Part shown: positions 1 through 64,000 of the stretch, piece after piece
How positions within the stretch are numbered: the first letter of the stretch is position 1
How the letters are laid out: each line of letters begins with the position of its first letter
Origin: Verrucomicrobiota bacterium
Lineage (GTDB): Bacteria > Verrucomicrobiota > Verrucomicrobiia > Limisphaerales > UBA11358
Direction: 5' to 3'
DNA: 64,000 nt
Assembly: GCA_050010435.1 (NCBI GenBank)
Contig: JBEKKZ010000008.1
Span: forward strand, 5,511 to 69,510
The notes under the pieces: generated by a model
Seen by the model: only the letters and a program-made list of their open reading frames with translations
Databases searched by the model: none
What the model was told of the DNA's origin: nothing
Position numbers and translations under genes: made by a program

Positions 1-224
1 GTGCCTCCTCCGGCGGCGGAAGCCGTATCAATTGTTTTCTGAATGGCGGCGGTGTTCATCGTCCTGCCATTGCCGACCGCGCCGTAGTTGGTGACGTTGA
101 ATGTCGCGTTGGGAATCACCGGCAAAGGTATGCCTTGCGCCGGGACACCGGAGGCGCACGCGAGGACGAAGCCGGCAACCATTGCGGTGACACAAGTTTT
201 GGAAAGACTCGTGAAAAAATTCAT
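1..224 (-). CDS. Partial CDS (N-terminal part; runs off the window): secreted GH28/pectate-lyase-fold glycoside hydrolase-like protein
   Basis: Absent from the ORF track because there is no stop in the window. The reverse complement from ATG 224-222 reads MNFFTSLSKTCVTAMVAGFVLACASGVPAQGIPLPVIPNATFNVTNYGAVGNGRTMNTAAIQKTIDTASAAGGG. That is a signal peptide followed by the FNVxxYGAxGxG...NTxAIQxxID N-terminal motif typical of polygalacturonase-like proteins. Confidence 0.5.
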   Translation of the reverse strand, partial: MNFFTSLSKTCVTAMVAGFVLACASGVPAQGIPLPVIPNATFNVTNYGAVGNGRTMNTAAIQKTIDTASAAGGG

Positions 225-285
225 TTCGCAAGGGTAACGCCGCTCTGAGAAGGGTCAAGGTTTCAGCGCGGTTCACCATGGCACG

Positions 286-825
286 CTATGGCCGCGACAC
301 AAACGGATTGCCTTTGATGTAAAACCGCAAATGCCGCTTCGCCCAATACCGTGCGTAATCCACACCCACGCGCGGGCGCTTCACAATCACCACGGGTCCG
401 GCTTTCGGCGGCGCGGCGATGTAAAAATCGTCACTGAGCAGGTCGTGCGCGTTCAGGCGCCGGTCAATGTGCAGCGCGCGGCAGAGCAGGCCGGGGCCGC
501 ACGTCCGGCCCCCGACATTGCGCACCGGCTCGATGGCCCGCAACAACACGGCAGACGCATGACCTTCGCGCTCCGTCACCACGTTCATGCAGTGATACAT
601 CCCGTAGATGAAATAGACGTAGGCGTGGCCTGGCGGACCGAACATGACCTTGGTCCGCCCGGTCAGCCCCCGGGCCGAATGCGCCGCGAGATCGTGCGGG
701 CCGAGATACGCCTCCACCTCCACAATCCGGCCGACGCGCTCCCCGTGGACCAGGTATTTGCCCAGCAATTCCCTCGCGACTGTAATCGTGTCCCGGTCGT
801 AAAATGAGCGCGGCAACTTTCGCAT
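286..825 (-). CDS. mpg: DNA-3-methyladenine glycosylase (Mpg/AAG family)
   Basis: ORF 286..852; likely start is ATG 825 (MRKLPRSFYDRDT). Family-typical segments: LLGKYLV, IVEVEAYLGPHDLAAHS, GPPGHAYVYFIYGMYHCMNVV. Confidence 0.85.
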   Translation of the reverse strand: MRKLPRSFYDRDTITVARELLGKYLVHGERVGRIVEVEAYLGPHDLAAHSARGLTGRTKVMFGPPGHAYVYFIYGMYHCMNVVTEREGHASAVLLRAIEPVRNVGGRTCGPGLLCRALHIDRRLNAHDLLSDDFYIAAPPKAGPVVIVKRPRVGVDYARYWAKRHLRFYIKGNPFVSRP

Positions 826-1065
826 GGCGGCACTATACCAGAAACCAGGCAAAGAAAAATCTGTAGTGGGTCAGTTTGGTGGGGCGAACATACCCGCGAG
901 CCGTAAACCGAATGAAAGATGTCTTCATTTCGGCTCGCCGGTGGTCTCGCCTCGCCAGTCGCTGTGACACGGAAGTTTACGCGACGGCTTGGAGGCGGTT
1001 TGCGACAGCGGACGGATTGTTCTTGGAGAGAGACTTTGGCGCGGCAGCCGGTTAAATTCGCGCGC

Positions 1066-2373
1066 ATGAGTTCGCGACGGGTCATTGTGGTCGGCGGCGG
1101 CGCGGCGGGTTTTTTTGCCGCCATCACCTGCGCCGAGGCCGCGCCCGATGCCGAAGTGACGGTGCTCGAACGCGGCCCGCAGTTTCTCTCCAAAGTTCGC
1201 ATTTCCGGCGGCGGTCGCTGCAATGTCACTCATGCCTGCTTCGATGCGCGTGAATTGGCCGCCCGCTATCCGCGCGGCGGGCGGGCGTTGCTGGCGCCCT
1301 TCAAAAACTTTCAAGCGGGCGACACGGTGGCGTGGTTCGAATCGCGCGGCGTAAAGCTGAAAACCGAGGCCGACGGCCGGATGTTTCCCGTCAGCGATTC
1401 ATCACAGACCATCATGGATTGCCTGATGAGTGCCGCGAAAGCGGCGGGGGTGAAGTTGCGGCTCAATGCGGGCGTGGAGTCAGTCGTAAAAAATGCGGAT
1501 GGCAAGTTTGTCCTGATGCTTGGTAGGGCGGGCAGTCCTCTGCCCGACGTGGCAACGCGTGCCAACGACGGCGCGCAGGGGACTGCGCGCCCTACCGAAA
1601 AATCCGGCGAAAAAATCGCCTGCGACCGTCTGCTGCTGGCCACGGGCGGATGCCGCGCGGCGGTGGCGGGGCAATTGGCCGTGTCGCTCGGGCACACGCT
1701 GGAAGCGCCCGTGCCGTCGCTGTTCACGTTTCACATTGCAACGCCGTGGCTGCGCGCGCTGGCCGGTATTTCCGTCGAACCGGTCGAAGTATCCGTGCCG
1801 TCGGCAAAACTGCGCGAGTGCGGGCCGTTGCTGGTAACGCACTGGGGCTTGAGTGGCCCGGCGATTCTGCGGTTGTCGGCGTGGGGTGCGCGGGCGTTGC
1901 ACCGGTTGAATTACCGTTTCCCGCTGTTCGTGAACTGGCTGCCGAAACTTTCAACAGAACAAATCACCCGCGAATTTCAGGCCCGGCGCGAGGCGTCGGG
2001 CGCGCGGCTGGTGGTCAACGTGCCGGTGACGCCGTTGCCGGCACGATTGTGGGAACAGCTCGTCCTGGCCGCCGGCATTGCGCGCGACACGCGTTGGGCC
2101 GCGCTTTCGCGGGCCGCGCAACACCGGCTCGTCCAGCAATTGATCCGCACGGAATTCCCGGTCACGGGCAAGAGCCTGAACCAGGACGAATTCGTGACGT
2201 GCGGGGGAGTGCGATTGGGCGAGGTGAATTTCAAGACCATGGAAAGCCGGATTTGCCCCGGTCTGCACTTTGCCGGTGAACTGCTGGACATTGACGGCAT
2301 CACCGGCGGCTTCAATTTCCAGGCCGCGTGGACAACCGGCTGGCTGGCCGGCAAGGCCATGGCCGCGAAGTGA
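1066..2373 (+). CDS. HI0933/YhiN (BaiN)-like NAD(P)/FAD-dependent flavoprotein
   Basis: ORF 919..2373; start moved to ATG 1066 so that the Rossmann motif VIVVGGGAAGFFAAI is N-terminal. Also has RLLLATGG, LGHT and a C-terminal ITGGFNFQAAWTTG. Carries a 25-codon in-frame palindromic insert at 1522-1596. Confidence 0.85.
   Translation: MSSRRVIVVGGGAAGFFAAITCAEAAPDAEVTVLERGPQFLSKVRISGGGRCNVTHACFDARELAARYPRGGRALLAPFKNFQAGDTVAWFESRGVKLKTEADGRMFPVSDSSQTIMDCLMSAAKAAGVKLRLNAGVESVVKNADGKFVLMLGRAGSPLPDVATRANDGAQGTARPTEKSGEKIACDRLLLATGGCRAAVAGQLAVSLGHTLEAPVPSLFTFHIATPWLRALAGISVEPVEVSVPSAKLRECGPLLVTHWGLSGPAILRLSAWGARALHRLNYRFPLFVNWLPKLSTEQITREFQARREASGARLVVNVPVTPLPARLWEQLVLAAGIARDTRWAALSRAAQHRLVQQLIRTEFPVTGKSLNQDEFVTCGGVRLGEVNFKTMESRICPGLHFAGELLDIDGITGGFNFQAAWTTGWLAGKAMAAK
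1522..1596. repeat. 75-bp imperfect palindromic REP-like element (GGTAGGGC family) inside the coding sequence
   Basis: The left arm ggtagggcgggcagtcctctgc pairs with the right arm gcaggggactgcgcgccctacc. The reverse complement of the left arm differs from the right arm at 2 positions. Length is 75 nt, i.e. 25 codons, so the frame is kept. Confidence 0.8.
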
Positions 2374-2442
2374 ACCAAATAGCTGCGGAGCAGCAACAGA
2401 GGGTAGCCCACGGTGAAACCGTGGGTATCAATGGACAAATAG

Positions 2443-2461
2443 AAAAAGCCCCGGACGGGGC
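2443..2461 (-). terminator. Candidate rho-independent terminator of the ECF-fusion gene
   Basis: The minus-strand sense reads GCCCC-GTCC-GGGGC followed by TTTTT, located 25 nt downstream of the stop at 2485. Confidence 0.4.
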
Positions 2462-2484
2462 GAAAGAAATTTCCGTTGGCGAGG

Positions 2485-4857
2485 TCAGACGCGGGCTACT
2501 GTGGTTGCGGGAAGCGTTCGTTTCTTCCTTATCACCCGCCAGAGGATAAAGACCGTGCCCGCCATTAAAATGGAGATATACAGCAGTGCTGTCTTTCGCC
2601 ATGGCACACCATATCCAAAATCCCGGCCTTGAATCGAGGTTTGGAAGGTAATTTTGTTCTCCGCCAGAAGCGCGAGTGTGGATTCATCCGCCGGCGCGAC
2701 AAAGCCGGGGTAGTGCTTGCTCCCGGTCGGAGTAATCCAGAGCTCCTTGGAACCATTACTGTATTCGATGATCTCGAATCGAGTGTCCCGGCGTTCCGTG
2801 ATCATTTTTTGCGCTGACACTGCGGAAAGCGATTGCGTGTGCCAAGGAGTGACCAAACCCAGCAAAATGCCTGTCACGATCATCGGTAACGCAAGGCATA
2901 CGGCAACGGTCTTCGGTGACACCCACCACAGAAGGCGGGCGGCACCCGCTGTCAAAATGAAGATGCACAACAGCGATACCCACCGCCTTGGCCAAGTGTA
3001 TCCGAAATCCCGGCCTTGAACCAGCGTCTTACAAGCAATTCCTTTCTCCGCCAACAGCGCGAGCGTGGATTCGTCCGCCGGAGCAACAAAGTCGGGTCCC
3101 GCCAGAATACCCGCCCGGCTCGGCACGGTAATCCACAACTGCTTCGCTCCATCGTTTAATTGCACAACCTGGAATTGGCCGTCTTTGTAGTCGGTGATGA
3201 TTCTTTGCACCTCCGCCGCGGAAAGAGCCTGGAGAGTCCAGGGAGTGATCCGAACGAACGCCAGGGCTATCGCGAGCATTACCAGCGCAGCACACACGGT
3301 AACTATTTTCTTCTCTCTTCTCTCGACTCGCGGCGTGGTGGTTTCCTGTTGATAAAATTTTTGGGTTCCCGGTCGGCGCAGAAGCAGGACAGTGCCGGCC
3401 ACCACGATGAAGGTTGACAACAGCACCATCCATCCGCGGACGCCGCCGTTGTGGAAGTCCAGGTCTTCAATCAGAGTCGGATAAGTGATCCCCTTGTCGG
3501 TCAGTGCTGCAACCAGAGAGTCATTCAAAGGCGTCCTAAGGATGATCCGGTGATTCTCCGGGAGGGTGATTTCCAAAGACTTCGAGCCATCCCGGAATTG
3601 ACAAACCGTAAATCGGGCATCCTTGCGTTCAGAGATGATGCTCCGCGCCTCCGCCTCGGGAATGTACTTGGAGGACAACGTCCCGCCCGAGAAAAAGAGG
3701 GCAAACAGGAACGTCCCGATTATGCAAGCCGGCCCGATCATTCCCAGCGTAACCCAGAGATTGTACGATTTACTTGTCGTCCGGGTTGTTTCTACTTCGC
3801 TCCGGCGGGCGTCGCGCTTTCGCTGCCACACCCAGATGGCCAGGGCTGCTGTCACCAGCCAGTAAAATGCGGTCAACGACCACGTCTGCGTGTGGAAAAT
3901 CCAGGGATGGGAATGAATCAGCGAGTTGGGAACGAGTATTGGAGGCAGAACGAACACGAAGAAGCCGATGGCCAATGTGCGCCAGAACTGGATGATGCGT
4001 TTGCGCCCCAAGGGAGATTGCTGGCTGGTTCGCCCCATCTTGCGGCCGACCCAGCGGCCAAAGAATCCGAACACGCCAAACAGAGAAAAGAGAATCATCG
4101 CGCCACCCGTCAGGAACGTGCCCAACATTCCCGCGCCGGTTGCGGCCTTGGCGGCCGAGCCGCCCTTGGTCGCGGCAGCGGTTGCCGTCGCTGCCTTGGC
4201 CGTCGTGGCCAGCAATGGCAGGGCCGCAATCACGCCGAGCGTGAAGGTCTTGCCCGGACTGGTCTGCTTCAGCGCGCCGGCGACAAAGGCGAGGAATTGC
4301 TCCTGCAACAGCTTCCGTCCCCGTGACAACCGTTGCTTCACCGCGTCCTCGCTCAACTCCAGATCCTGCGCCACGGCCTCGATGGATTGGTGCTCGCGAT
4401 AAAACAGGACCAGCGGTTCGCGATAGATTTCCGGGATGCGTTCGAGCGAACGCCAGAGAATCGCCTTTTCCTCCTCGCTGATGACCTGGTCCGGCGGCAG
4501 CGGGTCCGGTGAGGCCCATTCATCCACCGCCGCCAGCGATTCGGCGGCATGAACCGGCTCGCGTCCCTGGCGCCGGAACTCCTTGCTGATGAGGAAACGG
4601 GTGATGCTGCACAACCAGGGCCGCAGCTTGGCCGGCTCACGCAGTTCCGCCAGTTGTTTCCAGGCGGACACGAAGGTTTCCTGGGCGAGGTCTTCGCTCT
4701 GGCTCACGTTGCCGGTGGCGCAATACGCCAGCGAGGAAATCAAGGTTTGATACCGTTCAACAATCCGGCGGAAGGCATCCCGGTTTCCGCCCAGGCTTTC
4801 GGCCACCAGCTCGGCATCGTTGAATTCCACAGTGTACATTGCTTCGGTTGTCATCAT
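2485..4857 (-). CDS. ECF (sigma-70 family) sigma factor fused to a polytopic membrane region with three tandem repeat modules
   Basis: ORF 2485..4968; start moved to ATG 4857 (MMTTEAMYTVEF). The N-terminal ~190 aa carry sigma regions 2 and 4 (FRRIVERYQTLISSLAY; EAVAQDLELSEDAVKQRLSRGRKLL). These are followed by hydrophobic segments and three repeat modules (DNA 3229-3666, 2833-3228, 2488-2832). Each module is a ~80-aa soluble domain plus TM helix/helices. Confidence 0.8.
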   Translation of the reverse strand: MMTTEAMYTVEFNDAELVAESLGGNRDAFRRIVERYQTLISSLAYCATGNVSQSEDLAQETFVSAWKQLAELREPAKLRPWLCSITRFLISKEFRRQGREPVHAAESLAAVDEWASPDPLPPDQVISEEEKAILWRSLERIPEIYREPLVLFYREHQSIEAVAQDLELSEDAVKQRLSRGRKLLQEQFLAFVAGALKQTSPGKTFTLGVIAALPLLATTAKAATATAAATKGGSAAKAATGAGMLGTFLTGGAMILFSLFGVFGFFGRWVGRKMGRTSQQSPLGRKRIIQFWRTLAIGFFVFVLPPILVPNSLIHSHPWIFHTQTWSLTAFYWLVTAALAIWVWQRKRDARRSEVETTRTTSKSYNLWVTLGMIGPACIIGTFLFALFFSGGTLSSKYIPEAEARSIISERKDARFTVCQFRDGSKSLEITLPENHRIILRTPLNDSLVAALTDKGITYPTLIEDLDFHNGGVRGWMVLLSTFIVVAGTVLLLRRPGTQKFYQQETTTPRVERREKKIVTVCAALVMLAIALAFVRITPWTLQALSAAEVQRIITDYKDGQFQVVQLNDGAKQLWITVPSRAGILAGPDFVAPADESTLALLAEKGIACKTLVQGRDFGYTWPRRWVSLLCIFILTAGAARLLWWVSPKTVAVCLALPMIVTGILLGLVTPWHTQSLSAVSAQKMITERRDTRFEIIEYSNGSKELWITPTGSKHYPGFVAPADESTLALLAENKITFQTSIQGRDFGYGVPWRKTALLYISILMAGTVFILWRVIRKKRTLPATTVARV

Positions 4858-4921
4858 ATCACCCTGTAAGCACCCGAAAAGGGCCAAAGGGTGACAAAGA
4901 AACGCATCAAAAGTGACGTCG

Positions 4922-4947
4922 TCAGATGGGGTACCGGATCTTGTTCC
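4922..4947 (-). promoter_or_regulatory. Candidate ECF-type promoter upstream of the ECF-fusion gene
   Basis: Minus-strand sense reads GGAAC (4947-4943), a 16-nt spacer, then TCTGA (4926-4922), about 65 nt upstream of ATG 4857. This resembles the RpoE-like GGAACTT-N16-TCTGA architecture. Confidence 0.3.
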
Positions 4948-4997
4948 GTGATAAGCGAGGTCAAACAACGTCCCACAGCCCGGCTGCCACGTTCAAC

Positions 4998-5026
4998 TTT
5001 ACATGCCAGCATTGCGGCCATAATCT
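4998..5026 (+). promoter_or_regulatory. Sigma70-like promoter of lipoprotein paralog 1
   Basis: TTTACA (4998-5003) followed by CATAAT (5019-5024) or TAATCT (5021-5026). The block is conserved almost base for base upstream of paralog 2. The ATG at 5033 lies only 7-9 nt after the -10 box. Confidence 0.45.
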
Positions 5027-5032
5027 CAGCAC

Positions 5033-5779
5033 ATGGCCAACGCGGCTCAACTTCCGAGGCGTTTCGCATTTTACCCGGTGCTCGCGTGTTTTCTTGGCGC
5101 GCTGCTGGTCGCCGGTTGCGGGAAACCGGCTGACGCTCCCAAAAGTCAGGTCACCGCGACCACCAATTCCACGCCGCCGCCGAAGGAAGCCGGTCCTGGC
5201 CCCGGTGAGAAGGTCTGTTTCGCGTGCAAAGGGGAAGGCACGGTGCCGTGTTTTGCGCCCGGTTGTGTGGATGGACAGGTGGATTGTCCGGCGCCTTGCA
5301 TCAAATTGAACAAGGGGGTCTGGGTGAAAATCCCCGGTCGCCCCGACCCAAATGAGACCATGCAATTGATCGTGGTTGATGGAAAGCAGGTGTGGGTTAG
5401 CAGTCATCATCCGGGGGTCACTTATACGTCGCGTGCTGACGGCGGCTGGGACATGCACACCTGCCCGGTTTGTAACGGCACCGGCAAGGTGAAATGCGAT
5501 GTCTGCAAGGGAACGGGAAAAGTAACCTGTCCGGTTTGCAACGGAAAGAAGTTCATTCCAGCCGCCTGGACGCCCACGGACAATCCGTATTTCAACCGCC
5601 AGCCTGACATAATCCGGCTGGCGGACGGGCGGGTGTTGCTGGGCCGGGTGGCGGCGTCGGTGGGCGACGATCGAACGATCGTCACGCGCGACAAAAAAAT
5701 CCTGCACGTGAAAGCCTCGGACATCCTGCCCAAGGCGGGGACAAATTTCCCCGCAGCGCCGGCTTCGCCGGCGAAATGA
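5033..5779 (+). CDS. Lipoprotein with a DnaJ-type cysteine-rich (CxxCxGxG) zinc-finger-like domain, paralog 1
   Basis: Signal peptide with lipobox LLVAGC. Motifs CFACKGEG, CPVCNGTG, CDVCKGTG and CPVCNGKK, plus CFAPGC...CPAPC. Paralogous to 12888..13649. Confidence 0.75.
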   Translation: MANAAQLPRRFAFYPVLACFLGALLVAGCGKPADAPKSQVTATTNSTPPPKEAGPGPGEKVCFACKGEGTVPCFAPGCVDGQVDCPAPCIKLNKGVWVKIPGRPDPNETMQLIVVDGKQVWVSSHHPGVTYTSRADGGWDMHTCPVCNGTGKVKCDVCKGTGKVTCPVCNGKKFIPAAWTPTDNPYFNRQPDIIRLADGRVLLGRVAASVGDDRTIVTRDKKILHVKASDILPKAGTNFPAAPASPAK

Positions 5780-5925
5780 TCGCGCGGGTTTTTACGCGAA
5801 TTGCCCGAATTTTCACGAATTGAATCTGCCGCACGACTTCAACAGTGGCCGCCGTTGAACCGGAGTGGCACCGGCACGTCGGCCTACCGCCTGGCCGCGT
5901 GAGACCGAAGGCCTTTTACGCGGCC

Positions 5926-6000
5926 TTGGCTGGAAAAGACCGGAATTTCCACCCGACCGGACAATTGCCGCCCGACCCGTAGCGCCAGCCGGCATTCGCC
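5926..6000 (+). repeat. ~75-bp repeat element, copy 1
   Basis: ctggctggaaaagaccggaatttccacccgaccggacaattgccgcccgacccgtagcgccagccggcattcgcc. A near-identical copy lies at 11660-11733. Confidence 0.7.
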
Positions 6001-6166
6001 GTCATAGTTTCGTTATTCATGGGGTCGTGCTTTGGCTCACACAATCACCTGAGACCGCTGACCCCTTCCAGTCGCGTCCGGTTCACAACGGAAGGTCGAG
6101 TGCGCTGATTTCGCGCGTGGCGCACATTCACTGACGAAGATTGAAGATGGCGGACGGTGCGCCGGG

Positions 6167-6961
6167 CTAATGGTTGAGGTCTTGTCTCACAAAAAGAATC
6201 AGGCCAACGACGAATGTGACGATGGCGGACACTCCGCATAACTCAATCATCTTCCACACTTCGGGACGCCATTGATAATCCATTCCCTGAGCGATCTGCA
6301 GGAGGTTCAGCCAGGAGTAAGTGATGTAGCGGGTGAAAATGTAGGGATCAAGTCCCGCCAGGTGCTTGGTGAACTCAATGACGAACAAGGTGCTGATGCC
6401 CACCGCCACGGCCGCTCCCGGAGTGCGAACGATGGTGGAGATCAAGATCCCATACATGACGAGGGCCGCCAGCGGAATCCAACTGAGCGCATAAGCCAAC
6501 AAGAATTGTTGCATCACCTGGTTCCGACTATAGACAACTCCTGCGGAATCGCCCACCGCGCCGAAGTGGTAATGGATCTTGGCCAGCGCCGCGGAGAAGA
6601 GCAGAGCGGCGATGGAGAGGACCACCATGTAAAACAACCCGATAACCGCCTTGGCCAGGTACAACTCCCAACGATGCACCGGAGCGGCCAGCGCGGCGCG
6701 GATCGTGCCGGCGCCCGTTTCTTCAGCCAGCAACATGGCGGCGAACACGATGATAAAAATCGGGCCAAGGTCCGTGAAGACCAGTTGCATCGAAAAACTG
6801 ACATAGCCCCAGGCGTTCGCCGTGGCTGTGTTGCTAAGCTGGCCGGCGATAAAATAAATGATCACGCACAACAGACCCACGGCGAAAATGCCGAAGTAAG
6901 GCAGCTTGCGGCGCACGGCCTTCACGACTTCGTTTCGCAATAACGGTACGAATTGGTTCAT
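6167..6961 (-). CDS. ABC-2 family transporter permease
   Basis: 264 aa with about six hydrophobic helices. Directly downstream of the ABC ATPase in the same orientation. Confidence 0.75.
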   Translation of the reverse strand: MNQFVPLLRNEVVKAVRRKLPYFGIFAVGLLCVIIYFIAGQLSNTATANAWGYVSFSMQLVFTDLGPIFIIVFAAMLLAEETGAGTIRAALAAPVHRWELYLAKAVIGLFYMVVLSIAALLFSAALAKIHYHFGAVGDSAGVVYSRNQVMQQFLLAYALSWIPLAALVMYGILISTIVRTPGAAVAVGISTLFVIEFTKHLAGLDPYIFTRYITYSWLNLLQIAQGMDYQWRPEVWKMIELCGVSAIVTFVVGLILFVRQDLNH

Positions 6962-6970
6962 TTTATAAAG

Positions 6971-7098
6971 GGTAGGGCAAAGCTGCCGCTTTGCCTGTTT
7001 TTGCCAGCGAGCGTAGCGATGCTGGCAATCGCAACGAGAAACAGCATCGTTGCGCTCGTTGTTTCAAAGTCAGGGCGGAGCAGCAGTTCCGCCCTCCC
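6971..7098 (+). repeat. ~128-bp GGTAGGGC-family REP/MITE-like element between the ABC ATPase and permease genes
   Basis: Starts ggtagggcaaagctgccgctttgcc (hairpin ggcaaagc/gctttgcc). Has internal hairpins gccagc...gctggc and gggcgga...tccgccc, and ends gccctccc. Homologous to the minus-orientation copy at ~12655-12797. Confidence 0.65.
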
Positions 7099-7114
7099 AT
7101 TTATGAGATGGGTT

Positions 7115-8143
7115 CTAGGCATAAGGTTTATCTCCCGCCGGCGGGGCCGTAGCGTGGCCTTGCGGCGCGTGAAGTCCGGCCTGCGCGGACGGAGCCGGGT
7201 TGATCGAAGATGGCACTTCGGCGCGGCGAAGTCCCGTGATGGATAGGAAAAACTCTTTCAAGGTCTTTTGTTTGGGCGCAATGGCCGAAACCCTGAACCC
7301 CGCCTGCTGCAGACATTGGTTCAGCCACGCGGAATCGTCCTGCGCCAGCGTGATCTCCATGGTATCCGCAGTAATGGTTTCCGCTTTCCGGATCTGTTCG
7401 TGCCGCGAAATGAAATCGCGATCAGGAATCCTGCCCTGGAAGGTGACCCGCACGATCCGTTCGTGCGGTTTCAACAGCTCCTTCACGCGGCCGGAAGCAA
7501 CCAGATGCCCGCGATTGATGACATAGACCGTGTCGCAAAATTCCTCGACTTCGGACATCAGATGGCTGGAAACAAAGATGGTGAGTCCGTCGTTCCTGAC
7601 CTTCTCCCGCAGGAACGAGAGCACTTCGTGGGTTCCCTCGGGATCCATCCCGTTGGTCGGCTCGTCCAGGATCAGGAGGCGTGGCCGGCCCAACAACGCC
7701 CGGCCGATGCCCAGACGCTGTTTCATGCCGGTCGAATAAACCCGCACGCGATCATGCTGCCGCTCCGCCAGGCCGATCCGTTCCAGAATTTCATCTATCT
7801 CACGCGTAGAGACGTGGTCGAGCAAACGGGCGGCGAGTTCGAGGTTCTTTCGGCCGGACAGGTACTCATAAAAAGCCGGCGTTTCCACAGTGATGCCCAC
7901 CGAGCGGATCGCCTTTTTGTAATCCTTCCAGATATCCACGCCGAAGAGGCGGATGCGCCCGTGGGTGGGTCGCACCAGCCGGGGGATGATATAAAGCGTG
8001 GTGCTCTTGCCCGCTCCGTTCGGTCCGAGAAACCCAGCCAGGTGTCCGGGTTCAACCTGCAAGGAAAGATGGTCCACCGCCTGAACGCGCCCAAATCGCT
8101 TGGAGACGTCTTCCAAAACCAGTGCTGGCGGAGATTCCATCAT
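7115..8143 (-). CDS. ABC transporter ATP-binding protein
   Basis: Walker A GPNGAGKST, signature YSTGMKQRLG, Walker B LLILDEPTNGMD. Has a C-terminal Pro/Ala-rich tail. Confidence 0.9.
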   Translation of the reverse strand: MMESPPALVLEDVSKRFGRVQAVDHLSLQVEPGHLAGFLGPNGAGKSTTLYIIPRLVRPTHGRIRLFGVDIWKDYKKAIRSVGITVETPAFYEYLSGRKNLELAARLLDHVSTREIDEILERIGLAERQHDRVRVYSTGMKQRLGIGRALLGRPRLLILDEPTNGMDPEGTHEVLSFLREKVRNDGLTIFVSSHLMSEVEEFCDTVYVINRGHLVASGRVKELLKPHERIVRVTFQGRIPDRDFISRHEQIRKAETITADTMEITLAQDDSAWLNQCLQQAGFRVSAIAPKQKTLKEFFLSITGLRRAEVPSSINPAPSAQAGLHAPQGHATAPPAGDKPYA

Positions 8144-9726
8144 GGGTTTTTACCTTTTGCCTGGCGTGGTGGCGACATGAAAATGGAAAGGTTGGGCTTG
8201 TCCCACTCGTGCCAGATGATATCCGACAATCCATCGCCGTTCAGGTCCTGGATTTCAATATAGCCGTGCGTCGGCACGTCGAAAGTCATGGCAGGTTGCG
8301 ACGCGAACCAGCGTCCGTTCGTCGTGCTGAGAAAAATGTTCCATTGAGTGTCCGAGCGTCTGACCAGAAGATCGAGACGGCCGTCGCCATTGAAGTCTCC
8401 TTGAACCAGGAACGGCCACCCGGCCAAAACTTCCGATGGCAGGATTCCCGTCACCGGCACGGACGCGTCCGGGCTGCGGGAAAAGGCGCCGTTATGGAAC
8501 GACCGGATCGTGAGCGCCCAATCCAATCCGTGTGAGACCACCGTTTCCACCAGTCCGCTCTCGGAGATAATGCGGGTCTTCATTTCGAGCAGAACCAGTT
8601 CGCATACACCATCGCCATCCAGATCATGCACGGGCGACCGCTTTTTCGTGGAACCGATGGGAATCGGGAACCCGCGACAGTGCAGCACTTGCGTCGGCTG
8701 CTCGGGCAACTTTTGGTCCGCGCCGCGCAGGAAGATATAAACGTCGGTTTTGAAATCCAGCTTGCCGCCGGCCTGCCACAGAATCAGGTCTTCCCGGCCA
8801 TCGCCATCCACATCCACGCGGTCCAGTTGTGGCGGACTCGCGGCGGTGGTTTTTTTCATGTCGGCGATGATCTTCCGGATGACTTCATTCTCCGGCTCCT
8901 TGTCCCGCGCCTGCTCCGGTTGGGCGCGAAACGATTGTTCAACGTCCAGGCTGTGCGCGGGATTGGGTCCCAACGCCCAAAAGTCGCGCCACAGGTAGCG
9001 GTTGACGTGCCAGGCCGTTTGTTTCACGTCGAGGGCCAGCGGCGGTCCGGGGCTCCATTCATAAGCGCTGTTCCGATGGTACAGCACGGTCTGCCCCGCG
9101 GAAATCACCGGGATTAAATCGTTCGTTCCGGTTTTGTTCGTGTTCAGCAAAGTCAGGGTCGGCAGGTCGTAGTTGGTGAATCCCTGGCTCACCTCGATGA
9201 GCGGGTGTCGCTCCGATTCGAACAAGCCGGCGTTCTGCCGACAATAAAACAGCCCGGCGGCGGTGGACATCAGCAGTTCGAGGCCGGGATGCGCATCCAC
9301 GTCGCATGGGGCGACCCAGGCGGTTTGTGGCGGCAGGGGGATGACCTGATCGGGTGAGTTGGTGAAGCCGTCCGGGCGCTGGCGATAGTTCAAAAGTTTT
9401 TTCTCCACCGTATCAATTACGAGCAGATTGCAGCGGCCGTTCCCTTCAATATCAACAAAAAGCGGCGCACCGGCGTTGGCTGGGAGTGTGATCAACTGGG
9501 GCAACAGCACCACCGGCTCGGCCCAGCCAACATTCACCGCGAGGAACAGCAATAGAATGGCAGCGCAAACGGAGTGCGGCCGTCCCGGCCGCAGCGTTGG
9601 GAAACTTTGCGGGGGCGTGGAAGTTTCCTGAGCCTTCGCACTCACCTCGTTGCTGCGGCCCGGAGGGCCGCACTCCGGAAGCAGGAGGCTGCCAGCGCTG
9701 GTTTCAGGTTGTGGGAGGAAAAACAT
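8140..9726 (-). CDS. FG-GAP/VCBS-repeat protein (secreted or membrane-anchored)
   Basis: Repeated DxDGDG Ca-binding-type motifs: DVDGDGREDLILW, DLDGDGVCELVLL, DFNGDGRLDLLV, DLNGDGLSDIIW. N-terminal hydrophobic segment. Its stop overlaps the start of the ATPase gene. Confidence 0.75.
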   Translation of the reverse strand: MFFLPQPETSAGSLLLPECGPPGRSNEVSAKAQETSTPPQSFPTLRPGRPHSVCAAILLLFLAVNVGWAEPVVLLPQLITLPANAGAPLFVDIEGNGRCNLLVIDTVEKKLLNYRQRPDGFTNSPDQVIPLPPQTAWVAPCDVDAHPGLELLMSTAAGLFYCRQNAGLFESERHPLIEVSQGFTNYDLPTLTLLNTNKTGTNDLIPVISAGQTVLYHRNSAYEWSPGPPLALDVKQTAWHVNRYLWRDFWALGPNPAHSLDVEQSFRAQPEQARDKEPENEVIRKIIADMKKTTAASPPQLDRVDVDGDGREDLILWQAGGKLDFKTDVYIFLRGADQKLPEQPTQVLHCRGFPIPIGSTKKRSPVHDLDGDGVCELVLLEMKTRIISESGLVETVVSHGLDWALTIRSFHNGAFSRSPDASVPVTGILPSEVLAGWPFLVQGDFNGDGRLDLLVRRSDTQWNIFLSTTNGRWFASQPAMTFDVPTHGYIEIQDLNGDGLSDIIWHEWDKPNLSIFMSPPRQAKGKNP

Positions 9727-9729
9727 GGG

Positions 9730-11358
9730 TTATTTCTGGCTGATGAATATGCGAAAGCCCTTTTGTTTTGCCAGTTTCACGATCAGATCACTGACGCCAT
9801 CGTTGTTCAGGTCCGTGACCTGCCATTCATCAATCGGTTCCGGGCAACTGAACCGCAGGTCCGGTTCCGGGCTGAACCCTTTCTCCCGCGAAACAAAGGA
9901 GTAAACCGAGATCGCATCACTGTGGTCTCGCACCAGCAAATCCGTTTTGCCATCCCCGTTAAAATCGCCGCCGAGTTTGACGTAGCGCCCGAAATATTCG
10001 GGCAGATCCTCCTGCATCTCGGCTCGGTCCAGATGGATGACCACGTCACGTTGACAGTCCGCTTCTTGTGGAAAGCCAATGCCGGGCCGGTAGAAGTAAA
10101 ACCGGAGATTGTAATCGAGCTTTTTGGAGGTGATCATCTTGCGAAGGCCCTCCTTGTCCTCGATGTGACTGTAGCCCAACACCAGGTCTGGAAAACCATC
10201 GCCATCCACGTCCACCACCGGCACCGCGGGCGTCCAGTCGTTCTTGCGAAAGACCTGTTGCGGTTCGGCCGGAATCCGGCCGTGCTCGTCGGCAATATAA
10301 GTGCTCACCAGCACTTTGCCGGAAGGAACTGCTGGTATGAATGAAGGCTCGTTCAGCCAGAGGCCCTTGATCAGATCCACCTTGCCGTCACGGTTCAGAT
10401 CGGCCCAGCAAAGCCATGAGAACGGTTCCACCTTATCCGCGTACGTTAACGCCGGTCCAAGAGCAAACAGTCCATTGGTCTGCTGCAGGTAAAGGCTGTA
10501 GGTGTTGGTCCAGCCATTACTGCGCCTGACCATCAGATCATCACGTCCGTCGCCATTGACGTCGCCCACGCTCAGGTCGAATTCAAACGACGTGGTATAT
10601 CCGGGATTAGCCACTGACGGCCACAGGCCGGCATCGATGGCCTGGCCGATGACTTGTGCCTGACGCCACTCGTCGCGATGTTGCCCGTCCTCCGTAGTCC
10701 CGATGAAATTGGGACGGAGGATGGACCAGACCTGAAGTCCGTCCACCGCCGGCACCAGCAGCAGCGGCCAGTCGCGGCCGGTTTCGACCGACAACGGAAG
10801 GTACATCGCGTTCGTGCCTTCCGCCGCATCCATCGCCTCCGGAACAATCGTGGCTTGCCTGATGATTTGCCGGATGGCGGGAGGACCGGTTCGATTGGTA
10901 AAACAAAGCTCAGTCACTCCGTCGCTGGTCATGACGAGCAAACTCTCGGCCGGCTTGCCCAGTTTGGCCGCCCAGACCAGACACGGCCGGGGCTCGAGAC
11001 GATAGGTTTGTTGCGGTTCGCGAGTGAAGCCGCGTTTGGGATCCTGGTAGAAGATGGATAGATTGGTATCGTCCATCAGAACCAGATCCTTGAGACCGTC
11101 ACCGTCCAGATCGCAGATCATCAACTGCTGGCATGGGCCGGCGATTTCACTGGCGTTGAACTTCGGTTTAGCCTGAGCCGATGAGCAGGCCAGAAGGGAA
11201 AGGCTCAACAGGACTAGCGGGAGTCTTCTCAGCTCCCATCCTCCGTAGCCGTGGCGGTAAGGGCGGGCCGACGCTTCAAGGGCGTCACTGGGAAGGGTGG
11301 ATGCGTCGTCGGCAGCAGCACTGCGGAGGGTGGATGACCTCGCTTCGTTTTGCTTCAT
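9730..11358 (-). CDS. FG-GAP/VCBS-repeat protein with signal peptide
   Basis: ORF 9730..11697. The upstream part of the ORF runs through REP sequence, so the start was moved to ATG 11358 (MKQNEA...RRLPLVLLSLSLLACSSAQA). Motifs DLDGDGLKDLVL, DVNGDGRDDLMV, DLNRDGKVDLI, DVDGDGFPDLVL, DFNGDGKTDLLV, DLNNDGVSDLIV. Confidence 0.75.
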   Translation of the reverse strand: MKQNEARSSTLRSAAADDASTLPSDALEASARPYRHGYGGWELRRLPLVLLSLSLLACSSAQAKPKFNASEIAGPCQQLMICDLDGDGLKDLVLMDDTNLSIFYQDPKRGFTREPQQTYRLEPRPCLVWAAKLGKPAESLLVMTSDGVTELCFTNRTGPPAIRQIIRQATIVPEAMDAAEGTNAMYLPLSVETGRDWPLLLVPAVDGLQVWSILRPNFIGTTEDGQHRDEWRQAQVIGQAIDAGLWPSVANPGYTTSFEFDLSVGDVNGDGRDDLMVRRSNGWTNTYSLYLQQTNGLFALGPALTYADKVEPFSWLCWADLNRDGKVDLIKGLWLNEPSFIPAVPSGKVLVSTYIADEHGRIPAEPQQVFRKNDWTPAVPVVDVDGDGFPDLVLGYSHIEDKEGLRKMITSKKLDYNLRFYFYRPGIGFPQEADCQRDVVIHLDRAEMQEDLPEYFGRYVKLGGDFNGDGKTDLLVRDHSDAISVYSFVSREKGFSPEPDLRFSCPEPIDEWQVTDLNNDGVSDLIVKLAKQKGFRIFISQK

Positions 11359-11659
11359 TTCGAGAATATTTGACCAGACCAGACGGCATTCGTCACGCGG
11401 CTGAACAGCCGCGAAAAATGTTGACCTGCGGCTGGGGCTTTGTCCAGTGTCGGAAACCAGACGTGGCCGCTCCGACGCAAACATTTTAACCACGGATCCC
11501 GCAGAGCGGGACGGATTCACACGGATTGGGCTGGGGAAAAGAATATTCCACACGGTTTTCAAAATTTGATTTTTTGTGAGTTGCTTTTCTCGTTGAAACA
11601 TCGCCTTTTTATCCGTGTCCATCCGTGGTTTCAACAGTTGGCAGCGAATCAAAGCTGCC

Positions 11660-11733
11660 CTGGCTGAAAAGACCGGAATTCCCACCAGACCGGCCAATGG
11701 CCGCCCGACCCGTAGCGCCAGATGGCATCAGCC
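11660..11733 (+). repeat. ~75-bp repeat element, copy 2
   Basis: ctggctgaaaagaccggaattcccaccagaccggccaatggccgcccgacccgtagcgccagatggcatcagcc. Same orientation as the 5926-6000 copy. Confidence 0.7.
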
Positions 11734-11922
11734 GTGTTGCTGCGTGGATCCGCGGCGCACCATCGCGTGAGATACGCGACGCTGCAATTAATTCAACTTG
11801 GACAGTTCGGCTTCCGCCTTCGCCAAGGCTACGATGGACAGGTCGATGGACAGATCGCGGGTCTTGGCCTGCACGACGCCCTTGCCCGGTCGGGATGACC
11901 GGAAAAAAGCTCGCGCGGTTGC

Positions 11923-12522
11923 GTGAAAAGGTGCAGAGGTTTATCCGAAAACATGAGCCGGGAACAGCCCATGTCACCACCAACGAAATCTTTGATCATG
12001 AACACCAGTTTTCAAAACACGTTCGAGACCATGGAAGCCGGCGAACTCCGGCGCTATCTGGAGTTCCTGCTGTGGCATTACAAAGTGGCGGACGCCTTTT
12101 GGTTCATCTACGCCACCGAACGCTTCGGCCAGGGCGTCGCCGAGCAATTGAATGAGCAGGTCTGGGGTCGCGTGGGCGGCATGGCGGCCAAAGAATTGGT
12201 GGCGCGATTCCAGATTCAGGAGAAAGGCCTGAAGGGATTCGTGCGCGCGCTCAAGTTGTATCCCTGGACGATTTTGATCGGATACCAAATCCAGGAATCG
12301 GAGCACGAAGTGGTGCTTACGGTCCCATCCTGTCCCAGCCAGGAAGCGCGGTTGAAGCGCGGATTGGGGGAATATGCGTGCAAGGAAATGCACCGCGCGG
12401 AATTCGAAAGTTTTGCCCGGGCCATTGACGACCGGATTCGCGTGTCCTGTGTCTTCGCCCCGCCGGACCCGCACCCCAAAGAAGCCTTCTGCCAATGGCG
12501 GTTCGTGCTGGAGGCCACGTAA
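11923..12522 (+). CDS. Hypothetical cytosolic protein (possibly ATC-hydrolase-like/DUF6125-like)
   Basis: Clean 199-aa ORF. The start is uncertain; alternative ATGs are at 11953, 11971 and 11998. Motifs [19 protein letters not shown] and [22 protein letters not shown]. The family assignment is from memory only. Confidence 0.45.
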
Positions 12523-12654
12523 AGCTCTGCGCCACGTGGCAGGGATAAACCGACGGCGGCGCGTTTTTGCCCGTCCCTTGGCGCGGCGAAGTGTAACGAA
12601 GACGGCTCGTTCTCGAATTTTCCGGACGTGGATTTTATACCAATCCCCTGAGAC

Positions 12655-12797
12655 CATGCCCTGCCGCGCCGCCCAAACTTCCACCAGAACGAGCGGAGCA
12701 ATGTTCTCGCGTGCGTAGTGCGTAGCCCCATGGTTCCGCCAGCATGGCTGCGCTGGCTGGCGGTGAGATTGGGGCAAACCGGCAGGTTTGCCCTACC
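12655..12797 (-). repeat. GGTAGGGC-family REP/MITE-like element (minus orientation; left boundary approximate)
   Basis: The reverse complement begins ggtagggcaaacctgccggtttgcc. It then follows the same hairpin order as 6971-7098: gccagc..gctggc, aacgagcg, gggcgg. Confidence 0.55.
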
Positions 12798-12852
12798 ATC
12801 GTTGGTGGTTGTGTCAGTTGCACCCGGCGCTCATTCACCGGCCACGTTCAAC

Positions 12853-12881
12853 TTTACATGCCAGCATTGCGGCCATAATCT
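12853..12881 (+). promoter_or_regulatory. Sigma70-like promoter of lipoprotein paralog 2
   Basis: Same TTTACA...CATAAT/TAATCT block as 4998-5026. ATG at 12888. Confidence 0.45.
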
Positions 12882-12887
12882 CAGCGC

Positions 12888-13649
12888 ATGGCCAACGCGG
12901 CTCAACTTTTGAGGCGTTTCGCATTTTGCCCGGTGCTCGCCTGTTTTCTTGGCGCGCTGCTGTTCGTCAGTTGCGGGAAGCAATCCTCCGCGCCCGAAAG
13001 TCAGCCCACCGCGGCCACCAATGCCGCGCCGCCGCCGCCGAAGATGGCCGGCCCAGGCCCTAATGAGAAGGTCTGCTTCGAGTGCAGAGGGAAAGGCACG
13101 GTGGCTTGTCTCATGCCCGGGTGCACCAATGGCGAGGTGGATTGTCCGGGACCTTGTCTCAAACTGTCAAAGGGTGCGTGGATACACATGACCGTGGCCG
13201 GACATGATCCAAAGGAATTGTGGCAGAAATTTCCGAATAAGAATGGCCAGGGGGGATATCAAGCCTGGAACCAGGATCATGTCGGCGAGGTCATCGTGTA
13301 CAAAAATGGCGTGGCGGTGAATATCGGCAAGTGCAAGGTCTGCGGTGGCACCGGCAAGGTGACGTGCAATGTTTGCAAGGGAACGGGAAGGCAAACCTGT
13401 CCGGTTTGCAACGGAACAAAATTTGTTCCGCTCGCCTGGACGCCCACGAATAATCCGTGGTTCAACAGTCAGCCCGATCTGATACGGCTCAAGGACGGAC
13501 GGGTGCTTCTGGGCCGGGTGGCGGTGGCGATTGGCGAAGAGAGAACGATCATAACGCGCGACAAACAAATCCTGCACGTGAAAGCCCCGGACATCCTGCC
13601 CAAGCCGGATACCAACTCTCCCGCAGCCAAAACTTCGTCTTCAAAATGA
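12888..13649 (+). CDS. Lipoprotein with a DnaJ-type cysteine-rich zinc-finger-like domain, paralog 2
   Basis: Lipobox LLFVSC. Motifs CFECRGKG, CKVCGGTG, CNVCKGTG and CPVCNGTK. Collinear with 5033..5779. Confidence 0.75.
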   Translation: MANAAQLLRRFAFCPVLACFLGALLFVSCGKQSSAPESQPTAATNAAPPPPKMAGPGPNEKVCFECRGKGTVACLMPGCTNGEVDCPGPCLKLSKGAWIHMTVAGHDPKELWQKFPNKNGQGGYQAWNQDHVGEVIVYKNGVAVNIGKCKVCGGTGKVTCNVCKGTGRQTCPVCNGTKFVPLAWTPTNNPWFNSQPDLIRLKDGRVLLGRVAVAIGEERTIITRDKQILHVKAPDILPKPDTNSPAAKTSSSK

Positions 13650-13926
13650 TCGCGCGTGCCGGCGCGGGCTCCGTGAACGCAGCTTGACACTGTCCCCGGA
13701 GCGCGAGTTGTCTCAACTCGCAGCAATCGCCTCGGGGGGAACCGGCTGATGGAAAAGATCAAACACCCAAGGCGCTTTCGGGAGTGCTGCGGTTTGGGAC
13801 AAACCGCGCTCCGCATCAGACCGAGTCCTGGTCGGAGGAACAGTGCCCGGATGCGCCCGGACTCCGTGAACGCTTGCGGAACAGATTGCCAGAACGGCGG
13901 CCAAATAATAGTTTGGGCCGGAGCCC

Positions 13927-14403
13927 ATGCCCGGCAATGACAGCACCATGCCAGAGAACATAGAGCCAGAACTGACCTTGGAGCAGTTGCGCACGCTGCT
14001 TCCCCCCGTCGAAATGGATTTCGACACGCCGGAAGGAGCCATTCTCTGTTTGGAGGACGCCTGCCGCCGGCAGAACATCGAATCCGCCTGCGTCTGCAAG
14101 AATTTCATGATCGAGGGAACGCTGAAGCTGCTGGACCTCGACCCAAACCTGGCGCGCGACCCGGAGTTCCGGAAGAAGAACGCCCTGCTTTTGGAGCGGA
14201 CTTACCGGAAGGCAACCACGGAGTCCTGGCCTGACCTCAAGGGCGTGGAAAGTTTTTTCATTGACCGTCAGCTTTACACCGACGGCATCGTGATGGTGAC
14301 GGAGCTTCACCGGTTACGGGACGGCACGTTCAACCAGCTCAAACTGCTCGTGGCAAAAACCAAGGACGGCTGGAAGGTGCTTAATCCGATATCGGATGAC
14401 TAG
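13927..14403 (+). CDS. Hypothetical protein
   Basis: 158-aa ORF with no strong competing ORF. No recognisable motif. Confidence 0.4.
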   Translation: MPGNDSTMPENIEPELTLEQLRTLLPPVEMDFDTPEGAILCLEDACRRQNIESACVCKNFMIEGTLKLLDLDPNLARDPEFRKKNALLLERTYRKATTESWPDLKGVESFFIDRQLYTDGIVMVTELHRLRDGTFNQLKLLVAKTKDGWKVLNPISDD

Positions 14404-14495
14404 GACTGAATGCAGCGTCGAGCCTGTGGCCCGATATGTTAGCGGAGCAGATTCGTGCCCATTCGTGAAATTCGCGTCCCGTCTCCGGCCGGTTC

Positions 14496-15359
14496 TCAAC
14501 CGTAGTAATCCAGCACGAAGGTTTGTTTGGTGATCGGGGGACGAACATATCCTTTGTCAGTCGGGCGTTGGGGCAATTGGATCGGTTTCGGAGTCAGGTC
14601 CTTGTAGGGTATCTGTTCGAGCAGGTGTCGAATGCAATTGAGCCGGGCGCGTTTCTTGTTGTCCGCATTGACCACGTACCAGGGAGATTGCTTGATGTCG
14701 GTATGGGCCATCATTTCATCTTTGGCCCGTGAATAATCCTGCCAGCGCCGGCGCGACTCGAGGTCCATCGGACTGAGCTTCCAATGTTTGGTGGGATCGT
14801 GAATGCGGGACTGGAACCGCCGTTCCTGTTCTTCGTTGCTCACGGAGAACCAGTATTTGATCAGGATGATCCCCGACCGGATCAGCATGCATTCGAACTC
14901 CGGACAGGAGTGGAGAAACTCCTGATATTCGGCCCCGGTGCAAAAGCCCATCACCCGCTCCACCCCGGCCCGGTTGTACCAACTGCGGTCAAACAACACC
15001 ATCTCCCCCGCCGCGGGAAGGTGGGGAGCATAGCGTTGGAAGTACCATTGCGTTTTCTCCTTTTCGGTGGGGGTCCCCAAAGCGACGACGCGGCAGATGC
15101 GCGGGTTCATCCGCTGGCTGATCCGTTTGATGGTGCCGCCTTTGCCGGCGGCGTCGCGCCCCTCGAAAATAACCACGACTTTAAGGTTCTTGTGCTTGAT
15201 CCATTCCTGCAGCTTGACCAGTTCGATTTGCAGCCGCTTCAATTCCTTCCGGTAGAGCTTGTTTTTGATTTTGTGCGGTTTTTCACCGGGCGCGGTGGCC
15301 GGCCGGCCGGCCCCGGCATCGCCTGACGGTTTCGCGCTCGTGTCTTTTTTCCTTGTCAT
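14496..15359 (-). CDS. ppk2: Polyphosphate kinase 2 (PPK2 family)
   Basis: ORF 14496..15395; probable start is ATG 15359 (MTRKKD). PPK2 Walker A-like VVVIFEGRDAAGKGGTIKRI, then FDRSWYNRAGVERVMGF and KHWKLSPMD. Confidence 0.9.
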   Translation of the reverse strand: MTRKKDTSAKPSGDAGAGRPATAPGEKPHKIKNKLYRKELKRLQIELVKLQEWIKHKNLKVVVIFEGRDAAGKGGTIKRISQRMNPRICRVVALGTPTEKEKTQWYFQRYAPHLPAAGEMVLFDRSWYNRAGVERVMGFCTGAEYQEFLHSCPEFECMLIRSGIILIKYWFSVSNEEQERRFQSRIHDPTKHWKLSPMDLESRRRWQDYSRAKDEMMAHTDIKQSPWYVVNADNKKRARLNCIRHLLEQIPYKDLTPKPIQLPQRPTDKGYVRPPITKQTFVLDYYG

Positions 15360-15627
15360 GGCGCCTTTCCCGAAACCGGTGCTGGTTTCAACCAAGCCGG
15401 CACCGCTTCAACTCTTTTTGAATTTCCACGCCGAATCGAGCATCTCCTTCGTAAGAATGAATGTTATTGGTTCACGTTTGTTTGGTTGCGAACGGCTTGA
15501 ATCACCCGCATGCGAAACCCGCAAAAGTTGTAGCACCAGCCCGGACATTGTCAGCAACAATTTACATAATGCCAAAACACCCTTTTGGTTCACCCGCCGT
15601 TGGCGTGACCATGACAAGGAGAAGACT

Positions 15628-16194
15628 TCAATGCTTCACTTCACAACAAGAACCGGAGGCACAGCCTGACTTTTGGTTCCACGGCAGCTTCGCCAGCAGC
15701 AGGCCCATGCCGCACCAGTCGGTGACGCCGGCAAAAACGAGTCCCGCGCCCACAAACGCCGAAAGTCCGAAAAATCCGCCGTGCACCAACCAGCCGAGCA
15801 ATACCCCGATCAGCACCAGCGAGCCGGCGGCAATGCGCACCTGGCGTTCGAGGCTGATGACCCTGGCGGCGCCGCGGGTCACCGGCAGTCCGGCCTCAAT
15901 CCACGCCTGCGTGCCGCCTTCGACGATGATGCCTTGATCGAATCCTTCCCGGGTGAACTGTTCCGCCGCCTTGGTGGCGCGTCCGCCCGAACGGCAAAGG
16001 AGATAAACCGGCTGGCCTTTGGGCAGTTGGCCCGCGTCGAACAGCGCCTTCGGCGAAAGTTTATCGAGCGGCACATTGCGCGCCTGCGGGACATGCACCT
16101 CCGCGTATTCCACGAGCGTGCGGACATCCAGCAATGGCAGGCCGGGTTGGGCGGCCAGAAGTTTTTGGAGTTCAGCCGGAGCGATGGTTTTCAT
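15628..16194 (-). CDS. Rhodanese-domain sulfurtransferase with a C-terminal YgaP/DUF2892-like membrane domain
   Basis: Rhodanese core with active-site loop LLCRSGGRATKAA, followed by two hydrophobic helices (VLIGVLLGWLV; GAGLVFAGVTDWCGM). Confidence 0.8.
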   Translation of the reverse strand: MKTIAPAELQKLLAAQPGLPLLDVRTLVEYAEVHVPQARNVPLDKLSPKALFDAGQLPKGQPVYLLCRSGGRATKAAEQFTREGFDQGIIVEGGTQAWIEAGLPVTRGAARVISLERQVRIAAGSLVLIGVLLGWLVHGGFFGLSAFVGAGLVFAGVTDWCGMGLLLAKLPWNQKSGCASGSCCEVKH

Positions 16195-16298
16195 ATCAGT
16201 GGCGGCAATATATCATTTTTGCGCGGCAAGTGAAGTTGGATTGGCAGGGACGGGCCGCCGAGACAATCTCCGCCGGCTCATCCGGACGTGCGGGCCGC

Positions 16299-16350
16299 GC
16301 GCATTTGAAGGTGGCCGATCTCGAACATTCGTTCGCGTTTTATCAGGACG
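16299..16350 (+). pseudogene. N-terminal remnant of a VOC/glyoxalase-family gene
   Basis: 16301-16326 (gcatttgaaggtggccgatctcgaac) is identical to 17525-17550 of the intact VOC gene. It encodes HLKVADLEHSFAFYQD versus HLKVADLERAMGFYRD, and similarity ends after ~50 nt. Confidence 0.7.
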
Positions 16351-16416
16351 GCGATAATTCCAATGCTATAATGGCTCCGTGAACGGACGGTGATTGAAAA
16401 CAAAACCTGACCAACC

Positions 16417-17439
16417 ATGAAAGTTCTCTTCCTTGGCGGCACCGGCATCATCAGCACGGCCTGCACCCAACTGGCGGTGGCGCGCGGGTTTCACGTGACC
16501 CTGCTCAATCGCGCCCGGCGGGAGTCGTTGCCGGGCATACATCAGATCACCGCTGACATGGCCGATCCCGCTGCCACGGCGACGGCGATGGGTAACCAGC
16601 GATGGGACGCCGTGGTGGATTTCATCGCCTTTACCCCGGCGGAGATCGGGCAACGCATTGCGCTCTTCCGGGGTCGCGCCGGCCAATACGTTTTCATCAG
16701 CTCGGCCAGCGCCTATCAGAAGCCGCTCGCGCATTACCTCATCACCGAGTCCACGCCGCTGGCGAACCCGTTCTGGGATTATTCGCGGAACAAGGCTGCT
16801 GGTGAGGAACGCCTGCTGCGCGCGCTGCGCGAGGAAGCGTTTCCGGTGACGACGGTGCGTCCGTCGTTGACCTATGGAGACACGGTCGTGCCGCTGGCGG
16901 TGAACAGCTGGCTCAAGAGTTACACGGCCGTGGACCGGATGCGGCGGGGGAAGCCGGTGATTGTGCCCGGCGACGGGCTTTCGCTCTGGACCATCACTCA
17001 TAACAGTGATTTCGCCAAGGGGCTGGTCGGGCTGCTCGGCCAGCAAGGCGCGATCGGTCAAGCCTTCCAGATTACCTCCGACGAGGTCCTGACCTGGAAC
17101 CAGATTTATCAATTCACGGCGGAAGCGGCGGGCGTTCCGTCCCCCCGGTTGGTGCACATTGCCTCGGATTTCATCACCGCCTGTATTCCGGAAGATACGG
17201 GGACGTTGCTGGGCGACAAGTCGCACTCCGCCGTGTTCGACAACGCCAAGATCAAACGCTTCGTGCCCGATTTTGTCTGCACCACGCGATTCCGCGACGG
17301 CATCGCCCGCACCGTGGCCTGGTTTGACGCCGACCCGGTGCGCCGGCAGATTGATGATGAAGCCAGCGCCGCGTGGGATCGGCTGATTGCCGCCTATGAA
17401 CGCGGGCTTGAGACCGCCCGGCACGAGTTTGGGCATTGA
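16417..17439 (+). CDS. NAD-dependent epimerase/dehydratase (extended SDR family)
   Basis: N-terminal MKVLFLGGTGIISTA Rossmann motif; 340 aa. Confidence 0.85.
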   Translation: MKVLFLGGTGIISTACTQLAVARGFHVTLLNRARRESLPGIHQITADMADPAATATAMGNQRWDAVVDFIAFTPAEIGQRIALFRGRAGQYVFISSASAYQKPLAHYLITESTPLANPFWDYSRNKAAGEERLLRALREEAFPVTTVRPSLTYGDTVVPLAVNSWLKSYTAVDRMRRGKPVIVPGDGLSLWTITHNSDFAKGLVGLLGQQGAIGQAFQITSDEVLTWNQIYQFTAEAAGVPSPRLVHIASDFITACIPEDTGTLLGDKSHSAVFDNAKIKRFVPDFVCTTRFRDGIARTVAWFDADPVRRQIDDEASAAWDRLIAAYERGLETARHEFGH

Positions 17440-17475
17440 ATATTTGTTCCAAGGAAACACAACTCATGGAAAATC

Positions 17476-17967
17476 ATGGCTCATAACACTCCTCCGATTG
17501 ATTCAAAGGTCCGGATTGGCCACGTGCATTTGAAGGTGGCCGATCTCGAACGGGCGATGGGTTTCTATCGTGACGTGCTCGGCTTCGAACTGACACAGCG
17601 TTTTGGGCGGCAGGCGGCATTTGTCTCCGCCGGCGGTTATCATCATCACATCGGCCTCAACACTTGGGAAAGCGCGGGCGGTTCGCCGCCGCTGCCGGGC
17701 ATGACCGGTTTATATCACGTGGCGATTGTGTATCCGACCCGCGCGCTGCTGGCCGATGCGTTGCGTCGCGTGCTGGCGGCGGGGATTGAACTGGATGGAG
17801 CGTCAGATCACGGCGTGAGCGAAGCGCTTTATCTGCGCGACCCGGATGGCAACGGCGTGGAGCTTTATTGGGATCGTCCGCAGGAGCAATGGCCGCGCAC
17901 GCCCGACGGCGGCCTGGCGATGTTCACACGCACGCTGGACTTGAATGCGTTGCTCAAGGAAAAATGA
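17476..17967 (+). CDS. VOC (glyoxalase/bleomycin-resistance/extradiol dioxygenase) family protein
   Basis: IGHVHLKVADLERAMGFYRDVLGFEL, GGYHHHIGLNTWES, LYLRDPDGNGVELYWD. Confidence 0.85.
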   Translation: MAHNTPPIDSKVRIGHVHLKVADLERAMGFYRDVLGFELTQRFGRQAAFVSAGGYHHHIGLNTWESAGGSPPLPGMTGLYHVAIVYPTRALLADALRRVLAAGIELDGASDHGVSEALYLRDPDGNGVELYWDRPQEQWPRTPDGGLAMFTRTLDLNALLKEK

Positions 17968-18040
17968 CCCTCCGCGCCCGGGCGCGAGGCGGAAGAAAAA
18001 GCTCGCCAACGAATTCAGAACGGGCAGAAATTATTGCGAC

Positions 18041-18259
18041 ATGAGTGCAAGCGGTCCAATGGCGAAGAAGAAAATGGATCCGGAAAAGCGCGCGCCCGGC
18101 TGGCAGATTCGTTGCTTGAAGTGCGACTTCACCGAGCCGTGGGGCAAATACGGCATCCGGCTCAAGGCCGTTGGCCGGACATACACCTTCGGCCGCTGTC
18201 CGCAGTGCAAACGCATCCGCATGCACGTCATCGAGAAGGTTCCGCCGGCGGAAGCTTGA
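18041..18259 (+). CDS. Small zinc-ribbon protein (CxxC...CxxC)
   Basis: ORF 17945..18259 trimmed to ATG 18041 (MSASGPMAKKK). Has IRCLKCDF and FGRCPQCKR cysteine pairs; 72 aa. Confidence 0.5.
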   Translation: MSASGPMAKKKMDPEKRAPGWQIRCLKCDFTEPWGKYGIRLKAVGRTYTFGRCPQCKRIRMHVIEKVPPAEA

Positions 18260-18281
18260 AGCCGGGGTGCGGGACTTCCGA

Positions 18282-18318
18282 CGATGTTCACACGCGCACT
18301 GGACTTGAATGCGTTGCT
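18282..18318 (+). pseudogene. C-terminal remnant of a VOC-family gene
   Basis: cgatgttcacacgcgcactggacttgaatgcgttgct matches the 3' end of the intact VOC gene (about 17918-17954) except at 2 positions. It encodes MFTRALDLNALL versus MFTRTLDLNALL. It overlaps, in antisense, the last codons of the NMO gene. Confidence 0.65.
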
Positions 18319-19763
18319 GAAACCCTGGCTCCGTTGGCGGGCAGCGCCTCGTCCAACAAACAGCGTATGACGTCCGCGGCGGTGTAAGTGTCGCAACCCG
18401 GCTTGAGAAACCGCGCGACTTGCGCGACGTCGTCACCGGCGGTCATCAACGCCAATTCCTGTTCCATTTCGGAGCGCACCTGGTTGAGGCCGATGTTGGC
18501 GAGCAGTCCATTGCAAAGGCATTTGCGGCCTTGCGCGTCAGCGACAGTCCCGCCTTTTTTGACATAATCATCCACTGGCTCGGCCGGGCAACGGTAGCCC
18601 AGTGTCCCGTCCGGTTTGCGATAAAGATGCCGGAGATAACCCAGGTCGCAGATGCGCGTCCGGGCCGCATACTGATCGGCTTCTGAAAGCGTGCCGGGCA
18701 TCCGAACAACCTTGAACGGAAAACCGGTGGGCGAGGCAATCGGGTCGGTGAAAATATGCGCGGTGCCGGCGCGGCTCATTTGCAGAGCCTGCTGTTTGAG
18801 TTCGGGGCGCAGGCCGGATTCATTGCAAAACGCAAATGCCGTTCCCACCTGAATGCCGGATGCGCCAAGTCGCAAGGCCTCGGCCAGCCGGCCCGGCCGC
18901 CCATACGACCCGGCCAGCCAGAAGGGCCGGCCCAGCTCGCGGATTTTTTCGAGGTCAACGACATCGCGCGGGCCATATATCGGTTCGCCGATGGCGTTGA
19001 GTTGCAGCGGGCCGCGCGGCGGGGCGTTGTGTCCGCCGGCGGTGTCGCCCTCGACGACGAAGCCGTCCACGTGTCCGCTGGCCTTTTTGGCCAAAGCCAT
19101 GGCGAGGGTTACCGAGGCGACAATGCCGAGGAATTGCGGACGTTTCACCGCCGGGAGCTGGCCTTTGCAGAAGGCGCGCGGGTCAAACGAGGAAAGGAAT
19201 TCCTCGCCGGGCAACGCGCCGATGACGTCAATTTTTATTTGAGCCGGTTCGCCTTCCGCCAGACGGTCCAGCGCGCCGGGAATGGCGCGCGGTATGCCGG
19301 CGCCCATGAGCACGTAATCCACGTTGGCGAGCATCGCGCCATAGAGCGAGGGCAGGGTAGGCAGCTGGATTTTTTCGAGAAAATTAATTCCGACCAATCC
19401 GCCGTGGCCTTCCTTGGCCAGGAACACTTCCACGAAATTGGCCATGACCGTCAATTCGACGAGCGCCGGGCCGGGGCGGAGCGTCGGCATGGGAGCGATT
19501 TTGAATGGCGTGGCCGGAGATTTTCCGCCGGGAACGAAGTTTTGCGCCAGCACGCGCGCGGCGACTCCGGGAATCGGAAACTGTTGCACTGCACGGCGCA
19601 GGTGGCCCTGGGGATCGCCCATCTGAAGGGCGCGCGAGAAAACGATGGCCAGTCCCGTCCCGGAAACGACGCCAAGTTGCCCCAATTTGGAAACGGTGCG
19701 CGCCAAAGTCCAGCCGGACACGGCCACGCCCATCCCGCCCTGAATAATCTTCGGCTGTGACAT
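18288..19763 (-). CDS. Nitronate monooxygenase / 2-nitropropane dioxygenase family flavoprotein (long form)
   Basis: N-terminal IIQGGMGVAVSGWTLARTVSKLGQLGVVSGTG. Later FVVEGDTAGGHN and IQVGTAF. Confidence 0.8.
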   Translation of the reverse strand: MSQPKIIQGGMGVAVSGWTLARTVSKLGQLGVVSGTGLAIVFSRALQMGDPQGHLRRAVQQFPIPGVAARVLAQNFVPGGKSPATPFKIAPMPTLRPGPALVELTVMANFVEVFLAKEGHGGLVGINFLEKIQLPTLPSLYGAMLANVDYVLMGAGIPRAIPGALDRLAEGEPAQIKIDVIGALPGEEFLSSFDPRAFCKGQLPAVKRPQFLGIVASVTLAMALAKKASGHVDGFVVEGDTAGGHNAPPRGPLQLNAIGEPIYGPRDVVDLEKIRELGRPFWLAGSYGRPGRLAEALRLGASGIQVGTAFAFCNESGLRPELKQQALQMSRAGTAHIFTDPIASPTGFPFKVVRMPGTLSEADQYAARTRICDLGYLRHLYRKPDGTLGYRCPAEPVDDYVKKGGTVADAQGRKCLCNGLLANIGLNQVRSEMEQELALMTAGDDVAQVARFLKPGCDTYTAADVIRCLLDEALPANGARVSATHSSPVRV

Positions 19764-20261
19764 AATATAAACCGCACCACCAGCGCTTCACTCCCCAAGG
19801 AGAAAAGCTCACGACAGAAAAGTCAGGAATCACCGGAAAGGTGTTCCTTGAAACACCCTGGCGGGAATCCGTCGGAAACCGACGCTGGAAAAATTTAGGC
19901 TGGTTGCCGGTGGATAGAAAGCATTGTTTTGAAAAATCAGCGCCTTCTTTGAGTGTATGCGCAAGGCGCGCTCATTCCGTTTTTCCTGCTTTTCCTGAGG
20001 GCCGCTGATTTCAAGACGGGAGCTAAATCCATTATCCGGCCTGACAAAACCGGCGGCAAACGAGGTCAAGCATGCGCCAAAATCCGGTGAGACGTTCCTC
20101 ATCCGGCGCAGGATGGGGCTGTGGCTTTTGTCGGCAGGTTTTTTCAGAAAAAATGGAGCTTGCCCCTGCCAATAAAGGAATTAAACTCAAATCACACTAT
20201 GAAAGTGCAACCAATAGCACTTCACTTCTTAGGCTCACTTAACCGTTCGACAATGTAGCGT

Positions 20262-20564
20262 ATGGCTTTCAACCCGAGCGTTAAGGCGAAAATCGTGAAG
20301 GACTCCGCAGGGCAGTACATTCCCTGTGTGATGTGCGGTAGGTCTTTTCCACCACCAGATGCCGCTCATATCGTCGGCGAGGAGGAGTGGGTCCAGAAGA
20401 TTGGAACCGACTCCCAGGTCAACGGCCTGCCTCTTTGCAAGACGTGCCACACCGTGTTTGACGATTATCTCCGCAGCCGGCTGTACGCGGCATTGAAGGA
20501 GTTCGGCACCACGGGATTGCCGAAGTCTTGGGAAGTCAGTCCCAAGAAGCAGTTAAAGGAATGA
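20262..20564 (+). CDS. Small HNH (His-Me finger) nuclease-like protein; putative cassette A
   Basis: CVMCGRS...AAHIVGEEEW...NGLPLCKTCHTVFD gives the CxxC, H, N and CxxCH spacing of an HNH motif. 100 aa, in an AT-richer stretch. Confidence 0.6.
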   Translation: MAFNPSVKAKIVKDSAGQYIPCVMCGRSFPPPDAAHIVGEEEWVQKIGTDSQVNGLPLCKTCHTVFDDYLRSRLYAALKEFGTTGLPKSWEVSPKKQLKE

Positions 20565-20578
20565 GAATGTCGAAATCG

Positions 20579-20672
20579 CTCCAGCCAACCGGCATTGACG
20601 CCGTGAGTTTGTCCGTGAGCCACTCGGCTGTTCCGAGCCTCCGCGGTGCCGGTGGCTGAGTTGACGTTAGGC
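20579..20672 (+). other. attC-like imperfect palindrome 1 (R' = GTTAGGC; R'' degenerate)
   Basis: ctccagccaaccggc (20579-20593) pairs with gccggtggctgag (20648-20660), with extra unpaired bases on the left arm. Ends in GTTAGGC (20666-20672), which fits GTTRRRY. Confidence 0.45.
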
Positions 20673-20693
20673 GGCATCACACACTCACAAAAG

Positions 20694-21092
20694 ATGACCA
20701 CTATGAAAAATACAACGAGCATAATAGCATCAGTCGCCATCCTCTGGATGGTCGCGGTCGCTGGCTGTGCAGGGCCAGAGGGTAGAGTGAAGACGGCACT
20801 TTACGACACAGCACCCCGGTCAGCATCTACGCGACTAGATGTTTTTCAGGTCGGTGAGAAGCCCACGAAAGCCTTCCACGTCATTGCCTTTTTTACTGCG
20901 GAGGGCGCAGCGCACGACGAGGCCGAGTGTGTGCAGGGCATGGTTATTCGCGCCCGCCAAATTGGCGCAGACGGATTGGTGATTCTCGAACCGGAAGCGC
21001 CCAACAAGAGCATAGTTTTCAAGCATGGTCTGATTGGCCCGTCCCCGGACGCCCGCGTCTTTAAGGGCAACGCCATAACTTACGACAAGTGA
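20694..21092 (+). CDS. Small lipoprotein, unknown function; putative cassette B
   Basis: ORF 20646..21092 trimmed to ATG 20694 (MTTMKNTTSIIASVAILWMVAVAGC, which contains a lipobox). Confidence 0.6.
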   Translation: MTTMKNTTSIIASVAILWMVAVAGCAGPEGRVKTALYDTAPRSASTRLDVFQVGEKPTKAFHVIAFFTAEGAAHDEAECVQGMVIRARQIGADGLVILEPEAPNKSIVFKHGLIGPSPDARVFKGNAITYDK

Positions 21093-21108
21093 AGACCACA
21101 ACCCCGCC

Positions 21109-21261
21109 GCCTAACTGCGCTCCAGCGAACCGCCGTTATGCTTCTTCCGCCGTCGCTCAGAAGCTATGGCGGGACAGGCCGCTCGGTGCGGAGCGGCAAA
21201 CGCGCTCCCGCCATTGCGGGACTCAACCCTGCTCGCCAGCGGCGGTCGCTGGTCGTTAGGC
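21109..21261 (+). other. attC-like imperfect palindrome 2 (R'' GCCTAAC ... R' GTTAGGC)
   Basis: GCCTAAC (21109-21115; fits RYYYAAC) and GTTAGGC (21255-21261; fits GTTRRRY) are exact complements. The inner arms ccagcgaaccgccg and cggcggtcgctgg pair with one bulged base. The left spacer is longer than the right. Confidence 0.55.
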
Positions 21262-21268
21262 AAAGATC

Positions 21269-21721
21269 ATGAACCTTCCTCCCTTCGACGATCTGCTTGG
21301 CCGTGCTACCGATTGGGCTGAGCGCGAAAGCGCGCAAATTCTAGCGCGGGGCGCGCCGCTGTCGCCAGCCGGATTAGTACTCGCGCAGAAAGTTGGCGTC
21401 CGATGCCCGGAGAAGATCAGAATCGCGATTGTCCCCGCAGTCCCGTTTCCAGAAGATCCCGTTCTCCGAGCAATCGCGCGCGAGAAGAAGATGATCGCCG
21501 AGGATACCGGCGGAATGACCCTGTTCTACGGAATCTTCATCCGCGACGATCAGAAGCAAAGAAAGGATATTTGGCCGCATGAGTATCGGCACGTTGCTCA
21601 GTATGAGTGCTGCGGCTCGATACGGACCTTTCTCTCCTTCTATTTACGAGAAGTGATTCACTTCGAGTATGGACCTGGTCCATTTGAGGTAGATGCAAGA
21701 AAGGCGGAAGAAAATGCCTAA
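21269..21721 (+). CDS. Small HExxH protein (DUF4157-like putative metallopeptidase fold); putative cassette C
   Basis: GMTLFYGIFIRDDQKQRKDIWPHEYRHVAQYE resembles the DUF4157 pattern (Gly-hydrophobic stretch, then HExxHxxQ). The start is 7 nt after GTTAGGC. Confidence 0.55.
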   Translation: MNLPPFDDLLGRATDWAERESAQILARGAPLSPAGLVLAQKVGVRCPEKIRIAIVPAVPFPEDPVLRAIAREKKMIAEDTGGMTLFYGIFIRDDQKQRKDIWPHEYRHVAQYECCGSIRTFLSFYLREVIHFEYGPGPFEVDARKAEENA

Positions 21722-21737
21722 CCAGTCATCGTTAGGC
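21716..21737 (+). other. Collapsed attC-like mini-palindrome GCCTAAC-N8-GTTAGGC
   Basis: Perfect 7-bp inverted boxes separated by cagtcatc. The GCCTAAC box overlaps the TAA stop of 21269..21721. Confidence 0.45.
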
Positions 21738-21841
21738 TTCCAGAGTCTGCCTGCGCGGAGACGCCAGAGCTACAATGGTTCATTACAAAACAGCCAGATA
21801 CCAAAAACAAAACCTATTATTGGAAATACCGGAGCAAAATC

Positions 21842-22255
21842 ATGTGCTATTTCATGAAGGATGTTGCCGTTCCCATCATTACAACACTGCTCGGCACAGT
21901 CGGTGGATTTGTGTCTGGTGTTCTTCTCGAACGCTGGGCTAGCCGCCGAAGAGTTTGGCATGATTTCGCCATCGAGATTTGGTCTGTCATTCAGGAATTG
22001 AAGGCACGGGGAGAGAATCTGGATGAGGGATTTTTGAAATGGCATGATGATTCCATTCGACGACTTTCCGTCCATGTGGGATATTTTGCCATCAGCGAGC
22101 CCAAGTGGTGGGCAAGCGTTGAGCCCGCATGGAAAGAGTATGAGATGGCCAGCGAGAAAAAGACTCTTGAATCTTTCATGGCACACGACATTACACAGAA
22201 GAAGCTCCTTGCCCGTCTTTATGCGCTGCGAAAATCCATACAGGATGCCTCTTGA
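21842..22255 (+). CDS. Hypothetical protein with an N-terminal TM helix; putative cassette D
   Basis: VAVPIITTLLGTVGGFVSGVLL hydrophobic helix followed by a charged helical region. An antisense ORF (21770..22186) is less protein-like. Confidence 0.45.
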   Translation: MCYFMKDVAVPIITTLLGTVGGFVSGVLLERWASRRRVWHDFAIEIWSVIQELKARGENLDEGFLKWHDDSIRRLSVHVGYFAISEPKWWASVEPAWKEYEMASEKKTLESFMAHDITQKKLLARLYALRKSIQDAS

Positions 22256-22596
22256 GTGCGCAGATATGCAAACCCTTGATTATCAATCAGACCGCCATTT
22301 CTGCGCACTCGCGTCATTGCCCCAGCCAAAGGCTGGTTGGTGTGCTAACAAGGTCGGGAGCCTATGTGAAAACTCCCGGCGGGATTGACGGTTAAAAGCG
22401 GCGGCGAGAAGTGTTTTTTGCGGTTCGAGGTTTTTCCGCCCCGATGAAAAGTTCCGGTCGGGCCGTGGTGGGAGCGTTCACCGGAGTGGTGGGAACCAAG
22501 GACTGAGGTTTTTCCAGCCCGTGACGGTGCACTGGGCCTTGGCAAATCTTTGAACCGGGAAATCCCGCCGGTGTGGCTTGCGGAGTGCCAGCCGTA

Positions 22597-23127
22597 TCAC
22601 GCCTTGCGGTCGAAGAATGGATTTTTGCCGGTCACGCTCAATGGAATGCCGAGCGCCTGTTTGACCTTTGGCCCGAACATTCCCAAATCCATGCACGCCC
22701 GGCCGATGGAATACATGATGCGGTTGTCAATGTGGAACCGGCCGGCCACTTCCGCCGCCGACATGGTGGCGATGCCGAGGTCAATCGAGTTGAATGTGCA
22801 TGTCCCGCCGGCCATCTCCAGCGCTTCACAGGTCGGCTTGCCGCAGAACCCGCAGTTCAAGCCCGCGGGGTTGGGTTCCACGCCGATGATCACCAGCGCG
22901 GGCGAGTTCTCGATGTTGCCGGCGTCGCGCGCGAGGCCGGGCCGGCTTTCCTTTGTGGCAATCTCGCGCATCCTGGAGATGACCTTTTGCTTCGTCGGTT
23001 CGTCGTCAATCGCGGCGGTCTTGATGTTGTCAATGCCGCACGTCTTGGGCGCCGTCCGCGCCGCCGCGGCCATCAGCGCGGCGACCTGCAGTGCCGCCGA
23101 TTTTTCCAGTTCAGCCGGGGTTTTCAT
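22597..23127 (-). CDS. DUF2148-like ferredoxin-domain protein
   Basis: ORF trimmed to ATG 23127 (MKTPAELEKSA). Has the GLNCGFCGKPTCEAL cysteine cluster and the LSVTGKNPFFDRK tail typical of that family (recalled, not searched). Confidence 0.6.
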   Translation of the reverse strand: MKTPAELEKSAALQVAALMAAAARTAPKTCGIDNIKTAAIDDEPTKQKVISRMREIATKESRPGLARDAGNIENSPALVIIGVEPNPAGLNCGFCGKPTCEALEMAGGTCTFNSIDLGIATMSAAEVAGRFHIDNRIMYSIGRACMDLGMFGPKVKQALGIPLSVTGKNPFFDRKA

Positions 23128-23296
23128 GGCGGAAAAATACGAACCGTGTCGGGGGGAAACAAATGAAAAACGCAGGGGGAACATCGAATAATTTATAGCC
23201 GGTCAGAGACCGGCAAAGTGTGGGGCTTGTGTAACTCGCCCCTCCGATAAAACAATCGCCGCTTGCGACGGCGGGGGGAATGCCTAAATTAACCGT

Positions 23297-25069
23297 ATGG
23301 CTGCCGATGCCAAACTTTTGACGTTCAACCCGGCGCGCGAGATTTCCACCTCGCCGGCCCCCGGCCCCGCCGCAAATCCGCTGACGCCGGTTTTGCCGGC
23401 GGATTTGCCGGCGTCGCGCAGTGCCATCTCGCTGCTGGGCGTGGATTACATAAACGTGAAGACGGCGGACGGCGGCGACCTGTATCTCACGCGTTTCGGG
23501 CTGCCGTTCTGGAAAAACCTGCTGCCGGAGAACTGGTATGCGCGCGAGTGGTTTGAGGCCAAGCGCGAGCGGCTGGAGGGCACGAGCACGGTCTATAAAG
23601 TGCCGACGCGCCCGGTGAACGGCAAGGTGTTGAATCTGGTCGTCAAATGGTCGCGCGTGGGCGAAATGGTCCCGTTCGACACCCTCACGGTCAACAAGTT
23701 CATTCAGGCGGAATTCAACAGTCCGTTCGAGGAATTTTCGCTGCTCATGGAGTTGCGCCGGGGCGAGGCCGGGCCGGCGGCCATCCGCATCCGCACGCAA
23801 CGCCCGCTGGCGATCTATGTGCCGAGCGAGCGATTGCAGCTCTGGCAGACGGGCCGTTCCGAGGACAAAATCCGTGCGAAGGTGACGCGTCATCCCGGTG
23901 TGGAGATTGATATCCTGCGGCAATACGTTGTGCTGTTCGGCTGGATCAAGGGCCTGGACGCGGTGGAGACGGCGGAAAAATTCGGGCTGGAAGGCCGGGC
24001 ACAGGCGGAATTTCTCGCCCGCGTCACCAGCCTGGTTACGCATGAGTTGTGGCAGAAAGGCTGCCGGGTGGTTGATATGAAACCGGCGCACATCATTCTA
24101 CGCCCGCAGCCGGACAAGTCGTTGTTGCGCGACCACAACGATCAATTTGCCTACGCGCTGGTGGACTACGAATTGCTCGAACGGACCCCCGAACACGAAC
24201 AGGCCGTGCGAAGCGTCAACCGGCAACTTTACCTCAAACACATGGCCCGCCGGTTCGACACGGACGCCGCCAATCCGCTGCCGGCGCATCTCCGCGCCAC
24301 GAATGTCCTGGGTGTGGATTACATTTTTGGCCGCGCCGAAAGCACGGGGGGATTGCTCTGGGTTGTGGGCAAGGACCCGGACCTGTTTAATTATTTTCTG
24401 CCGGAACGCTGGCGCCGCACGCCGAAGAAAAAATTGTCCTCCCGCAACCAGATTTTCCACACCCGCACCAAGGACAACATCAACCTGGTGTGGAAGGTCT
24501 CGCGCATGGGCGACTCGCCGTGGTTGAAGAATCCCGATGCCCACAAGGAGACAGCGCAGGCCTACGGCTTCAACAGTCCTTTCGAGGAATTTGCCTTTGC
24601 GTTTGAAATGAGCCGTCACGGCGTAAGGACGGTCTATCCGCGCGCCATTTACATGACCGGCCGCCAGCGCGGCCCCGCCCGCCAGGTGTCCGACGAACGG
24701 CGTTACGCCGCGCTGGCTGATTTCCTCACGCCCGACGGCGCCCCGGTCGTTCGCAAGGAATACGACTACATCACCATCTGGGGTTTTTGGAACGGCCCGG
24801 ACGAACTGCTCGCGGCGCAGGATGGAAAATACTACCAGGCCGTCAACGTCAAACGCGCCTTTACCAACAAACTGATTTCCGAACAAACGTCAACGGAGCT
24901 GACGCAGATGGTGGCGCGCAGACAGGCTCATTGCGGTTTTGAGGACCTCAATCTCAAACCCGATCACCTGCTGATTTCCTTCGATTCGGAGCAACAACTG
25001 GTGCTCGACACCACGGGCAAACCCGAAGTGCGGCTTTGCAATTTCGAACTTATCCGCCGCAGACCATGA
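23297..25069 (+). CDS. Tandem atypical protein-kinase-like (Kdo/WaaP/RIO-like fold) protein
   Basis: Two collinear ~290-aa halves. Half 1: LNLVVKWSRVGE, FNSPFEEFSLLMEL, VVDMKPAHIIL, LVDYELLE. Half 2: INLVWKVSRMGD, FNSPFEEFAFAFEM, DLNLKPDHLLI, LCNFELIR. Confidence 0.55.
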   Translation: MAADAKLLTFNPAREISTSPAPGPAANPLTPVLPADLPASRSAISLLGVDYINVKTADGGDLYLTRFGLPFWKNLLPENWYAREWFEAKRERLEGTSTVYKVPTRPVNGKVLNLVVKWSRVGEMVPFDTLTVNKFIQAEFNSPFEEFSLLMELRRGEAGPAAIRIRTQRPLAIYVPSERLQLWQTGRSEDKIRAKVTRHPGVEIDILRQYVVLFGWIKGLDAVETAEKFGLEGRAQAEFLARVTSLVTHELWQKGCRVVDMKPAHIILRPQPDKSLLRDHNDQFAYALVDYELLERTPEHEQAVRSVNRQLYLKHMARRFDTDAANPLPAHLRATNVLGVDYIFGRAESTGGLLWVVGKDPDLFNYFLPERWRRTPKKKLSSRNQIFHTRTKDNINLVWKVSRMGDSPWLKNPDAHKETAQAYGFNSPFEEFAFAFEMSRHGVRTVYPRAIYMTGRQRGPARQVSDERRYAALADFLTPDGAPVVRKEYDYITIWGFWNGPDELLAAQDGKYYQAVNVKRAFTNKLISEQTSTELTQMVARRQAHCGFEDLNLKPDHLLISFDSEQQLVLDTTGKPEVRLCNFELIRRRP

Positions 25070-25217
25070 TCTTCGGTGAAGCTGTTGGTAAGAAACTTTG
25101 GCGCGACCCCCCGCCGCTTTCGCGCGAATGAATTCGCGACGGAACTTCATTTGTTTCACGGGTCGTGAACCGATTAATTGAGCCGGGTTGACGGGGTATT
25201 TACAAACCGGAACCGGT

Positions 25218-25601
25218 TTACTTTGTTCGACCGCACCAGGTGCAGGTATAGAGTCCCCGCGAATCGAGAACGAAGGTGGATTTGACCGAGAAGGAGTTAC
25301 AGCAACTACAGGTGGCCTTGTAAACCCCAAGTATGGGAGGCAGGCACAAAATCTCCCGGTCGCAAAAGGCGCAAACAATCCGATCCTTCTTGATTAAGAA
25401 ATCCGCGGTATCCTTTATCGAGCACTTGCAGGCCAAATGTGTCAGGCTTCCATGTAACAAATTGGCCAAGCCACTGTTTGCATTTTCCCGAGGCAACGGA
25501 TTTGCCTGTTGGATGGCGGTATTGTCTACCATAAACTTCATGGAAGCTGCGACTTTACTCTCCACCGCTCTACAGTAATCACTGCCCTCAATCTGAAACA
25601 A
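25218..25601 (-). CDS. Hypothetical Cys-rich (zinc-ribbon-like) protein; start uncertain
   Basis: Cysteine pairs CKC, CAFC, CSCC and CTWC. The stop is followed directly by the palindrome aaaccggttccggttt (sense strand). Lies in an AT-rich region. Alternative start at ATG 25541. Confidence 0.35.
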   Translation of the reverse strand: MFQIEGSDYCRAVESKVAASMKFMVDNTAIQQANPLPRENANSGLANLLHGSLTHLACKCSIKDTADFLIKKDRIVCAFCDREILCLPPILGVYKATCSCCNSFSVKSTFVLDSRGLYTCTWCGRTK

Positions 25602-25780
25602 CTTCCAAACTGATCGTGTTACAATAGTGCTGCCAATGTTTCATTTCTCAGCGACCAGATTTTCTGGAAGCATGACATTCCGAATTTTTTCCAGGAGCAA
25701 AACCTTCTCCAAATCTTTTGCCCGTGGCGGATACGAGCAGTGTAGATTTTTATGACATTTTTGTCAACAAATCATTACAT

Positions 25781-25817
25781 ATTGTGAATAACTTTCCTAA
25801 ATTGTGAATAACTTTTC
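25781..25817 (+). promoter_or_regulatory. Two phased direct repeats ATTGTGAATAACTTTYC (20-bp period) in an AT-rich intergenic region
   Basis: attgtgaataactttcc at 25781-25797 and attgtgaataacttttc at 25801-25817. Related half-sites ttgtgagcattta (~25892) and attgtgaacatgaaatc (25912-25928). Confidence 0.4.
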
Positions 25818-26045
25818 AAATGGTAAATAGTCCTTCCGATTCCGATGTGGAATGTGGATATCCCGCCTTGTGGTCAATAACCCCGGTCATTTTGTGAGCA
25901 TTTAATGGCCAATTGTGAACATGAAATCATTGTAAGTGCTCCGGCTTCCGACGACAACAGTAGGTGTGAAAATAAGAGGCAGTGTGCCTTGGATTAAACG
26001 GCGCGCGTGCAAACGGAAAGCCGCATAAAAGCAGTTTTAGAAAAC

Positions 26046-26210
26046 ATGAAAGAAACCATATCGGTGCCCGAGCCTTCCAGCCTCGGCCTGTTGATTTCCA
26101 GCCTCGGCCTGTTAATTGGCGGGTTGGGTCTGCTGATTTGGACCCATAGCACGCGGCGGCGGAATCTTCCGATCAAACCCCGTCGGGCGTTTACTGATTT
26201 TCGTGGATGA
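26046..26210 (+). pseudogene. PEP-CTERM anchor-only remnant (deletion derivative of the next gene)
   Basis: MKETIS is followed directly by VPEPSSLGLLISSLGLLIGGLGLLIWTHSTRRRNLPIKP. The leader (25995-26045) and the downstream tactgattttcgtggatgaacac block match those of gene 26331..26963. Contains a 21-bp tandem duplication (26076-26096 and 26097-26117). Confidence 0.6.
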
Positions 26211-26330
26211 ACACGGCATTACACAACGTAGAAAAAAGGGCAGCCGATCTAACGGCGCGTGCAAGCGAAAAGCCGCATAAAAGCAGCTTTAGACAACAGG
26301 AAAGCAATTAGACAACAGGAAAGCAACCAT

Positions 26331-26963
26331 ATGAAAACTTTAGCTATGAAAACCTTCATTACCGGGCTGGTACTCGCAGGATTCGTCGTGGCGTTCGCCG
26401 GCGCGGCAAATGCACAAATGATGACTGGGTCCATGGGTGTTGCTGCGGACCCGTTTGTAACTTTCACCGGTTCTTGGACCGCCTCCTCGCTCACAATGAG
26501 CGCCATCAATCTTATTACGACCAGCGAACAAGGCACCTTTCTTGCCCTAGTGCCCTCACACAGCGACCTTACGGCTTACACCACAACAATTACTGGTCTC
26601 TCTACCAGTCCTACGGCAGAAAACATTCCTGACTTTTTCGTCTTTTCTACGCCTGACGTCACATTTGCGACTTCAGGGACAACGCCTAACAACCGGTTTG
26701 AGTTCAACTTGGCCACAATTACGGACGTGGGGGGAGGTGTTTTCACCGGAACGGGAACGCTTGTCGACACCACAGCGGCCTACGCTAACACGCCAGGTAT
26801 ATTCACCCTTAGCTTCCCTGATGATGTCTACTCATTCACTATAGCGGCAGTGCCTGAGCCTTCCAGCCTCTGCCTGTTGATTGGCGGGTTGGGTCTGCTG
26901 GTTTGGACCAATCATGCGCGTCGCCGGAATCTTCCGATTAAACCCTCTCAGCGTGGTTACTGA
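26331..26963 (+). CDS. PEP-CTERM sorting-domain protein
   Basis: ORF trimmed to ATG 26331. Signal peptide MKTLAMKTFITGLVLAGFVVAFAGAANA. C-terminal VPEPSSLCLLIGGLGLLVWTNHARRR. Confidence 0.8.
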   Translation: MKTLAMKTFITGLVLAGFVVAFAGAANAQMMTGSMGVAADPFVTFTGSWTASSLTMSAINLITTSEQGTFLALVPSHSDLTAYTTTITGLSTSPTAENIPDFFVFSTPDVTFATSGTTPNNRFEFNLATITDVGGGVFTGTGTLVDTTAAYANTPGIFTLSFPDDVYSFTIAAVPEPSSLCLLIGGLGLLVWTNHARRRNLPIKPSQRGY

Positions 26964-26972
26964 TTTTCGTGG

Positions 26973-27644
26973 ATGAACACCGCATTACACAACGGAGAGG
27001 AAGTGATGGCCAATGTTGGCCGGGCCAACGGTGGCGCACGATACATGCCCCGGTTCGACCAAGACGGTCAAGACGGGTTGGGCAACGGTTTCACATCAGC
27101 CAAAGTCGAGGAGAGCTGTTGCGGTGAGGAATTAAAGCCTTTCTGGCTGGAGGACGGGCGTTTTGGCGCGGTGTGCAGAAAGTGCGGCCAGCAGTTCGCG
27201 GACAACACTCAGGTGCGGTATGGCGGTTCCCCGTGGATTGGGGTGGATCTGGACGGGACACTGGCCCGCGACCTTGGCAGCACGCGAGGGGACGAGATTG
27301 GCAGTCCGATTGAGCCGATGCTGGTCCGCGTGCAGAAATGGATTGCCGAAGGACGCACCGTAAAAATTTTCACCGCGCGCGCCTCCTCACCCAGGCAGGT
27401 GGTGGCGATAAAAGAATGGCTCGTCAGTTGTGGATTGCCGGATTTGGAAGTGACCAATGTAAAAGACCAGCGAATGATTGAGTTGTGGGACGATCGTTGC
27501 GTGCAAGTAACGACCAATTTGGGGGAACCCATCGGCAAAAAGGCGGGATTCAGGCACCCGAGACAGGCGAGGATGCGGGAAGAAGATCGGCAGGGAATAT
27601 CCTTGGGATTGTTCAACCGTCTCAGAATTTTATTGGCTCTATAG
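26973..27644 (+). CDS. Zinc-ribbon + HAD-superfamily phosphatase-like protein
   Basis: The N-terminal part has CCGEE...CRKCGQQF. This is followed by HAD motif I IGVDLDGTLA and KIFTARASS (motif II-like). The start is uncertain. Confidence 0.55.
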   Translation: MNTALHNGEEVMANVGRANGGARYMPRFDQDGQDGLGNGFTSAKVEESCCGEELKPFWLEDGRFGAVCRKCGQQFADNTQVRYGGSPWIGVDLDGTLARDLGSTRGDEIGSPIEPMLVRVQKWIAEGRTVKIFTARASSPRQVVAIKEWLVSCGLPDLEVTNVKDQRMIELWDDRCVQVTTNLGEPIGKKAGFRHPRQARMREEDRQGISLGLFNRLRILLAL

Positions 27645-27683
27645 TTCATGATTAATTTGAACCCAAAACCATTTCTTGGCGCA

Positions 27684-27762
27684 GGAATCGTGGCGTGTGA
27701 CCAGGATTCAAGCGGGCCCCCGCAAAAAAACTAATCAAAAAAAACAAAACTCGAATCAGAAA
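27684..27762 (+). repeat. Conserved ~80-bp leader block upstream of a PEP-CTERM gene, copy 1
   Basis: ggaatcgtggcg..ggattcaagcgggcccccgcaaaaaaactaatcaaaaaaaacaaaactcgaatcagaaaa. Compare with 28480-28557. Confidence 0.65.
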
Positions 27763-27767
27763 AGTTT

Positions 27768-28364
27768 ATGAAAATTAGAACGCTTGCAATTATGGCCGCG
27801 TTGCTGGCGGGTGCCGGTTTCAGCCGGGCGGATATCACGGGTATCAACATCTGGGATTATAACAACTCTGTTTTGACTTGTTCTTATGGCCCTCTAACAG
27901 GCAGCTCCGGTAACTACCAGTATGGCATTGATGGGACGCAGCTCGCATGGGCCGTGGGGAGCATGGGAGGCACTATCTCTACGGATGGGGACCCAACGCT
28001 GCAACTCGGCGAGCAAATTAATAATGATACCGGGTCAACTTGGAACGACTACCACGTCACGATTACGATGAGCCAGTCGTTTTCATTTTCCAATGTCGGC
28101 GTGACCAATGGTGGGTGGACAGACATTGTCACCGCGCCGACCTTGGTTGGCAGCGACTGGGTTGGGCACATCGACTATTATGCCGGCAATCTGGTTCCAA
28201 ATGGCGGCACGCTGGATTTTAGTCTTTCAATAGCCTTCACTGGAACTACGAGTTTTGAGGAAGATCTGATGCCCTCCACGGTCCCCGAGCCCGGGACATT
28301 CGCACTCATGGTTTGTGGGCTGACAGGTCTGTTGGTCATGCGGCGGCGTTCGGCCATGAAATAA
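27768..28364 (+). CDS. PEP-CTERM sorting-domain protein
   Basis: Signal peptide MKIRTLAIMAALLAGAGFSRA. C-terminal VPEPGTFALMVCGLTGLLVMRRR. Confidence 0.8.
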   Translation: MKIRTLAIMAALLAGAGFSRADITGINIWDYNNSVLTCSYGPLTGSSGNYQYGIDGTQLAWAVGSMGGTISTDGDPTLQLGEQINNDTGSTWNDYHVTITMSQSFSFSNVGVTNGGWTDIVTAPTLVGSDWVGHIDYYAGNLVPNGGTLDFSLSIAFTGTTSFEEDLMPSTVPEPGTFALMVCGLTGLLVMRRRSAMK

Positions 28365-28479
28365 CCAGATAACCATTAAAACCCGCCGTATTATGCGTAT
28401 TCCAGAGAACCCAATCAATCCCATGTCACTCCTTTGGTATCTGGATTACGCACTGGCCCTCTTTTTGATTTTTGTCACC

Positions 28480-28594
28480 GGAATCCTGGCGGGCAGCCGG
28501 GATTCAAAAAAAGCCCCCGCAAAAAGCTAATCAGAAAAACAAAACTCGAATCAGAAATGTATTCAAGCAGGCCCCCGCAAAAAACCAACTGAAG
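28480..28594 (+). repeat. Leader block copy 2, plus a third partial copy of the attcaagc-ggcccccgcaaaaaa motif
   Basis: ggaatcctggcgggcagccgggattcaaaaaaagcccccgcaaaaagctaatcagaaaaacaaaactcgaatcagaaatg, followed by attcaagcaggcccccgcaaaaaacc (28561-28586). Confidence 0.65.
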
Positions 28595-28630
28595 AAAAGT
28601 TAACAACAGCAACAAAAACAGAAAGGGAAT

Positions 28631-29290
28631 ATGACAGTACGGAAATTACAACTGGCGATCATGGCGGCCGGTTTGGCCGGTGCGATGAGTGCGAGCGCCG
28701 TAACCCTTACATTTGATAATGTAGACCCCTCCCAAACGGTAAATCTCACCGATCCTTGGATCTCAAGTGGAGCAAATGCCGGAATATACAATCTGACCGT
28801 GGATGGAGTGGCGACCCCCTCATTCTGCATTGATGTAGCTGACGAAAATAACGGGAATACGTTCAGCGACTACTATTATAGCGACCTTGCATCTGCTCCG
28901 CTGGCTCCCGCCGGTCCCATGGGCGCTACTGCCGCAACCGATGTCGAGAAACTATGGGCAGCGTACTACTCTCCCTCCATGGACAGCCTGGATGCCGCAG
29001 CCCTGCAGGTGGCCATGTGGGAGGACATAGCCGCGAAGGCCATAACTCCATACAGCATCACCGTGAGTGGCAATGATCCGGTTACAACCGAAGCCACCGC
29101 CATGATAGCCAACCTCGTTAACCTCAGTGCTCAGGCAGATCTGGTGGGTTTGGTGGGTCCCAATGGCCCCAGTGGTGAACAGAGTTATGTTGTGGCCGTT
29201 CCCGAGCCCACGACGGCTGGCTGTTTTCTGCTGGGCTTGGGTGCCTTGGCTTGTTTCCTGGTGCTTGAGACAAAAAGCCGGCGCGTTTGA
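28631..29290 (+). CDS. PEP-CTERM sorting-domain protein
   Basis: Signal peptide MTVRKLQLAIMAAGLAGAMSASA. C-terminal VPEPTTAGCFLLGLGALACFLVLETKSRR. Confidence 0.8.
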   Translation: MTVRKLQLAIMAAGLAGAMSASAVTLTFDNVDPSQTVNLTDPWISSGANAGIYNLTVDGVATPSFCIDVADENNGNTFSDYYYSDLASAPLAPAGPMGATAATDVEKLWAAYYSPSMDSLDAAALQVAMWEDIAAKAITPYSITVSGNDPVTTEATAMIANLVNLSAQADLVGLVGPNGPSGEQSYVVAVPEPTTAGCFLLGLGALACFLVLETKSRRV

Positions 29291-29349
29291 TTTCTGGCAC
29301 TCGAAATAATCCACAAACTTTCAATCCAAACAAACAAAACCTATCAGTT

Positions 29350-30228
29350 ATGGAAAATTCTAAATCAGGAAACCGCCCGTGTAACGCCAAAGTGAAACCA
29401 TCCATCAGTTGCGGGTATTTGATAGCCGCATTGCTGTTAACAGCAATGGCAGGTGTTTCCCACGGTGGCACGGTTGTGGTCACCCCTGGAAATATGGACG
29501 GCTGGGCTTTCTTGACCACGGACGCCGACGGTGTCGCGGCTCCAGGAAACGGCAATACCGCTCAAATGGTCACCGGGCCCGCCACTCCGCCGCTGGGCAC
29601 AGGAAGCGCTCAATTGGGCACGGCATCGGGTCAAGGCGATACATCTTCCCAAATCCGCAACACTGCCTACGCGGGCACCCCCCTAGCTGATCTAACTGTA
29701 CTTAGCTACTCGACCTACATGACCGCCAACAACGGCCAGCAGTTTCCCTATATCGAGTTGAATATCGCCACAACCGGCTCCGGCGCGCCGGACGACATAC
29801 TCTTTTTTGAGCCGCCCTATCAGACCCCCACCAGCGGCAATCCCAACCTTCTAAATCAGGGCGATTCTGTCCTCAACACATGGCAGACATGGAATGCTTT
29901 GGCGGGCGGCTGGTGGGACAACAATGGCGTCCTGAATCCAGGTACGGGCGTTGGTTCACTCGCTGACTATCTGGTCACCTACCCGGATGCAACAATTGAA
30001 AACTCGTCGGCCGGATACGGCGGCGTCCGCCTGACCGTTGGCTTTGCCTCCCCGGAAGACAATTTCAACGGCTACGTTGATAATGTCACCATCGGCACAA
30101 CCGGTGGAACAACCACCTACGACTTTGAACCAGCCACCGTTCCCGAGCCCACGACGGCTGGCTGTTTTCTGCTGGGCTTGGGTGCCTTGGTTTATTTCCA
30201 ACGCTTTACCCAAAAGCGACGTTCCTGA
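29350..30228 (+). CDS. PEP-CTERM sorting-domain protein
   Basis: ORF 29287..30228 trimmed to ATG 29350 (MENSKSG...YLIAALLLTAMAGVSHG). C-terminal VPEPTTAGCFLLGLGALVYFQRFTQKRR. Confidence 0.75.
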   Translation: MENSKSGNRPCNAKVKPSISCGYLIAALLLTAMAGVSHGGTVVVTPGNMDGWAFLTTDADGVAAPGNGNTAQMVTGPATPPLGTGSAQLGTASGQGDTSSQIRNTAYAGTPLADLTVLSYSTYMTANNGQQFPYIELNIATTGSGAPDDILFFEPPYQTPTSGNPNLLNQGDSVLNTWQTWNALAGGWWDNNGVLNPGTGVGSLADYLVTYPDATIENSSAGYGGVRLTVGFASPEDNFNGYVDNVTIGTTGGTTTYDFEPATVPEPTTAGCFLLGLGALVYFQRFTQKRRS

Positions 30229-30409
30229 TTCAGCGTAACATTCAAAATGCAGCAACATTCATTTGTTCTGTAAAAATGGGCACCGTATTGGGTCGGTTCA
30301 AAAATAAACAACAATAGGGCAATCGTGTGAAAGAAAGACTTCTGGATTAGGCGTCGAGCCAGAAGTCGCTTTCCGCGGTGGTCGAAAACAGAAGGTAAAC
30401 ATGAAAAAA
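30139..30409 (+). repeat. Conserved anchor+leader module A (PEP-CTERM codons, stop, ~170-nt intergenic leader, next ATG)
   Basis: Near-identical by eye to 31142-31413. Starts gttcccgagcccacgacggctggctgttttctgctgggcttgggtgccttgg and ends ...gtcgaaaacagaaggtaaacatgaaaaaa. Confidence 0.8.
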
Positions 30410-31231
30410 CTACAAATAGCAATATTCGCGATCAGTTTGGCCGGCGCAATGACCGCCAGCGCGCAGGTAACCATCACCGTCGATGCGACCATGGCCCCGA
30501 ACGGTTGGGGCTCGCCATCCTACGATACTTGGGCTGCAAACGGTATTTACGCCATGGAAAACGGTTTGACTTCGTATGGCGCCGCCGGTCCCGCGCAATT
30601 CAATGTCACGACCAGCCCGTTGCCCGTCGCCGCCAACTTCGCGACTGGTTTCAACTCTTGGTTGGGGCAAGCGCCGGGGCCGTACGCAGGCGAGCTTGGT
30701 AATCGGGCCTCTTTTGTGGCCGTGATCAACGGTAATGGCAGCTTGATAAACATGAATAACTTCGGCATGACCATGAGCAGTACCGACCCGGGAAATGCGC
30801 TTGGTTGGAGCTGGCCAAATAACAGTATTCTTCCGGGTGACTGGACTTACGACGCTGGTGACATCGGACTCATTTTCAATAATGGCGTCAATACTGCCGG
30901 CGGATTCACGGTTGTCAACAGTGGCGATCCCGGGCAAATGGTCAATGAAATCATCAGCATAGGAGCAGGCAACGCTTACGCTAGTTACGACACACTCGCA
31001 ACAGGCGATGACGACCCTAATCCTAGTGATACCGATCAACAAATCCTCAACTATGATATCGCGCAAGTAGGTAGTTATGACTTCACCGGCACTTTCACGT
31101 GCGGCGATGCCAGTGGCTCCGCCACCTTTGATTTCACCGCCGTTCCCGAGCCCACGACGGCTGGCTGTTTTCTGCTGGGCTTGGGTGCCTTGGTTTGTTT
31201 CCAACGCTTTACCCAAAAGCAACGTTCCTGA
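30401..31231 (+). CDS. PEP-CTERM sorting-domain protein
   Basis: Signal peptide MKKLQIAIFAISLAGAMTASA. C-terminal VPEPTTAGCFLLGLGALVCFQRFTQKQR. Confidence 0.8.
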   Translation: MKKLQIAIFAISLAGAMTASAQVTITVDATMAPNGWGSPSYDTWAANGIYAMENGLTSYGAAGPAQFNVTTSPLPVAANFATGFNSWLGQAPGPYAGELGNRASFVAVINGNGSLINMNNFGMTMSSTDPGNALGWSWPNNSILPGDWTYDAGDIGLIFNNGVNTAGGFTVVNSGDPGQMVNEIISIGAGNAYASYDTLATGDDDPNPSDTDQQILNYDIAQVGSYDFTGTFTCGDASGSATFDFTAVPEPTTAGCFLLGLGALVCFQRFTQKQRS

Positions 31232-31413
31232 TCCAGCGGGACATTCAAAAGGCAGCAACATTCATTTGTTCTGTAAAAATGGGCACCGTATTGGGTCGGT
31301 TCAAAAATAAACAACATTAGGGCAATCGTGTGAAAGAAAGAATTCCGGATTAGATGTCGAGCCAGAAGTCGCTTTCCGCGATGGTCGAAATCAAGAAAGG
31401 AAACATGAAAAAA
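31142..31413 (+). repeat. Conserved anchor+leader module B
   Basis: See 30139-30409. A third, anchor-only copy lies at 29198-29249. Confidence 0.8.
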
Positions 31414-32220
31414 ACATTAGTAGTACTTGCGATCCTGCTGACTGCTGGTTTATCGACCAGGATTTTCGGTTCGGTCGTGGTCTTGGGACCCAGTGATGCC
31501 GCTAACGGCCCCATCAGCAACGGCAGCGCTGCCATTGATACCACAACCAGTGAGGCCATGATCGGCACAGGAGCATGGCAAGCCAACGGGACCGCAGCGT
31601 CTCAGTATTATCTTTATGCCAACGCCAACAGTTCTACCGAACTAGGTCTTGGTCAGCTCACGATCAGCGAGCTGAGCGGGCTCAGCTTTTCCACCTTTAA
31701 CACCACGGCGGTAGTGGGCAACTGGTATCTGATCATTTACACTGCTCCTTACTCTGGCGGCGAAGCATCGTGGTATGGCAATCGCCTGATACTGGAGCCA
31801 TATCTCGCGAACAATTATAGCAACCCGCTCAACCAGTGGGTTACCTTCTCAACCGCGTCCGGTGCCAATCAATTGAGGCTCGATGATAGTGGCCTTTCAG
31901 GGAACCAGGGGTTCTATGGTCAGCCGACGTTGGCAAACATCCAAGGCGGCTCGATCACCTGGAGTGCTTATACCACCGGCGGAAGTTCTACGCCTATTAA
32001 TTACGGGGGCCAGAACATCGAGGGCATTGTATTAGCAACGGGGTCAGGGTGGGCGGCCGGGTTCACTGGCTTGGTTGATAACGTTAACATTGACACTACC
32101 CAGGGAAATGTGCAATTCGATCTCGAATCCGTACCCGAGCCCACGACGATGACGATTATTATCGCGGGCGCGTTGCTGCTGCTGCCCCTGCGGATGCTGC
32201 GCAAGACCCGCACGGGCTAA
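31405..32220 (+). CDS. PEP-CTERM sorting-domain protein
   Basis: ORF trimmed to ATG 31405 (MKKTLVVLAILLTAGLSTRIFG). C-terminal VPEPTTMTIIIAGALLLLPLRMLRKTR. Confidence 0.8.
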   Translation: MKKTLVVLAILLTAGLSTRIFGSVVVLGPSDAANGPISNGSAAIDTTTSEAMIGTGAWQANGTAASQYYLYANANSSTELGLGQLTISELSGLSFSTFNTTAVVGNWYLIIYTAPYSGGEASWYGNRLILEPYLANNYSNPLNQWVTFSTASGANQLRLDDSGLSGNQGFYGQPTLANIQGGSITWSAYTTGGSSTPINYGGQNIEGIVLATGSGWAAGFTGLVDNVNIDTTQGNVQFDLESVPEPTTMTIIIAGALLLLPLRMLRKTRTG

Positions 32221-32365
32221 AAGTTGATCAAGTTGGATTTTCGAATCGTTGTTCACCAATCAGGCCGGTCCTCGAAACCGGCCTGATTATTTTGCGGAGC
32301 TTGACCGCTGCGCACAAATTCCGCGGCACCGATGTGCCCGACCTGCCGCGACCTGTCGAGCTAGT

Positions 32366-34315
32366 TCACGGATCAAGGTGGTAGCGGCGGTTCATGTAGA
32401 GTTCATCCGCCACCTGAAAAATGGCCTCGGCGTTTTTCTCCAGTTCCAAATCTTCCGGCGTGGGCTGCGGCGTCAGTTCCAAATTCACGGCGTGCGGGTT
32501 CCCGGCATAGAATTTGACCGTTTTTTGCAGGCCCAGCACCACCATCCGGTCATGGGCGAACATCCCGATGTCGCGGTTGTGATTCAGCAAGGCATGGAAT
32601 GTGTCCGGCGGGTCGTGCAAAAGGTCGCGTCCCAGAAACAGGCTTTCATAGGGACGGCCAATCAGGCCGAGAATCGTCGGCGGCACGTCCAACGAGCAGC
32701 CGGGCGCGGGGAGGCGTTGCGGTTGGGGCGCGACCGCCGGGCCGAGGATCACGAGCGGGATTTCGTAGGAAAAAATCGGGATGTCCTGGCTGCCATAGAC
32801 CCGCGCGCCATGGTCGGCCACGACGACAAAAATGGTGTTCGTCCAAAATGCCTCCGGTTTCGCGGCCTTGAAAAACTGGCCGAGACACCAGTCGGTGTAT
32901 TTGACAACGTTGTCGCGTGTGCCATTCGGGTTTTCGGGAATGCGGCCCTGGGGATAAGTGTAAGGCTTGTGGTTCGACACTGACAGGAGGGTGGCGAAGA
33001 ACGGTTTGTGGGTCTGGCTCAAGGCGCAGAATTGCCGGATGGCGCCCGCGTATAAATCCTCGTCGCTCACGCCCCAGACGGTCACGAAGGCCGGATTGGG
33101 AAAATCCTTTTGATCCACAATGCGGTCATAGCCATTGGCGGCCAGGAACGGTTTCATGTTGTCGAACATGGCGTGCCCGCCGTAGAGGAACAGCGTGTCA
33201 TAGCCGTCGCGCTTGAGCACGCGCGCAATGGTCTCGACGTTTTCGGAGCGGTCGCGGTGCACAATCGCATCGCCGGGCAGCGGTGGGAACGACGACAGCG
33301 CGCCTTCCATGCCGCGCACGGTGCGGTTGCCGGAGGCGTAAATGTTGTCGAACAATAGGCCTTCCTGCGTGACGAGCCGGTCCATTTCCGGCGTCAGCGT
33401 GTTCGTGCGGCCGAGGCAGCCCCAGAATTCCGAGCCGAGGCTCTCTTCGAGCAAAATCACGACGTTCAAGCGCGGGCGATTGGGATCGCCGGAAATTTTT
33501 CGTTCGATGCTGAAATTATCGCCGATGAAGGTCGCATTGGTCGAGGCCAGCAGGCGATGCACGCGGGCGTAGGCTTCATCTCGCGGCAGGGTTTTGTAAA
33601 AGGTGGGATAATCGAGATTGCGCGTCCACGCGGCGGCGAAAAAGGAGAGCGCGCCATTGTTGGCAATTTCGTTGAGCGTGCGGTCTTCGCTGACGTGCGG
33701 CGGATTCAAATTGGCCGTCCGGCTCAGGCCGGCAAACAAAATCAACGCGCTGGCGAACCAGAGAAACCGCGTTCCGATCCAGACCGGCTTCATCCACATT
33801 GTTTTGAACAATCGCCCTGCCAGCCACGTCCACGCCGCGCCGATGAACAGGCAGCCGGCGACGACCGCCGGGACGGGATAGGCGTCCCAGATGTTGATGA
33901 ACACCTCGCGCGGATAAATCAGATAGTCCACGGCGACGGGATTGAAGCGCGATTTGAATTCCGCGAAGAAATAAAATTCCGCCGCGAGCAAAAACACCTG
34001 CACGGCCCAGAGCAGGGTCATGAAAAACCGGAACCAGAGGCGGTGGATGAGCGACGCGAACGGGCGGTTGCCGACGATGAAACACCAAAACAGCGGCGGC
34101 AGCATGAACCACAGCGCGGCGATGACGTCGCGGTAAAAGCCGGCGGCAAAGGCCAGCAGAATGTTCCAGGGCGCGGCGGAAGGCGGGCCGAATTGAAGCA
34201 GCAACACGAGACGCAAAACGGTGAAGGCGGCCAGCAGCGATACAGAACAGAACACGAGGAAGCCATAGCGCGAGCGCGGTTTTTTCTGAAAACGCGATGC
34301 TGGATTTTTGTTCAT
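32366..34315 (-). CDS. LTA-synthase/sulfatase-family membrane protein (phosphoglycerol/phosphoethanolamine transferase-like)
   Basis: The N-terminal ~200 aa are polytopic. The extracytoplasmic sulfatase-like domain has VVILLEESLG, NIYASGNRTVRG and SNHKPY. Confidence 0.8.
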   Translation of the reverse strand: MNKNPASRFQKKPRSRYGFLVFCSVSLLAAFTVLRLVLLLQFGPPSAAPWNILLAFAAGFYRDVIAALWFMLPPLFWCFIVGNRPFASLIHRLWFRFFMTLLWAVQVFLLAAEFYFFAEFKSRFNPVAVDYLIYPREVFINIWDAYPVPAVVAGCLFIGAAWTWLAGRLFKTMWMKPVWIGTRFLWFASALILFAGLSRTANLNPPHVSEDRTLNEIANNGALSFFAAAWTRNLDYPTFYKTLPRDEAYARVHRLLASTNATFIGDNFSIERKISGDPNRPRLNVVILLEESLGSEFWGCLGRTNTLTPEMDRLVTQEGLLFDNIYASGNRTVRGMEGALSSFPPLPGDAIVHRDRSENVETIARVLKRDGYDTLFLYGGHAMFDNMKPFLAANGYDRIVDQKDFPNPAFVTVWGVSDEDLYAGAIRQFCALSQTHKPFFATLLSVSNHKPYTYPQGRIPENPNGTRDNVVKYTDWCLGQFFKAAKPEAFWTNTIFVVVADHGARVYGSQDIPIFSYEIPLVILGPAVAPQPQRLPAPGCSLDVPPTILGLIGRPYESLFLGRDLLHDPPDTFHALLNHNRDIGMFAHDRMVVLGLQKTVKFYAGNPHAVNLELTPQPTPEDLELEKNAEAIFQVADELYMNRRYHLDP

Positions 34316-34488
34316 ATTTTAGTCCGGCAAACTGGCCAGCGTTCCCCAAATCGGGCCGCGCTGGACTTGAAACCCTGACCAAATGAGCTTAGAGGCGTTC
34401 AGCTTTTTGTCCAAGCCGGTTTTCGGCGGGCATGGTTCAGATTTGACAGTGCGCGGTTTGTGCGCAGAATGTAATGCCGGTCTCGGTT

Positions 34489-34565
34489 GCCAGCGTAGCT
34501 CAGTTGGTTAGAGCGTGGGACTCATAAGCCCGAGGTCACTGGTTCGATTCCAGTCGCTGGCACCA
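34489..34565 (+). tRNA. tRNA-Met (anticodon CAT; elongator type, tRNA-Ile2/lysidine not excluded)
   Basis: Manual cloverleaf: acceptor GCCAGCG/CGCTGGC, D arm GCTC/GAGC, anticodon loop CTCATAA, T arm ACTGG-TTCGATT-CCAGT, encoded CCA. The G1-C72 pair argues against an initiator. One A/G mismatch closes the anticodon stem. Confidence 0.85.
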
Positions 34566-34740
34566 GTCTTCGCTCGAAGCGCAGCGCAGGGCGAAGACTG
34601 CCGCGCCGTAGCGTGCAACGCGAAGGGGGGCTGAAGCTGTCGTTCCGTGATGCGCTTCGAGCTTCGACCTGGCAGGCCATTTATTCGCTGCTTGACCTTT
34701 TTGGACGTAATGGATTAACTGTGCGGCGTTAGGCAAATTC

Positions 34741-35769
34741 ATGTTTGCGCAATTCAAAAGCCTGTTTTCCAACGATATTGGAATAGACCTGGGCACAGCC
34801 AATTGCCTCGTCTACGTGCGGGACCGCGGAATCGTCCTGCGCGAACCTTCGGTTGTAGCCATTCAGGCGGGCACGACCAACGTGCTGGCCGTCGGTGCTG
34901 AAGCCAAACGAATGCTGGGCCGCACGCCCGGCAACATCGTGGCCATCCGGCCCATGAAAGACGGCGTGATCGCCGACTTCGAAATCACCGAGGCCATGCT
35001 CCGCCACTTCATCCAAAAGGTTCACCATCGCAAATTGATTGCGCCACGAGTCGTGGTCGCAGTGCCTTCGGGCATCACGGAAGTGGAAAAACGGGCCGTC
35101 AAAGATTCCGCCACCCACGCCGGCGCGCGGGAGGTGTATTTGATTGAGCAACCGATGGCCTCAGCCATCGGCGTCGGTTTGCCGGTGCATGAGCCGGCGG
35201 GCAACATGATCGTGGACATCGGCGGCGGGACTTGCGAAATCGCCATCATCTCCCTCGCCGGGATCGTCTTCTGCCGCAGCCTGCGGGTGGGCGGAGACGA
35301 ATTTGACGAAACGATCACTGCGCACATGAAACGCGCCTACAACATGTTGATAGGTGAACGCACCGCGGAAGAAATCAAGATACGCATCGGCTCCGCGTTT
35401 CCGTTGGAACAGGAATTGACCATGGATGTCAAAGGCCGCGACCTGGGTTCCGGCCTGCCCAAAACCTTAACCATTCGTTCCGAGGAAATTCGCGAAGCGT
35501 TGCAAGAACCGCTGTCGAGCATTTTGGAGTCCGTCCGCCTCACGCTGGAACGCTGTCCGCCCGAACTCGCCGCCGACCTTGTGGATCGCGGCCTGGTCAT
35601 GGCCGGCGGCGGCTCGCTGTTGCGCGGCATAGACCGGCTGGTGGCCGAGGAAACCGGCTTGCCGGTCCACCTCGCGGACGACCCCATGAGCGCCGTTGCC
35701 GAAGGCACCGGCCGCGTCTTGCAGGAAATCGAATTCCTCAAGCGCGTCGCGACCAACGCCAAATATTGA
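34741..35769 (+). CDS. mreB: Rod-shape-determining actin homolog MreB
   Basis: [53 protein letters not shown]. Confidence 0.97.
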
Positions 35770-35862
35770 TTTCCCGCCTTTGCGTGGCCGAAGCCCCGCC
35801 TGGCGGGGTGAAGGCCCGCGCGTTCGCCTGCGCGCCCCGACACGTTTGTCGGGAGTTGCAGG

Positions 35863-36666
35863 ATGTTTAGGAAAAAAAATTATCTCGCGCTTGGCGCGGT
35901 GACGCTGCTGGCACTGCTGATTTTCAGCCTGCCGCCGCGCGTGACCGCCCATCTCAAGCTCACCATCGGCAGTTTGTTTTTGCCGCTGTTCGGGCTGGCC
36001 AACACCAGCCAACAACTTCCCGCCGATTTGGCCGACAGCGTCCTGCCCCGGCGCGAATTGTTCCAACAAATTGACCGGCTTCGGCGGGAAAATGAACAGT
36101 TCAAGGCCCAGGCCATCCAGACTGCCGCCATCGCGCGCGAAAACGACCAGCTCCGTTCGCTGTTCGGCTGGCAGCAGCAGGCGCCGTGGAAACTCAAACT
36201 CGCCAACGTCGTCATGCGTGACCCGGCCAATTGGTGGCGCACCGTGCAGATTGACCTCGGCAGCCGCGACGGGCTCCGGGAAAATTTGCCCGTGCTCACC
36301 GCCGAAGGTCTGGTCGGCCGCGTCTCATCCGTCGGTCTCACGCGCTCGCAAGTTGTTTTGATGGGCGACCCGAATTGCCACGTCTCCGCGCTCGTTGAAA
36401 ATCCGGCGCACGACATGGGCATCGTCAGCGCGAGCGGCCCGCTGGATACTTCGCTCGTGGATTTGACCTATCTTTCCGGCAGCGCCAGTTTGAAACCCGG
36501 CCAGAACGTCATCACCAGCGGCCTCGGCGGCGTTTTTCCCAAAGGCATTCCTGTCGGCCAGGTGGTGGATTCGCGCCCGGTTGAATTTGGCCTTTACACC
36601 GAGGCGCGTGTGAAACTTTCGGCGAATCTCGGAGCGCTCGAACAAGTCTGGGTTTTGTTTCCATGA
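35863..36666 (+). CDS. mreC: Rod-shape-determining protein MreC
   Basis: Follows mreB. N-terminal TM, a coiled-coil (RLRRENEQFKAQ), and VLTAEGLVGRVSSV and VITSGLGGVFPKGIPVG motifs. Confidence 0.9.
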   Translation: MFRKKNYLALGAVTLLALLIFSLPPRVTAHLKLTIGSLFLPLFGLANTSQQLPADLADSVLPRRELFQQIDRLRRENEQFKAQAIQTAAIARENDQLRSLFGWQQQAPWKLKLANVVMRDPANWWRTVQIDLGSRDGLRENLPVLTAEGLVGRVSSVGLTRSQVVLMGDPNCHVSALVENPAHDMGIVSASGPLDTSLVDLTYLSGSASLKPGQNVITSGLGGVFPKGIPVGQVVDSRPVEFGLYTEARVKLSANLGALEQVWVLFP

Positions 36667-36675
36667 AAAATCAAT

Positions 36676-36747
36676 CGAGAGTCGAACGTCGAGAGTCGAG
36701 AGCCAAAACGCTCTTGCGCCCTCGACTTTCGTCTCTCGACCCTCGAC
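36676..36747. repeat. REP-like hairpin (cgagagtcgag type) between mreC and mreD
   Basis: The left arm cgagagtcgaacgtcgagagtcgagag is opposed to ctcgactttcgtctctcgaccctcgac. It ends 5 nt before the mreD start. Confidence 0.7.
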
Positions 36748-36751
36748 CCAA

Positions 36752-37306
36752 TTGATGAACGTGTTTCGGACCATTCTGATTCTGGCCGCCGCGTTTCTAG
36801 CGGTGTTTGGCGAAGCAACGCTTCCCGTCCTGCACCGCTGGCTCGGCGCGCAGGTGGATTTGCTGCCGGTGCTGATGGTTTATGCAGCGTTGAACGAGGA
36901 CATCGCAACGGTCTCATTGCTCGCCGTGCTGGGCGGTTTATGGTTCGACGCGCTGTCGGCCAATCCGCTCGGGATCAGCATCCTGCCGCTTTTTGCCGTC
37001 GGATTCGTGATTTATCTGCGGCGCGACTTGATTTTGCGCGAGCTGTCGTTCGCGCAACTCGTCCTCGGCACCATGGCCAGCGCCATCGTGCCGGTGCTGT
37101 CCATTTTGCTTTTGTTGACCGCCGGGAAACAACCCCTGCTGGGCTGGGGTTCGATCTGGCAATGGCTGGTGATGACCGCGGGCGGCGCGGCGGCGACGCC
37201 GTTTGTTTTTGCGCTGTTCAATTGGTGCAATCGCTCGCTCGGCTATCAGCCGAGAATTGAACCTGGTTTCCGTCCCGACCGGGAAATCCGTCGGGGAAGA
37301 ATATGA
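36752..37306 (+). CDS. mreD: Rod-shape-determining protein MreD
   Basis: Position after mreC. A small, very hydrophobic multi-TM protein. Confidence 0.8.
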   Translation: MMNVFRTILILAAAFLAVFGEATLPVLHRWLGAQVDLLPVLMVYAALNEDIATVSLLAVLGGLWFDALSANPLGISILPLFAVGFVIYLRRDLILRELSFAQLVLGTMASAIVPVLSILLLLTAGKQPLLGWGSIWQWLVMTAGGAAATPFVFALFNWCNRSLGYQPRIEPGFRPDREIRRGRI

Positions 37307-37332
37307 ATATGAAACACGGAATAACCCAAAAC

Positions 37333-37425
37333 GGAGTGATGGAGTGTTGGAGTAATGGAGTATTGGAAGCCAGCCTCTGGTGTCTTTCCCATCTCTCCAT
37401 CACTCCATTGCTCCATCATCCCATT
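37333..37425. repeat. REP-like hairpin (ggagtgatggag type) between mreD and mrdA
   Basis: ggagtgatggag (37333-37344) is the exact reverse complement of ctccatcactcc (37395-37406). Flanked by further ggagt/ctcca units. Confidence 0.75.
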
Positions 37426-37433
37426 CCGTTCCC

Positions 37434-39428
37434 ATGCTGATTTTTGACGAACTGAAAAAGAACGATCCGCAGCTCCGCCTCCTGGCGGTGGCGCTGGCGG
37501 GCGGCCTGTTTGTTTTACTGGCCGGCCTGTGGTGGGTGCAGGTCGTTTCCGCGCGCAAATATGAAAGCCATTTGGAGACGCAGTCGTATCGCACCGTCCG
37601 CATCCCTGCTGTGCGCGGGAAAATTCTCGACCGCAACGGCCGGGTGCTGGCTGAAAATCGTCCGCGCTACAGCCTCAGCCTTTACCTCGATGATTTGCGC
37701 CGGCAATTCGACGCCGCTTACGGTGCGGCCATCGCGCAGGCGCGGGCCGGCCAGAAACAGCGCATTGCCGCGCAGGAGAAACAACTTGGCCGGTCGCTGA
37801 CCAAAGCCGAACGAAAGCAATTCTCGCTCGCGACCGATCAATTGAAACAGCTTCGTGAACAAACGCGTTTTCAAGTGGCGGACAGCGTGGTGGAACAGGT
37901 CGGCCAGCGGCTCGGCCAGCCGCTGGTGCTCGATCCGGCGACGTTCAAACGCCACTACGATACGCGGCTCGCGCTGCCGTATCCGTTGCTGCCCAATCTC
38001 AATGAGATGCAAATCGCGCGCTTTGAGGAGCAATATCCCGGCGGCCTGGGCGTGGATTTGGACTTGCAGCCTGTTCGCTCTTATCCGTTTGGCACAACGG
38101 CGGCGCATTTGCTCGGTTATGTGCTGCGCGATGACAGTTCGTCAGAGGGCGAAGACGCCTTTTTCTCGTATCGGCTGCCGGATTATCGCGGCGCGGTCGG
38201 CATCGAAGCCGGGTTCGACGCGCAATTGCACGGACGCGCGGGCGCGGAGGCCGTGCTCGTCAACAATCTCGGCTATCGCCAGACCGAAAACGTGTGGAGC
38301 CAGCCGGAACCGGGCCACAACGTCGTGCTGACACTTGACCTCGACATCCAGCAGGCGGCGGAACGTTCGCTGGCGGCGCATCGGGGCGCGGACGCGCGCG
38401 CGGCGATCGTCGTGATGGATGTGCGCTCGGGGGACGTGCTGGCGATGGTTTCGTCGCCGGCCATCAACCCGGATTATTCCTCCAACGAACCGGCGTGGAT
38501 GAACGATCCGAAATTGCGTCCGCAATCCAATCGCGCGACTTATGAAAATTACGCGCCCGGCTCGATTTTCAAACCCATCGTCGGGCTGGCCGCCCTCCAG
38601 GCCGGCTTGGATCCGGACGCTCTTGTTGACAATCCGGGTTATGTCTATGTCGGGCGGCGGCACATCGCGGATCTGGCACCGCCGGGCCAATACAATCTCC
38701 GGCGCGCCATCATTTTCTCCAGCAATACCTATTTCATCACCGTCGGCCTGCGCACGGGAATTGAGAATGTAGTTCGCATGGCCGAGAAATTTCATTTTGG
38801 CGAACGCACCGGCCTGCCGACGCGGCAAGAGACGAAGGGTATTTTCCCGACGTTGAAGCAGGTGCAAAGCCCTGACTGGCGTGATGGCGACTCGGCAAAC
38901 ATTTGTTTCGGGCAGGGTGAAATGGCCGTGACGCCGATGCAAATGGCCGTCGCGTATGCGGCCATCGCCAACGGCGGCACGGTTCTCTGGCCGCGGCTGG
39001 TCGAGCGCATCGAGCCGCAGGACCCGGCTTCCGGCGAAGCCATGACCAATTTCTCGACCGGCCTCGTGCGAGATCATCTCGGCGTCAGCGCCCGTAATTT
39101 GAAAATTTTGCGCGACGCGATGCTGGCGGAAACCGTAGAAGGCACCGGGCAGGCCGCACAAGTGCCCGGTCTACAGATTTGCGGGAAGACCGGCACGGGA
39201 CAGGTAATGAACTCGCGGAACCAGGAGATTGACCGCACCACCTGGTTTGCCTCGTTTGCGCCGTATGAAAATCCGCGCTACGCCGTCGTGGTCATGGTCG
39301 AAAGCGGCACTTATGGCGGCCCGACCTGCGCGCCAATCGCGCATGACATTTACGAGGCAATTTTGAAAAGCGAAGAGCCGGACGCACCCGGCCTGGCGGC
39401 GGCGCGCCGCGAAGGACCGGCGAATTAA
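37434..39428 (+). CDS. mrdA: Penicillin-binding protein 2 (elongasome transpeptidase)
   Basis: ORF trimmed to ATG 37434 (MLIFDELKK + TM). Has RGKILDRNG, the active-site context PGSIFKP (SxxK), SSN, and KTGTGQ (KTG). Confidence 0.93.
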   Translation: MLIFDELKKNDPQLRLLAVALAGGLFVLLAGLWWVQVVSARKYESHLETQSYRTVRIPAVRGKILDRNGRVLAENRPRYSLSLYLDDLRRQFDAAYGAAIAQARAGQKQRIAAQEKQLGRSLTKAERKQFSLATDQLKQLREQTRFQVADSVVEQVGQRLGQPLVLDPATFKRHYDTRLALPYPLLPNLNEMQIARFEEQYPGGLGVDLDLQPVRSYPFGTTAAHLLGYVLRDDSSSEGEDAFFSYRLPDYRGAVGIEAGFDAQLHGRAGAEAVLVNNLGYRQTENVWSQPEPGHNVVLTLDLDIQQAAERSLAAHRGADARAAIVVMDVRSGDVLAMVSSPAINPDYSSNEPAWMNDPKLRPQSNRATYENYAPGSIFKPIVGLAALQAGLDPDALVDNPGYVYVGRRHIADLAPPGQYNLRRAIIFSSNTYFITVGLRTGIENVVRMAEKFHFGERTGLPTRQETKGIFPTLKQVQSPDWRDGDSANICFGQGEMAVTPMQMAVAYAAIANGGTVLWPRLVERIEPQDPASGEAMTNFSTGLVRDHLGVSARNLKILRDAMLAETVEGTGQAAQVPGLQICGKTGTGQVMNSRNQEIDRTTWFASFAPYENPRYAVVVMVESGTYGGPTCAPIAHDIYEAILKSEEPDAPGLAAARREGPAN

Positions 39429-39429
39429 A

Positions 39430-40650
39430 ATGATCAACGTTCCCATCAACGAACCGCACCGAAAGATCGACCGGTTGCAACTGGCCGTGCTGGCCGGTTT
39501 GATGCTGATTGGCACGGCGTTCGTTTACAGCGCCACGATGGCGAATGCAACGGCGACGACGCTGCCGTGGTATGACCAAAGCTGGGTGCGGCAGATCGTC
39601 TGGTATGCGCTCGGCATCGGCGCGGGCGCGGCGTTATGTCTGGTGGACTATCACACGCTGTCGCGCTGGTCGTTTGTGGCGTATTGGGCGACGATCTTTT
39701 GCCTGGTCGCCGTGATGATTCCGCACATCGGCTCGATGCGCTTTGGCGCGCGGCGGTGGATTGATCTGGGATTTTTCCAATTTCAACCGAGTGAATTCGC
39801 CAAGCTCGCGTTCATTCTGGCGATGGCGCATTTCTTGAGCCGGCCGGAGGATGAATTGCGGCAGCCGTCAATTTTCTGGAAAGGCATCGGGCTTTTGTTG
39901 CTGCCGTTCGCGCTGATTTTGAAGGAACCGGATTTGGGTTCGGCACTCGTATTATTGCCAACGGGTTTGGTAATGATGTTCGTTGCCGGCACGCCCAAAG
40001 AATATCTGCTACAGCTGGTCGGCGCGGTTGGCTTGCTGGCCGCGCTATTTTTGGCGGACATGCTGTTCATGCCGCCGGGCTGGTGGCAGATTTCGATGCA
40101 GCCGTATCAGCGCGACCGGCTGCTGGTTTATTTTGGACGGGATTACACCCATTTTGCTCCGCCGAATGCCACACCGGCGGAGTTGCAACGCCTGCGACAA
40201 CAACAACTGGACGATGAATATAATGTCCGGCAGGCGCTGATTTCCGTCGGCTCCGGCGGGCTGGCGGGCAAAGGCTGGCGGCAGGGCACCCAGAACGCCC
40301 TCGGTTATTTGCCGCGAGCAGTGGCTCATAACGACTTCATTTTCTCCGTGATTGCCGAGGAGGAAGGATTCGTCGGCAGCGTGATGGTGATCGCGCTGTA
40401 TGCGGTGATTCTCTTCACGGGATTGAGAATCGCCGGCCAGGCGCGCGACCGCCTGGGCAAACTCGTGGCGGTGGGCGTCGTGACGCTCATTTTCAGCCAC
40501 GTCTTCATCAATATCGGCATGAACATTCGCATCATGCCCGTGACGGGCGTCCCACTGCCGCTGCTTTCCTACGGCGGGTCTTCAGTGCTGTGCTCGTTGA
40601 TCGCACTGGGCTTGATGCAAAACATATACATCCATCGAAAAGGATACTGA
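39430..40650 (+). CDS. rodA: Rod-shape peptidoglycan glycosyltransferase RodA (SEDS family)
   Basis: Directly follows mrdA. SEDS motifs FQPSEFAKL, DFIFSVIAEEEGFVG, PVTGVPLPLLSYGGSS. Confidence 0.93.
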   Translation: MINVPINEPHRKIDRLQLAVLAGLMLIGTAFVYSATMANATATTLPWYDQSWVRQIVWYALGIGAGAALCLVDYHTLSRWSFVAYWATIFCLVAVMIPHIGSMRFGARRWIDLGFFQFQPSEFAKLAFILAMAHFLSRPEDELRQPSIFWKGIGLLLLPFALILKEPDLGSALVLLPTGLVMMFVAGTPKEYLLQLVGAVGLLAALFLADMLFMPPGWWQISMQPYQRDRLLVYFGRDYTHFAPPNATPAELQRLRQQQLDDEYNVRQALISVGSGGLAGKGWRQGTQNALGYLPRAVAHNDFIFSVIAEEEGFVGSVMVIALYAVILFTGLRIAGQARDRLGKLVAVGVVTLIFSHVFINIGMNIRIMPVTGVPLPLLSYGGSSVLCSLIALGLMQNIYIHRKGY

Positions 40651-40652
40651 CT

Positions 40653-42629
40653 ATGAGTAATAACAATTTTTCACGGCGGCGCCGCGGAATGCGTTTCCGC
40701 CCCAAAGGTGGCTTCGGCCAGACCCAGCAAAAACCCGACCGCGAAGCCGTCCAGGCTCGCGCCGACGTGGTGACGGAGCAGGGCGGTGCGGAGCACGTGT
40801 TCGAAAAACGGCACACGAACGAAATCGAGCGCGCCGAAAACATCGCCGCCGGCCTGCCGCCGCAGGGAGCGCCGGAAAACAAAACGCCGGATTCCGGCGC
40901 GGACAAAAAAGAATTCCGCGAGTCAAAGATCAAAACTCCGGCCCCCGTGGAGGAGGAAAAACCCTTCGTGCCGGTGCCCGTGGCGGAACAGCCCAAAGGC
41001 ATTTTGGACACCATCAAATTCGCCGCGACCAATCTCGTGAAGAAGGTTCAGCGGCTCATCCGGCCGGAGAAGAAAACTCACAAGGAAGTCGTCATCAACG
41101 CCGAGACGCTCGAAACGCGCGTCGCCGTGCTCGAAGACGGACGGTTGGAGGAATTCAACATCGAACGCACCACGGAGGAACGCCTCGTCGGCAGCATTTT
41201 CAAGGGCAAGGTGCGCAACCTCGAAGACGGCCTCAAAGCCGCATTCGTGGACATCGGCTTCGAGAAAAATGCGTTCCTGCATTATTGGGACATCGTGCCG
41301 AACCAGTTCGACAGTGGCGTGGAAATCGTCGAACGTCCCGCAGGGCGGGACCGCCGGCCGGCCCGGCCAAAGATCACGCAAAAGGACATCCCGCGGCTTT
41401 ACCCGCCGGGCAGTGAAATCATCGTGCAAGTCACGAAAGGTCCGATTGGCACGAAAGGCCCGCGCATCACGACCAACCTGGTTTTACCGGGACGTTATCT
41501 GGTGCTGCTGCCGAATGCGGATCAAAGCGGCATTTCGCGCAAAATTGAAAACCAGGAGGAACGCAAGCGGCTGAAAAAAATCCTGCGCGAACTGGCGATT
41601 CCCGATGGCATGGGCGTCATCATGCGCACCGCCGGCGAAGGCCAGCAGAAACGTTATTTCGTCCGCGACCTCGCGTTGCTGCTCGAAGAGTGGCGCGGCG
41701 TGCAGGAGCGCATGAAGAACCAGCCGCCGGCGACGTGCGTTTTCCAGGAACCGGATTTGATTGAGCGCACCGTGCGCGACTTTTTGACCGAAGACGTCGA
41801 ACGCATTGTCGTGGACAATCAAAAAGCCCACGACCGGATGCGGGAGATGGTCGCCAGGATTTCACGGCGCTCGGCCGACAAGGTAAAGCTCTACACCGAC
41901 GCCCAGCCGATTTTTGACCGGTTCAACATCAGCAAGCAATTGGAGAACGCCTTCTCGCGCCAGGTGCATTTGAAGAGCGGCGGCTACATCGTCATTGACG
42001 AAACGGAGGCGCTGGTGGCGATTGACGTGAACACGGGCCGGCACAAGGGCAGCCGCGACCAGGAAGCCACGATCCTGAAGGTGAACCTCGAAGCCGCCGA
42101 GGAAATTTGCCGCCAACTCCGGCTGCGCAACATGGGCGGACTCATCGTGCTCGATTTCATTGACATGAAGTCGCGCCGCGACCAGCAGTCCGTGTATCAG
42201 CGCGTCAAGGAAGGTCTGCGCCGCGACAAGGCCAAGACCCACATCCTGCCCATTTCGCAGCTCGGCTTGATGGAAATGACGCGCCAGCGCCACACCGAAA
42301 GCGTGCGGTCGGCGGTGTATGACGATTGCCCGTACTGCAAAGGCCGTGGCAAGGTGAAAAGCACGTTGACGATGAGCGTGGAAATCCAGCGCAAGCTGCA
42401 GGAGATTTTGAAAACGCGCGAGCGCGATGAGTCGGATTTTCAACTGCGCATCGTGGTGAATCCGACCGTGCTGGAACGGCTCCGCACCGAGGACGAAAAA
42501 CATCTCATCGAGATGGAAAAACGCTACTTCGGCAAGCTGTCATTCCGCGCCGACACCGGCATGCACGCCGAACAGTTCAAGATTGTGAACGTTGAAAACA
42601 ACGAGGAACTGGCGAGCGTCGGCGCTTGA
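40653..42629 (+). CDS. rng: RNase E/G family ribonuclease (Rng-like) with a ~170-aa low-complexity N-terminal extension
   Basis: ORF trimmed to ATG 40653. S1 domain GSIFKGKVRNLEDGLKAAFVDIG. Catalytic core VIDETEALVAIDVNTG and NMGGLIVLDFIDM. CPYCKGRG zinc link. Positioned after the mre/mrd genes, as in E. coli. Confidence 0.88.
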   Translation: MSNNNFSRRRRGMRFRPKGGFGQTQQKPDREAVQARADVVTEQGGAEHVFEKRHTNEIERAENIAAGLPPQGAPENKTPDSGADKKEFRESKIKTPAPVEEEKPFVPVPVAEQPKGILDTIKFAATNLVKKVQRLIRPEKKTHKEVVINAETLETRVAVLEDGRLEEFNIERTTEERLVGSIFKGKVRNLEDGLKAAFVDIGFEKNAFLHYWDIVPNQFDSGVEIVERPAGRDRRPARPKITQKDIPRLYPPGSEIIVQVTKGPIGTKGPRITTNLVLPGRYLVLLPNADQSGISRKIENQEERKRLKKILRELAIPDGMGVIMRTAGEGQQKRYFVRDLALLLEEWRGVQERMKNQPPATCVFQEPDLIERTVRDFLTEDVERIVVDNQKAHDRMREMVARISRRSADKVKLYTDAQPIFDRFNISKQLENAFSRQVHLKSGGYIVIDETEALVAIDVNTGRHKGSRDQEATILKVNLEAAEEICRQLRLRNMGGLIVLDFIDMKSRRDQQSVYQRVKEGLRRDKAKTHILPISQLGLMEMTRQRHTESVRSAVYDDCPYCKGRGKVKSTLTMSVEIQRKLQEILKTRERDESDFQLRIVVNPTVLERLRTEDEKHLIEMEKRYFGKLSFRADTGMHAEQFKIVNVENNEELASVGA

Positions 42630-42680
42630 AATTCCGTTAAACAAAAACGCCCTGCGCCAAAACGCGGGGCGTTTTCTTTT

Positions 42681-43343
42681 TTACAATTTTCCCTTGGTGC
42701 TCGGCAATTGGCCGGCAATGCGCGGGTCGCGCCGGCACGCCGCGTCCGTGGCGCGGGCAAACGCCTTGAACAGCGCCTCGACGATGTGATGCGGCTCGTC
42801 GCCGTAGAGCAGTTCCAAGTGCAGGTTGCAGCGGGCTTCGTTGGCGAAGGCCTGGAAAAATTCGCGGGCGAGGCCGAACCGAAATGCGCTCGACGGGTCC
42901 TGGAATTTTTCGGATTTGGCGACGCGCTTTTGGGCAAATTCGTTCAGTCCGCGCCAGACCAGATGCGGTCGCCCGCCAAAATCAATGACGCAACGCGCGA
43001 GGCATTCGTCCATGGGCACATAAGCTTCGCCGGTGAACGGGTTTTTTGGATGAAACCCCGCTCCGTAACGGCGGATGCCCTTTTTGTCGCCGAGCGCGAG
43101 CGTGAACGCCTGGCCGAGCGCGATGCCGCAATCCTCGACCGTGTGATGGGCGTCCACTTCCAAATCGCCGCGGCAGCGCAAATGCAAATCCACCGTCGCG
43201 TGCTTCGCGAAGAGCGTGAGCATGTGGTCGAAGAATGGGATGCCGGTTTTGACCGAGGATTTTCCCCTGCCGTCGAGGTTGAGGGTGACGGCGATGCGGG
43301 TTTCCCTGGTGTTGCGCGAGATTTTTGCCTGCCGGGCTTTCAT
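42681..43343 (-). CDS. hisB: Imidazoleglycerol-phosphate dehydratase
   Basis: ORF trimmed to ATG 43343 (MKARQAKISRNTRETRIAVTLNLDG). Has DAHHTVEDCGIALG and HHIVEALFKAFARA. Confidence 0.93.
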   Translation of the reverse strand: MKARQAKISRNTRETRIAVTLNLDGRGKSSVKTGIPFFDHMLTLFAKHATVDLHLRCRGDLEVDAHHTVEDCGIALGQAFTLALGDKKGIRRYGAGFHPKNPFTGEAYVPMDECLARCVIDFGGRPHLVWRGLNEFAQKRVAKSEKFQDPSSAFRFGLAREFFQAFANEARCNLHLELLYGDEPHHIVEALFKAFARATDAACRRDPRIAGQLPSTKGKL

Positions 43344-43406
43344 GGCGGCGATTAAACCAGAGCGGCGCGCGAAAAACAAAGCGCAATCTCAACCGTAGGC
43401 GCCGGG

Positions 43407-43522
43407 GTCACGAGGCTCTGACTGAATTTACGATATGCGATATGCGATTTACGAGTCCTTCTACAATCCCCGCCCGCCGCGTAAATCGCATATCGTAAAT
43501 CGAAAATAATGAGCCTCCTGAC
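43407..43522 (+). repeat. ~115-bp MITE/REP-like element with terminal inverted repeats, copy 1
   Basis: gtcacgaggctc ... atttacgatatgcgatatgcgatttacg ... cgtaaatcgcatatcgtaaatcg ... gagcctcctgac. The second copy is at 57849-57963. Confidence 0.75.
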
Positions 43523-43554
43523 GCCGGCTCCTGCAATTTTTGGACGCGCCCTCA

Positions 43555-44418
43555 CTACGGCTGGCTGTTTGTGGGGGATGGTTGCGCCGCCATTTTCTTT
43601 TTGATTTCGTCAATCCGCTGTTGCAGGGCGTTCGGGTCCGGCGCAACTTTCTGGGCGGCTTGAAACCAATAGATGGCCTGCTGCCAGTTGCCGGCGTCCC
43701 GTTCGAGCTGGGCGAGGTGATCGGTGATTTCCTCAAAGCCGAGTTTGTTTTCCTTTTGGGTTTTGGGGTCTTGTTGCAGCCAGCGGCGGAGGGCAAGCTG
43801 CCAGACGTCGCGCGCGCGGCCGATATCGTGATCATTTTCGTCGTAAAGCCGGCCCAACTCGAACAAAATTTCGTAACTGTTCGGATTATTTCGCAATCCT
43901 TCGCGCAAAAACGCTTCGGCTTCCCGCGGCTTGTTGAGGTGCGTGCGCATAAAGAATGAACCGACGGTATAGGTATCAATCTTTTGCGGGTTCATTTCCG
44001 CCGCCAGCCGCAGCCAGGGCAAAATTTCACGTTCATTGCTGTGTTCCAGATGAGTATGTTCGGTGATGCGGAAATGGCGGCCGAACCGGTCAATCCAATC
44101 CTTCGGTTTGCCGAGAAAGTCCTCCTTTAGTTCGTCCTCCGGACTGTCGGTGTGGCCGTGGCTTTCGGCGACGATTTCCGCCGGGCCTTCTTCGCGCAGG
44201 TCGAAAACGGATGGGTAATAGCCGCTGTGATAATAAACATCCGCCATGGTGAAGAATTGGTTCGCGAACAGCTGCCGTCCGTCGCCGAGCAGCACGCTGA
44301 AAACATTGTTTGATTTGGCACGGTTGCTCTTCATTCCGGTACGGAGTTCCATGCCGGTTGCCAGCGTGAAGCACACCGTCAGCACCAGGGCCAGAACCAG
44401 ATACGGGGACGCCTTCAT
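43555..44418 (-). CDS. TPR-repeat membrane-anchored protein
   Basis: ORF trimmed to ATG 44418, which overlaps the upstream stop by 1 nt. N-terminal TM MKASPYLVLALVLTVCFTLA. C-terminal TPR-like helices. Confidence 0.65.
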   Translation of the reverse strand: MKASPYLVLALVLTVCFTLATGMELRTGMKSNRAKSNNVFSVLLGDGRQLFANQFFTMADVYYHSGYYPSVFDLREEGPAEIVAESHGHTDSPEDELKEDFLGKPKDWIDRFGRHFRITEHTHLEHSNEREILPWLRLAAEMNPQKIDTYTVGSFFMRTHLNKPREAEAFLREGLRNNPNSYEILFELGRLYDENDHDIGRARDVWQLALRRWLQQDPKTQKENKLGFEEITDHLAQLERDAGNWQQAIYWFQAAQKVAPDPNALQQRIDEIKKKMAAQPSPTNSQP

Positions 44419-45197
44419 CACGTGTTCAAACTTTTGCGCCGGAAACCAAGCCAGGTGAGCAGCAAAAACAGTCCGGTGTAAGCCGTCGCGTAAAGCGTCG
44501 CCAGCACGCAATCCAGCCAGTCCACCAAACCCCAGTCATAAATCACACGGTCGCGGATATCGAACCATTCCAGATGGGGAATTAAAAAGTAGATCGTGTA
44601 AAAAATGGTTTGCAGCGGCTGCGGTTGGTGGAGCGCCACCGTGTTCAAATGGCCCCCAACCAGCAAAATGCCGGCAACGGCGATGAAACAAATCGTCGTG
44701 GTGGACGATGGCGCGGCGGTAATGATCGAGGCGAGCAGCGACAGGGCGATGACCACGGCGAGCATGGCCCATTGCAGCCAGATGGCTTGCAAATAGGTCA
44801 GCCACGGCCAGTACTGTTCGCGCGAGCCGGTGATGATGGCAAAGAAAACGTAGAAGACGAGCAACGCCATGCCGGTGGCCAGCCAGCAGCCGAAAAATTT
44901 CCCCAGGATGAATTGCGCGCGCGTGACCGGCTTGGCCAGCAGCGGAAAAATGGTGCGGCTTTCGCGTTCGGCGGGAATCTGCCGCGCCGTGGTCACGAGG
45001 GCGATGATCAGCGCCGAAATCCAAATGAGCAACATGCAAATGTCTTTGACGTAGCGCACGATTTTCGGGTCGTCAAAAAAATTGACCATGCCGGCGGCGA
45101 CGGTGATGAGCGCCGTGAGGACGAACAGAACATAGAAATCCTTGCGGCGGTAAAGCTCTTTGATGACGATGCCGGCCAATGCCCAAATCGTATTCAT
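44418..45197 (-). CDS. ABC-2 family transporter permease
   Basis: 259 aa, six hydrophobic helices. Overlaps the ATPase gene stop by 4 nt. Confidence 0.75.
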   Translation of the reverse strand: MNTIWALAGIVIKELYRRKDFYVLFVLTALITVAAGMVNFFDDPKIVRYVKDICMLLIWISALIIALVTTARQIPAERESRTIFPLLAKPVTRAQFILGKFFGCWLATGMALLVFYVFFAIITGSREQYWPWLTYLQAIWLQWAMLAVVIALSLLASIITAAPSSTTTICFIAVAGILLVGGHLNTVALHQPQPLQTIFYTIYFLIPHLEWFDIRDRVIYDWGLVDWLDCVLATLYATAYTGLFLLLTWLGFRRKSLNT

Positions 45198-45949
45198 GAC
45201 GCGGATTGTGTTTGATAGCCGATGATGTCCAGAAAGGCCTTTTCCAAATTAGCCTGGTGCCGGGTCACGAGATCGCTGACACGCCCCGTCGCCTTGAGTT
45301 CGCCCTCATTGATGATGGCCACGCGGTCGCAAACGGTTTCCACTTCGCCCAACTCGTGCGACGAAAAGAACACCGTCTTGCCCTCGTTTTTCAGGCGTTG
45401 GATGATTTCACGGACTTTCATGCGGCCCAGCGGGTCGAGGCCGCTGGTCGGTTCGTCGAGAATCAATAAATCGGGATTGTTGATGAGCGCCTGCGCGAGG
45501 CCGACGCGCTGCTGCATTCCTTTGGAATAGGATTTGATGGGACGTTTGCGCGCCTGCTCCAGTTCAACAAGCTTGAGCAGTTGGTCAATGCGCTTGTCCG
45601 CTTCCGTTCGCGGCAGGCCAAAGATGCGCGCGTAAAACCGGAGCAACTCCTCGGCGGTGAGAAACTTGTAGTAATACGTCATCTCCGGCAAATAGCCGAT
45701 GCGCTGGCGCGCAATGGGTTGGCGCACGTCAATGCCAAAAAGATACGCCGCGCCACGGGTCGGTGGCACGAAGCCGAGCAGGACGTTGATGGCCGTGGTT
45801 TTGCCCGCGCCGTTCGGTCCGAGAAAGCCGAAGACTTCGCCGACGTTCACCTCCAAATCGAGATTGCCCAGCGCGACTTTGGTTGTCTGGCGCAATTCAC
45901 CGCTGGTGAACTCAACGCGCAATTTTTCCGTTTTTAGAATGATGCTCAT
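45194..45949 (-). CDS. ABC transporter ATP-binding protein
   Basis: ORF trimmed to ATG 45949 (MSIILKTEKL). GPNGAGKTT, YSKGMQQRVG, LLILDEPTSGLD. Confidence 0.9.
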   Translation of the reverse strand: MSIILKTEKLRVEFTSGELRQTTKVALGNLDLEVNVGEVFGFLGPNGAGKTTAINVLLGFVPPTRGAAYLFGIDVRQPIARQRIGYLPEMTYYYKFLTAEELLRFYARIFGLPRTEADKRIDQLLKLVELEQARKRPIKSYSKGMQQRVGLAQALINNPDLLILDEPTSGLDPLGRMKVREIIQRLKNEGKTVFFSSHELGEVETVCDRVAIINEGELKATGRVSDLVTRHQANLEKAFLDIIGYQTQSAS

Positions 45950-46077
45950 GCCCGACTTGAATGACCGGCAAATTCCGGTCTTTCTCCTAACCCAAACGAT
46001 TCTCGAAGTCAACCGCCGCCGGATTAAAAATAAAAGGCACAAGATATCCCCTGTGCCTTGAGCAAGCCGGGCAGTGG

Positions 46078-46458
46078 TTACTGCAGGACATGCGGGGGGT
46101 TAACCGTTGTGCCGAGTGAACAAACCGCCTGCGGAATCGTGCCCACAGTCTGCAGACTGTATTCGCCAAGGGCGGGGCAGGGGGGAATTGACCCTGCGGA
46201 ATTCAATTTGATGTAGGCTGTAATATCATCGGGATAATTGACCGTGTCCCCGACGTGCAATCCTTTTTCGATCGCAACCTGTTGGACTGCGGATTCAATC
46301 TGTCGCAGATTGTTGATGCAGGCGTTGGCTTGCGAAACGGTGCGGGCATGCAAAAAGCTGGGAATGCCAATTGCCGCCAAGATGCCTATGATGGCCACGA
46401 CAATCATGATTTCCACGAGCGTGAAGCCCGCCAAGAGCGAAGCTTTGGAGGTTTTCAT
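46078..46458 (-). CDS. Prepilin-type N-terminal cleavage/methylation domain protein (pseudopilin 1)
   Basis: ORF trimmed to ATG 46458. Has MKTSKASLLAGFTLVEIMIVVAIIGILAAI followed by ANACINNLRQIE. Confidence 0.85.
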   Translation of the reverse strand: MKTSKASLLAGFTLVEIMIVVAIIGILAAIGIPSFLHARTVSQANACINNLRQIESAVQQVAIEKGLHVGDTVNYPDDITAYIKLNSAGSIPPCPALGEYSLQTVGTIPQAVCSLGTTVNPPHVLQ

Positions 46459-46570
46459 ACTATATTTTCTTTCGGTTATGCGGCGTGAACCACGCAACGG
46501 GCGAGTTATAATGTAATGATTACGGTTACGTTCACTAATTGCCCATTGCGACCGCAATTCGATATTTAAT
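46459..46570 (-). promoter_or_regulatory. Conserved structured 5' leader of pseudopilin 1
   Basis: Plus-strand coordinates of the four pairing segments: 46485-46490, 46495-46502, 46530-46535, 46541-46548. See the finding on the leader. Confidence 0.45.
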
Positions 46571-46587
46571 TAGCAGTACCAATGCCA
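46571..46587 (-). promoter_or_regulatory. Sigma54-type (-24/-12) promoter
   Basis: Sense strand TGGCATtggtaCTGCTA. GG and GC are spaced as in TGGCAC-N5-TTGCW. Confidence 0.55.
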
Positions 46588-46640
46588 AAATCCAAGTGAA
46601 AAACAGGAGATTTTTTTGAGAATCAGCTTGCCTGGGTTCA

Positions 46641-46677
46641 AAAAAGCAAAAAGGCCCGAAGCCTTTCGCTTCGAGCC
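46641..46677 (-). terminator. Rho-independent terminator after pseudopilin 2
   Basis: Sense strand GGCTCGAAGC-GAAAG-GCTTCGGGCC followed by TTTTTGCTTTTTT. Confidence 0.75.
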
Positions 46678-46698
46678 TTTGAATCAAACCCGGTATTA

Positions 46699-47073
46699 TT
46701 ACGGCAGAATGTGGGGGTTGCTGGTAAGGGTACTCAGCGAGCAAGTCGGAACATCGCCCACATTAGCGAGAGTGTAATCGCCGCCAGCCGGACACGGAGG
46801 AATGCTGCTGGCAGAGTTCAACTTGATGTAGGGCGTCAAGTCGGTGTTCATAACAATTGCATCACCGGTCTTTTTGCCTTGTTCCAGCGCGAATTGATGC
46901 GCGGCGGCGTCAATCTGGCGCAGGTTGTTGATGCAAGCATTCATCTGCGAGGTGGCGCGGGCTTTCACGAAGTTGGGAATGGCGATGGCTGCCAAGAGGC
47001 CGATAATGGCCACGACAATCATGATTTCCACCAATGTGAAACCTGCCTTGCGGGGGGTTTTGGAATTTTTCAT
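46699..47073 (-). CDS. Prepilin-type N-terminal cleavage/methylation domain protein (pseudopilin 2)
   Basis: MKNSKTPRKAGFTLVEIMIVVAIIGLLAAI, MNACINNLRQIDAAAHQFALEQGKK. Confidence 0.88.
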   Translation of the reverse strand: MKNSKTPRKAGFTLVEIMIVVAIIGLLAAIAIPNFVKARATSQMNACINNLRQIDAAAHQFALEQGKKTGDAIVMNTDLTPYIKLNSASSIPPCPAGGDYTLANVGDVPTCSLSTLTSNPHILP

Positions 47074-47184
47074 TTTTATTTTTCTTTCCGTTTATTGCGG
47101 CGTGAGCAGATCAACAGGCAGGTTACAATGAGTACGTTTTTGCCCACGAGATTGCCTGTTGCAACCACAACTTATTTAGAAGGT
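47074..47184 (-). promoter_or_regulatory. Conserved structured 5' leader of pseudopilin 2
   Basis: Pairing segments at 47102-47108, 47112-47120, 47141-47147 and 47153-47161. Confidence 0.45.
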
Positions 47185-47201
47185 TAGCACTCGCAGTGCC
47201 A
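47185..47201 (-). promoter_or_regulatory. Sigma54-type (-24/-12) promoter
   Basis: Sense strand TGGCACtgcgaGTGCTA. Confidence 0.6.
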
Positions 47202-47256
47202 AAGTCCAAGCAAACCGAACCGACCATTATCTCAAAAATGGCCATTTGTGTTAAAA

Positions 47257-48716
47257 AGTCGGTCCTGAAGAACGCGCAGGCACTTGGCGGGAGTTGTGTC
47301 AGGCGAAGAGACACATAAAAGTTTTCGACCGGAAAATTGAATTAAGGCTGCAAAATCCGGTCGAAAGGAACGATGCAAGCCAAGCTCTCTGCCACCGGCC
47401 AGACTTCGTTCCTGATGCCCACGCTGGCTGAACAACTGGATCCGCGCCAACCGATCAAACAACTGGCCGACACGCTGCCCTGGCCGGAGTTCGAGCAGGT
47501 CTTCGGAAAGTATTACAGCCCGGACGGTCGCCCGGCCAAGCCGGTGCGGCTGATGGTGGGTCTGCTGTTGCTCAAGCAGATGTTCAATCAGGGCGACGAG
47601 ACGGTGGTGGCCGCCTGGGTGCAGAACCCCTACTGGCAATACTTCTGCGGGATGAGCGAGTTTCAGTGGCAGGCACCCTGTGATCCCAGTGACTTGGTCT
47701 ATTTTCGCGACCGAATCGGCGAAGCCGGGATGCAGCGCATTCTCCGAGTCAGCGCGCAATTGCACGGAGACAAGGCACAAGAGCCGGAAGTGGTGGTGGA
47801 CACGACGGTGCAGGAAAAGAACATCACCCATCCCACCGACACGAAACTGGCCCACAAAATCATCCGCCGCTGCTGGAAGCTGGCGGATCGCAACGGGGTC
47901 AAACTACGTCGTCGCTACCGCAAGGCCGTGCGGCATTGTGTGATGGCCCAACGCTGGCGCAGAGACCCGAAGAAGCGGAAGACGGCCCACCGGGCCTTAC
48001 GGAAAATGAAAGTCATCGCGGGCCGCCTGATCCGTGAGCTGGAGCGCAAATTGCCGGAGGCGGCGCACGCGGAACAACGGAGGAACTTCGCATTGTATCG
48101 GCGCGTGTTGCGCCAACAACCCTCCGACAGGGACAAGATTTACTCGCTGCACGAACCGCAGGTCTATTGCCTGAGCAAAGGCAAGGAACACAAGAAGTAT
48201 GAGTTTGGCAGCAAAGCCTCGGTGGTGATGACCAAGACAGCCGGAGTGATCGTGGGCGCGGTCGCCCATGAGGAGAATCTTTACGATGGCGACGCGCTAC
48301 GACCCGCGCTCCAACAAACCAAAATCATCACCGGCCAACAACCGGCCAAAGCGATTGTGGATCGTGGCTACCGCGGGCGCAAAACCGTGGACGGCACGGA
48401 AGTGTTGCTGCCTGGTAAACCCAAACCAGGCCAGAGCAAGTCGATGAGCGCAAAGATGAGAGCACGATTTCGGCGGCGGGCGGCGATTGAACCGGTGATC
48501 AGCCACTTGAAACACCAGTATCGGCTGGCACGCTGCTTCCTCAAAGGGTTCGTGGGGGATCAAGTGAATCTGTTGCTGGCCGCAGCGGCGTGGAATTTAC
48601 GGAAGTGGCTGCGGGCGGCGGCCCTTTTTTGGCTTCAATTGTTTCGATGGTTTGCCAACCAGCAAATACCCCTCACAGCCTCGCCTTATTCCTGAAAGAG
48701 TTTTTCAGGAACGACT
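47257..48716 (+). mobile_element. Intact IS5-family insertion sequence (~1.46 kb)
   Basis: Terminal inverted repeats agtcggtcctgaagaacgc (47257-47275) and the reverse complement of 48698-48716 (agtcgttcctgaaaaactc) match at 16 of 19 positions. Single transposase ORF. The A-rich flanks make the target duplication ambiguous. Confidence 0.8.
47373..48695 (+). CDS. IS5-family DDE transposase
   Basis: N-terminal InsH/DUF772-like region (GRPAKPVRLMVGLLLLKQMFNQGDE), VVVDTTVQEKNITHPTD, IVDRGYRG, and the C-terminal GDQVNLLLAAAAWNLRKW typical of IS5/IS4-type DDE enzymes. Confidence 0.88.
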   Translation: MQAKLSATGQTSFLMPTLAEQLDPRQPIKQLADTLPWPEFEQVFGKYYSPDGRPAKPVRLMVGLLLLKQMFNQGDETVVAAWVQNPYWQYFCGMSEFQWQAPCDPSDLVYFRDRIGEAGMQRILRVSAQLHGDKAQEPEVVVDTTVQEKNITHPTDTKLAHKIIRRCWKLADRNGVKLRRRYRKAVRHCVMAQRWRRDPKKRKTAHRALRKMKVIAGRLIRELERKLPEAAHAEQRRNFALYRRVLRQQPSDRDKIYSLHEPQVYCLSKGKEHKKYEFGSKASVVMTKTAGVIVGAVAHEENLYDGDALRPALQQTKIITGQQPAKAIVDRGYRGRKTVDGTEVLLPGKPKPGQSKSMSAKMRARFRRRAAIEPVISHLKHQYRLARCFLKGFVGDQVNLLLAAAAWNLRKWLRAAALFWLQLFRWFANQQIPLTASPYS

Positions 48717-48720
48717 AAAT

Positions 48721-48754
48721 AATAAAAAAGGCCCGAAGCCTTTCGCTTCGAGCC
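48721..48754 (-). terminator. Rho-independent terminator after pseudopilin 3
   Basis: Same hairpin as 46641-46677, followed by a T-run on the sense strand. Confidence 0.75.
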
Positions 48755-48775
48755 TTTGAATCAAACCCAGTCTTA

Positions 48776-49153
48776 TTACGGCAGAATGTGGGGTGGAGTA
48801 ACCGTGGTCAACGAGCAAGTGATTTGCGGAATGGCACCCACAGTACCCACAGTATAGCTGCCGCCAGCCGGACACGGAGGAATGCTGCTGGCAGAGTTCA
48901 ACTTGATGTAGGGCGTCAAGTCGCTCGGCCAAGTGATGGAGTCACCGGTCTTTTTGCCTTTTTCCAGCGCGAATTCATTCGCCGCGGCGTCAATCTGACG
49001 CATGTTGTTGATGCAAGCATTGGCTTGCGAGGTGGCACGGGCCTTCACGAAGTTGGGAATGGCAATCGCCGCCAACAGGCCGATAATGGCCACGACAATC
49101 ATGATTTCCACCAATGTGAAACCTGCCTTGCGGGGGGTTTTGGTATTTTTCAT
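48776..49153 (-). CDS. Prepilin-type N-terminal cleavage/methylation domain protein (pseudopilin 3)
   Basis: ORF trimmed to ATG 49153. MKNTKTPRKAGFTLVEIMIVVAIIGLLAAI, ANACINNMRQIDAAANEFALEKGKK. Confidence 0.88.
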   Translation of the reverse strand: MKNTKTPRKAGFTLVEIMIVVAIIGLLAAIAIPNFVKARATSQANACINNMRQIDAAANEFALEKGKKTGDSITWPSDLTPYIKLNSASSIPPCPAGGSYTVGTVGAIPQITCSLTTVTPPHILP

Positions 49154-49262
49154 TTTTATTTTTCTTTCCATTTTATGCGGCGTGAACAAGACAACAGGCG
49201 GGTTACAATGATTACACTTTGTTCACTGATTGCCTGCTGCAACCGCACCTTATTTGGCAGGT
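49154..49262 (-). promoter_or_regulatory. Conserved structured 5' leader of pseudopilin 3
   Basis: Pairing segments at 49182-49189, 49192-49199, 49219-49226 and 49232-49239. Confidence 0.45.
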
Positions 49263-49279
49263 TAGCACTCGCAGTGCCA
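49263..49279 (-). promoter_or_regulatory. Sigma54-type (-24/-12) promoter
   Basis: Sense strand TGGCACtgcgaGTGCTA, identical to the 47185-47201 site. Confidence 0.6.
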
Positions 49280-49535
49280 AAGCCAAAGGAGAAAATGCGT
49301 CTGCCTTTGGCGTCCGTCAACCAATCCAGTGCACTGAATAAAGCGAAATAAGGATTCAACGGCCAGGAACTGTGTGGTTTTCCTGTGAAAACCGCCATGC
49401 GCGTTTTGTTGCGATGTCTCAACTTGAAGCGCTCTGTAGGATTTTTGGACATGGTGGAGGCAAATAACTTGCACCGTTTTAGTTCAATCCGCGCCTTCGC
49501 TTCTTGCTTCGGCGCGGCAAGTTGTGGCTTAATCA

Positions 49536-50282
49536 ATGCCCGTGAACACGATTGGTATCGTTCCCGCACGTTATGCTTCAACGCGGTTTCCCGGCAAACC
49601 GCTCGCGCTCATCGCCGGCAAGCCGCTGATTCAGCACGTCGTCGAGCAATGCCAGAAAGCCAGGTCGCTGAGCGAAGTCATCGTGGCGACGGACGACACA
49701 CGGATCTGGGAAGTGGCACAGAATTTCTGTCGCGCGGAAATGACGCGACCGGATCATCCGAGCGGTTCCGATCGCATCGCCGAAGTCGCCGGGCGTTGCA
49801 CCTGCGACGCGGTGGTGAACATCCAGGGCGACGAACCGTTGATTGACCCGGCGGTGATTGACGCGGTTGCCGGCGCACTCGCGCGCGACGAAATGTCCAC
49901 TGCTGCCACGCGTATCAAAAATCCTGAAGAACTCGACAATCCGAATGTCGTAAAAGTCGTTGTCAGCGCCACTGGCCGCGCGTTATATTTTTCCCGGCGC
50001 ACGATTCCGCATCTGCGCGCGGCCGCCAGCCGTTCAGCGAGCGAACGGTTGGCGGCATTTGCTTTTTTGAAGCACCTCGGCATTTACGGCTACCGGCGCG
50101 AGACGCTGCTGCGGCTGGTGAAATTCCCGGTGTCGCCGCTGGAAAACGCGGAGAAACTGGAGCAGTTGCGCGCGCTGGAAAATGGCATTCAAATCGCGGT
50201 CGTAAAAGTGGATTACGACAGCGTGGGCGTGGATGGGCCGAAAGACGTGGCGCGGGTGGAGAAGTTGCTCCGCAACAAATGA
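49536..50282 (+). CDS. kdsB: 3-deoxy-manno-octulosonate cytidylyltransferase (CMP-Kdo synthetase)
   Basis: IVPARYASTRFPGKPL, VIVATDD, VNIQGDEPLI, GIYGYRRETL. Confidence 0.93.
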   Translation: MPVNTIGIVPARYASTRFPGKPLALIAGKPLIQHVVEQCQKARSLSEVIVATDDTRIWEVAQNFCRAEMTRPDHPSGSDRIAEVAGRCTCDAVVNIQGDEPLIDPAVIDAVAGALARDEMSTAATRIKNPEELDNPNVVKVVVSATGRALYFSRRTIPHLRAAASRSASERLAAFAFLKHLGIYGYRRETLLRLVKFPVSPLENAEKLEQLRALENGIQIAVVKVDYDSVGVDGPKDVARVEKLLRNK

Positions 50283-50404
50283 CGAATGACGAAGCGCTAA
50301 TGACTAAAGAATGAGCAAGCCTGAATGATCAAAGTCGCGGGGCATTCTGAAATTTGTCATTTGTCATTATTTCATCATTAGGGTTTAGTAATTAGTCATT
50401 TTTT
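50283..50404. repeat. REP-like inverted-repeat element (aatgac/gtcatt type) between kdsB and pyrG
   Basis: aatgacgaagcgctaatgactaaag ... tttgtcatttgtcattatttcatcatt ... tttagtaattagtcatt. It abuts the pyrG ATG. Confidence 0.6.
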
Positions 50405-52018
50405 ATGAAGTACATTTTTGTCACAGGCGGGGTGGTGAGTTCGCTGGGCAAGGGGTTGACGGCGGCGTCGCTCGGCACGCTGCTCGAAAATCGCGGGCTG
50501 AAAGTCGCGCTCCAGAAGTTCGATCCCTACCTCAACGTGGATCCGGGCACGATGAATCCGTATCAGCACGGCGAGGTTTATGTGCTCGACGACGGCGCGG
50601 AAACGGACCTCGACCTCGGCCATTACGAGCGCTTCACCAACGTCAAACTCACGCGCTTCAACAACCTCACCAGCGGCCAGGTTTATCAGACCGTGCTCAA
50701 CAACGAACGCGAAGGCCGTTACCTCGGCAAAACCGTCCAGGTGATTCCGCACGTCACGGACGAAATCAAAAACCGCATCCATCTGCTGGCCGAACAGACC
50801 AAAGCCGACGTGATCATCACCGAAATCGGCGGGACGACGGGCGACATTGAGGGTCTGCCGTTTTTGGAGGCGATCCGCGAGTTCGCGCTGGAAGCCGGCT
50901 CCAACAACGTGATTTTTGTTCACGTCACCTACGTGCCGTTCATCAAGGCGGCGGGCGAATTGAAAACGAAACCCACGCAGCAGTCGGTCGCCAAGCTGCG
51001 GGAAATCGGCATCACACCCCACCTCATCGTCTGCCGCTGTGAAAAGCCGCTGGAAAAGGAGCTGCGCCAGAAAATTTCGTTGTTCTGCAACGTGCCCATG
51101 GAAGCGGTGATTGAAGAGCAGGACGTGGAACACTCGATTTACGAAGTGCCGCTCATGCTCCAGCGCGAGCGCGCCGACGACCTGATCTGCGGGCTGCTGC
51201 GCCTCGACGTGCCGCCCGCCAACATGACGCACTGGCAGGAAATCATCCGCAAAATCATCGCGCCGCAGCATCGCGTCCGCATCGGCGTGGTCGGCAAATA
51301 CATCGGCCTGCAGGATGCCTACAAGTCCGTGTATGAAGCCATCAGCCACGGCGGCATTGGCAACGATTGCGGCGTGGAAATCGTGCGCGTGGATTCGGAG
51401 GAGATTGAAAAAGAAGGCGCGGCCAAAATCCTCAAGGGATTGGGCGGCATCTTGGTGCCCGGCGGTTTTGGCGAGCGCGGCATCGAAGGCAAAATCAAGG
51501 CCGTGCAATACGCGCGTGAAAACAAAATTCCCTATCTCGGCCTCTGCCTCGGAATGCAAATCGCCACCATCGAATTTGCGCGGCACGTTTTGAAATTGGA
51601 AAAGGCGCACTCGACCGAGTTTGACCCGGCCACGCCGCATCCGGTCATCGCCATGCTCGACGAACAAAGGCGCGTGACCAAAAAGGGCGGTACGATGCGG
51701 CTCGGCGCGCAGCCGTGCCAGTTGGCGCTCGGCACGAAGGCGGCGGAACTCTACGGCTCGTTCGTGGTCAACGAACGCCACCGCCACCGCTACGAATTCA
51801 ACAACGCCTACCGCGAAAAATTTGAAAAGGCCGGGTTCGTGTTCAGCGGCTTGTCGCCCGACGGCAAACTCGTCGAGGTGATCGAACTCAAGGACCATCC
51901 ATTCTTCATCGCGAGCCAGTTTCACCCGGAGTTTTTGAGCAAACCGCACCAGCCGCATCCGCTGTTTAAAGGCTTCATCGCCGCCGCGCATGCGCGGCTG
52001 CATCAGAAGCCGTTGTAA
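50405..52018 (+). CDS. pyrG: CTP synthase
   Basis: [30 protein letters not shown], and the glutaminase domain GLCLGMQ with HRHRYEFN. Confidence 0.97.
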
Positions 52019-52030
52019 GCCACCAAGCTC

Positions 52031-52567
52031 ATGGGATTGTTTCAAACAATCAACCTTGAAGCGCGCAACCGCAAACTGGAGTTCTTGGTTATTGGCGGAC
52101 TGGCGGTGAATTTTCACGGCTATTCCCGTGACTCGGCGGATTTGGACCTGCTCATCCGGCGTGAAGCCCGCGAACAATGGCTGGCCTTGTTTGCTGAACT
52201 TGATTACTCGGTGGACAAGGAAAAAGACGCCTTCATCCAGCTTTCGCCGCCAAAAGAGGGGGCTTGGCCGGTGGATTTGATGATGGTGCGCGAACCGACC
52301 TTCCGCCCCATGTTTGAAAATGGCAAGCGGGTTGAAATGTATGGCGCGCGGCTGTTGATTCCCTGCCTGGAGCATCTCCTTGCGCTCAAACTGCACGCTT
52401 TGAAACACTCGCATCTTGGCCGTTACCTGAAAGACTTCCTTGATGTCGAAAATCTTGTCCGGGTGAACAAAGTGGATCTGCGTTCGGATAAAATCCGCCA
52501 ATTATTTGCCAAATATGGTACGATGGAACTGTATGAAAAAATATCCCAAGCCTGCGCTGGCGAATGA
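52031..52567 (+). CDS. Nucleotidyltransferase-fold protein (DUF2204/AbiEii-like)
   Basis: LVIGGLAVNFHGYSRDSADLDLLI matches the GG.A....G..R.T.D.D minimal-NTase pattern. 178 aa. Confidence 0.45.
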   Translation: MGLFQTINLEARNRKLEFLVIGGLAVNFHGYSRDSADLDLLIRREAREQWLALFAELDYSVDKEKDAFIQLSPPKEGAWPVDLMMVREPTFRPMFENGKRVEMYGARLLIPCLEHLLALKLHALKHSHLGRYLKDFLDVENLVRVNKVDLRSDKIRQLFAKYGTMELYEKISQACAGE

Positions 52568-52760
52568 TTCATTGAAAGAAACTCCGCTTGCGGATCCGCT
52601 GGAATTTCCAGTTGCGCCTGACTTCGTTTCACGCCCGCCAAGAATTAATCCGCAAGTCATGCTCCGGCGCATTGAGGAAACCATGCCGTGGCGAAATAAG
52701 CGGCCAGGTGAAAAAGAACGGCGGTTGGCAGAAAAAATTCCGGTGGAATTTGTACTTTGA
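52533..52760 (+). CDS. Small hypothetical protein overlapping the 3' end of the NTase-like gene
   Basis: ORF 52506..52760; likely start is ATG 52533 (MKKYPKPAL). No recognisable domain. Confidence 0.3.
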   Translation: MKKYPKPALANDSLKETPLADPLEFPVAPDFVSRPPRINPQVMLRRIEETMPWRNKRPGEKERRLAEKIPVEFVL

Positions 52761-52815
52761 GGCGAGGACAATCTTCCGACAAAACGGAATACGACATCAC
52801 TTTCACTGTCGAACG

Positions 52816-54117
52816 ATGACATACTCCGAGGCCATCCAATTTCTCTACGGTCTCCGGCTTTTTGGTGCGAAGTTCGGATTGGAAAACACCTTCAAGCTCG
52901 CCGCGATGGCGGGCAATCCGCAGGATCGGATGCGTTTCATCCATGTCGCCGGCACGAACGGCAAGGGTTCGACCTGCGCTATGCTGGAAAGCATTTACCG
53001 GGCAGCTGGTTTGCGCGTCGGGCTGTTTACTTCGCCACACCTGATCTCATTTCGCGAACGCATTCAGATGAATCGCCAGTTGATTCCGGAAGTCGCAGTT
53101 GTCCGGCTGGTCGGGGAATTGCAGCCATTGCTTGAACAATTTCCGACTGGCCATCACCCGACATTTTTTGAAGTCGTCACCGTGATGGCATTGAAATTTT
53201 TCGCGGAACAAAAATGCGATTTGGTGATTTGGGAAACCGGTTTGGGTGGGCGGCTCGACGCCACGAACATTGTTATGCCGTTGACCGCTGTCATCACGAA
53301 CATCGCCCTGGATCACCAGCAATGGTTGGGCGACACGCTCGAAAAAATCGCCGCCGAAAAAGCGGGCATCATCAAGCCGGGCGTGCCGGTTATCACTGCG
53401 GCGGATGAGCCGGAGGCGCTGGCCGTCATCGAAAAAACGGCGCGGGAGAAGCATGCGCCGCTGATTAAAGTGGGACAGGTTTCCAGCCGGTCATCGGCAG
53501 GCAAGATGCCTGCCCCACACTTGATTGGTGATCATCAGAAATTAAATGCCGCGCTGGCACTGGCCACGGTCGAGGTGTTGCAGGATAAAATTCCAGTGAG
53601 CGATGCAGCCATGCGCAATGGTTTGCAAAACGTCAATTGGCCGGGGCGGTTGCAATTGGTCACGCGCCCGTCCGGACAAAAAATTTTGCTGGACGGCGCG
53701 CACAATGTGGCCGGAGCAAAGGTTCTGCGCCAGGCGTTGGAGAAATATTTCGGCGGAACGAGGCGACTATTGATTCTGGGGGTGCTGCAGGACAAGGATT
53801 GGCGGCACATATGCGAAACGCTCGCGCCACTGGCTGTGCGAATTTCGACCGTTCCGGTTTCCAGCGAACGCACCGCCGACGCGCGCAAACTGGCGGCAGC
53901 CTGCCGTGCAGTGAATTCGACGGCTGAGATTGTCGCCTGTGATTCTTTGCGTGAGGCATTGGAAAAAATTGCAGGCGATGATTTCGTGGTCATCACCGGC
54001 TCGCTTTACCTGGTGGGCGAGGCGCTGGAATCCTTCGGGCTTTCACCGGCAACCAGCGATGAGCGCGCATTGAATGAATGGGGCGCGTGTCCACAGCCGC
54101 TTTACACAACCGGATAG
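52816..54117 (+). CDS. folC: Bifunctional folylpolyglutamate synthase / dihydrofolate synthase
   Basis: ORF trimmed to ATG 52816 (MTYSEAIQFLYGL). HVAGTNGKGST, WETGLGGRLDATN, DGAHN. Confidence 0.92.
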   Translation: MTYSEAIQFLYGLRLFGAKFGLENTFKLAAMAGNPQDRMRFIHVAGTNGKGSTCAMLESIYRAAGLRVGLFTSPHLISFRERIQMNRQLIPEVAVVRLVGELQPLLEQFPTGHHPTFFEVVTVMALKFFAEQKCDLVIWETGLGGRLDATNIVMPLTAVITNIALDHQQWLGDTLEKIAAEKAGIIKPGVPVITAADEPEALAVIEKTAREKHAPLIKVGQVSSRSSAGKMPAPHLIGDHQKLNAALALATVEVLQDKIPVSDAAMRNGLQNVNWPGRLQLVTRPSGQKILLDGAHNVAGAKVLRQALEKYFGGTRRLLILGVLQDKDWRHICETLAPLAVRISTVPVSSERTADARKLAAACRAVNSTAEIVACDSLREALEKIAGDDFVVITGSLYLVGEALESFGLSPATSDERALNEWGACPQPLYTTG

Positions 54118-54351
54118 GATGAGGTCAGGCGCAAAACTGCTGCATCAACCGTTTGTGATGGAACCAACTGCATTATGGGCGTGAATCAGCAGTTCAAGTC
54201 GGAGTCGAAAATTCCGCAAAAAAGGGCAGGTTGATGTAACGGCACTTGAAAATCTGCGCTTCTTATACTTGCAGGGTATTGCAGGGCCGATTTGACGCGA
54301 CAGCCCTCGGGCGATAGACTCCGAGTTTGTGGTTCCCTGAGTACGGGCTTC

Positions 54352-55119
54352 ATGAATTTTTTGATGAAAATCTGGAATTCTTCCCTCGGGAAGAAATACA
54401 TCATGGGCATCAGCGGCTTCGTGCTGGTGTTCTTCATCGTCACGCACATGATGGGAAACTTCCAGATATTCCTCGGCCCCTATTGGATCAACACCTACGG
54501 CCAGTTTCTGCACGAACGCCACGAAATCCTCTGGCCCGCGCGCATCGTCCTGTTCACGCTGGTCGTGCTGCACATCTGGTCGGCATTCAAGTTGCGGGCC
54601 GAGAACCGGGCCGCCCGGCCCGTGGGCTACGCCGGCGCCCCGGCGCCCCTTGCCGCAAGCTATGCCTCGCGCACGATCATGATGAGCGGCATCATCATCG
54701 CGGCCTTCGTCATTTTCCATCTGCTCCACTACGCGCTCGGGGTGCGTGCGGTCAACCTGACGGGCATTGATTTCAGCGCGCTGCGAGATTCCGCAGGCCG
54801 TCCGGACATCTATCTGATGTTGCTGCTTGGTTTCAGCAAATGGCCGGTCGCCGTCTTCTACATCATTGCCGTTGGGCTGCTCTGCCTGCATCTGAGCCAT
54901 GGCATGCGCGCGATGTTCCAGTCGGTCGGCTGGAAATGGACGTTCGGGGGCGTTTCCAAGCTTCCCGACCGGATTGCCCGGTGGTTTGCCGTGGTGATTT
55001 TCATCATATACACGTCGGTACCGGTCGCCGTGATGTGCGGTTTTGGCAGGGCTTACCGGGAGGCCGCCGTCCAGCACCTTGCCGCGAGCGCGGTTTCCGG
55101 AAAGGAGGTTGACCGGTGA
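54352..55119 (+). CDS. sdhC: Succinate dehydrogenase/fumarate reductase cytochrome b subunit (b558 family)
   Basis: ORF trimmed to ATG 54352 ([22 protein letters not shown]). Five hydrophobic helices with conserved His residues. Directly precedes sdhA. Confidence 0.85.
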
Positions 55120-55120
55120 C

Positions 55121-57037
55121 ATGAGTCTCAACGCCAAAATTCCCTCCGGCCCGCTTGCGCAAAAGTGGGACCGCTACAAATCCGACATGAAGCTGGTCAA
55201 CCCCGCCAACAAACGGAAGTTTGACGTGATCGTGGTGGGCACGGGGCTGTCAGGCGCCGCCGCCGCCGCCACGCTGGCCGAACTTGGTTACCCGGTGAAG
55301 GCGTTCTGTTTCCAGGACAGTCCGCGGCGGGCGCACTCCATCGCCGCCCAAGGCGGCATCAACGCAGCGAAGAATTATCAGAACGACGGCGACTCCGTTT
55401 TCCGCCTGTTCCACGACACCCTCAAGGGCGGCGATTTTCGCGCGCGCGAGGCGAACGTTTTCCGGCTCGCCCTGGTGAGCGCCAGCATCATTGACCAGTG
55501 CGCGGCGCAGGGTGTGCCGTTCGCCCGCGAATACGGCGGCACGCTGACGAACCGCTCGTTCGGCGGTGCGCAGGTGTCCCGCACGTTTTACGCGCGCGGC
55601 CAGACCGGCCAGCAGCTTTTGCTCGGCGCTTACCAGGCAATGTGCCGGCAGGTCAGCCTGGGCAACATTCGCATGTATCCCCGCACGGAAATGCTCGACC
55701 TGGTGGTCGTGGATGGCGCGGCCCGGGGCATCGTGGTCCGCAACCTGGTCACCGGCGAAATTTCCCTGCATTCGGCCGATGCCGTGGTGCTGGCGACCGG
55801 CGGTTACGCCAACGTCTTTTTCCTCTCCACGAACGCCATCGGCTGCAATGTAACAGCGACGTATCGTGCCTACAAGCAGGGTGCGTTTTTCGCCAACCCG
55901 TGCTACACGCAAGTTCATCCCACGTGCATCCCCGTCAGTGGCGACCATCAGGCGAAGCTCACGCTCATGTCCGAGTCGCTGCGCAACGACGGTCGGGTCT
56001 GGGTGCCGAAGCGCAAGGAGGATTGTGGCAAGGGGCCGGAGGCGGTCCCCGAACCGGACCGCGATTACTATCTGGAGCGGAAGTACCCGAGCTACGGCAA
56101 CCTCGCGCCGCGCGACATTGCTTCGCGCGCGGCGAAGGAGGTTTGCGATGCCGGGCGCGGGGTCGGCCCCGGCGGGCGGGGTGTTTATCTTGATCTTTCG
56201 AATGCCATCCAACGGCTGGGGGAAGACACCATCCGTGACCGTTACGGCAACCTGTTTGAAATGTATGAACGCATCACCGGCGAAAACGCCTACCGGCAGC
56301 CGATGCGCATTTACCCGGCCGTGCATTACACGATGGGCGGCACCTGGGTGGATTACGGTTTGATGAGCACGCTGCCGGGCTTGTTCATTATCGGCGAGGC
56401 GAATTTCTCCGACCACGGCGCCAACCGGCTCGGGGCGAGCGGGCTGATGCAGGGATTGGCCGACGGCTATTTCATTTTGCCTTACACGATCGGGCATTAT
56501 TTTGCCTCGACGAAGCCGGAAAAAATCCCGGTGAGCCATGCCGAATTCAAAAAGGCGGAGGAAGGCGTGCGCCAGTTCACGCGGCGGCTTTTGTCCATCA
56601 ACGGCAAACGCAGCGCGACGAACTTCCACAAGGAACTCGGCCGGCTGATGTGGGAAAACTGCGGCATGGCGCGCACCCGTCAGAGCCTGGAGACCAACCT
56701 CAAACGCATCCCGGAATTGCGCGAAGAATTTTGGAAAAACGTCAAGGTGACGGGTTCAGGCGAAGAGTTGAATCAGAACCTCGAGCACGCCGGCCGCGTG
56801 GCGGACTTCCTTGAATTTGCCGAATTATTGTGTCTGGACGCGCTGCACCGCGAGGAATCCTGCGGCGGCCATTTCCGCGTGGAGCATCAAACCGAGGACG
56901 GCGAGGCCAAACGCGACGATGCGAACTTTGCCTATGTAGCCGCGTGGGAATTCAAAGGAGCGGACAGGAAACCGGAGTTGCACAAGGAACCGCTGGGGTA
57001 CGAGGAAGTTCACATGGCGACGCGTAGTTACAAATGA
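55121..57037 (+). CDS. sdhA: Succinate dehydrogenase/fumarate reductase flavoprotein subunit
   Basis: ATG 55121, preceded by AAAGGAGG (55101-55108). [43 protein letters not shown]. Confidence 0.96.
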
Positions 57038-57810
57038 ACCTCACACTCAAAATCTGGCGGCAGAAGAACGCGGCGTCACCCGGATGCTTCGAGATGCACG
57101 AGGCGCGCGACGTCAGCCCGGACATGTCGTTCCTCGAAATGCTCGACATGGTCAACGAGCGCATCATCGCCGGAGGCCAGGAACCGTTTGTGTTCGACAG
57201 CGATTGCCGCGAAGGCATCTGCGGCACGTGTTCATTGGTCATCAACGGCATCCCGCATGGCGGTCGCAAAGGCACGACCGTCTGCCAGCTTCACCTGCGG
57301 CATTTCAAGGACGGCCAGACCGTCACCATCGAACCCTGGCGCGCGCGGGCGTTCCCGATTGTGAAAGACCTGATCGTGGATCGCGCCGCGTTCGATCGCA
57401 TTATGCAGGCAGGCGGTTTCATTTCGGTGAACACCGGCAATGCGCCGGAAGCCAATGCGCTCCCGGTGTCGAAGGAGATTGCCGACCTGGCAATGGATGC
57501 GGCCGCGTGCATTGGTTGCGGCGCGTGCGTAGCCGTCTGCAAAAACGCCAGCGCGATGCTTTTTGTTGCGGCAAAGGTTTCCCACCTCAATTACCTCCCG
57601 CAGGGCCAGGCCGAAAAGGATCGCCGGGTCAAAAACATGGTGTTGCAAATGGACAAGGAAGGGTTCGGCAACTGCACCGTCACCGGCTCGTGCGAAGCCG
57701 TTTGCCCGAAGGAAATCAGCCTCGACTTCATTGCCAAGATGAACCGCGACTACGCTGTGGCCGTGGTCAAGGGTGAACTCAAAAAAAACACTGACGGTGG
57801 AGTAGGTTAG
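57034..57810 (+). CDS. sdhB: Succinate dehydrogenase/fumarate reductase iron-sulfur subunit
   Basis: [10 protein letters not shown] (2Fe-2S), [11 protein letters not shown] and [12 protein letters not shown] clusters. Overlaps the sdhA stop. Confidence 0.95.
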
Positions 57811-57848
57811 CCGCCCGTTAAAAAACGTCCTCTCTCGTAGCAGCCGAG

Positions 57849-57963
57849 GTAACGAGGCTCACCATTTCAGATTTACGATATACGATTTACGCAATATGCC
57901 TGGATGGTGGCAAGACTCGTCAATCGTAAATCCCATATCGTAAATAAATCAGAGCCTCCTCAC
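57849..57963 (+). repeat. ~115-bp MITE/REP-like element, copy 2
   Basis: gtaacgaggctc ... atttacgatatacgatttacg ... cgtaaatcccatatcgtaaat ... gagcctcctcac. Same orientation as 43407-43522. Confidence 0.75.
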
Positions 57964-58023
57964 CAATCTTCGCACCAAGTGCTGCGACCCGGCAGGCGTT
58001 GGCTGCGACTCTTTGACGGGCTG

Positions 58024-58236
58024 CTATACGGCGAAGCCTTCCCGCTCGGCTTCCATCGTTGCCACCAGGTCCTTTTCAGCCAACACCCAATTTTCCAGTG
58101 TCAACGGATGATCCGGCAGTTTGTCGCGATACAGGCGATACGCATGTTCGCGCACCATGCTCTTGGTGACACCCGGAGTGAACGGGCTGGGTTGTTCCAT
58201 GATTTTTGCTGTTTGGCTTTTTGTCTTCATAGGCAA
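58024..58236 (-). CDS. DUF2934-like small protein
   Basis: REHAYRLYRDKLPDHPLTLENWVLAEKDL matches the DUF2934 pattern (R.RAY..W...G...G....DW..AE). Confidence 0.6.
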   Translation of the reverse strand: MPMKTKSQTAKIMEQPSPFTPGVTKSMVREHAYRLYRDKLPDHPLTLENWVLAEKDLVATMEAEREGFAV

Positions 58237-58327
58237 CTCCTCGCCTCTGATTTAAAATAAGCCTCCCCGCCGGCTCTGCAAGTGGACCCGACATCAAGGT
58301 AAAGTTGGAACCGTCGTTCGGGCACAA

Positions 58328-59863
58328 TCAATAGACCGGGCGGTTTCGGGCGATTCCCTGAATCATCTCCTCGGCGTGCGCGCGAAGTTTCGCGTCCACG
58401 TTGGGCAGCAGCAGCGGTTGCAGGGTGTGGCGCGCGGCGTCGAGGTTGTGGTTTCGCAGTTGCACCTGTGCCAGCGAAAACAGATACGACGGGTTTTCGG
58501 GTTCCAGTTGGATGGCACGTTGCAGGTGTTGTTCCGCCAACGCGAGGTTTTCGCCCTGGACCATCTCGAAGAAGCCCAATAGTTCATGAGCCGGTCCGAA
58601 GTCCGGCATCAGCGCGAGGGATTTCCGGAGTTCACCGCGGATTTCCGCCGCCGCCTCGTTTTTGAGCGGGGCATACCGGTCCTGCGCATCCGCCGTGAGC
58701 CGGTATTTCTCCCGGGCATGGACATAATAGGCCAGGAAGCTGGTCGAACCGCGCTGGAGCGCCTCCTGTAAATCGCGCAAGGCTTCATCGTGCTGTTTCC
58801 GCTCGGTGGCGAGCAGACCCAATCCCTCGTAAGGCAGGGGACTGGCGGACGCGAGTTTTTGCGCCTGCGTAAAATACAGTTCAGCGGTGTCGGGACGGTT
58901 AATCCGGAGCAGTTCGTCGCCCAGGCGAAAATAATTTTCCACGGGGGTGATGGGCCGCGTGGTCAGGGTTATGGGTGAGGAGATATCCGCCGCCAGCACC
59001 AGTTCAATGGGGGTAAACCGGCCCTGCCGGAGGTAGCGGCGGAGTTCAGCTTCCACCGCTGGCAAGGTGGTCTGCATCGCGTTGGTGAAGGCCTGTTCTG
59101 GAAACTGGCCTTGGCGGAGGAGATCCATGAACTGTCCGAAACAGGCCTTGTAGGCGGGGTTGTCGCCCGCCATCAGGAAATGCGTGAGCAGCCACGATTC
59201 GGCATAGAAGATTCCCTGCCGTTCGCGCTCATTGTATTGGGGCGAGTCGTGAGTGATGGCAAACAGCTCGGCCAGCGGCAGCAGGGGTTGTTGCGCCAGC
59301 AGGCGCAAATGATGGCCGATCGGGTCGCCGATGCGGGCGTTGTAGCCGGTCGTTTCGAAGGTGGAATAGACTTCGGCCATTCCCTCCTTGAGCCAGAGCG
59401 GCCAGACGCGGTCGTTATGCCGGAACAGCAGATGGGTGTATTCGTGAAAGATGACTTCCATGTCGGTGTAGGCCGAATTGGTGCCGGGCAGGGCAAGCAC
59501 GATCAGGTTTTCGTCGCTGCCGCGCTGGAAGAAGGCCGCCAGATTGGCGGGCTGGCCCTGGTAAAGCGGCAGGAACGGCTTCATCGTTTCGTGGTCGGGA
59601 AAAGCCATCACCACAATCGGCGGGGAGGCCACCGCCTGCGCCCCGGCCAAGAGGGTGTAAGCCTGGCAAAACTGCTCCAGGCGCGCGGAGAGTTTGTAAA
59701 CATCCTGGGGCGCACCGCAACTGTAGATGTTGAAATGCGCGGTGCGCGTCTCGAACCAGCGCCTTTGCACGAGCGGAACGTCATTCGATTGGGCAGGGGC
59801 GGTGCAAATCCCCAACTCCAAAAGCGCGGCTAAAACCAAAAGCGGGCAACGGATCATAGACAA
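58328..59863 (-). CDS. Secreted DUF1570/MA-clan peptidase-like protein with C-terminal TPR repeats
   Basis: Signal peptide MSMIRCPLLVLAALLELGICTAPAQS. HExxH in VIFHEYTHLLF, followed by WLKEGMAEVY. TPR-like C-terminal half. Confidence 0.7.
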   Translation of the reverse strand: MSMIRCPLLVLAALLELGICTAPAQSNDVPLVQRRWFETRTAHFNIYSCGAPQDVYKLSARLEQFCQAYTLLAGAQAVASPPIVVMAFPDHETMKPFLPLYQGQPANLAAFFQRGSDENLIVLALPGTNSAYTDMEVIFHEYTHLLFRHNDRVWPLWLKEGMAEVYSTFETTGYNARIGDPIGHHLRLLAQQPLLPLAELFAITHDSPQYNERERQGIFYAESWLLTHFLMAGDNPAYKACFGQFMDLLRQGQFPEQAFTNAMQTTLPAVEAELRRYLRQGRFTPIELVLAADISSPITLTTRPITPVENYFRLGDELLRINRPDTAELYFTQAQKLASASPLPYEGLGLLATERKQHDEALRDLQEALQRGSTSFLAYYVHAREKYRLTADAQDRYAPLKNEAAAEIRGELRKSLALMPDFGPAHELLGFFEMVQGENLALAEQHLQRAIQLEPENPSYLFSLAQVQLRNHNLDAARHTLQPLLLPNVDAKLRAHAEEMIQGIARNRPVY

Positions 59864-59940
59864 ATTGACTCTAAGGGATCATTGAAGAAATGTCACTTGG
59901 CGACAAATGGAACTTGGCTGGCTTGAGTGTTTTGCCCTCC

Positions 59941-60089
59941 GCTTGGAATGGCTGGCTTGCCGGGTCGTAGCTCGCAGCGGTGTTGGATGTCATCTGTCAT
60001 GCCCGCCTGCGCGCTATCGCGCTTCGGCGCGGCAGTCTTTGCTCTCCGCTCTGGAAAGACTTGGCTCGCCGAGCCGTAGCTCGCAGCGG
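59941..60089. repeat. Two ~38-bp direct repeats ending in cgtagctcgcagcgg, next to tRNA-Val
   Basis: cgtagctcgcagcgg occurs at 59966-59980 and 60075-60089 with similar upstream context. A related ccgtagcgtgcaacgcgaagg lies beside tRNA-Met at ~34610. Confidence 0.6.
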
Positions 60090-60105
60090 AGCGAAGGGCG
60101 AAGGA

Positions 60106-60181
60106 TGGTGCGCGGTACAAGACTTGAACTTGTGACCCCTACCGTGTCGAGGTAGTGCTCTGCCAACTGAGCTAACCGCGC
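60106..60181 (-). tRNA. tRNA-Val (anticodon GAC)
   Basis: The reverse complement folds manually. Acceptor GCGCGGT/ACCGCGC, D arm GCTC/GAGC, anticodon arm CTACC-TCGACAC-GGTAG, T arm ACAAG-TTCAAGT-CTTGT, encoded CCA. Confidence 0.92.
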
Positions 60182-60340
60182 GCTAAAAAATTAAAACTGG
60201 CAGTCCCGCCGCGTCTTGGCAAGCGTGAATTGGCTGGACAGCTTTTCATTTAAGTGCAGAATTTTCAAACAATTCTGCAAAAGACGTATGGCGTTTCGGC
60301 GGACGAATCTGTTACATTGCCAGTCTTTAAACAAAGCATA

Positions 60341-61603
60341 ATGAATAAATATTTGTCACTGGGGAAATTTTCATTTGGCATGGGCGACCGTTTTGCGCAT
60401 CAGGGCAAGGCCCAACTGAGCGCGTGTGTCTTGGCCACCAAACTCGGCGCGGACATCGTACCCGTCTGGAACAAATCGAACCGCGAACACACGCTCATCG
60501 GCACCGAACCGTCCAGTTCGCGCGCCGAGGCGGATGCGACGGTGAAGGCGCTCGGTTGGAAAAAACCGTATCACGTGGACGCCGACCACATCCGGCTCGA
60601 AACCGTGGATCGTTTCATCGCGCCTTCGGATTTCTTCACGATTGACGTGGCCGACTCGATTGGCAAACCCGCCGATCCCAAAAGCGTGAAGGCGTTTGTC
60701 GATCATCACCCCGAACTGCTAGGCAAGATTGTCATCCCGCAGATTGACCGCCCGTTCGAAACGACGCGCGCTGAAATTGAACGCGTTGCCAACAAGTTTT
60801 TGCTCGCCGTGCAGGACGTCGGGAAAATTTATCGCCACATCGCCCAGGCCAAAGGCGAGGCCAACTTCGTCACGGAAGTTTCGATGGATGAAACCGACAG
60901 TCCGCAAACACCGCCGGAACTGCTCATCATTCTCGCGGCGCTCGCCGATGAAAAAATTCCGATACAAACCATCGCGCCGAAATTCACCGGTCGTTTCAAC
61001 AAGGGCGTGGATTACGTCGGCGATTTGAAACAGTTCGAGCAGGAATTCAACGAAGACCTCGCTGTCATCGCGTTTGCCATCAAGAAATACGGCCTGCCGG
61101 CCTCGCTCAAACTCAGCGTCCATTCCGGCAGCGACAAGTTTTCCATTTGCGCGCCGATCCGCCGCGCATTAAAAAAATTCAACGCCGGCCTGCACCTTAA
61201 GACGGCCGGCACGACATGGCTTGAAGAAGTCATCGGCCTCGCCGAAGCGGGCGGTGATGGCCTCGCGCTGGCGAAGGAAATTTATTCCGATGCGCTTGAT
61301 CACGTGGACGAACTTTGCGCGCCGTACGCAACGGTCATTGACATTGACCGCAAGCAACTGCCGACGAAGGAGACCGTCAATGGCTGGGCTTCCGGACAAT
61401 TTGTTTCCGCGCTCCGGCACGATCCGAAAAACAAGGCTTTCAATTCAAGCTTCCGGCAATTGATCCACGTCGGTTTCAAAATCGCCGCGAAGAAAGGCGA
61501 CCGTTATCTCAACGCGCTCAAGAAGCATGAAGCTGTCATCGCCAAAAACGTCACTGAAAATCTGTTCGAGCGGCACATGAAACCGCTGCTGCTCGGCCAA
61601 TAG
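60341..61603 (+). CDS. uxaE: Tagaturonate/fructuronate epimerase (UxaE family)
   Basis: ORF 60254..61603 (GTG) trimmed to ATG 60341. Matches remembered UxaE blocks: VDADH, EVSMDETDSPQTP, NKGVDYVGDLKQFEQEF, SVHSGSDKFS, HLKTAGTTWLE. Adjacent to uxaC. Confidence 0.8.
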   Translation: MNKYLSLGKFSFGMGDRFAHQGKAQLSACVLATKLGADIVPVWNKSNREHTLIGTEPSSSRAEADATVKALGWKKPYHVDADHIRLETVDRFIAPSDFFTIDVADSIGKPADPKSVKAFVDHHPELLGKIVIPQIDRPFETTRAEIERVANKFLLAVQDVGKIYRHIAQAKGEANFVTEVSMDETDSPQTPPELLIILAALADEKIPIQTIAPKFTGRFNKGVDYVGDLKQFEQEFNEDLAVIAFAIKKYGLPASLKLSVHSGSDKFSICAPIRRALKKFNAGLHLKTAGTTWLEEVIGLAEAGGDGLALAKEIYSDALDHVDELCAPYATVIDIDRKQLPTKETVNGWASGQFVSALRHDPKNKAFNSSFRQLIHVGFKIAAKKGDRYLNALKKHEAVIAKNVTENLFERHMKPLLLGQ

Positions 61604-61612
61604 CCCTGTTTT

Positions 61613-63061
61613 ATGCCATTCATCCACGAAGATTTTTTGTTGAGCACCAAGACGGCCTGCAAGCTTTACCACAAATACGCCGAGGCCGAGCCAATTTTCG
61701 ACTATCACTGCCACATTTCACCGCGCGACATCGCCGCCAACCGCCAGTTCGAAAACCTTTTTGAAATCTGGCTGGAAGGCGACCATTACAAATGGCGGGC
61801 CATGCGGGCCAACGGCGTGGCGGAACGTTTTTGCACGGGCAACGCCGATCCGTTTGACAAGTTCAAGGCTTGGGCGGCGACCGTGCCGCACACGCTCCGC
61901 AACCCGCTCTATCAGTGGACCCATCTGGAACTGAAGCGTTATTTCGGCATCATCGATCTGCTCGACGAAAAAACCACCGACAAAATCTGGAAAAAGGCGA
62001 ACGAAAAACTGGCCACCCCCGAACTGACCACGCAGGGCATACTGAAGAAATTCAAAGTCAAGGTCGTTTGCACCACGGACGATCCGGTGGACAATCTGGA
62101 ACATCACCGCGCGTTCGCGTCACAGGGCCATCCGACGAAAATGTTGCCTGCGTTCCGGCCCGACGAGGCGCTGACGGTCAATCAGCCCGCCAGTTTCAAC
62201 CAGTGGGTGGAACAGCTTGCCGCTGCCAGCAACGTGGACATCAACGGCTTTTCCGCGTTCGTCACCGCGCTGCGAAAGCGTCACGACTTTTTCCATTCAC
62301 AAGGCTGCCGTTTGTCCGATCACGGCATGAACCATTGTTTTGCCGACTTTTGTTCCGAGAAGGTTGCCGCCGAAATTTTTGCCAAGGCGCGACGCGGCGA
62401 AGCGGTTTCACCGCCGGAGCACGGACAATTCACCTCGTTCATGATGCTTTTTTTCGGCCGGCTCGACGCAAAACGCGGTTGGACGAAACAGCTTCACATC
62501 GGCGCGCTGCGCAACGCCAACACCCGCCTGCTCAAACAGCTCGGCCCGGACACCGGCTTCGATTCCATCGGTGACCGGCCGCAATGCTCCGCCCTCGCGG
62601 CTTACCTCGACCAGCTCGACCAGGAAAATGCGCTCCCGAAAACCATCATTTACAACGTGAACCCGGCGGACAATTACGCCTTTGCCGCGATGATCGGGAA
62701 TTTCCAGGACGGCACGATCCCGGGCAAACTTCAGTTCGGCTCCGGCTGGTGGTTTTTGGACCAAATGGAGGGCATGGAGTGGCAGATGAACGCGCTGTCA
62801 AACCTCGGCCTGCTCTCGCGCTTTGTCGGCATGATCACCGACTCGCGCTCGTTCATGTCGTATCCGCGCCATGAATATTTCCGGCGCACGCTCTGTAATT
62901 TGATCGGTCGCGACATGGAAAGCGGCCTGATTCCCAACGATGAAAAACTGGTCGGGATGATGATTCGCAACATCTGCTATGCCAACGCCAAACAGTACAT
63001 GGCTTTTCCGATGGGTGAGACCACTGCCGGCCGCCGGCGGTTTCCGGTGCGGGCGAAGTAA
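61613..63061 (+). CDS. uxaC: Glucuronate isomerase
   Basis: MPFIHEDFLL, IFDYHCHISPRDIA, GDHYKWRAMRANGV, QLHIGALRN, SRSFMSYPRHEYFRR. Confidence 0.95.
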   Translation: MPFIHEDFLLSTKTACKLYHKYAEAEPIFDYHCHISPRDIAANRQFENLFEIWLEGDHYKWRAMRANGVAERFCTGNADPFDKFKAWAATVPHTLRNPLYQWTHLELKRYFGIIDLLDEKTTDKIWKKANEKLATPELTTQGILKKFKVKVVCTTDDPVDNLEHHRAFASQGHPTKMLPAFRPDEALTVNQPASFNQWVEQLAAASNVDINGFSAFVTALRKRHDFFHSQGCRLSDHGMNHCFADFCSEKVAAEIFAKARRGEAVSPPEHGQFTSFMMLFFGRLDAKRGWTKQLHIGALRNANTRLLKQLGPDTGFDSIGDRPQCSALAAYLDQLDQENALPKTIIYNVNPADNYAFAAMIGNFQDGTIPGKLQFGSGWWFLDQMEGMEWQMNALSNLGLLSRFVGMITDSRSFMSYPRHEYFRRTLCNLIGRDMESGLIPNDEKLVGMMIRNICYANAKQYMAFPMGETTAGRRRFPVRAK

Positions 63062-63224
63062 TTCGCGATCAAGGCACAACGCTGTCGCGGAATTGTGCCG
63101 TCAGGACGTGGCTCTTTTAACTTTGAGTGAGGGCAACCAACAGTTGCCAGAAGGGAAAAGTTTCGCCTGCGGCCCCCAATCTGAACGCGCCTGATCGGCA
63201 TGGGCACTGTTGTAAACGGGCAGG

Positions 63225-63998
63225 TCATTTCGGGCTTCTTTTCCGGTAGTCGCCGCGGCTGAAATACTTTTCCAGCCAGATATAAAGGCAGATGAAAAGG
63301 TAACGGCTGCCCATCTCGCGCATCATCAGCTTCGCCTCGCCGGTGCGCCGGTTGCGCCAGGTGACGGGAATGACGGCCCATGAAAATCCGCGCACGATGG
63401 CCTTGAGCGGCAGTTCAACGGTGAGATTGAAGTGGGGCGAGATCAGCGGGCGACACCCGTCAATCACTTCGCGCCGGTAGGCTTTAAAAGCGTTGGTCGT
63501 GTCGTTCAGGCGGATGGCAAAGAGGATTTTGAGAAAGAAGTTGGCAATACGATTGATGACCAGCTTGATTTTGGGATAGTCAACCGTGCCGCCGCCCTTG
63601 ACAAAGCGGCTGCCGAATACACAGTCCCAGCCCTTGTTCAGTTCTTCCCAGTAGCGCACCACGTCGCGGCAATCATCGGATTCGTCCGCCATCATGATGA
63701 CCACGGCGTCGCCCTTCATGTGGTCGAGACCACGGACGACCGCGCGACCGAAGCCGTGCAGGTCTTCGTTTTTCACCGGAACCAGCTCGGGAAGTTTGGC
63801 TTTGATCCGGGCAAGCAGTTCCCAGGTTCGATCGGTGCTGCCATCGTCAACGACGATAATCTCGTGCGGCACGTTATGCAGCCGCAGTTCCAAATGAAGG
63901 TGCTCCACCGTGGAACAGATGCAGCCTTCCTCGTTGCGCGCCGGAATGACCACCGATAGTAACGAAAGCGGGCGGGATGGGGGAGTCGGATCACTCAT
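63225..63998 (-). CDS. Family-2 glycosyltransferase (polyprenol-phosphate sugar transferase-like)
   Basis: LSVVIPARNEE, IIVVDDGSTDRT, VVIMMADESDD (DxD-type). C-terminal hydrophobic segment. Confidence 0.85.
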   Translation of the reverse strand: MSDPTPPSRPLSLLSVVIPARNEEGCICSTVEHLHLELRLHNVPHEIIVVDDGSTDRTWELLARIKAKLPELVPVKNEDLHGFGRAVVRGLDHMKGDAVVIMMADESDDCRDVVRYWEELNKGWDCVFGSRFVKGGGTVDYPKIKLVINRIANFFLKILFAIRLNDTTNAFKAYRREVIDGCRPLISPHFNLTVELPLKAIVRGFSWAVIPVTWRNRRTGEAKLMMREMGSRYLFICLYIWLEKYFSRGDYRKRSPK

Positions 63999-64000
63999 GT

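Follow-up and report, generated by a model that had tools for sequence, protein, structure and literature searches.

Interlocus (ectopic) gene conversion is known from bacterial paralogs such as tufA/tufB of Salmonella and from the pilS-to-pilE transfer of Neisseria. The locus described here lies in a 64-kb stretch of DNA from a Verrucomicrobiota bacterium, analyzed as a whole (the window). It resembles both systems in that a short tract appears to have been copied non-reciprocally between dispersed paralogs of one genome, with sharp breakpoints, a tract grouping with the paralog and not with the orthologue, and unconverted alleles in close relatives. Unlike in these systems, the tract comprises a promoter spacer and a signal peptide instead of a functional part of the protein; nothing points to a programmed mechanism, e.g., one with silent cassettes. 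The number of events seen is just two, a short one from copy B to copy A in the window and a longer one from A to B in a related lineage (L001).

Two diverged lipoprotein genes and their neighbors

Copy A (5033..5779, plus strand) encodes a lipoprotein precursor of 248 aa and copy B (12888..13649, plus strand) one of 253 aa, the latter being identical on four other contigs. Both open reading frames are present where a first-pass annotation of this DNA had placed them, and its description of collinear Cys-rich lipoprotein paralogs was borne out by a protein identity of 61% (BLASTP, E 9e-102). No further A/B-like sequence was found within the window. As likewise annotated, sequence and structural model reveal a lipobox, a low-complexity linker, four CxxCxGxG-like motifs, and a beta-rich C-terminal tail in both proteins. 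In copy A, the signal peptide with the lipobox Cys29 (5033-5119) is followed by a disordered Pro-rich linker, Cys cluster 1 (5216-5299), an A-type variable middle (~5324-5452), Cys cluster 2 hosting three CxxCxGxG motifs (5462-5551), and a modeled SH3-like barrel (~5600-5737), all on the plus strand. Copy B, on the same strand, combines its Cys29 lipobox and SH3-like barrel with Cys cluster 1 (13074-13157), a B-type middle representing the widespread form (~13179-13322), and Cys cluster 2 (13332-13421). The middle segment of ~45 aa is the main difference between the two proteins.

On the DNA level, homology sets in sharply 47 nt 5' of both ATGs and stops ~10 nt beyond the stop codon. Sliding identity is random (~40%) up to 4985 and reaches 90-100% from 4986 to ~5100, in agreement with the annotated maximum starting 47 nt upstream. 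It amounts to 70-83% thereafter until ~5300, to ~30-45% (no homology) at ~5310-5460, and to 73-87% after ~5460, with a second peak of ~97% at 5686-5730. Divergence is thus uneven along the genes, both of which are interrupted by a non-homologous middle of ~130-150 nt; the longest perfect match spans 45 nt and the next one 23 nt. The window contains exactly two copies of a 45-nt upstream string (GCCACGTTCAAC...CTCAGC), at 4986 and 12841, with zero expected. The 3' peak at 5686-5730 and the identity from 5073 to ~5110 are also present in unconverted alleles and orthologues, and both represent family-wide conservation outside the converted stretch.

The orthologue comparison shows the duplication to be old and not recent, as judged from the 82-89% identical orthologues of each copy (A 82-85%, B 84-89%, vs 61% between A and B) and from one related MAG with the same layout; A and B represent different, older types. 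This SPRUCE 68 MAG contig carries both copies ~11 kb apart with the same block between them, sharing the order A ... ABC/FG-GAP ... DUF6125-B-p158 with the window. Each locus has separate conserved neighbors. Divergent from copy A, an ECF sigma factor is fused to a large multi-TM protein (2485..4857, minus strand; Pfam, NCBIfam). This fusion adjoins the lipoprotein gene in L006, L019, and L030, its presence varying among relatives; a different sigma fusion stands there in L004 and L007, and in L008, L014, and L015 the nearest large upstream ORF is flavoprotein-like, judged by eye. The B locus is flanked 5' by a DUF6125 gene (11923..12522, plus strand; Pfam E 4e-26), also found upstream of the B-locus gene in six relatives (L001, L011, L013, L017, L018, and L020), and 3' by a likewise conserved gene for a 158-aa protein (p158; 13927..14403, plus strand) with no family match. 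Gene neighborhoods across relatives displayed no consistent functional partner.

The annotated 7-kb FG-GAP/ABC block between the copies was found in content, but its extent was revised to ~5.5 kb of minus-strand genes followed by the plus-strand DUF6125 gene. The intervening operon (6167..11622, minus strand; Pfam and gene calls on the identical contig L033) encodes an ABC-2 permease (6167-6961), an ABC ATPase (7115-8143), and two FG-GAP proteins (8140-9726 and 9730-11622). In relatives other than SPRUCE 68 this block is located elsewhere or missing. The repeats do not delimit a mobile cassette.

The shared upstream block as a candidate promoter

Leaderless mRNAs are known in bacteria. The conserved upstream block of copy A (4986..5032, plus strand), bounded by the homology edge at 4986, contains a -35-like TTTACA (4998-5003), a 15-nt spacer, and a -10-like CATAAT (5019-5024) 8 nt from the ATG; in the block of copy B (12841..12887, plus strand) the hexamers lie at 12853-12858 and 12874-12879. 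The arrangement CTTTACA-N15/16-CATAAT-N8-ATG is kept in 24 family loci at a constant distance from the ATG, with CTTTAC and CATA.T being invariant and the spacer between them varying, and within the window it occurs at these two genes only. Copy A furthermore shows an in-frame TAA at -12 and lacks a Shine-Dalgarno sequence. The -10-like hexamer 8 nt from the ATG, the missing Shine-Dalgarno sequence, and the in-frame stop just upstream recall leaderless bacterial mRNAs, unlike which the hexamer spacer measures 15-16 nt and the start site is a putative one. A sigma-70 scan of the window did not call the block because of its 15-nt spacer. We infer that the block is each gene's own promoter, abutting the start codon, and that A and B are independently transcribed genes with a candidate private promoter each. 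Given the closeness of promoter and ATG, the mRNA would be leaderless or nearly so.

Alternatively, the block could act as a 5' leader element, e.g., a hairpin (GGCCAU...AUGGCC) occluding the start codon. RNAalifold indeed yielded a 6-bp stem between the ATG region and the CAT of CATAAT plus flank, with 95% of cells paired. However, half of the six pairs are invariant, the covariation score was equalled in 78 of 500 shuffles, the covariation energy term is ~0, and there is no A/B homology 5' of -47 that could provide a common promoter, rendering a leader element unlikely.

Recombination between the two copies

The A alleles of three sister strains (L030, L031, and L032) equal the window copy A over -150..+800 (950 nt) except for 13 substitutions. 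All 13 lie within 5004..5066 (63 nt), a clustering with a Poisson P of 3e-20 vs the 20 background differences over 7 kb, and at 11 of them the window copy A has the B state. These sites define a putative minimal B-to-A gene conversion tract (5004..5066, plus strand) comprising promoter spacer, -10 flank, and codons 1-11; with maximal bounds of 4986..5072, its length is 63-87 nt. The unconverted state occurs in the A-locus orthologues L004, L006, L008, and L014, and the state of the window tract in the B-locus orthologues L013, L018, and L022. Within the same genome, A and B are 97% identical over -47..+40 in the window vs 85%, 84%, and 82% in three unconverted pairs, all sequences compared being metagenome assemblies.

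We consider it highly probable that this is an old paralog pair whose 5' near-identity combines family conservation of promoter-like block and signal peptide with a recent B-to-A conversion. The first layer would be conservation across the family, maintaining 82-85% identity in unconverted pairs. As the second layer, the A locus of the window strain would recently have been overwritten with B-type sequence, raising identity up to 97%; this B-to-A copying appears to be an ordinary case of gene conversion, with the upstream block of copy B as donor-type sequence. The first-pass annotation had named gene conversion or strong selection on promoter and signal peptide as options. Both seem to operate, being separable via the sister strains and the 24 loci, and of its similarity tract from -47 to +75 only the 63-87 nt would be converted, the rest being family-wide conservation. 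Three tract sites (5031, 5054, and 5055) lack the present B state; therefore, the donated B allele may have deviated slightly from the present one, or repair may have been incomplete along the tract. The conversion would alter the promoter spacer plus three amino acids of the signal peptide, which is cleaved off, and is probably near-neutral, because the mature protein is untouched.

Clustered SNPs also arise from import between strains, and between the same strains SNPs are additionally clustered at 3325-3377 and 7587-7991, for which the window contains no donor. In one version of such a homologous import, the window strain took in an A allele converted elsewhere; in the other, it was the sister strains that took up a divergent A-type segment, and the B-like state came earlier in the species. 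Both would fit these additional clusters and the three sites mismatching the resident B, two of which agree with alleles found at the B locus in other strains (CTTCCGAGG in L013 and L038, CAGCAC in L011). Yet import merely moves the event, as B-lineage sequence at the A locus still requires a B-to-A transfer at some time, and no known donor is closer than the resident B, which agrees with the window tract at 11 of the 13 sites distinguishing it from the sister allele. Taken together, the two versions are a rather improbable account.

Conversion between the copies does not appear to be confined to the window strain: in lineage L001, the B-locus gene is a mosaic with a ~500-nt A-type core between B-type ends, suggesting that inter-locus exchange recurs. 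The annotated idea that the ~0.8-kb direct repeats could lead to loss or amplification of the ABC/FG-GAP operon is favored by the conversion in the window, which would prove pairing and recombination of the two loci, and by differences among relatives in the presence of block and B gene (L006, L019, and L022). No support for it emerged from the tests, which are weak, and it appears quite improbable. No junction variant was found among the contigs carrying the sigma or the p158 gene, each having its normal neighbor; the layout is stable over species-level divergence, being kept in another MAG; and the repeats offer identical runs of only 45 and 23 nt and are broken by the non-homologous middle. 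L006 lacks B and the block, with no trace of B and no clean excision, and retains DUF6125, which argues against a simple A x B crossover because that would have removed DUF6125. A junction scan of a metagenome collection gave zero matches, a weak negative as the locus is represented there by a single contig.

Purifying selection on promoter and signal peptide alone, without recombination, would agree with the block being kept in 24/24 loci and with the signal-peptide stretch 5062-5100, which is 87-93% identical to B even in the unconverted A allele. It is nevertheless very unlikely to suffice, as spacer and early codons vary freely between loci, unconverted A/B pairs reach just 82-85%, and otherwise identical sister strains differ at the 13 clustered sites. 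Very unlikely as well is an assembly chimera from collapsed reads of the two repeats, which are a classic cause of chimeras in short-read metagenome assemblies such as these: two samples (3300037843 and 3300037993) have contigs with the converted allele and three samples contigs with the unconverted allele, the tract with A-specific flanks on both sides fits inside an assumed typical short-read length of ~150 nt, and 5031 A and 5054 C are absent from both the sister A allele and B.

The exported cysteine-rich module

The lipoboxes of A and B read LVAG-C and FVS-C, ending in Cys29, and the linkers are Pro-rich and disordered in the structural model. Each protein contains exactly four CxxCxGxG/K motifs (residues 62, 144, 155, and 166 in A; 63, 149, 160, and 171 in B). 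Beyond these motifs alone, there are six Cys pairs per mature protein, and motifs as well as all cysteines (12/12) are conserved across homologues. The repeats are shared with the central Cys-rich domain of DnaJ (PF00684), BSD2 (PF25436, PDB 6ekb), and Anti-TRAP (PF15777). In the AF2 model of the Cys domain (pLDDT = 85), BSD2 fills the top three places of the Foldseek matches at a non-significant E of 0.04-0.15, and in a profile alignment the N- and C-terminal Cys clusters fall on the two halves of BSD2; Pfam profiles for DnaJ/BSD2-type Cys domains all score under their gathering thresholds (10-22 bits vs cut-offs of 27-33). Of the annotated DnaJ-type zinc finger, the motif resemblance and the structural match hence stand, but not a family assignment, the DnaJ/BSD2 cysteine-rich domain being the closest modeled fold below family thresholds. 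Unlike these domains, A and B have six Cys pairs instead of four, a beta-sheet of ~55 residues inserted between the clusters, which may come in discrete types, and, in contrast to the cytoplasmic or stromal location of the former, a domain behind a lipoprotein signal peptide, predicted to be exported. Export, annotated as unusual, is so relative to DnaJ but not within the module's own family, which recurs outside a membrane anchor: besides the lipoproteins, in two distant relatives, a Ser/Thr kinase and an FHA protein, it follows a TM segment as the ectodomain. The module may form a metal- or disulfide-stabilized scaffold resembling the DnaJ/BSD2 cysteine-rich hairpin.

The C-terminal part models as a four-strand beta barrel. 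Like the small SH3-like barrel lipoprotein YgdR of E. coli (PDB 3fif, 2jn0), for which we know of no function, residues ~190-235 are modeled as a small four- to five-strand barrel, and Foldseek matches comprise YgdR, Tudor, Hfq, and the myosin N-terminal SH3 (probability 0.9-0.99, TM(target) 0.5-0.6, E >0.1). Some homologues score 24-26 bits against SH3_VIII-1_N (PF25369) and the window proteins ≤15 bits, with a cut-off of 27.

RcsF and NlpE of Enterobacteria are envelope-sensor lipoproteins with Cys-rich domains. By analogy only, A and B are likewise lipid-anchored, with a small globular Cys-rich domain behind a flexible Pro-rich linker; copy A is often found beside the ECF sigma/TM fusion, and the kinase and FHA ectodomains extend the parallel. 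Unlike in a homologous system, there is no sequence or fold similarity to RcsF/NlpE, and sigma adjacency is not conserved. Both genes appear to encode an uncharacterized exported, lipid-anchored, Cys-rich protein of peat/bog Verrucomicrobiota, which on the basis of the models may most likely serve as an extracytoplasmic binding or sensing module.

The paralog pair and its genomic context

Copy A (5033..5779, plus strand, 248 aa) and copy B (12888..13649, plus strand, 253 aa) are both present in the ORF list, and their proteins share 61% identity over the full length (BLASTP, E 9e-102), confirming the first-pass annotation of two collinear lipoprotein paralogs. No third copy of the gene was found within the window. 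An in-frame TAA 12 nt before the ATG leaves no alternative to the annotated start. The similarity profile along the pair was derived from a pairwise DNA alignment and 30-nt sliding identity. Similarity is random up to 4985/12840, and homology begins at an abrupt edge at GCCACGTTCAAC (4986/12841), reaching 90-100% from 4986 to ~5100 and 70-83% to ~5300. The stretch ~5310-5460 of copy A is without homology to B, followed by 73-87% identity after ~5460 with a second peak of ~97% at 5686-5730, until homology stops ~10 nt past the stop codons. Divergence along the genes is therefore not uniform, ranging from no homology to near-identity. The positions -47..+40 relative to the ATG are 97% identical compared with 77% over +41..+280, and the window contains a 45-nt upstream string in exactly two places, versus none expected.

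A recent duplication as the source of this similarity was ruled out by closer orthologues for each copy and by locus-specific flanks. The relatives of copy A (homologous proteins P0002 and P0003) share 82-85% identity with it, those of copy B (P0049, P0074, and P0048) 84-89%. Copy B is preceded by a DUF6125 gene (11923-12522, plus strand) and followed by a gene for a 158-aa protein without family match (p158; 13927-14403, plus strand), and the order DUF6125, family gene, p158 recurs in six family loci elsewhere (L001, L011, L013, L017, L018, and L020). Upstream of copy A and divergent from it, a gene at 2485-4857 (minus strand) encodes a fusion of an ECF sigma factor with a large multi-pass membrane protein. 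This gene also adjoins the family gene in L006, L019, and L030; other relatives carry a different sigma fusion or none. The gene neighborhood was consequently rejected as a guide to a functional partner, none being consistent among relatives. The intervening block on the minus strand comprises an ABC-2 permease (6167-6961), an ABC ATPase (7115-8143), and two FG-GAP proteins (8140-9726 and 9730-11622). In the metagenome-assembled genome (MAG) SPRUCE 68, both copies are found on one contig, ~11 kb apart, with the same block between them. As each copy has closer orthologues and its own neighbors, and the layout is shared with SPRUCE 68, the bracket is old and stable and no fresh duplication.

Deletion or amplification of the intervening operon through the two copies, as proposed by the first-pass annotation, is possible in principle and unsupported by the data. 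The longest perfect match between A and B measures 45 nt (4986-5030) and was itself produced by conversion (see below), the next ones 23, 22, and 21 nt. All contigs carrying the exact p158 or sigma protein and reaching the adjoining gene show the normal neighbor, and no junction variant was detected among them. A scan of metagenome contigs for the predicted deletion junction gave 0 matches, a weak result given that the collection has one contig of the locus. Locus L006 (MAG SPRUCE 435) lacks B and the ABC/FG-GAP block while keeping DUF6125. Its sigma (minus strand) and lipoprotein A genes are followed by ~2.6 kb of unrelated ORFs (L006:5482-8096) and then by DUF6125 and p158, whose spacer (L006:8629-8937) is unrelated to that of the window and holds neither a B remnant nor a clean junction. 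This layout is not the product expected from an A x B crossover. A repeat-bounded mobile cassette finds no backing either: the ORF list and family scan contain no mobility genes in 5780..12840, in particular no transposase or integrase, the layout is kept in SPRUCE 68, and L006 offers no clean junction. A defense island was ruled out, as PADLOC defense models returned only generic ABC-ATPase similarities on 7115..8143.

Several further features of the locus were recorded. An 83-nt direct repeat (5920-6002 / 11654-11735, plus strand, 87% identical) is located just outside both ends of the ABC/FG-GAP operon. It is found at the same two places in relatives, i.e., 3' of the A-locus gene (L008, L019, and L010) and 5' of DUF6125 (L013, L011, and L020), with copies also elsewhere in L001 and L022. 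Its predicted folding on the minus strand is weak (z = -1.9 and -0.1), and a known RNA family was rejected, with no Rfam match in the A/B region or the repeat. The mechanical ORF of FG-GAP protein 2 (9730-11697, minus strand) extends 25 codons beyond the called start at 11622 and into this repeat. A signal-peptide-like LLSLSLLACSSAQA at approximately residue 165 of the ORF makes an even later true start probable. The C-terminal ~570 aa of the sigma fusion contain several TM segments and three internal ~130-aa repeats, visible on DNA level as 2558-2709 versus 2945-3096.

A short gene conversion tract at the 5' end of copy A

The first-pass annotation had offered gene conversion or strong selection on promoter and signal peptide as explanations of the near-identical 5' ends. 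Both operate, and comparison with sister strains corrects extent and direction. In three independent assemblies (contigs L030, L031, and L032), the copy A protein differs from that of the window in the signal peptide only. Over the 950 nt from -150 to +800, we counted 13 substitutions, all of them confined to -29..+33 (5004..5066), and at 11 of these 13 the window copy carries the B state. Elsewhere on the sister contigs only 20 sites differ in ~7 kb, corresponding to a strain divergence of ~0.3%; given this rate, the chance of at least 13 differences within 63 nt is 3e-20. The converted allele is represented by contigs from two samples and the unconverted allele by three samples, while copy B is uniform except for two divergent B-locus contigs (L038 and L042).

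The unconverted spacer CACCGGCACGGCGG and GCTCCAC are common to A-locus orthologues from other MAGs (L004, L006, L008, and L014), whereas the window state is common to the B-locus orthologues L013, L018, and L022. From this distribution, the transfer ran from B to A. The tract measures at least 63 and at most 87 nt: to the left, the start of homology sets the limit at 4986, and the right edge falls between 5066 and 5073, with A retaining its own state at 5073. In sliding windows starting at 4987-5017, the identity of A is 0.93-0.98 to B and 0.71-0.93 to its orthologues, with the value for B being the highest in the first two windows; further downstream, A is closer to its orthologues than to B. 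A sharp tract of high identity, an incongruent grouping with the paralog, and an unconverted allele in close relatives are thus found together, as in ordinary interlocus gene conversion. Three tract sites (5031, 5054, and 5055) do not show the present B state, two of them matching other B-locus alleles (L013, L038, and L011); this points either to a donor B allele differing slightly from the present one or to patchy heteroduplex repair. At the protein level, the tract replaces three amino acids (P6Q, T8P, and T12A), all in the signal peptide that is cleaved off, and leaves the mature protein unchanged.

Selection accounts for much of the similarity nevertheless. Within the same genome, A and B are identical at 97% of the positions -47..+40 in the window, compared with 85% in the sister strain, 84% in SPRUCE 68, and 82% in SPRUCE 652. 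Judged from these unconverted pairs, selection provides ~83% identity and conversion adds the remainder. Conversion does not extend over the whole stretch of high similarity, originally described as reaching from -47 to approximately +75. The identity of 90-100% up to ~5100 holds; the converted part spans only 5004..5066 and at most 4986..5072. From 5073 to ~5110 the unconverted allele is equally B-like. At the 3' peak (5686-5730), A is 98-100% identical to its own orthologues and the sister strains show no differences, so that conversion was rejected there in favor of family-wide conservation.

Other candidate exchange events were noted in the region. Seven SNPs separating the sister strains from the window are clustered at 3325-3377 within the sigma fusion gene, and no intragenomic donor for them was found in the window. 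Dense SNP clusters are also present at 7587-7991 in the ABC ATPase gene in comparison with L031 and L032, and their pattern differs between those contigs, which suggests frequent homologous recombination between strains of the population. A cluster of PEP-CTERM proteins with VPEPTT..GLGAL..RR tails is encoded at 26259-32220 (plus strand), and three of its genes share a 63-64-nt stretch of 97-98% identity at their 3' ends (29195-29258, 30137-30199, and 31139-31202). The coding ends of these sorting signals may have been homogenized, as a C-terminal counterpart of the lipoprotein signal-peptide case. Paralogous repeats at 46078-49351 are 85% identical over 577 nt, and a third copy reaches 71-75%. 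The repeats overlap minus-strand type IV pilin-like genes with an N-terminal GFTLVEIMIVV motif and flank a 440-aa ORF (47373-48695), which appears transposase-like by eye.

The upstream block as a putative promoter

An alignment of positions -70..+3 of 24 family loci revealed CTTTAC and CATA.T to be invariant, likewise the final C and the ATG, with the spacer between both elements free to vary in sequence (15 nt; 16 nt in two to three loci). CATAAT stands 8 nt before the ATG in 22 of the 24 loci, the exceptions being L019 (9 nt) and L021 (12 nt), and no GGAG-like run or Shine-Dalgarno sequence precedes the ATG in the aligned loci. Based on this pattern, we infer that the block represents a promoter. 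Given its position directly next to the start codon and the lack of a Shine-Dalgarno sequence, the mRNA would be leaderless or nearly so, in agreement with the -10 element ~6-9 nt before the start codon that is expected of such transcripts. The two hexamers match the sigma-70 consensus at 5/6 positions each. A scan of this strand for canonical sigma-70 promoters (TTGACA-N16-18-TATAAT, at least 9/12) returned none, the block being missed because its spacer falls short of the required 16 nt. Within the window, the CTTTACA/CATAAT-type motif is unique to the A and B genes.

Alternative readings of the block were discarded. Scanning found no canonical sigma-70, ECF, or sigma-54 promoter, and ECF-like or sigma-54-like readings made by eye fall on positions varying between loci. 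An AUG-occluding RNA hairpin (GGCCAU with AUGGCC) showed covariation no better than controls, and a conserved six-codon uORF (ATGCCAGCATTGCGGCCATAA) is missing from the unconverted allele and most loci.

The Cys-rich protein family and its variable middle segment

Both proteins carry a signal peptide with a positively charged n-region and a hydrophobic h-region, and a lipobox of the [LVI][ASTVI][GAS]C kind with the Cys at residue 29 (MANAAQLPRRFAFYPVLACFLGALLVAG|C in A; LLFVS|C in B, where F at -3 is a looser fit), and LLFAG|C is the family consensus in 65 of 99 matches. They are accordingly classed as predicted bacterial lipoproteins, i.e., substrates of signal peptidase II. A Tat signal would allow export of a folded metal-bound domain. 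Tat export was rejected here, since the RR pair of A and B is conserved in only 50 of 99 homologues; it also stands outside the consensus context S/T-R-R-x-F-L-K and the h-region is strongly hydrophobic.

The four DnaJ-type motifs per protein described at first pass were verified, with CxxCxGxG at residues 62, 144, 155, and 166 of A and 63, 149, 160, and 171 of B, the last ending in K. They are invariant in an alignment of 31 homologues, as are the lipobox Cys and all 12 Cys of the mature protein, which include two extra pairs (Cx4C and Cx3C) in the order CxxC, Cx4C, Cx3C ... CxxC x3; exactly 12 Cys follow residue 30 in 99 of 106 full-length homologues. The refutation considered at first pass, a lack of conserved cysteine motifs in homologues, therefore does not apply. 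The resemblance to a DnaJ-like zinc finger can be upheld in part. In the full-length AF2 model (mean pLDDT 69), residues 1-51 are disordered, whereas block-mean pLDDT values of 72-92 indicate moderate to high confidence for residues 52-180 and 190-235; for the Cys domain on its own, pLDDT is 85, with four beta strands (residues 110-143) placed between two cysteine clusters. Foldseek gave no significant PDB match for the Cys domain or the C-terminal part. The top three hits of the Cys domain are all BSD2, a DnaJ-type cysteine-rich domain (E 0.04-0.15, TM(target) 0.41-0.53, not significant), and a profile search of PDB sequences returned EMB2737 (E 2e-4), BSD2 (E 0.4-0.8), and DnaJ (E 6). The C-terminal part matched small SH3-like barrels (YgdR lipoprotein, Tudor, Hfq, and myosin SH3) at high Foldseek probability and E > 0.1. 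Pfam bit scores of copy A stay below the gathering thresholds (Anti-TRAP 21.6 vs 32, DnaJ_CXXCXGXG 14.0 vs 32.7, and BSD2_CRD 9.6 vs 27), and copy B scores lower still on all three. According to the models, the module resembles a DnaJ/BSD2 hairpin with extra Cys pairs; being below the curated thresholds, it was not filed as a member of that family.

A first, word-indexed search yielded 208 homologues (E <= 1e-3), nearly all of ~250 aa. They come from metagenomes at JGI, ENA, and NCBI and bear the name "hypothetical protein"; in the few cases with a taxonomic label, it is Limisphaerales or Verrucomicrobiota. When 1.8 billion cluster representatives were searched with a profile, 582 matches at E <= 1e-3 were obtained, 60 of them at E <= 1e-30. 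Almost all of the 24 family loci from the genome scan lie in peat or bog MAGs of Verrucomicrobiota from the SPRUCE and MFD series. All models of Pfam and NCBIfam stayed below threshold, and a literature search for exported DnaJ-like zinc-finger lipoproteins found no relevant work; the family is unannotated and mildly novel. Distant relatives (P0251, P0167, P0146, P0163, P0237, and P0215) carry the module in other architectures, including longer proteins with extra CxxC repeats. In P0251 (544 aa) it follows a Ser/Thr kinase and a TM segment, in P0167 (352 aa) an FHA domain and a TM segment, both segments assigned by eye. This recurrence outside a membrane anchor points to a putative binding or sensing role.

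The ~45-residue middle of the proteins falls into discrete types, with the A type in ~20 of 120 matches, the B type in the majority, and at least one further type. The middle segment of the distant relatives resembles the B type, suggesting that this type is ancestral. In L001, the family gene sits in the B locus between DUF6125 and p158, and its upstream flank and last ~80 nt are B-like (0.91-0.98 versus 0.59-0.69 to A), whereas its core including the middle cassette is of A type (0.82-0.96 versus 0.32-0.8 to B), so that a long stretch of A sequence has replaced that of B. In SPRUCE 68 and SPRUCE 652, the A-locus genes combine A-like flanks with a different middle. Together with the L001 mosaic, this shows that the family evolves as a mosaic. 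A B-locus orthologue in MAG MFD05580.bin.2.12 (L023:10001-10754) is interrupted by a stop after 57 codons, with similarity resuming in another frame, and constitutes either a pseudogene or an assembly error.

A joint reading, which we put forward tentatively and consider rather improbable as a whole, combines an undescribed extracytoplasmic sensor or binding domain with paired loci acting as a small cassette-exchange system. The Cys-rich module would be a DnaJ/BSD2-like hairpin, stabilized by metal or disulfides, with an inserted beta-sheet of discrete, exchangeable types, and would serve not only in lipoproteins but also as ectodomain in a Ser/Thr kinase and in an FHA protein. Recurrent gene conversion would exchange segments between the two lipoprotein loci of these Verrucomicrobiota, among them the specificity-determining middle cassette, as in L001.

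The overall importance of these results is modest. They document a clean natural case in which the interlocus conversion tract is very short and the converted and unconverted alleles are otherwise the same over the 950 nt compared. They also show how very high 5' identity of old paralogs ought to be interpreted, namely as conservation of promoter and signal peptide combined with a recent patch of recombination rather than as the mark of a recent duplication. In addition, they flag an unannotated family of uncultured peatland Verrucomicrobiota with an exported 12-Cys DnaJ/BSD2-like module that is also found on receptor-type kinases. Extracytoplasmic zinc binding by this module, or a role as a sensor of redox state or metals, would, if it exists, be of interest to researchers of envelope signaling.

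Follow-up and report, generated by a model that had tools for sequence, protein, structure and literature searches.

Do four small co-oriented genes in the chromosome of a Verrucomicrobium form an array of mobile gene cassettes, and how would such an array exchange cassettes where no integron integrase is encoded nearby? We addressed this question for a block at positions 20246 to 22391 (plus strand) of a 64-kb stretch of Verrucomicrobiota (Limisphaerales-like) DNA, referred to below as the window. The host is described as a peat-bog Verrucomicrobium. The block consists of four co-oriented cassettes (421, 589, 476, and 660 bp) and is flanked by a nitronate-monooxygenase-like (NMO) gene, which is transcribed away from the array, and by a DUF2148 gene. 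The flanks, the cassettes, and the noncoding sequences around them are laid out as follows.

18288 to 19763, minus strand: left flanking gene, NMO-like (Pfam PF03060, E = 4.6e-14)
19985 to 20245, plus strand: noncoding leader, 261 bp, confined to array-bearing lineages
20237 to 20247, plus strand: attI-like or secondary-site junction ACTTAAC-C-G/TT (the slash marks the crossover), with five first cassettes found after the same GTT
20246 to 20666, plus strand: cassette 1, 421 bp; open reading frame (ORF) 20262 to 20564, 100 aa, HNH_2 endonuclease-like
20667 to 21255, plus strand: cassette 2, 589 bp; ORF 20694 to 21092, 132 aa, predicted lipoprotein
21256 to 21731, plus strand: cassette 3, 476 bp; ORF 21269 to 21721, 150 aa, HExxH..QYE motif
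21732 to 22391, plus strand: cassette 4, 660 bp assuming an end at G22391; ORF 21842 to 22255, 137 aa, N-terminal hydrophobic helix
22398 to 22540, plus strand: trailer, part of the inserted block, absent or strongly diverged in L008, L014, L016, and L019
22597 to 23184, minus strand: right flanking gene, DUF2148, ferredoxin-domain protein (Pfam PF09918, E = 1.4e-27)

Clusters of cassettes without a nearby integron integrase (CALINs) are a defined class: they lack an integrase and have a minimum of two attC sites, which share a strand and have less than 4 kb between them (PMC4889954). The block carries three attC sites, starting at 20569, 21109, and 21716, all on the plus strand and within this distance of each other, and no integron integrase is present in the window, whose ends lie 20 kb and 41 kb away. 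We consider the locus very probably a chromosomal CALIN, an assignment based on two surrogate covariance models (R1 and R2) and not on the attC model of IntegronFinder. The initial annotation had proposed such an array without an integrase, and the attC models, the folds, the relatives, and the lack of a tyrosine recombinase bear this out. Its four small co-oriented ORFs are present, and they begin 27, 21, 7, and 104 nt after the box, as it had stated. The GC content is 0.60 to 0.61 in the flanks, 0.50 in the leader, and 0.57, 0.59, 0.54, and 0.50 in cassettes 1 to 4; the array is thus AT-richer than its flanks, but only modestly so, and least in cassette 2.

Model R1 was built from sites in other contigs only, with no sequence from the window. 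Model R2 was trained exclusively on eight plasmid-borne attC sites of class 1 integrons (aadA2 and aac(6')-Ib, each from two plasmids, aadA5, aac(6')-IIc, arr-3, and blaIMP-6), with its alignment fitted to the structure of R1. Across the 64 kb (128 kb of searched strand), the top three matches of both models were the first three of the sites listed here, all on the plus strand.

20569 to 20672, plus strand: attC site 1, 104 nt; R1 38.2 bits (E = 3e-9), R2 19.6 bits (E = 0.003)
21109 to 21261, plus strand: attC site 2, 153 nt; R1 28.9 bits (E = 3e-6), R2 32.1 bits (E = 5e-7)
21716 to 21737, plus strand: attC site 3, collapsed 22-nt remnant GCCTAAC-CAGTCATC-GTTAGGC; R1 17.9 bits (E = 0.007), R2 18.9 bits
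22343 to 22397, plus strand: putative degenerate terminal site TGCTAAC ... CGGGAG-loop-CTCCCG ... GTTAAAA, with approximate boxes only

The next R1 match had 14 bits (E = 0.12), leaving nothing elsewhere in the 64 kb at E < 0.1, and on the minus strand site 2 reached only 8.9 bits with this model. R1 also found the attC sites located 3' of the class 1 cassette genes aadA2, aadA5, aac(6')-IIc, aac(6')-Ib, arr-3, blaIMP-6, dfrA14, and dfrA17. A search of the window against Rfam returned two tRNAs and no match at the attC sites. A strict scan for RYYYAAC...GTTRRRY with paired arms recovered site 2 only, and its shuffled background (2.56 Mb) reached -29 kcal/mol in one case; such a regex-plus-duplex scan is too blunt. 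The core boxes GTTAGGC/GCCTAAC occur seven times in the window on both strands, versus 3.8 expected from shuffles, and five of the seven fall within 20666 to 21737 (about 1.1 kb), for which we calculate a chance of roughly 1e-6.

The boxes of the sites conform to R'' RYYYAAC and R' GTTRRRY, exactly so in sites 2 and 3. Site 1 reads R'' GTCGAAA, L'' CAGCCA-A-CCGGC, L' GCCGG-TGGCTG, and R' GTTAGGC, and site 2 reads R'' GCCTAAC, L'' CAGCGA-A-CCGCCG, L' CGGCGG-TCGCTG, and R' GTTAGGC. When folded as bottom strands, the full sites show R''/R' pairing, an unpaired spacer, a variable terminal structure (VTS), and an L stem with a single extrahelical T on the L'' arm. This T lies at the same position in all full sites (top-strand A20588 and A21129), and where the outer stem is retained, another base bulges out 7 nt farther from the center. 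The fold of site 2 has a free energy of -47.4 kcal/mol (z = -3.8; 0 of 200 shuffles were as stable), with paired boxes and the extra base on the '' arm, just as initially described for 21109 to 21261. The fold of site 1 is not significant by itself (z = -1.4), and the site is recognized by both attC models. In an alignment of six sites from outside the window, 84% of cells were paired, with nine compensatory pairs, compared to 28 to 40% in slid controls; this alignment was registered by hand with spacers padded by N, as MAFFT misregistered the left arms of full-length sites.

The R'' box of site 1 had been called degenerate in an earlier reading of 20579 to 20672. The site itself stands, but the box actually matches the 5' end of its own cassette (G+TTCGAC) at six of seven positions, versus four of seven for the downstream R'. 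The same circular-permutation signature, an R'' closer to the 5' end of its own cassette than to the following R', appears in four of five informative cassettes. Together with allele divergence that is exact at GTT (see below), it lends indirect support to G/TT recombination at R' by an integron integrase.

Site 3 overlaps the stop codon of ORF 3 and folds into a 7-bp hairpin (z = -4.2) without an L stem or VTS. A terminator scan flags the same hairpin on the minus strand. In both model alignments, what remains is R'' plus 5 nt and about 3 nt plus R', with the entire interior deleted, and an intact 64-nt counterpart (GCCTAACCAATCGCC...GACGTTCGGC) follows the homologous gene in L094/L095. The short palindrome first noted as a collapsed site is thereby confirmed, and we now read it as an internally deleted attC. 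To our knowledge, 22 nt is far below any functional attC. Cassette 3, with the inside of its attC lost, is probably frozen in place, and of the four sites only sites 1 and 2 are full attC sites. With its 153 nt, site 2 exceeds all other attC sites compared (57 to 145 nt in related arrays and class 1 plasmids).

Next, we compared the locus with those of related Verrucomicrobiota metagenome-assembled genomes, in which the NMO gene is 86 to 96% identical whether the array is present or not. Positions 19985 to 22540 are missing from the closest relatives (L008, L014, L016, and L019), and in the array-free L008 and L014 the DUF2148 gene lies 350 bp from NMO. Where the leader is present (L011, L096, L097, L099, and L100), it is kept with indels up to ...ACTTAAC-Y-GTT, with complete divergence beyond; we judged it to be noncoding because it is conserved with indels. 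Five different first cassettes follow this GTT (in the window and L101; in L011, L097, and L100; in L096; in L098; and in L099), and all allele boundaries are at GTT, exact to the base; the alternative alleles are taken from metagenome assemblies, in which repeats can give rise to chimeras. L011 has a two-cassette array, and eight contigs from different samples carry the same array in identical form. Whole units are therefore present, absent, or replaced at attC boundaries among related genomes, as gene cassettes are. The initial annotation had anticipated cassette polymorphism at G/TT junctions, and the possibility that the four genes are fixed in all relatives is contradicted by the missing block and by the different cassettes at the same junction.

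The leader ends with cTTAGGC (20228 to 20234), ACTTAAC (20237 to 20243), a C, and then G20245. The crossover point is G20245/T20246, 11 nt downstream of the cTTAGGC that had been taken as the left boundary. The first cassette measures 421 bp and not the estimated 440, while the estimates of about 590, 475, and 660 bp for the others agree with 589, 476, and 660 bp (the last if the end is G22391). The junction is also the fourth-best R2 match, starting at 20237 (14.5 bits; E = 0.12). Given that it has received different cassettes in different lineages, it behaves like an attI or a favored secondary site.

The right boundary of cassette 4 is uncertain. The weak terminal site proposed at about 22340 to 22396 is unsupported, as neither R1 nor R2 matches 22343 to 22397, and its status as an attC is unconfirmed. 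Its right part, from GAGCCTRTGTGAAAA on, is common to all array alleles, the left 15 to 17 nt vary with the last cassette, and one compensatory change separates it from L011. A conserved right arm with a cassette-specific left arm runs against the prediction of a G/TT crossover. The trailer holds a direct repeat, GAGGTTTTTCC (D5), at 22427 and 22505; it is present in L011 and L100 and partly deleted in L096. In L016, L019, and L022, additional DNA separates p590 from DUF2148. Further cassettes were considered there and rejected for L016 and L022, in which the ORFs show this DNA to be an ABC-ATPase gene.

What do the cassettes encode? The cassette 1 protein matches Pfam PF13391 (E = 3e-8). A copy of this cassette, 84% identical, occurs in another context (L109/L110), where part of the left arm of the same attC survives. 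A decayed single copy lies beside recJ in another contig. The cassette 2 protein is a predicted lipoprotein, with a signal peptide followed by VAGC (lipobox read by eye). In the cassette 3 protein, the HExxH..QYE motif is invariant in the alignment, and the AlphaFold model (pLDDT of 91) has weak fold matches, all to metallopeptidases; it is a putative small zinc metallopeptidase. Cassette 3 is homologous over its full length, from the 5' end to R'', to a cassette in the unrelated array L094/L095, so that cassettes 1 and 3 both recur elsewhere with the same cassette ends. Pfam, NCBIfam, and PADLOC gave no family match for the cassette 2 and 4 proteins, and beyond HNH_2, PADLOC and NCBIfam indicated no credible function for any of the four. 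Homologues of cassettes 1 and 3 are also found in restriction-modification and abortive-infection neighborhoods, those of the HExxH protein beside TIR and Abi_2 genes as well, and these neighborhoods contain neither an integrase nor attC.

The occurrence of such homologues away from attC sites would also fit a variable island, e.g., a defense island, in which the palindromes between the small genes are hairpins of the REP/BIME or terminator type and no integron element is involved; the hairpin flagged by the terminator scan points the same way. We regard this explanation as highly improbable. R2, trained on clinical class 1 attC sites only, matches exactly these palindromes, in no orientation but that of the cassettes; the alleles part precisely at GTT; and R'' matches the 5' end of its own cassette. 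Moreover, the many intergenic copies of a dispersed repeat, a genome-wide REP family being a caveat of the initial annotation, are not seen: besides cassette arrays, R1 found no other significant copy in the window and nothing at E up to 1 in 94 other loci totaling 1.42 Mb. A motif upstream of mreB (34712 to 34734), suggested as related, was rejected as being at chance level (9 bits; E = 6).

In line with the original claim, no tyrosine recombinase is encoded in the 64 kb. Neither PF00589 nor PF13495 matched any called gene or any long ORF of the uncalled stretches of the window, and a tblastn search with IntI1 (query verified as 100% identical to annotated intI1) yielded nothing below E = 1 and no intI pseudogene. 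The related loci likewise yielded no IntI. A search for IntI1 homologues was saturated by class 1 relatives, with no Verrucomicrobial integrase among the matches listed. The locus also departs from a complete integron, where intI is adjacent to and divergent from attI with a promoter Pc, in that its divergent neighbor is an NMO-family gene. A candidate outward promoter, from which the cassettes would be expressed, may be present in the leader (TTGCCC at 20160 to 20165, 16 nt, and TAAACT at 20182 to 20187); it is an 8/12 promoter-like match and was not flagged by the promoter scan.

Integron cassettes move as circles; the bottom strand of attC, once folded, is bound by IntI, which cuts it within the R box and links it to a partner site at G/TT. 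At this locus, each unit consists of a promoterless ORF and a downstream attC site (a putative one for cassette 4) and would be mobilized as a circle by IntI; the array is anchored on the fixed junction ACTTAAC-C-G/TT at the end of the 261-bp leader. Since the window contains no integrase, IntI would act in trans, from elsewhere in the genome or from a visiting element, or would have acted in the past. The leader junction may even be a working acquisition site serviced in trans by an IntI encoded elsewhere in peat Verrucomicrobiota, a reading that we consider possible but less likely than not. It would then be an active exchange point at the population level and not a decayed remnant, with a preference for small defense-type genes (the HNH nuclease and the HExxH protein).

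The array could instead be the inert fossil of a complete integron whose intI, left of the leader (the old attI/Pc), was deleted, the cassette differences predating the loss or arising by homologous recombination between strains. The leader does end in an attI-like box pair (ACTTAAC-N-GTT) divergent from the neighboring gene, as in integrons; site 3 is reduced to a remnant, and the terminal site is degenerate; the array is identical across the eight contigs; and L096 looks like a homologous recombinant within the terminal site. However, no intI pseudogene was detected with IntI1, only 261 bp separate the NMO promoter region from the junction, and 95% of CALINs have no intI pseudogene nearby (PMC4889954). 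Further, the five first cassettes are spread over lineages whose NMO proteins differ by only about 5 to 7%, which implies recent turnover. We find this history plausible but lean against it.

Alternatively, a trans-acting integrase may have seeded the array at a secondary genomic site (attG type, GWT/GTT) and may still service it, its own integrase never having been present, a scenario to which we give slightly less than an even chance. Insertion at non-att GWT-consensus sites has been shown experimentally and proposed as the origin of small CALINs (bioRxiv 10.1101/2022.09.11.507474). The reconstructed empty site, ACTTAAC-Y-G/TTAAAAG, is a plausible target, and the decayed lone copy of cassette 1 beside recJ is compatible with such events. 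On the other hand, the 261-bp leader and the trailer of about 145 bp are also missing from array-free relatives, so the event was not a simple insertion into ancestral intergenic sequence, and the repeated arrival of five cassettes at a single, exact junction is more attI-like than expected of a random attG.

CALINs are common, but most are known solely from software predictions for individual genomes. Here, evidence from natural populations supports the call, namely, one integrase-less junction with five first cassettes in closely related, uncultured Verrucomicrobiota and array-free closest relatives. The proposed acquisition in trans thus has a convenient natural test case, as this locus can be used to ask whether integrase-less arrays still exchange cassettes. 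CALINs, and integrons in Verrucomicrobia, were already on record (PMC4889954), and the locus leaves the current understanding of integrons unchanged.

Among known systems, the locus resembles the CALINs of Cury et al. (2016; PMC4889954) in its attC sites, which share one strand and are spaced by less than 4 kb, the lack of a nearby integrase, the small array, and cassettes of no known function, and, as in 95% of CALINs, there is no recognizable intI pseudogene. It differs in the fixed attI-like first junction with five different cassettes across related lineages and in having one attC collapsed to 22 nt. The attG insertions and SALINs of Loot et al. (bioRxiv 10.1101/2022.09.11.507474) likewise place cassettes away from an integron platform at a G/TT-type triplet; here, however, several cassettes are present instead of one, and the same junction is reused, which is unexpected for scattered attG sites. 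Sedentary chromosomal integrons (Vibrio and Xanthomonas) share the chromosomal location, small unknown or defense-like ORFs, cassette variation from strain to strain, and a single attC family (here with the common L-box motifs AGCGA-A-CCG and CAGCCA-A-C). Unlike them, this array has no adjacent intI and only four cassettes, and the block is missing from the closest relatives and not ancestral to the clade.

A structural parallel concerns class 1 attC sites (59-base elements such as attC-aadA2 and attC-aadA7), with which the sites share RYYYAAC/GTTRRRY boxes, an imperfect L''/L' stem, an unpaired spacer, and the G/TT crossover. The pair of extrahelical bases on the '' arm, spaced by 7 nt, is comparable to G16 and T23 of attC-aadA7 (PMC5027507), and the covariance models recognize each other's sites in both directions. 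At 104 and 153 nt, sites 1 and 2 exceed in length the 57- to 72-nt plasmid sites of aadA2, aadA5, aac(6')-IIc, and aac(6')-Ib, although class 1 sites of arr-3 and blaIMP-6 reach 114 and 127 nt in the plasmids compared. Differences also include the box variants GTTCGRC/GYCGAAC alongside GTTAGGC, the Verrucomicrobium host, and cassettes without resistance genes. An attC architecture in common with clinical class 1 sites is thus found in a poorly studied phylum, the Verrucomicrobiota.

The array lies between a nitronate-monooxygenase-like (NMO) gene and a DUF2148 gene and contains four small open reading frames (ORFs) in cassettes of 421, 589, 476, and 660 bp:

18288-19763, minus strand, NMO-like gene, left flank of the array
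20262-20564, plus strand, small ORF of cassette 1, 100-aa HNH_2 protein
20694-21092, plus strand, small ORF of cassette 2, predicted lipoprotein
21269-21721, plus strand, small ORF of cassette 3, 150-aa protein with an invariant HExxH..QYE
21842-22255, plus strand, small ORF of cassette 4, small protein with one hydrophobic helix
22597-23184, minus strand, DUF2148 gene, right flank of the array

The leader preceding the first cassette has a GC content of 0.50, and the four units range from 0.50 to 0.59, against 0.60 to 0.61 in the flanks. The 64 kb contain seven copies of GTTAGGC or its complement, five of them inside 20666-21737. The coordinates, box sequences, and box-to-ORF distances in the initial annotation were all correct on rechecking. 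The nearest relatives of the NMO protein (86 to 96% identity) are from Verrucomicrobiota/Limisphaerales MAGs (peat, bog, and soil), and the identical four-gene array is present in eight metagenome or MAG contigs. Carriers of the locus include the MAG GCA_019695435.1, an NCBI MAG with the locus-tag prefix ABSC89, and the bins from which L011 and L100 come; source peat metagenomes include JGI 3300037843, 3300037993, and 3300040758. Pfam-annotated gene calls and scans of long ORFs yielded housekeeping functions (mreBCD-pbp2-rodA, RNase E/G, CTP synthase, succinate dehydrogenase, and uxaC). The window has a single IS5-like DDE transposase gene (47373-48695; DUF772 plus DDE_Tnp_1). Metagenome contigs matching the window stop on both sides of it, so it is probably a repeated element that interrupts short-read assembly. 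Paralogous genes without a Pfam match cluster at about 26000-31300, preceded by a low-GC stretch (25400-26000; 0.40 to 0.43). Repetition is seen both in the regions upstream of these genes and in their 3' segments, which code for PEP-CTERM-like anchors (VPEP..hydrophobic..RRR). Proteins ending in PEP-CTERM-like tails are also encoded by the alternative cassettes of contigs L096 and L098.

Rfam gave no match at the palindromic sites. We collected related sites from the alternative arrays that relatives carry here (contigs L011, L098, and L099) and from an unrelated metagenome array holding a cassette 3 homolog (L094/L095). In bottom-strand folds, R' and R'' paired in every full site, leaving a short spacer unpaired, and a single T bulged from the '' arm of the L stem in each full site. 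Where an outer stem was present, another base bulged 7 nt farther outward, a spacing identical to that of the extrahelical bases G16/T23 of attC-aadA7 (PMC5027507). When six non-window sites were aligned (registered by hand), 84% of cells were paired (slid controls, 28 to 40%), with a compensatory change in 9 of 22 pairs. The top three window matches of a covariance model trained on these six sites (R1) lay on the plus strand and were site 1 (20569-20675), site 2 (21109-21261), and site 3 (21716-21737), with 38.2, 28.9, and 17.9 bits, respectively; the next-best match in the window scored 14 bits (E = 0.12). In 1.42 Mb of other loci, R1 matched only array sites. On clinical plasmids, it recovered the 3'-end attC of aadA2 (39.6 bits) as well as those of aadA5, aac(6')-IIc, aac(6')-Ib, arr-3, blaIMP-6, dfrA14, and dfrA17. 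Conversely, the three best window matches of a model trained solely on eight of the clinical plasmid attC sites (R2) were sites 2, 1, and 3 (32.1, 19.6, and 18.9 bits). Because structure and the reciprocal recognition by two surrogate models agree, we conclude that the palindromes are attC sites. A GATTAAC-N8-GTTAGGC motif at 34712-34734, between tRNA-Met and mreB and directly upstream of the latter, had been pointed out as related; its score under the class 1 attC model was only 9 bits (E = 6), and we treat it as a chance occurrence.

Metagenome contigs with alternative alleles were retrieved with a 20-mer from the leader. The 261-bp leader is kept in these contigs and in L011 up to ...CTCACTTAAC-Y-GTT, beyond which divergence is complete. 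Five different first cassettes occur here, with GTT followed by CGACAATG in the window and by AGGCGACT, AGCCATAA, CGGCGTCA, and AGTCCACT in the others. This allele comparison places the crossover between G20245 and T20246 and not at the cTTAGGC where the left junction had initially been drawn. That five cassettes have used one junction in lineages only a few percent apart favors a recently active, attI-like site. The leader alignment shows one substitution in an otherwise conserved promoter-like 8/12 match (20160-20187), which a promoter scan did not flag. The leaders of L011 (8216-8337), L097, L099, and L100 carry a 129-bp palindrome-rich insertion (…GTAGGGCCGCG…GCGCCGCCCTAC…), possibly a small REP/MITE-like element, that is missing from the window and L096.

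The R'' of a cassette is expected to pair with the R' half at the cassette's own 5' end. In four of five informative cassettes, R'' fits the cassette's own 5' end better than the downstream R', which is the signature of circular permutation. For site 1, whose R'' had been called degenerate, this signature explains the sequence GTCGAAA as the complement of the cassette's own G+TTCGAC. The proposed terminal site (22343-22397) was matched by neither R1 nor R2. Its right arm and loop (GAGCCTRTGTGAAAACTCSCGG...GGTTRAAAG) are common to all array alleles compared (window, L011, L096, and L098), and its left 15 to 17 nt differ according to the last cassette, a pattern that the standard G/TT crossover would not predict. 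The 6-bp terminal hairpin is preserved in the window and L011 via one compensatory change. In L096, the left arm resembles that of L011 and the right arm that of the window, which suggests a recombinant or a chimeric assembly.

In four relatives (L008, L014, L016, and L019), homology to the window ends at 19984 and restarts at 22541, with about 65 bp in place of the window's 2.55 kb; the leader and the trailer are parts of the inserted block. Several relatives (L009, L010, L012, L013, L015, L034, and L036; around 9500-10000 or equivalent) lack both the DUF2148 gene and the array, and the deletion end points differ. Additional DNA lies between p590, a gene of the NMO neighborhood in relatives, and DUF2148/NMO in L016, L019, and L022 (an ABC-ATPase gene in L016 and L022). 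The NMO-p590 interval is a general rearrangement hotspot in the clade.

Cassette genes recur elsewhere. The cassette 1 HNH gene has an 84%-identical copy in another contig (L109 7968-8540; also L110), flanked by a GYF_2-domain gene and recJ. Past its stop codon this copy retains GTCGAAC and a remnant of the left arm of attC, with R' absent, and thus resembles a single cassette that has decayed. In many Verrucomicrobiia contigs (L111-L114 5965-10867), a methylase-HNH-Res operon has a 71%-identical homolog between its DNA methylase and ResIII/RE_endonuc genes. The AlphaFold model of the cassette 3 protein was confident (pLDDT of 91), and its fold matches were weak and exclusively to zinc metallopeptidases (VgrG2b effector domain and BlaR1). 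Noncassette homologs adjoin TIR and Abi_2 genes (L092 6747-7199 and L093 10001-10474): one lies downstream of a TIR-domain gene with one 222-aa gene between, and the other overlaps the stop of an Abi_2 gene adjoining an MmeI-type restriction system. Together, these observations suggest a defense-linked small protease. In the L094/L095 array, cassette 3 has the same 5' end, the same R'', and an intact 64-nt attC; the window's 22-nt site 3 is this attC minus its interior, and R1 and R2 both align it accordingly. PADLOC and NCBIfam added nothing for the cassette proteins. A defense-related bias of cassette content is possible.

As initially claimed, the window holds no tyrosine recombinase detectable in Pfam-annotated gene calls or in scans of long ORFs in the remaining stretches, and tblastn with IntI1 (query 100% identical to annotated intI1) gave nothing below an E value of 1. 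Nor was an integrase found in any related locus; class 1 sequences saturated the search for integrase homologs. An earlier survey had already recorded integrons in Verrucomicrobia (PMC4889954). Two origins fit the data: an adjacent intI may have been lost, or a trans-acting integrase may have seeded the array at a secondary site in the genome (bioRxiv 10.1101/2022.09.11.507474). The locus is of interest chiefly for unusually well-documented cassette exchange at an integrase-less junction. The initial observation is confirmed and its CALIN-like interpretation supported; the left junction, the site 1 R'', and the terminal site needed correction. By definition, the attC sites of a CALIN share a strand and lie within 4 kb, with no integrase in the vicinity (PMC4889954), and this locus fits the definition.

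Follow-up and report, generated by a model that had tools for sequence, protein, structure and literature searches.

Proteins with a PEP-CTERM signal abound in the bacteria of soils, sediments, and biofilms, and to our knowledge the evolution of their repertoires is poorly understood. Among better described surface-gene families, the vsp, vlp, and vsa genes of Mycoplasma share near-identical 5′ leader and signal-peptide regions, with exposed parts that differ and that recombination reshuffles; there, the 5′ end alone is conserved, internal repeats vary, and the variation is programmed and of high frequency (site-specific inversion or promoter slippage). In the lpl genes of S. aureus (nuSa-alpha island), every unit carries a conserved nucleotide segment that acts as a homologous recombination site, strain comparisons have revealed deletions, apparent conversions, translocations, and substitutions, and the evolutionary unit comprises parts of two adjacent genes together with the spacer between them (Tsuru & Kobayashi 2008, PMC2568036). 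In Group A Streptococcus, recombination between neighbouring emm, mrp, and enn genes yields fused chimeric genes, as stated in the abstracts of two studies (PMC6321872, PMC9993116). For PEP-CTERM genes themselves, an upstream cis-element consisting of motif 1 and a sigma-54 −24/−12 site under PrsK/PrsR control has been described and was found in Proteobacteria only (Haft et al. 2006, PMC1569441). The array of PEP-CTERM genes described here has probably been shaped, through gene conversion and homologous recombination between copies of a conserved anchor and leader module, into a series of ‘express-and-anchor slots’ that diversifies between strains.

The host of the array is an uncultured peat-bog Limisphaerales (Verrucomicrobiota) population. 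Within the window (the whole 64,000-nt stretch analysed), the PEP-CTERM genes A0, A, B, C, D, E, and F lie in tandem on the forward strand between 26.0 and 32.2 kb, following a plan of a Sec signal peptide, a variable ectodomain of ~190–260 a.a., and a C-terminal PEP-CTERM anchor. The exception to this plan is A0 (nt. 26046–26210), a 54-a.a. PEP-CTERM stub with no ectodomain, made up of a start codon, five codons, and an A-type anchor carrying an internal 21-nt duplication. Its leader, tail, and trailer match their gene A counterparts at 86–95% (direct-repeat families D5–D7 and D10), the same stub is found, identical, in the related contigs L008, L026, and L029, and we read it as a putative ‘solo module’ remnant. 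Both gene A (nt. 26331–26963) and gene B (nt. 27768–28364) encode PEP-CTERM proteins, the former with an A-type anchor that begins at its VPEP (nt. 26850) and the latter with a B-type anchor (VPEPGTFALMVCGLTGLLVMRRRSAMK). Gene C (nt. 28631–29290) has a hybrid tail, its anchor being canonical for 64 nt and divergent after. The D cassette (nt. 29259–30136) comprises the odd tail end of C, a 59-nt spacer, and the signal peptide and ectodomain of D. Gene E (nt. 30401–31231, 276 a.a.) ends in a canonical anchor and gene F (nt. 31405–32220) in a terminal-type anchor, and the terminal anchor (MTIIIAGALLLLPLRMLRKTRTG) and its spacer (nt. 32149–32365) form the fixed right end of the array, adjoining a sulfatase-family gene on the minus strand (nt. 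32366–34315). Pfam matches of the called genes within 10 kb were limited to HNH_2, DUF2148, sulfatase, MreB/C, PBP2, RodA, and RNase E/G; a DxDGT motif suggests a HAD-type hydrolase for gene X, and Rfam at gathering thresholds returned two tRNAs and nothing else across the whole window.

All seven tails display VPEP, ~17–20 hydrophobic residues, and an R/K-rich end, and the N-termini of A–F, read from the sequence by eye, begin with MKK or MKI followed by a hydrophobic core and an A-x-A-like site. With HMM cut-offs of 16 for TIGR02595 and 20.7 for PF07589, gene A scored above both (18.1 and 24.3) and gene B above that of TIGR02595 (19.9). Genes C, D, and E fell just under the PF07589 cut-off (18.9, 19.8, and 17.6) and were not listed for TIGR02595 at E ≤ 0.01, and gene F matched neither model; several E orthologues have a precomputed PF07589 assignment. 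No exosortase was found among the scanned candidate membrane or large ORFs of the window, or among precomputed Pfam hits within 10 kb on either side. Four different anchor types coexist in the window array, so exosortase recognition would not need the canonical anchor sequence. We infer that the array proteins are probably exosortase-sorted surface proteins.

The module consists of the last 30 codons of one PEP-CTERM gene, a spacer of 172–173 nt, and the ATGAAAAAA of the next gene. Copy 1 (nt. 30137–30409) holds a canonical anchor (nt. 30139–30228), a 172-nt leader (nt. 30229–30400), and the start of E, whose start codon lies at nt. 30401; copy 2 (nt. 31139–31413) holds an anchor (nt. 31142–31231), a 173-nt leader (nt. 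31232–31404), and the start of F (start codon at nt. 31405). A first-pass annotation of this DNA had claimed a near-identical block of ~270 bp at nt. 30139–30409 and 31142–31413, and the block is real, at ~93% identity: a repeat search recovered an ungapped 268-nt direct repeat at 93% (nt. 30123–30390 vs. 31126–31393), one 1-nt indel extends it to nt. 30409/31413, and blastn aligned 277 nt at 93.9% (E = 8e-120). The block has an abrupt left boundary at the codon preceding VPEP (nt. 30136/31139), and the right edge falls directly past ATGAAAAAA. The anchor peptide, VPEPTTAGCFLLGLGALV[Y/C]FQRFTQK[R/Q]RS plus stop, occupies 30 codons. Between the D and E tails, 2 of 90 nt differ; both changes are nonsynonymous, and no synonymous change separates the two module tails. 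In the aligned spacers, a central stretch of 64 nt is identical in both copies. The same annotation had noted a ~52-bp recurrence at nt. 29198–29249, a third copy that does exist and whose length had been underestimated, as it spans nt. 29195–29258 (repeat family D2) and repeats the opening 64 nt of the canonical anchor code with 95–98% identity to the full copies. Gene F has only the 20-nt VPEPTT-coding stretch (nt. 32129–32148) in common with the module anchor. The canonical anchor was found in only eight stretches from seven species-level MAGs, with 1–3 copies each, and is apparently specific to the PEP-CTERM array locus. Module copy 2 is 96.4% identical to the module at the C/E junction of L008.

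Within the leader, a 48-nt block (nt. 30260–30307, with its twin at nt. 31263–31310) shows zero substitutions in six full leader copies, which were found via protein searches. It holds an extended −10-like TGTAAAAAT at nt. 30269–30277, and this combination suggests promoter or operator DNA rather than structured RNA. A consensus scan of 25.5–32.5 kb for sigma-70 promoters and terminators gave counts no higher than those of shuffled sequences and no site in the leaders, and no hairpin with a T-run followed the stop codons. A sigma-54 promoter, an idea drawn from the work of Haft et al. (2006), was rejected, neither leader containing a GG-N10-GC (the −24 GG/−12 GC pattern of TGGCAC-N5-TTGC) and the best sigma-54-like match, GGGCACCGTATTGGGT, having no −12 GC. 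An upstream reading frame within the invariant block, 13 codons long in the window, was likewise set aside, with no Shine-Dalgarno, a stop codon unconserved in the L016 copies, and no synonymous-type variation there. We also rejected the N-terminally extended source gene calls (288/293 a.a., start in the hairpin considered below), the frame of which is broken by a 1-nt indel in the window D/E leader. No more diverged full leader copies were found when a leader profile was searched against all fetched loci with nhmmer.

The sister-strain contigs L008, L009, and L010 have flanks 97–98% identical to the window and the gene order B-C-E-F-G305. In the alignment, window nt. 26850–29258 corresponds to L008 nt. 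4825–7236 and window nt. 30137–32148 to L008 nt. 7174–9132; L008 nt. 7174–7236 therefore aligns twice, with the copy at nt. 29195–29258 and with nt. 30137–30199. As this 63-nt overlap is the anchor repeat, the 941-nt D cassette is an indel with its junction inside the repeat, and by these alignments the partial copy at nt. 29195–29258 is its probable left crossover zone. The D cassette found no match in syntenic relatives and is present only in the window-type strain, and the C orthologues in L008, L020, L026, and L029 have the full canonical tail, then the leader, then E. Identity between the window and L029 is mosaic (flanks 97–100%, C ectodomain 82%, leader 99%, E 87%, and F 99%). No structural variants were seen among the seven contigs of the window-type strain, which indicates rearrangement as an evolutionary process and not frequent switching. 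Contigs L001–L006, with an identical E protein, were discarded as rearrangement evidence, being of the same strain and thus uninformative. The comparison set consists throughout of metagenome contigs or MAGs assembled from short reads, in which chimeric joining of strains at shared repeats could look like mosaicism, a risk that recurrence across independent assemblies lessens and does not remove.

Indel or replacement breakpoints fall inside the anchor-coding repeat at nt. 29258/30137, 26850, and 32148. At the second of these, L008 has nt. 26222–26849 swapped for an unrelated leader and ectodomain (gene A), with homology returning exactly at nt. 26850 (VPEP). The third lies in the VPEPTT-coding 20-mer (nt. 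32129–32148) at the junction of the F ectodomain and the terminal anchor, a recurrent breakpoint that forms the junction in three comparisons (L016/L032, L011, and L008), homology of the window with L008 and L016 ending at nt. 32148. Here, L016/L032 carry an additional canonical tail, leader, and G′ cassette ahead of the same terminal tail, L011 has a C-type ectodomain fused to the terminal anchor at the 20-mer, and the F gene of L008 ends in a canonical tail, with another gene after it. The F orthologues in L008 and L016 bear canonical-type anchors, not terminal-type, and the terminal anchor beside the sulfatase gene is kept in L011 (91%), L016 (84%), and L022, after three different ectodomains. 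Other parts are also found in new pairings: the A′ ectodomain has an A-type anchor in L008, L011, and L026 and a B-type anchor in L014 and L027; the C ectodomain has canonical, hybrid, or terminal anchors across loci; the L007 E orthologue (84% identical) is joined to an unrelated anchor and lacks the leader; and the anchor variant VGCFLLGLGALACGRHFSKNRRSR stands after F in L016 and after C in L027. By identity clustering (as distinct from formal phylogenetic tests), the histories of ectodomain, tail, leader, ribosome-binding site, and downstream-gene types are incongruent. The first-pass annotation had seen the blocks as portable homology arms favouring shuffling, expansion, and contraction, and comparison with relatives supports this, through strain and species differences in cassette content between conserved flanks and through the breakpoints in the repeat. 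As the pattern that would speak against it, the annotation had named blocks unique to these two junctions, with a fixed gene order and diverged leaders in relatives; we instead found the leader core at ~18 distinct junctions in the fetched loci, joining different gene pairs, and gene content that varies.

Leader copies resemble each other more within a genome than between counterparts. In the 3′ part of the leader, the two L016 copies match at 90 of 93 positions and the two window copies at 87 of 94, compared to only 83/94 and 82/94 for positional counterparts of the window and L016; on these counts, the leaders show homogenisation within the genome (concerted evolution). The last ~30 nt before the ATG, unlike the remaining leader, sort by downstream gene, and in L008 the leader at the C/E junction, which precedes E, ends in the F type. 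Over 51 nt, no synonymous site differs among the three window anchors. The E orthologues elsewhere carry a different synonymous anchor variant (CCT-ACx-ACx-GCC), a pattern indicative of conversion in the lineage of the window. Across the first 51 nt of the anchor, the mean difference was 3.6 nt in within-contig pairs vs. 4.1 nt in between-contig pairs, and by this measure homogenisation is not general. Some of the anchor DNA similarity is due to selection rather than conversion, because the peptide is also under purifying selection.

The ectodomains had been described as unrelated. At the nucleotide level this held, with no similarity found by repeat search or blastn among the ectodomain-coding DNA between the blocks, and it also held for the D and E proteins, whose profile-profile match is restricted to the last ~50 columns and whose predicted folds are unlike each other. 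It did not hold for other pairs: D matches the L016 orthologue of F at 29% identity over 294 a.a. (E = 3e-17), D and F being distant paralogues, and C and E have a common signal peptide and ~100 N-terminal residues at 36% identity. The predicted fold of D is a CBM-like jelly roll, in a family of >730 members that each have the anchor of their own lineage; L033/L034 carry an unlinked homologue with 81% DNA identity to the D ectodomain, and the family is shared with Alpha- and Gammaproteobacteria at 50–60% identity. The E ectodomain is a predicted beta-sandwich with no confident structural match, and a PDB fold search with E gave weak generic Ig-like or beta-sandwich matches only.

Neighbouring genes of the array are joined by a repeated unit of 90 nt of anchor code, a stop codon, and a ~172-nt spacer. 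The spacer probably carries a promoter, followed by a 5′ leader with a hairpin, a ribosome-binding site, and the ATG-AAA-AAA with which the next signal peptide starts. Identical runs between modules reach 58–64 nt. This length and similarity would suffice for homologous recombination of the RecA type, so ectodomain cassettes could be deleted, inserted, replaced, or re-paired, whether by unequal crossing-over between modules, gene conversion, or exchange with the DNA of related strains. After any such exchange, a cassette would still be preceded by a promoter and start and followed by an anchor. The enzymology is presumably that of general homologous recombination, and the benefit may be strain-level diversification of the cell surface, for example in glycan binding or in escape from phages or grazers. 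A further step, tentative and rather doubtful, is that the module is a dedicated ‘docking slot’ by which the lineage captures foreign ectodomains and at once expresses them and anchors them at the surface, with gene D, whose ectodomain carries the local anchor, as an example, and that the invariant block and hairpin act as a lineage-specific co-regulator of the slots.

Several other explanations were weighed. Just upstream of the ribosome-binding site lies a long imperfect hairpin (nt. 30318–30383, twin at nt. 31321–31386), whose 21 pairs are kept in 17 copies (96.6% of cells paired vs. 27–63% with a slid partner), and several of its changes are G-U compatible. The spacer could accordingly be kept chiefly as a structured cis-regulatory 5′ UTR RNA (riboswitch, thermosensor, or sRNA target), which is compatible with recombination, and one window leader copy does fold better than shuffles (z = −2.45). 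The other copy gave z = +0.26, however, and no Rfam 15 match appeared within 25.9–32.4 kb even at E ≤ 1. No significant covariation was detected over 7 and then 17 copies, the one compensatory change occurring in one sequence and not exceeding shuffle controls (68/500 and 58/500); pair-breaking changes were about as frequent as wobble-compatible ones (count from the per-pair table), and conservation within the leader is highest in the unstructured central block, not in the hairpin. We consider a chiefly RNA-based explanation unlikely, and the shared 5′ UTR regulatory element proposed in the first-pass annotation is not demonstrated by the Rfam, covariation, and folding results. Less likely still, selection alone would keep the module through exosortase fit and a shared promoter, with no recombination between copies and with static, old duplications. 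The anchor peptide VPEPTTAGCFLLGLGAL is indeed kept across many synonymous DNA variants and, in the protein database, across many unrelated ectodomains, and the 48-nt leader block is invariant. Selection alone sits poorly, however, with window anchors identical at every synonymous site and a 64-nt non-coding spacer stretch that is identical too, with four anchor types in one array, with leaders that share genome-specific variants, and with cassette indel breakpoints inside the repeat and incongruent combinations of ectodomain, anchor, and leader.

Same-strand cassettes separated by a repeated element with an imperfect hairpin also bring to mind a dedicated site-specific system (integron- or shufflon-like), in which the hairpin spacer would be the recombination site of a specialised recombinase. 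This is extremely unlikely: no integrase or recombinase was found among the called genes within 10 kb, breakpoints occur at several positions (the 63-nt anchor overlap, the VPEPTT 20-mer, and ~30 nt before the ATG), coding sequence contains the junctions, and each cassette apparently has its own leader and start, in contrast to the promoterless cassettes of integrons. Equally improbable is that metagenome mis-joins created the repeat or the variant arrangements. The assemblies are of short reads from mixed strains, in which repeats of 60–270 nt are classic sites of chimeric joins; against this, the window arrangement recurs at 99.6–100% identity in contigs of seven separate metagenome assemblies and so is not an assembly accident, each variant arrangement is found in at least two independent assemblies (three for the L008 type, two for L026/L029, and two for L016/L032), and the module copies are distinguishable within reads because ~7% of positions differ.

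Read as the product of recombination at the module, the locus offers a sequence-level picture of how PEP-CTERM repertoires may evolve. Sorting-signal codons and the adjacent control region would act as recombination handles, so that ectodomains are exchangeable while expression and anchoring are kept, and this would account for the locus-specific look of the anchors. A further prediction is that arrays of this kind form hotspots, both of variation between strains and of breaks in metagenome assembly and binning. The compact pair of promoter-leader-start and anchor is a candidate surface-display cassette for Verrucomicrobiota, and should the docking-slot reading be true, the array would be a natural recombination-driven surface-display platform and not a passively drifting paralogue cluster.

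Compared to known systems, the array differs from the Mycoplasma vsp, vlp, and vsa families in showing no sign of high-frequency switching. Integron-type cassettes were rejected as a model, there being no integrase nearby, junctions in coding sequence at variable positions, and genes with their own leader and start, as was programmed antigenic variation from silent cassettes of the pilE/pilS and vlsE type (one expression site with promoterless, truncated donors), every gene being a complete ORF (start, signal peptide, and anchor) and the seven same-strain contigs showing no variants. Like the units described by Haft et al. (2006), these are single-gene PEP-CTERM units behind long non-coding regions that share conserved DNA; in the window, however, the copies share not a short motif but an entire ~270-nt module, coding sequence included, at >90% identity, and the leaders have no GG-N10-GC. 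With emm/mrp/enn, as portrayed in the abstracts, the array has in common adjacent surface-protein genes with variable exposed parts and anchor-encoding 3′ ends, and the emm-enn fusion of emm4 parallels both the fusion of a C-type ectodomain to the terminal anchor in L011 and the D-cassette indel. The streptococcal genes differ in their LPXTG/sortase anchor, in coiled coils homologous throughout, and in belonging to a pathogen under immune selection, and those abstracts (PMC6321872, PMC9993116) report no shared intergenic leader module. The likeness to lpl extends to same-strand tandem surface paralogues, a conserved segment, between-strain indels and substitutions with breakpoints in that segment, and incongruent flanks. 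The register is inverted, with the lpl conserved segment lying mid-ORF and the variable unit spanning a 3′ end, spacer, and 5′ end, whereas in the window array the 3′ end (sorting signal), spacer, and start codon are the conserved unit and the ectodomain is variable; phylum, type of sorting signal, and habitat (peat here) differ as well. By analogy, the array appears to belong with the known recombining surface-gene clusters, its closest analogues being S. aureus lpl and streptococcal emm/enn.

The PEP-CTERM array at 26.0–32.2 kb comprises seven ORFs on one strand, all with PEP-CTERM-type tails: A0 (26046-26210, a 54-aa stub lacking an ectodomain), A (26331-26963), B (27768-28364), C (28631-29290), D (29350-30228), E (30401-31231), and F (31405-32220). 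The sole non-PEP gene interrupting the array, X (26973-27644), has the DxDGT motif usual in HAD-type hydrolases. On the left, the array is flanked by a 590-aa gene that matches no family, and on the right by a minus-strand sulfatase/phosphoglycerol-transferase-like gene (32366-34315), beyond which lies mreB-mreC-pbp2-rodA. Four anchor types occur within this one array, namely A-type, B-type, canonical (C, D, and E), and terminal (F). In a search with the PEP-CTERM HMM, A and B scored above the curated cut-off, C, D, and E slightly below it, and F returned no match; the tripartite PEP-CTERM signal is visible in all tails, F included. A0 and A resemble each other in leader, tail, and trailer (86–95%, as separate repeat families), and the B and C leaders have their own separate repeat in common. 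This second leader repeat family (GGATTCAAGCGGGCCCCCGCAAAAAAACTAATCA...; 27706-27765, 28502-28560, and 28561-28598) has one copy ahead of B and two ahead of C, and includes a short GC hairpin with an A-run after it. The long non-coding stretch 5′ of the array contains two tandem 20-nt units (ATTGTGAATAACTTTCCTAA / ATTGTGAATAACTTTTCAAA, 25781-25820), which may be an operator-like site. Outside the array, an 827-aa ORF (2485-4968, minus strand) pairs N-terminal ECF-type sigma-70 regions 2 and 4 with a long remainder of ~8 predicted membrane helices, an unusual sigma/membrane-domain fusion.

A repeat search of the window returned an ungapped direct repeat of 268 nt at 93% identity (30123-30390 vs 31126-31393), and blastn extended the similarity to 30409/31413 with a single 1-nt indel (93.9% over 277 nt, E=8e-120). 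The block consists of the last 30 codons, VPEPTTAGCFLLGLGALV[Y/C]FQRFTQK[R/Q]RS, plus the stop (30139-30228 and 31142-31231), a spacer of 172 or 173 nt, and the start of the downstream gene, ATGAAAAAA. Its left edge is sharp, falling at the codon preceding VPEP. The two anchor-coding segments differ at 2 of 90 nt, both differences altering the amino acid, and the spacer copies contain a 64-nt identical stretch. The partial third copy reported in the first-pass annotation exists, with a slightly longer extent than proposed (29195-29258, 64 nt, 95–98% identical); a fourth gene has only a 20-nt VPEPTT-coding stretch in common (32129-32148).

The exact E protein was found on six contigs which, together with one contig from a DNA scan, give seven independent metagenome assemblies carrying the window arrangement at 99.6–100% identity. 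Given this agreement, the repeat is not an assembly accident, and as no module differences were found among the seven same-strain assemblies, the array does not switch at a high rate. In one otherwise 99.9% identical assembly of this strain (L005), 19 of 20 differences are packed into 62 nt of gene B (28001-28062), and B also diverges in its 5′ part (203 vs 198 aa), which looks like a further mosaic breakpoint, here within an ectodomain.

Comparison with related metagenome contigs and MAG loci (L-numbers), of which those with names are Verrucomicrobiae/Limisphaerales MAGs from peat and bog samples, showed that cassette content varies among relatives with breakpoints inside the module, upholding the earlier suggestion that the blocks act as portable homology arms for shuffling, expansion, and contraction. 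A caveat is that the comparison rests throughout on short-read assemblies, although each variant arrangement occurs in at least two independent ones. The sister strain (L008, L009, and L010), with flanks 97–98% identical to the window, has the order A0-A'-X-B-C-E-F-G305 followed by the sulfatase gene. Window 26850-29258 aligns with L008 4825-7236, and window 30137-32148 with L008 7174-9132; the alignments overlap by 63 nt corresponding to the anchor repeat. The D cassette (941 nt, made up of 29259-30136 and part of the repeat) is thus an indel with its junction inside identical anchor sequence, as would result if the C and D anchors crossed over unequally, or if the cassette were inserted by the reverse event. 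The L008 copy of C has a full canonical anchor and leader and lies immediately 5′ of E. On the left, the A leader and ectodomain (26222-26849) are swapped for unrelated sequence, homology restarting exactly at VPEP (26850), and on the right homology ends at 32148, directly past VPEPTT. The additional array member G305 adjoins the sulfatase gene in some relatives (L008 9252-10169; L013 3420-4280, reverse strand), and comprises ~30-aa repeats (…LNDPLGVxGTxAYGIDGNNIVGSY…) and its own anchor, VPEPSTLTLAGLGGLSLLLFRRRKS.

Other relatives show further exchanges. L016 and L032 add one more tail of the canonical type, another full leader (the third), and a G' cassette (251 aa) ahead of the same terminal anchor as in the window. 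In L011, a C-type ectodomain is joined straight to the terminal anchor at the VPEPTT 20-mer, and a 45-aa stub with the canonical anchor is also retained. An A-like cassette lies 3′ of C in L013 and L014, while L027 reads X-B-A'-C-E and continues into unrelated PEP-CTERM genes. The alternative A-position ectodomain, A', is paired with the A-type anchor in L008, L011, and L026, and with the B-type one in L014 and L027. In L007, the E orthologue (84% identical) ends in an unrelated anchor and lacks the leader, and an anchor variant (...VGCFLLGLGALACGRHFSKNRRSR) with its own trailer is found 3′ of F in L016 and 3′ of C in L027.

Seven leader copies, taken from the three genomes of the window, L016, and L008, were aligned. 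Their 3′ part agrees within genomes at 90/93 (L016), 87/94 (window), and 88/94 (L008) positions, whereas positional counterparts between the window and L016 are less alike (83/94 and 82/94). The final ~30 nt before the ATG group by downstream gene (E/G' type vs F type), and the L008 C/E leader, with an F-type end before E, is thus recombinant. The three window anchors agree at every synonymous site in their first 51 nt, and the E orthologues in L008, L022, L016, and L027 have another synonymous variant in common, which indicates that the E anchor was converted in the window lineage. Anchor homogenisation is not general (mean difference 3.6 nt for within-contig and 4.1 nt for between-contig pairs), and the anchor peptide is clearly also under purifying selection. 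Identity between the window and L029 varies by segment (flanks 97–100%, C ectodomain 82%, D/E leader 99%, E 87%, F 99%), and the window E is closest to that of L016 (97%), yet the L016 flank is just 92% identical; the cassettes therefore have separate histories.

The ectodomains were initially described as unrelated, which holds for their DNA, with no mutual nucleotide similarity between the blocks by repeat search or blastn, and for D and E, whose profiles (34–35 homologues each) match over the last ~50 columns only, corresponding to the final beta-strands and anchor. Confident AlphaFold models (pLDDT 87 for D, 83 for E) have unlike folds; that predicted for D resembles the carbohydrate-binding jelly rolls CBM11, CBM4, and CBM30 (best Foldseek E=9e-4, TM-scores 0.54–0.58 on the target), and the fold search returned no confident structural match for E. 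The description does not extend to D and F, which, given 29% identity over 294 aa between D and the L016 orthologue of F (E=3e-17), are distant paralogues, nor to C and E, which have a signal peptide and ~100 residues in common (36% identity). The closest D homologue (76% identical) has another genomic context and another anchor. The D family, an uncharacterised PEP-CTERM family of >730 members (E<=1e-5) with no Pfam model, includes proteins at 50–60% identity in Alphaproteobacteria and Chromatiales MAGs, and the members examined have anchors other than the canonical one. Highly conserved motifs in the family include NNGQQFPYIEL, FFEPPYQ, and GGWWDNN.

The proposal that the leader is a shared 5′ UTR regulatory element was not confirmed. 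No Rfam match was found in the leader. An imperfect hairpin of 21 pairs (30318-30383 and 31321-31386), directly 5′ of the ribosome-binding site, is kept in 17 copies, with 96.6% of hairpin cells paired vs 27–63% with the partner slid. As these copies hold one compensatory change, shuffle controls were not exceeded, and folding of the two window leaders gave z=-2.45 and +0.26, a structured RNA is possible but unsupported. Columns 38-85 of the leader alignment (window 30260-30307 and 31263-31310) have zero substitutions in six full copies, while ~27% of the remaining columns vary; the chance of 48 invariant columns, estimated from the alignment, is 0.73^48, or ~3e-7. This block includes an extended -10-like TGTAAAAAT (30269-30277). 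Consensus scans of the leaders found neither promoter nor terminator, and no sigma-54 site. We give an even chance to the block being a promoter or operator, whereby each slot would be transcribed separately, a reading in line with Haft's finding (PMC1569441) that most PEP-CTERM genes stand alone, as single-gene units downstream of long stretches of non-coding DNA. The L008 F leader is a natural variant lacking the block, and in the L026/L029 E/F leader a ~118-nt insertion splits it just 5′ of TGTAAAAAT, between CATTTGTT and CTGTAAAAATGGG (about 5620-5746 in L026, minus strand, and L029; module spacing 1003 to 1121 nt). With terminal inverted repeats (GAGACCTCTG ... CAGAGGTCTC), the insertion looks like a small MITE. 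A 13-codon upstream ORF (MGTVLGRFKNKQQ, 30275-30316 and 31278-31319) begins within the invariant block and, lacking a Shine-Dalgarno sequence, is probably untranslated; its stop is lost in the L016 copies, at least one of which stays open until just before the downstream start.

A back-translated PEPTTAGCFLLGLGA search of 185,579 species (one genome each) returned only eight stretches (seven peat or bog Verrucomicrobiota MAGs) with 1–3 canonical anchor copies each, and those checked for synteny (L011, L013-L017) are at the array locus. A 20-nt leader core matched 14 metagenome stretches, all in such arrays. Given this locus-limited distribution, the canonical anchor belongs to the locus and is not something that the organism's sorting machinery requires. 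Across all fetched loci we counted ~18 distinct junctions, with at least six upstream and at least five downstream cassette types.

The evidence best supports general homologous recombination at the conserved anchor and leader module, which would cover unequal crossing-over, gene conversion, and exchange with the DNA of related strains. Modules would stay similar enough for such exchange through purifying selection on the anchor peptide and promoter block, and recombination would in turn homogenise them locally. Every event would leave the cassette with a start and signals on its 5′ side and an anchor on its 3′ side. 'Solo module' by-products would be expected from such recombination. A0, a start codon and few codons fused straight to an anchor with a 21-nt internal duplication (26064/26085), is unchanged in L008 and L026 and has one substitution in L029, and L011 holds a second PEP-CTERM stub without an ectodomain (5984-6121, reverse strand); both are probably remnants of this kind after cassette loss. 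Two other models, site-specific (integron-like) exchange and programmed use of silent cassettes, were considered, and each failed on its defining features.

The case for cassette exchange in this PEP-CTERM array is well supported. Among 13 papers found to mention PEP-CTERM together with homologous recombination, none appears by title and abstract to report natural recombination between PEP-CTERM genes. Of known systems, the S. aureus lpl cluster (PMC2568036) comes closest; there the same process operates in the opposite register, with the conserved segment lying mid-ORF. The anchor swaps seen here have their sortase-system counterpart in streptococcal emm/enn fusions (PMC6321872, PMC9993116).
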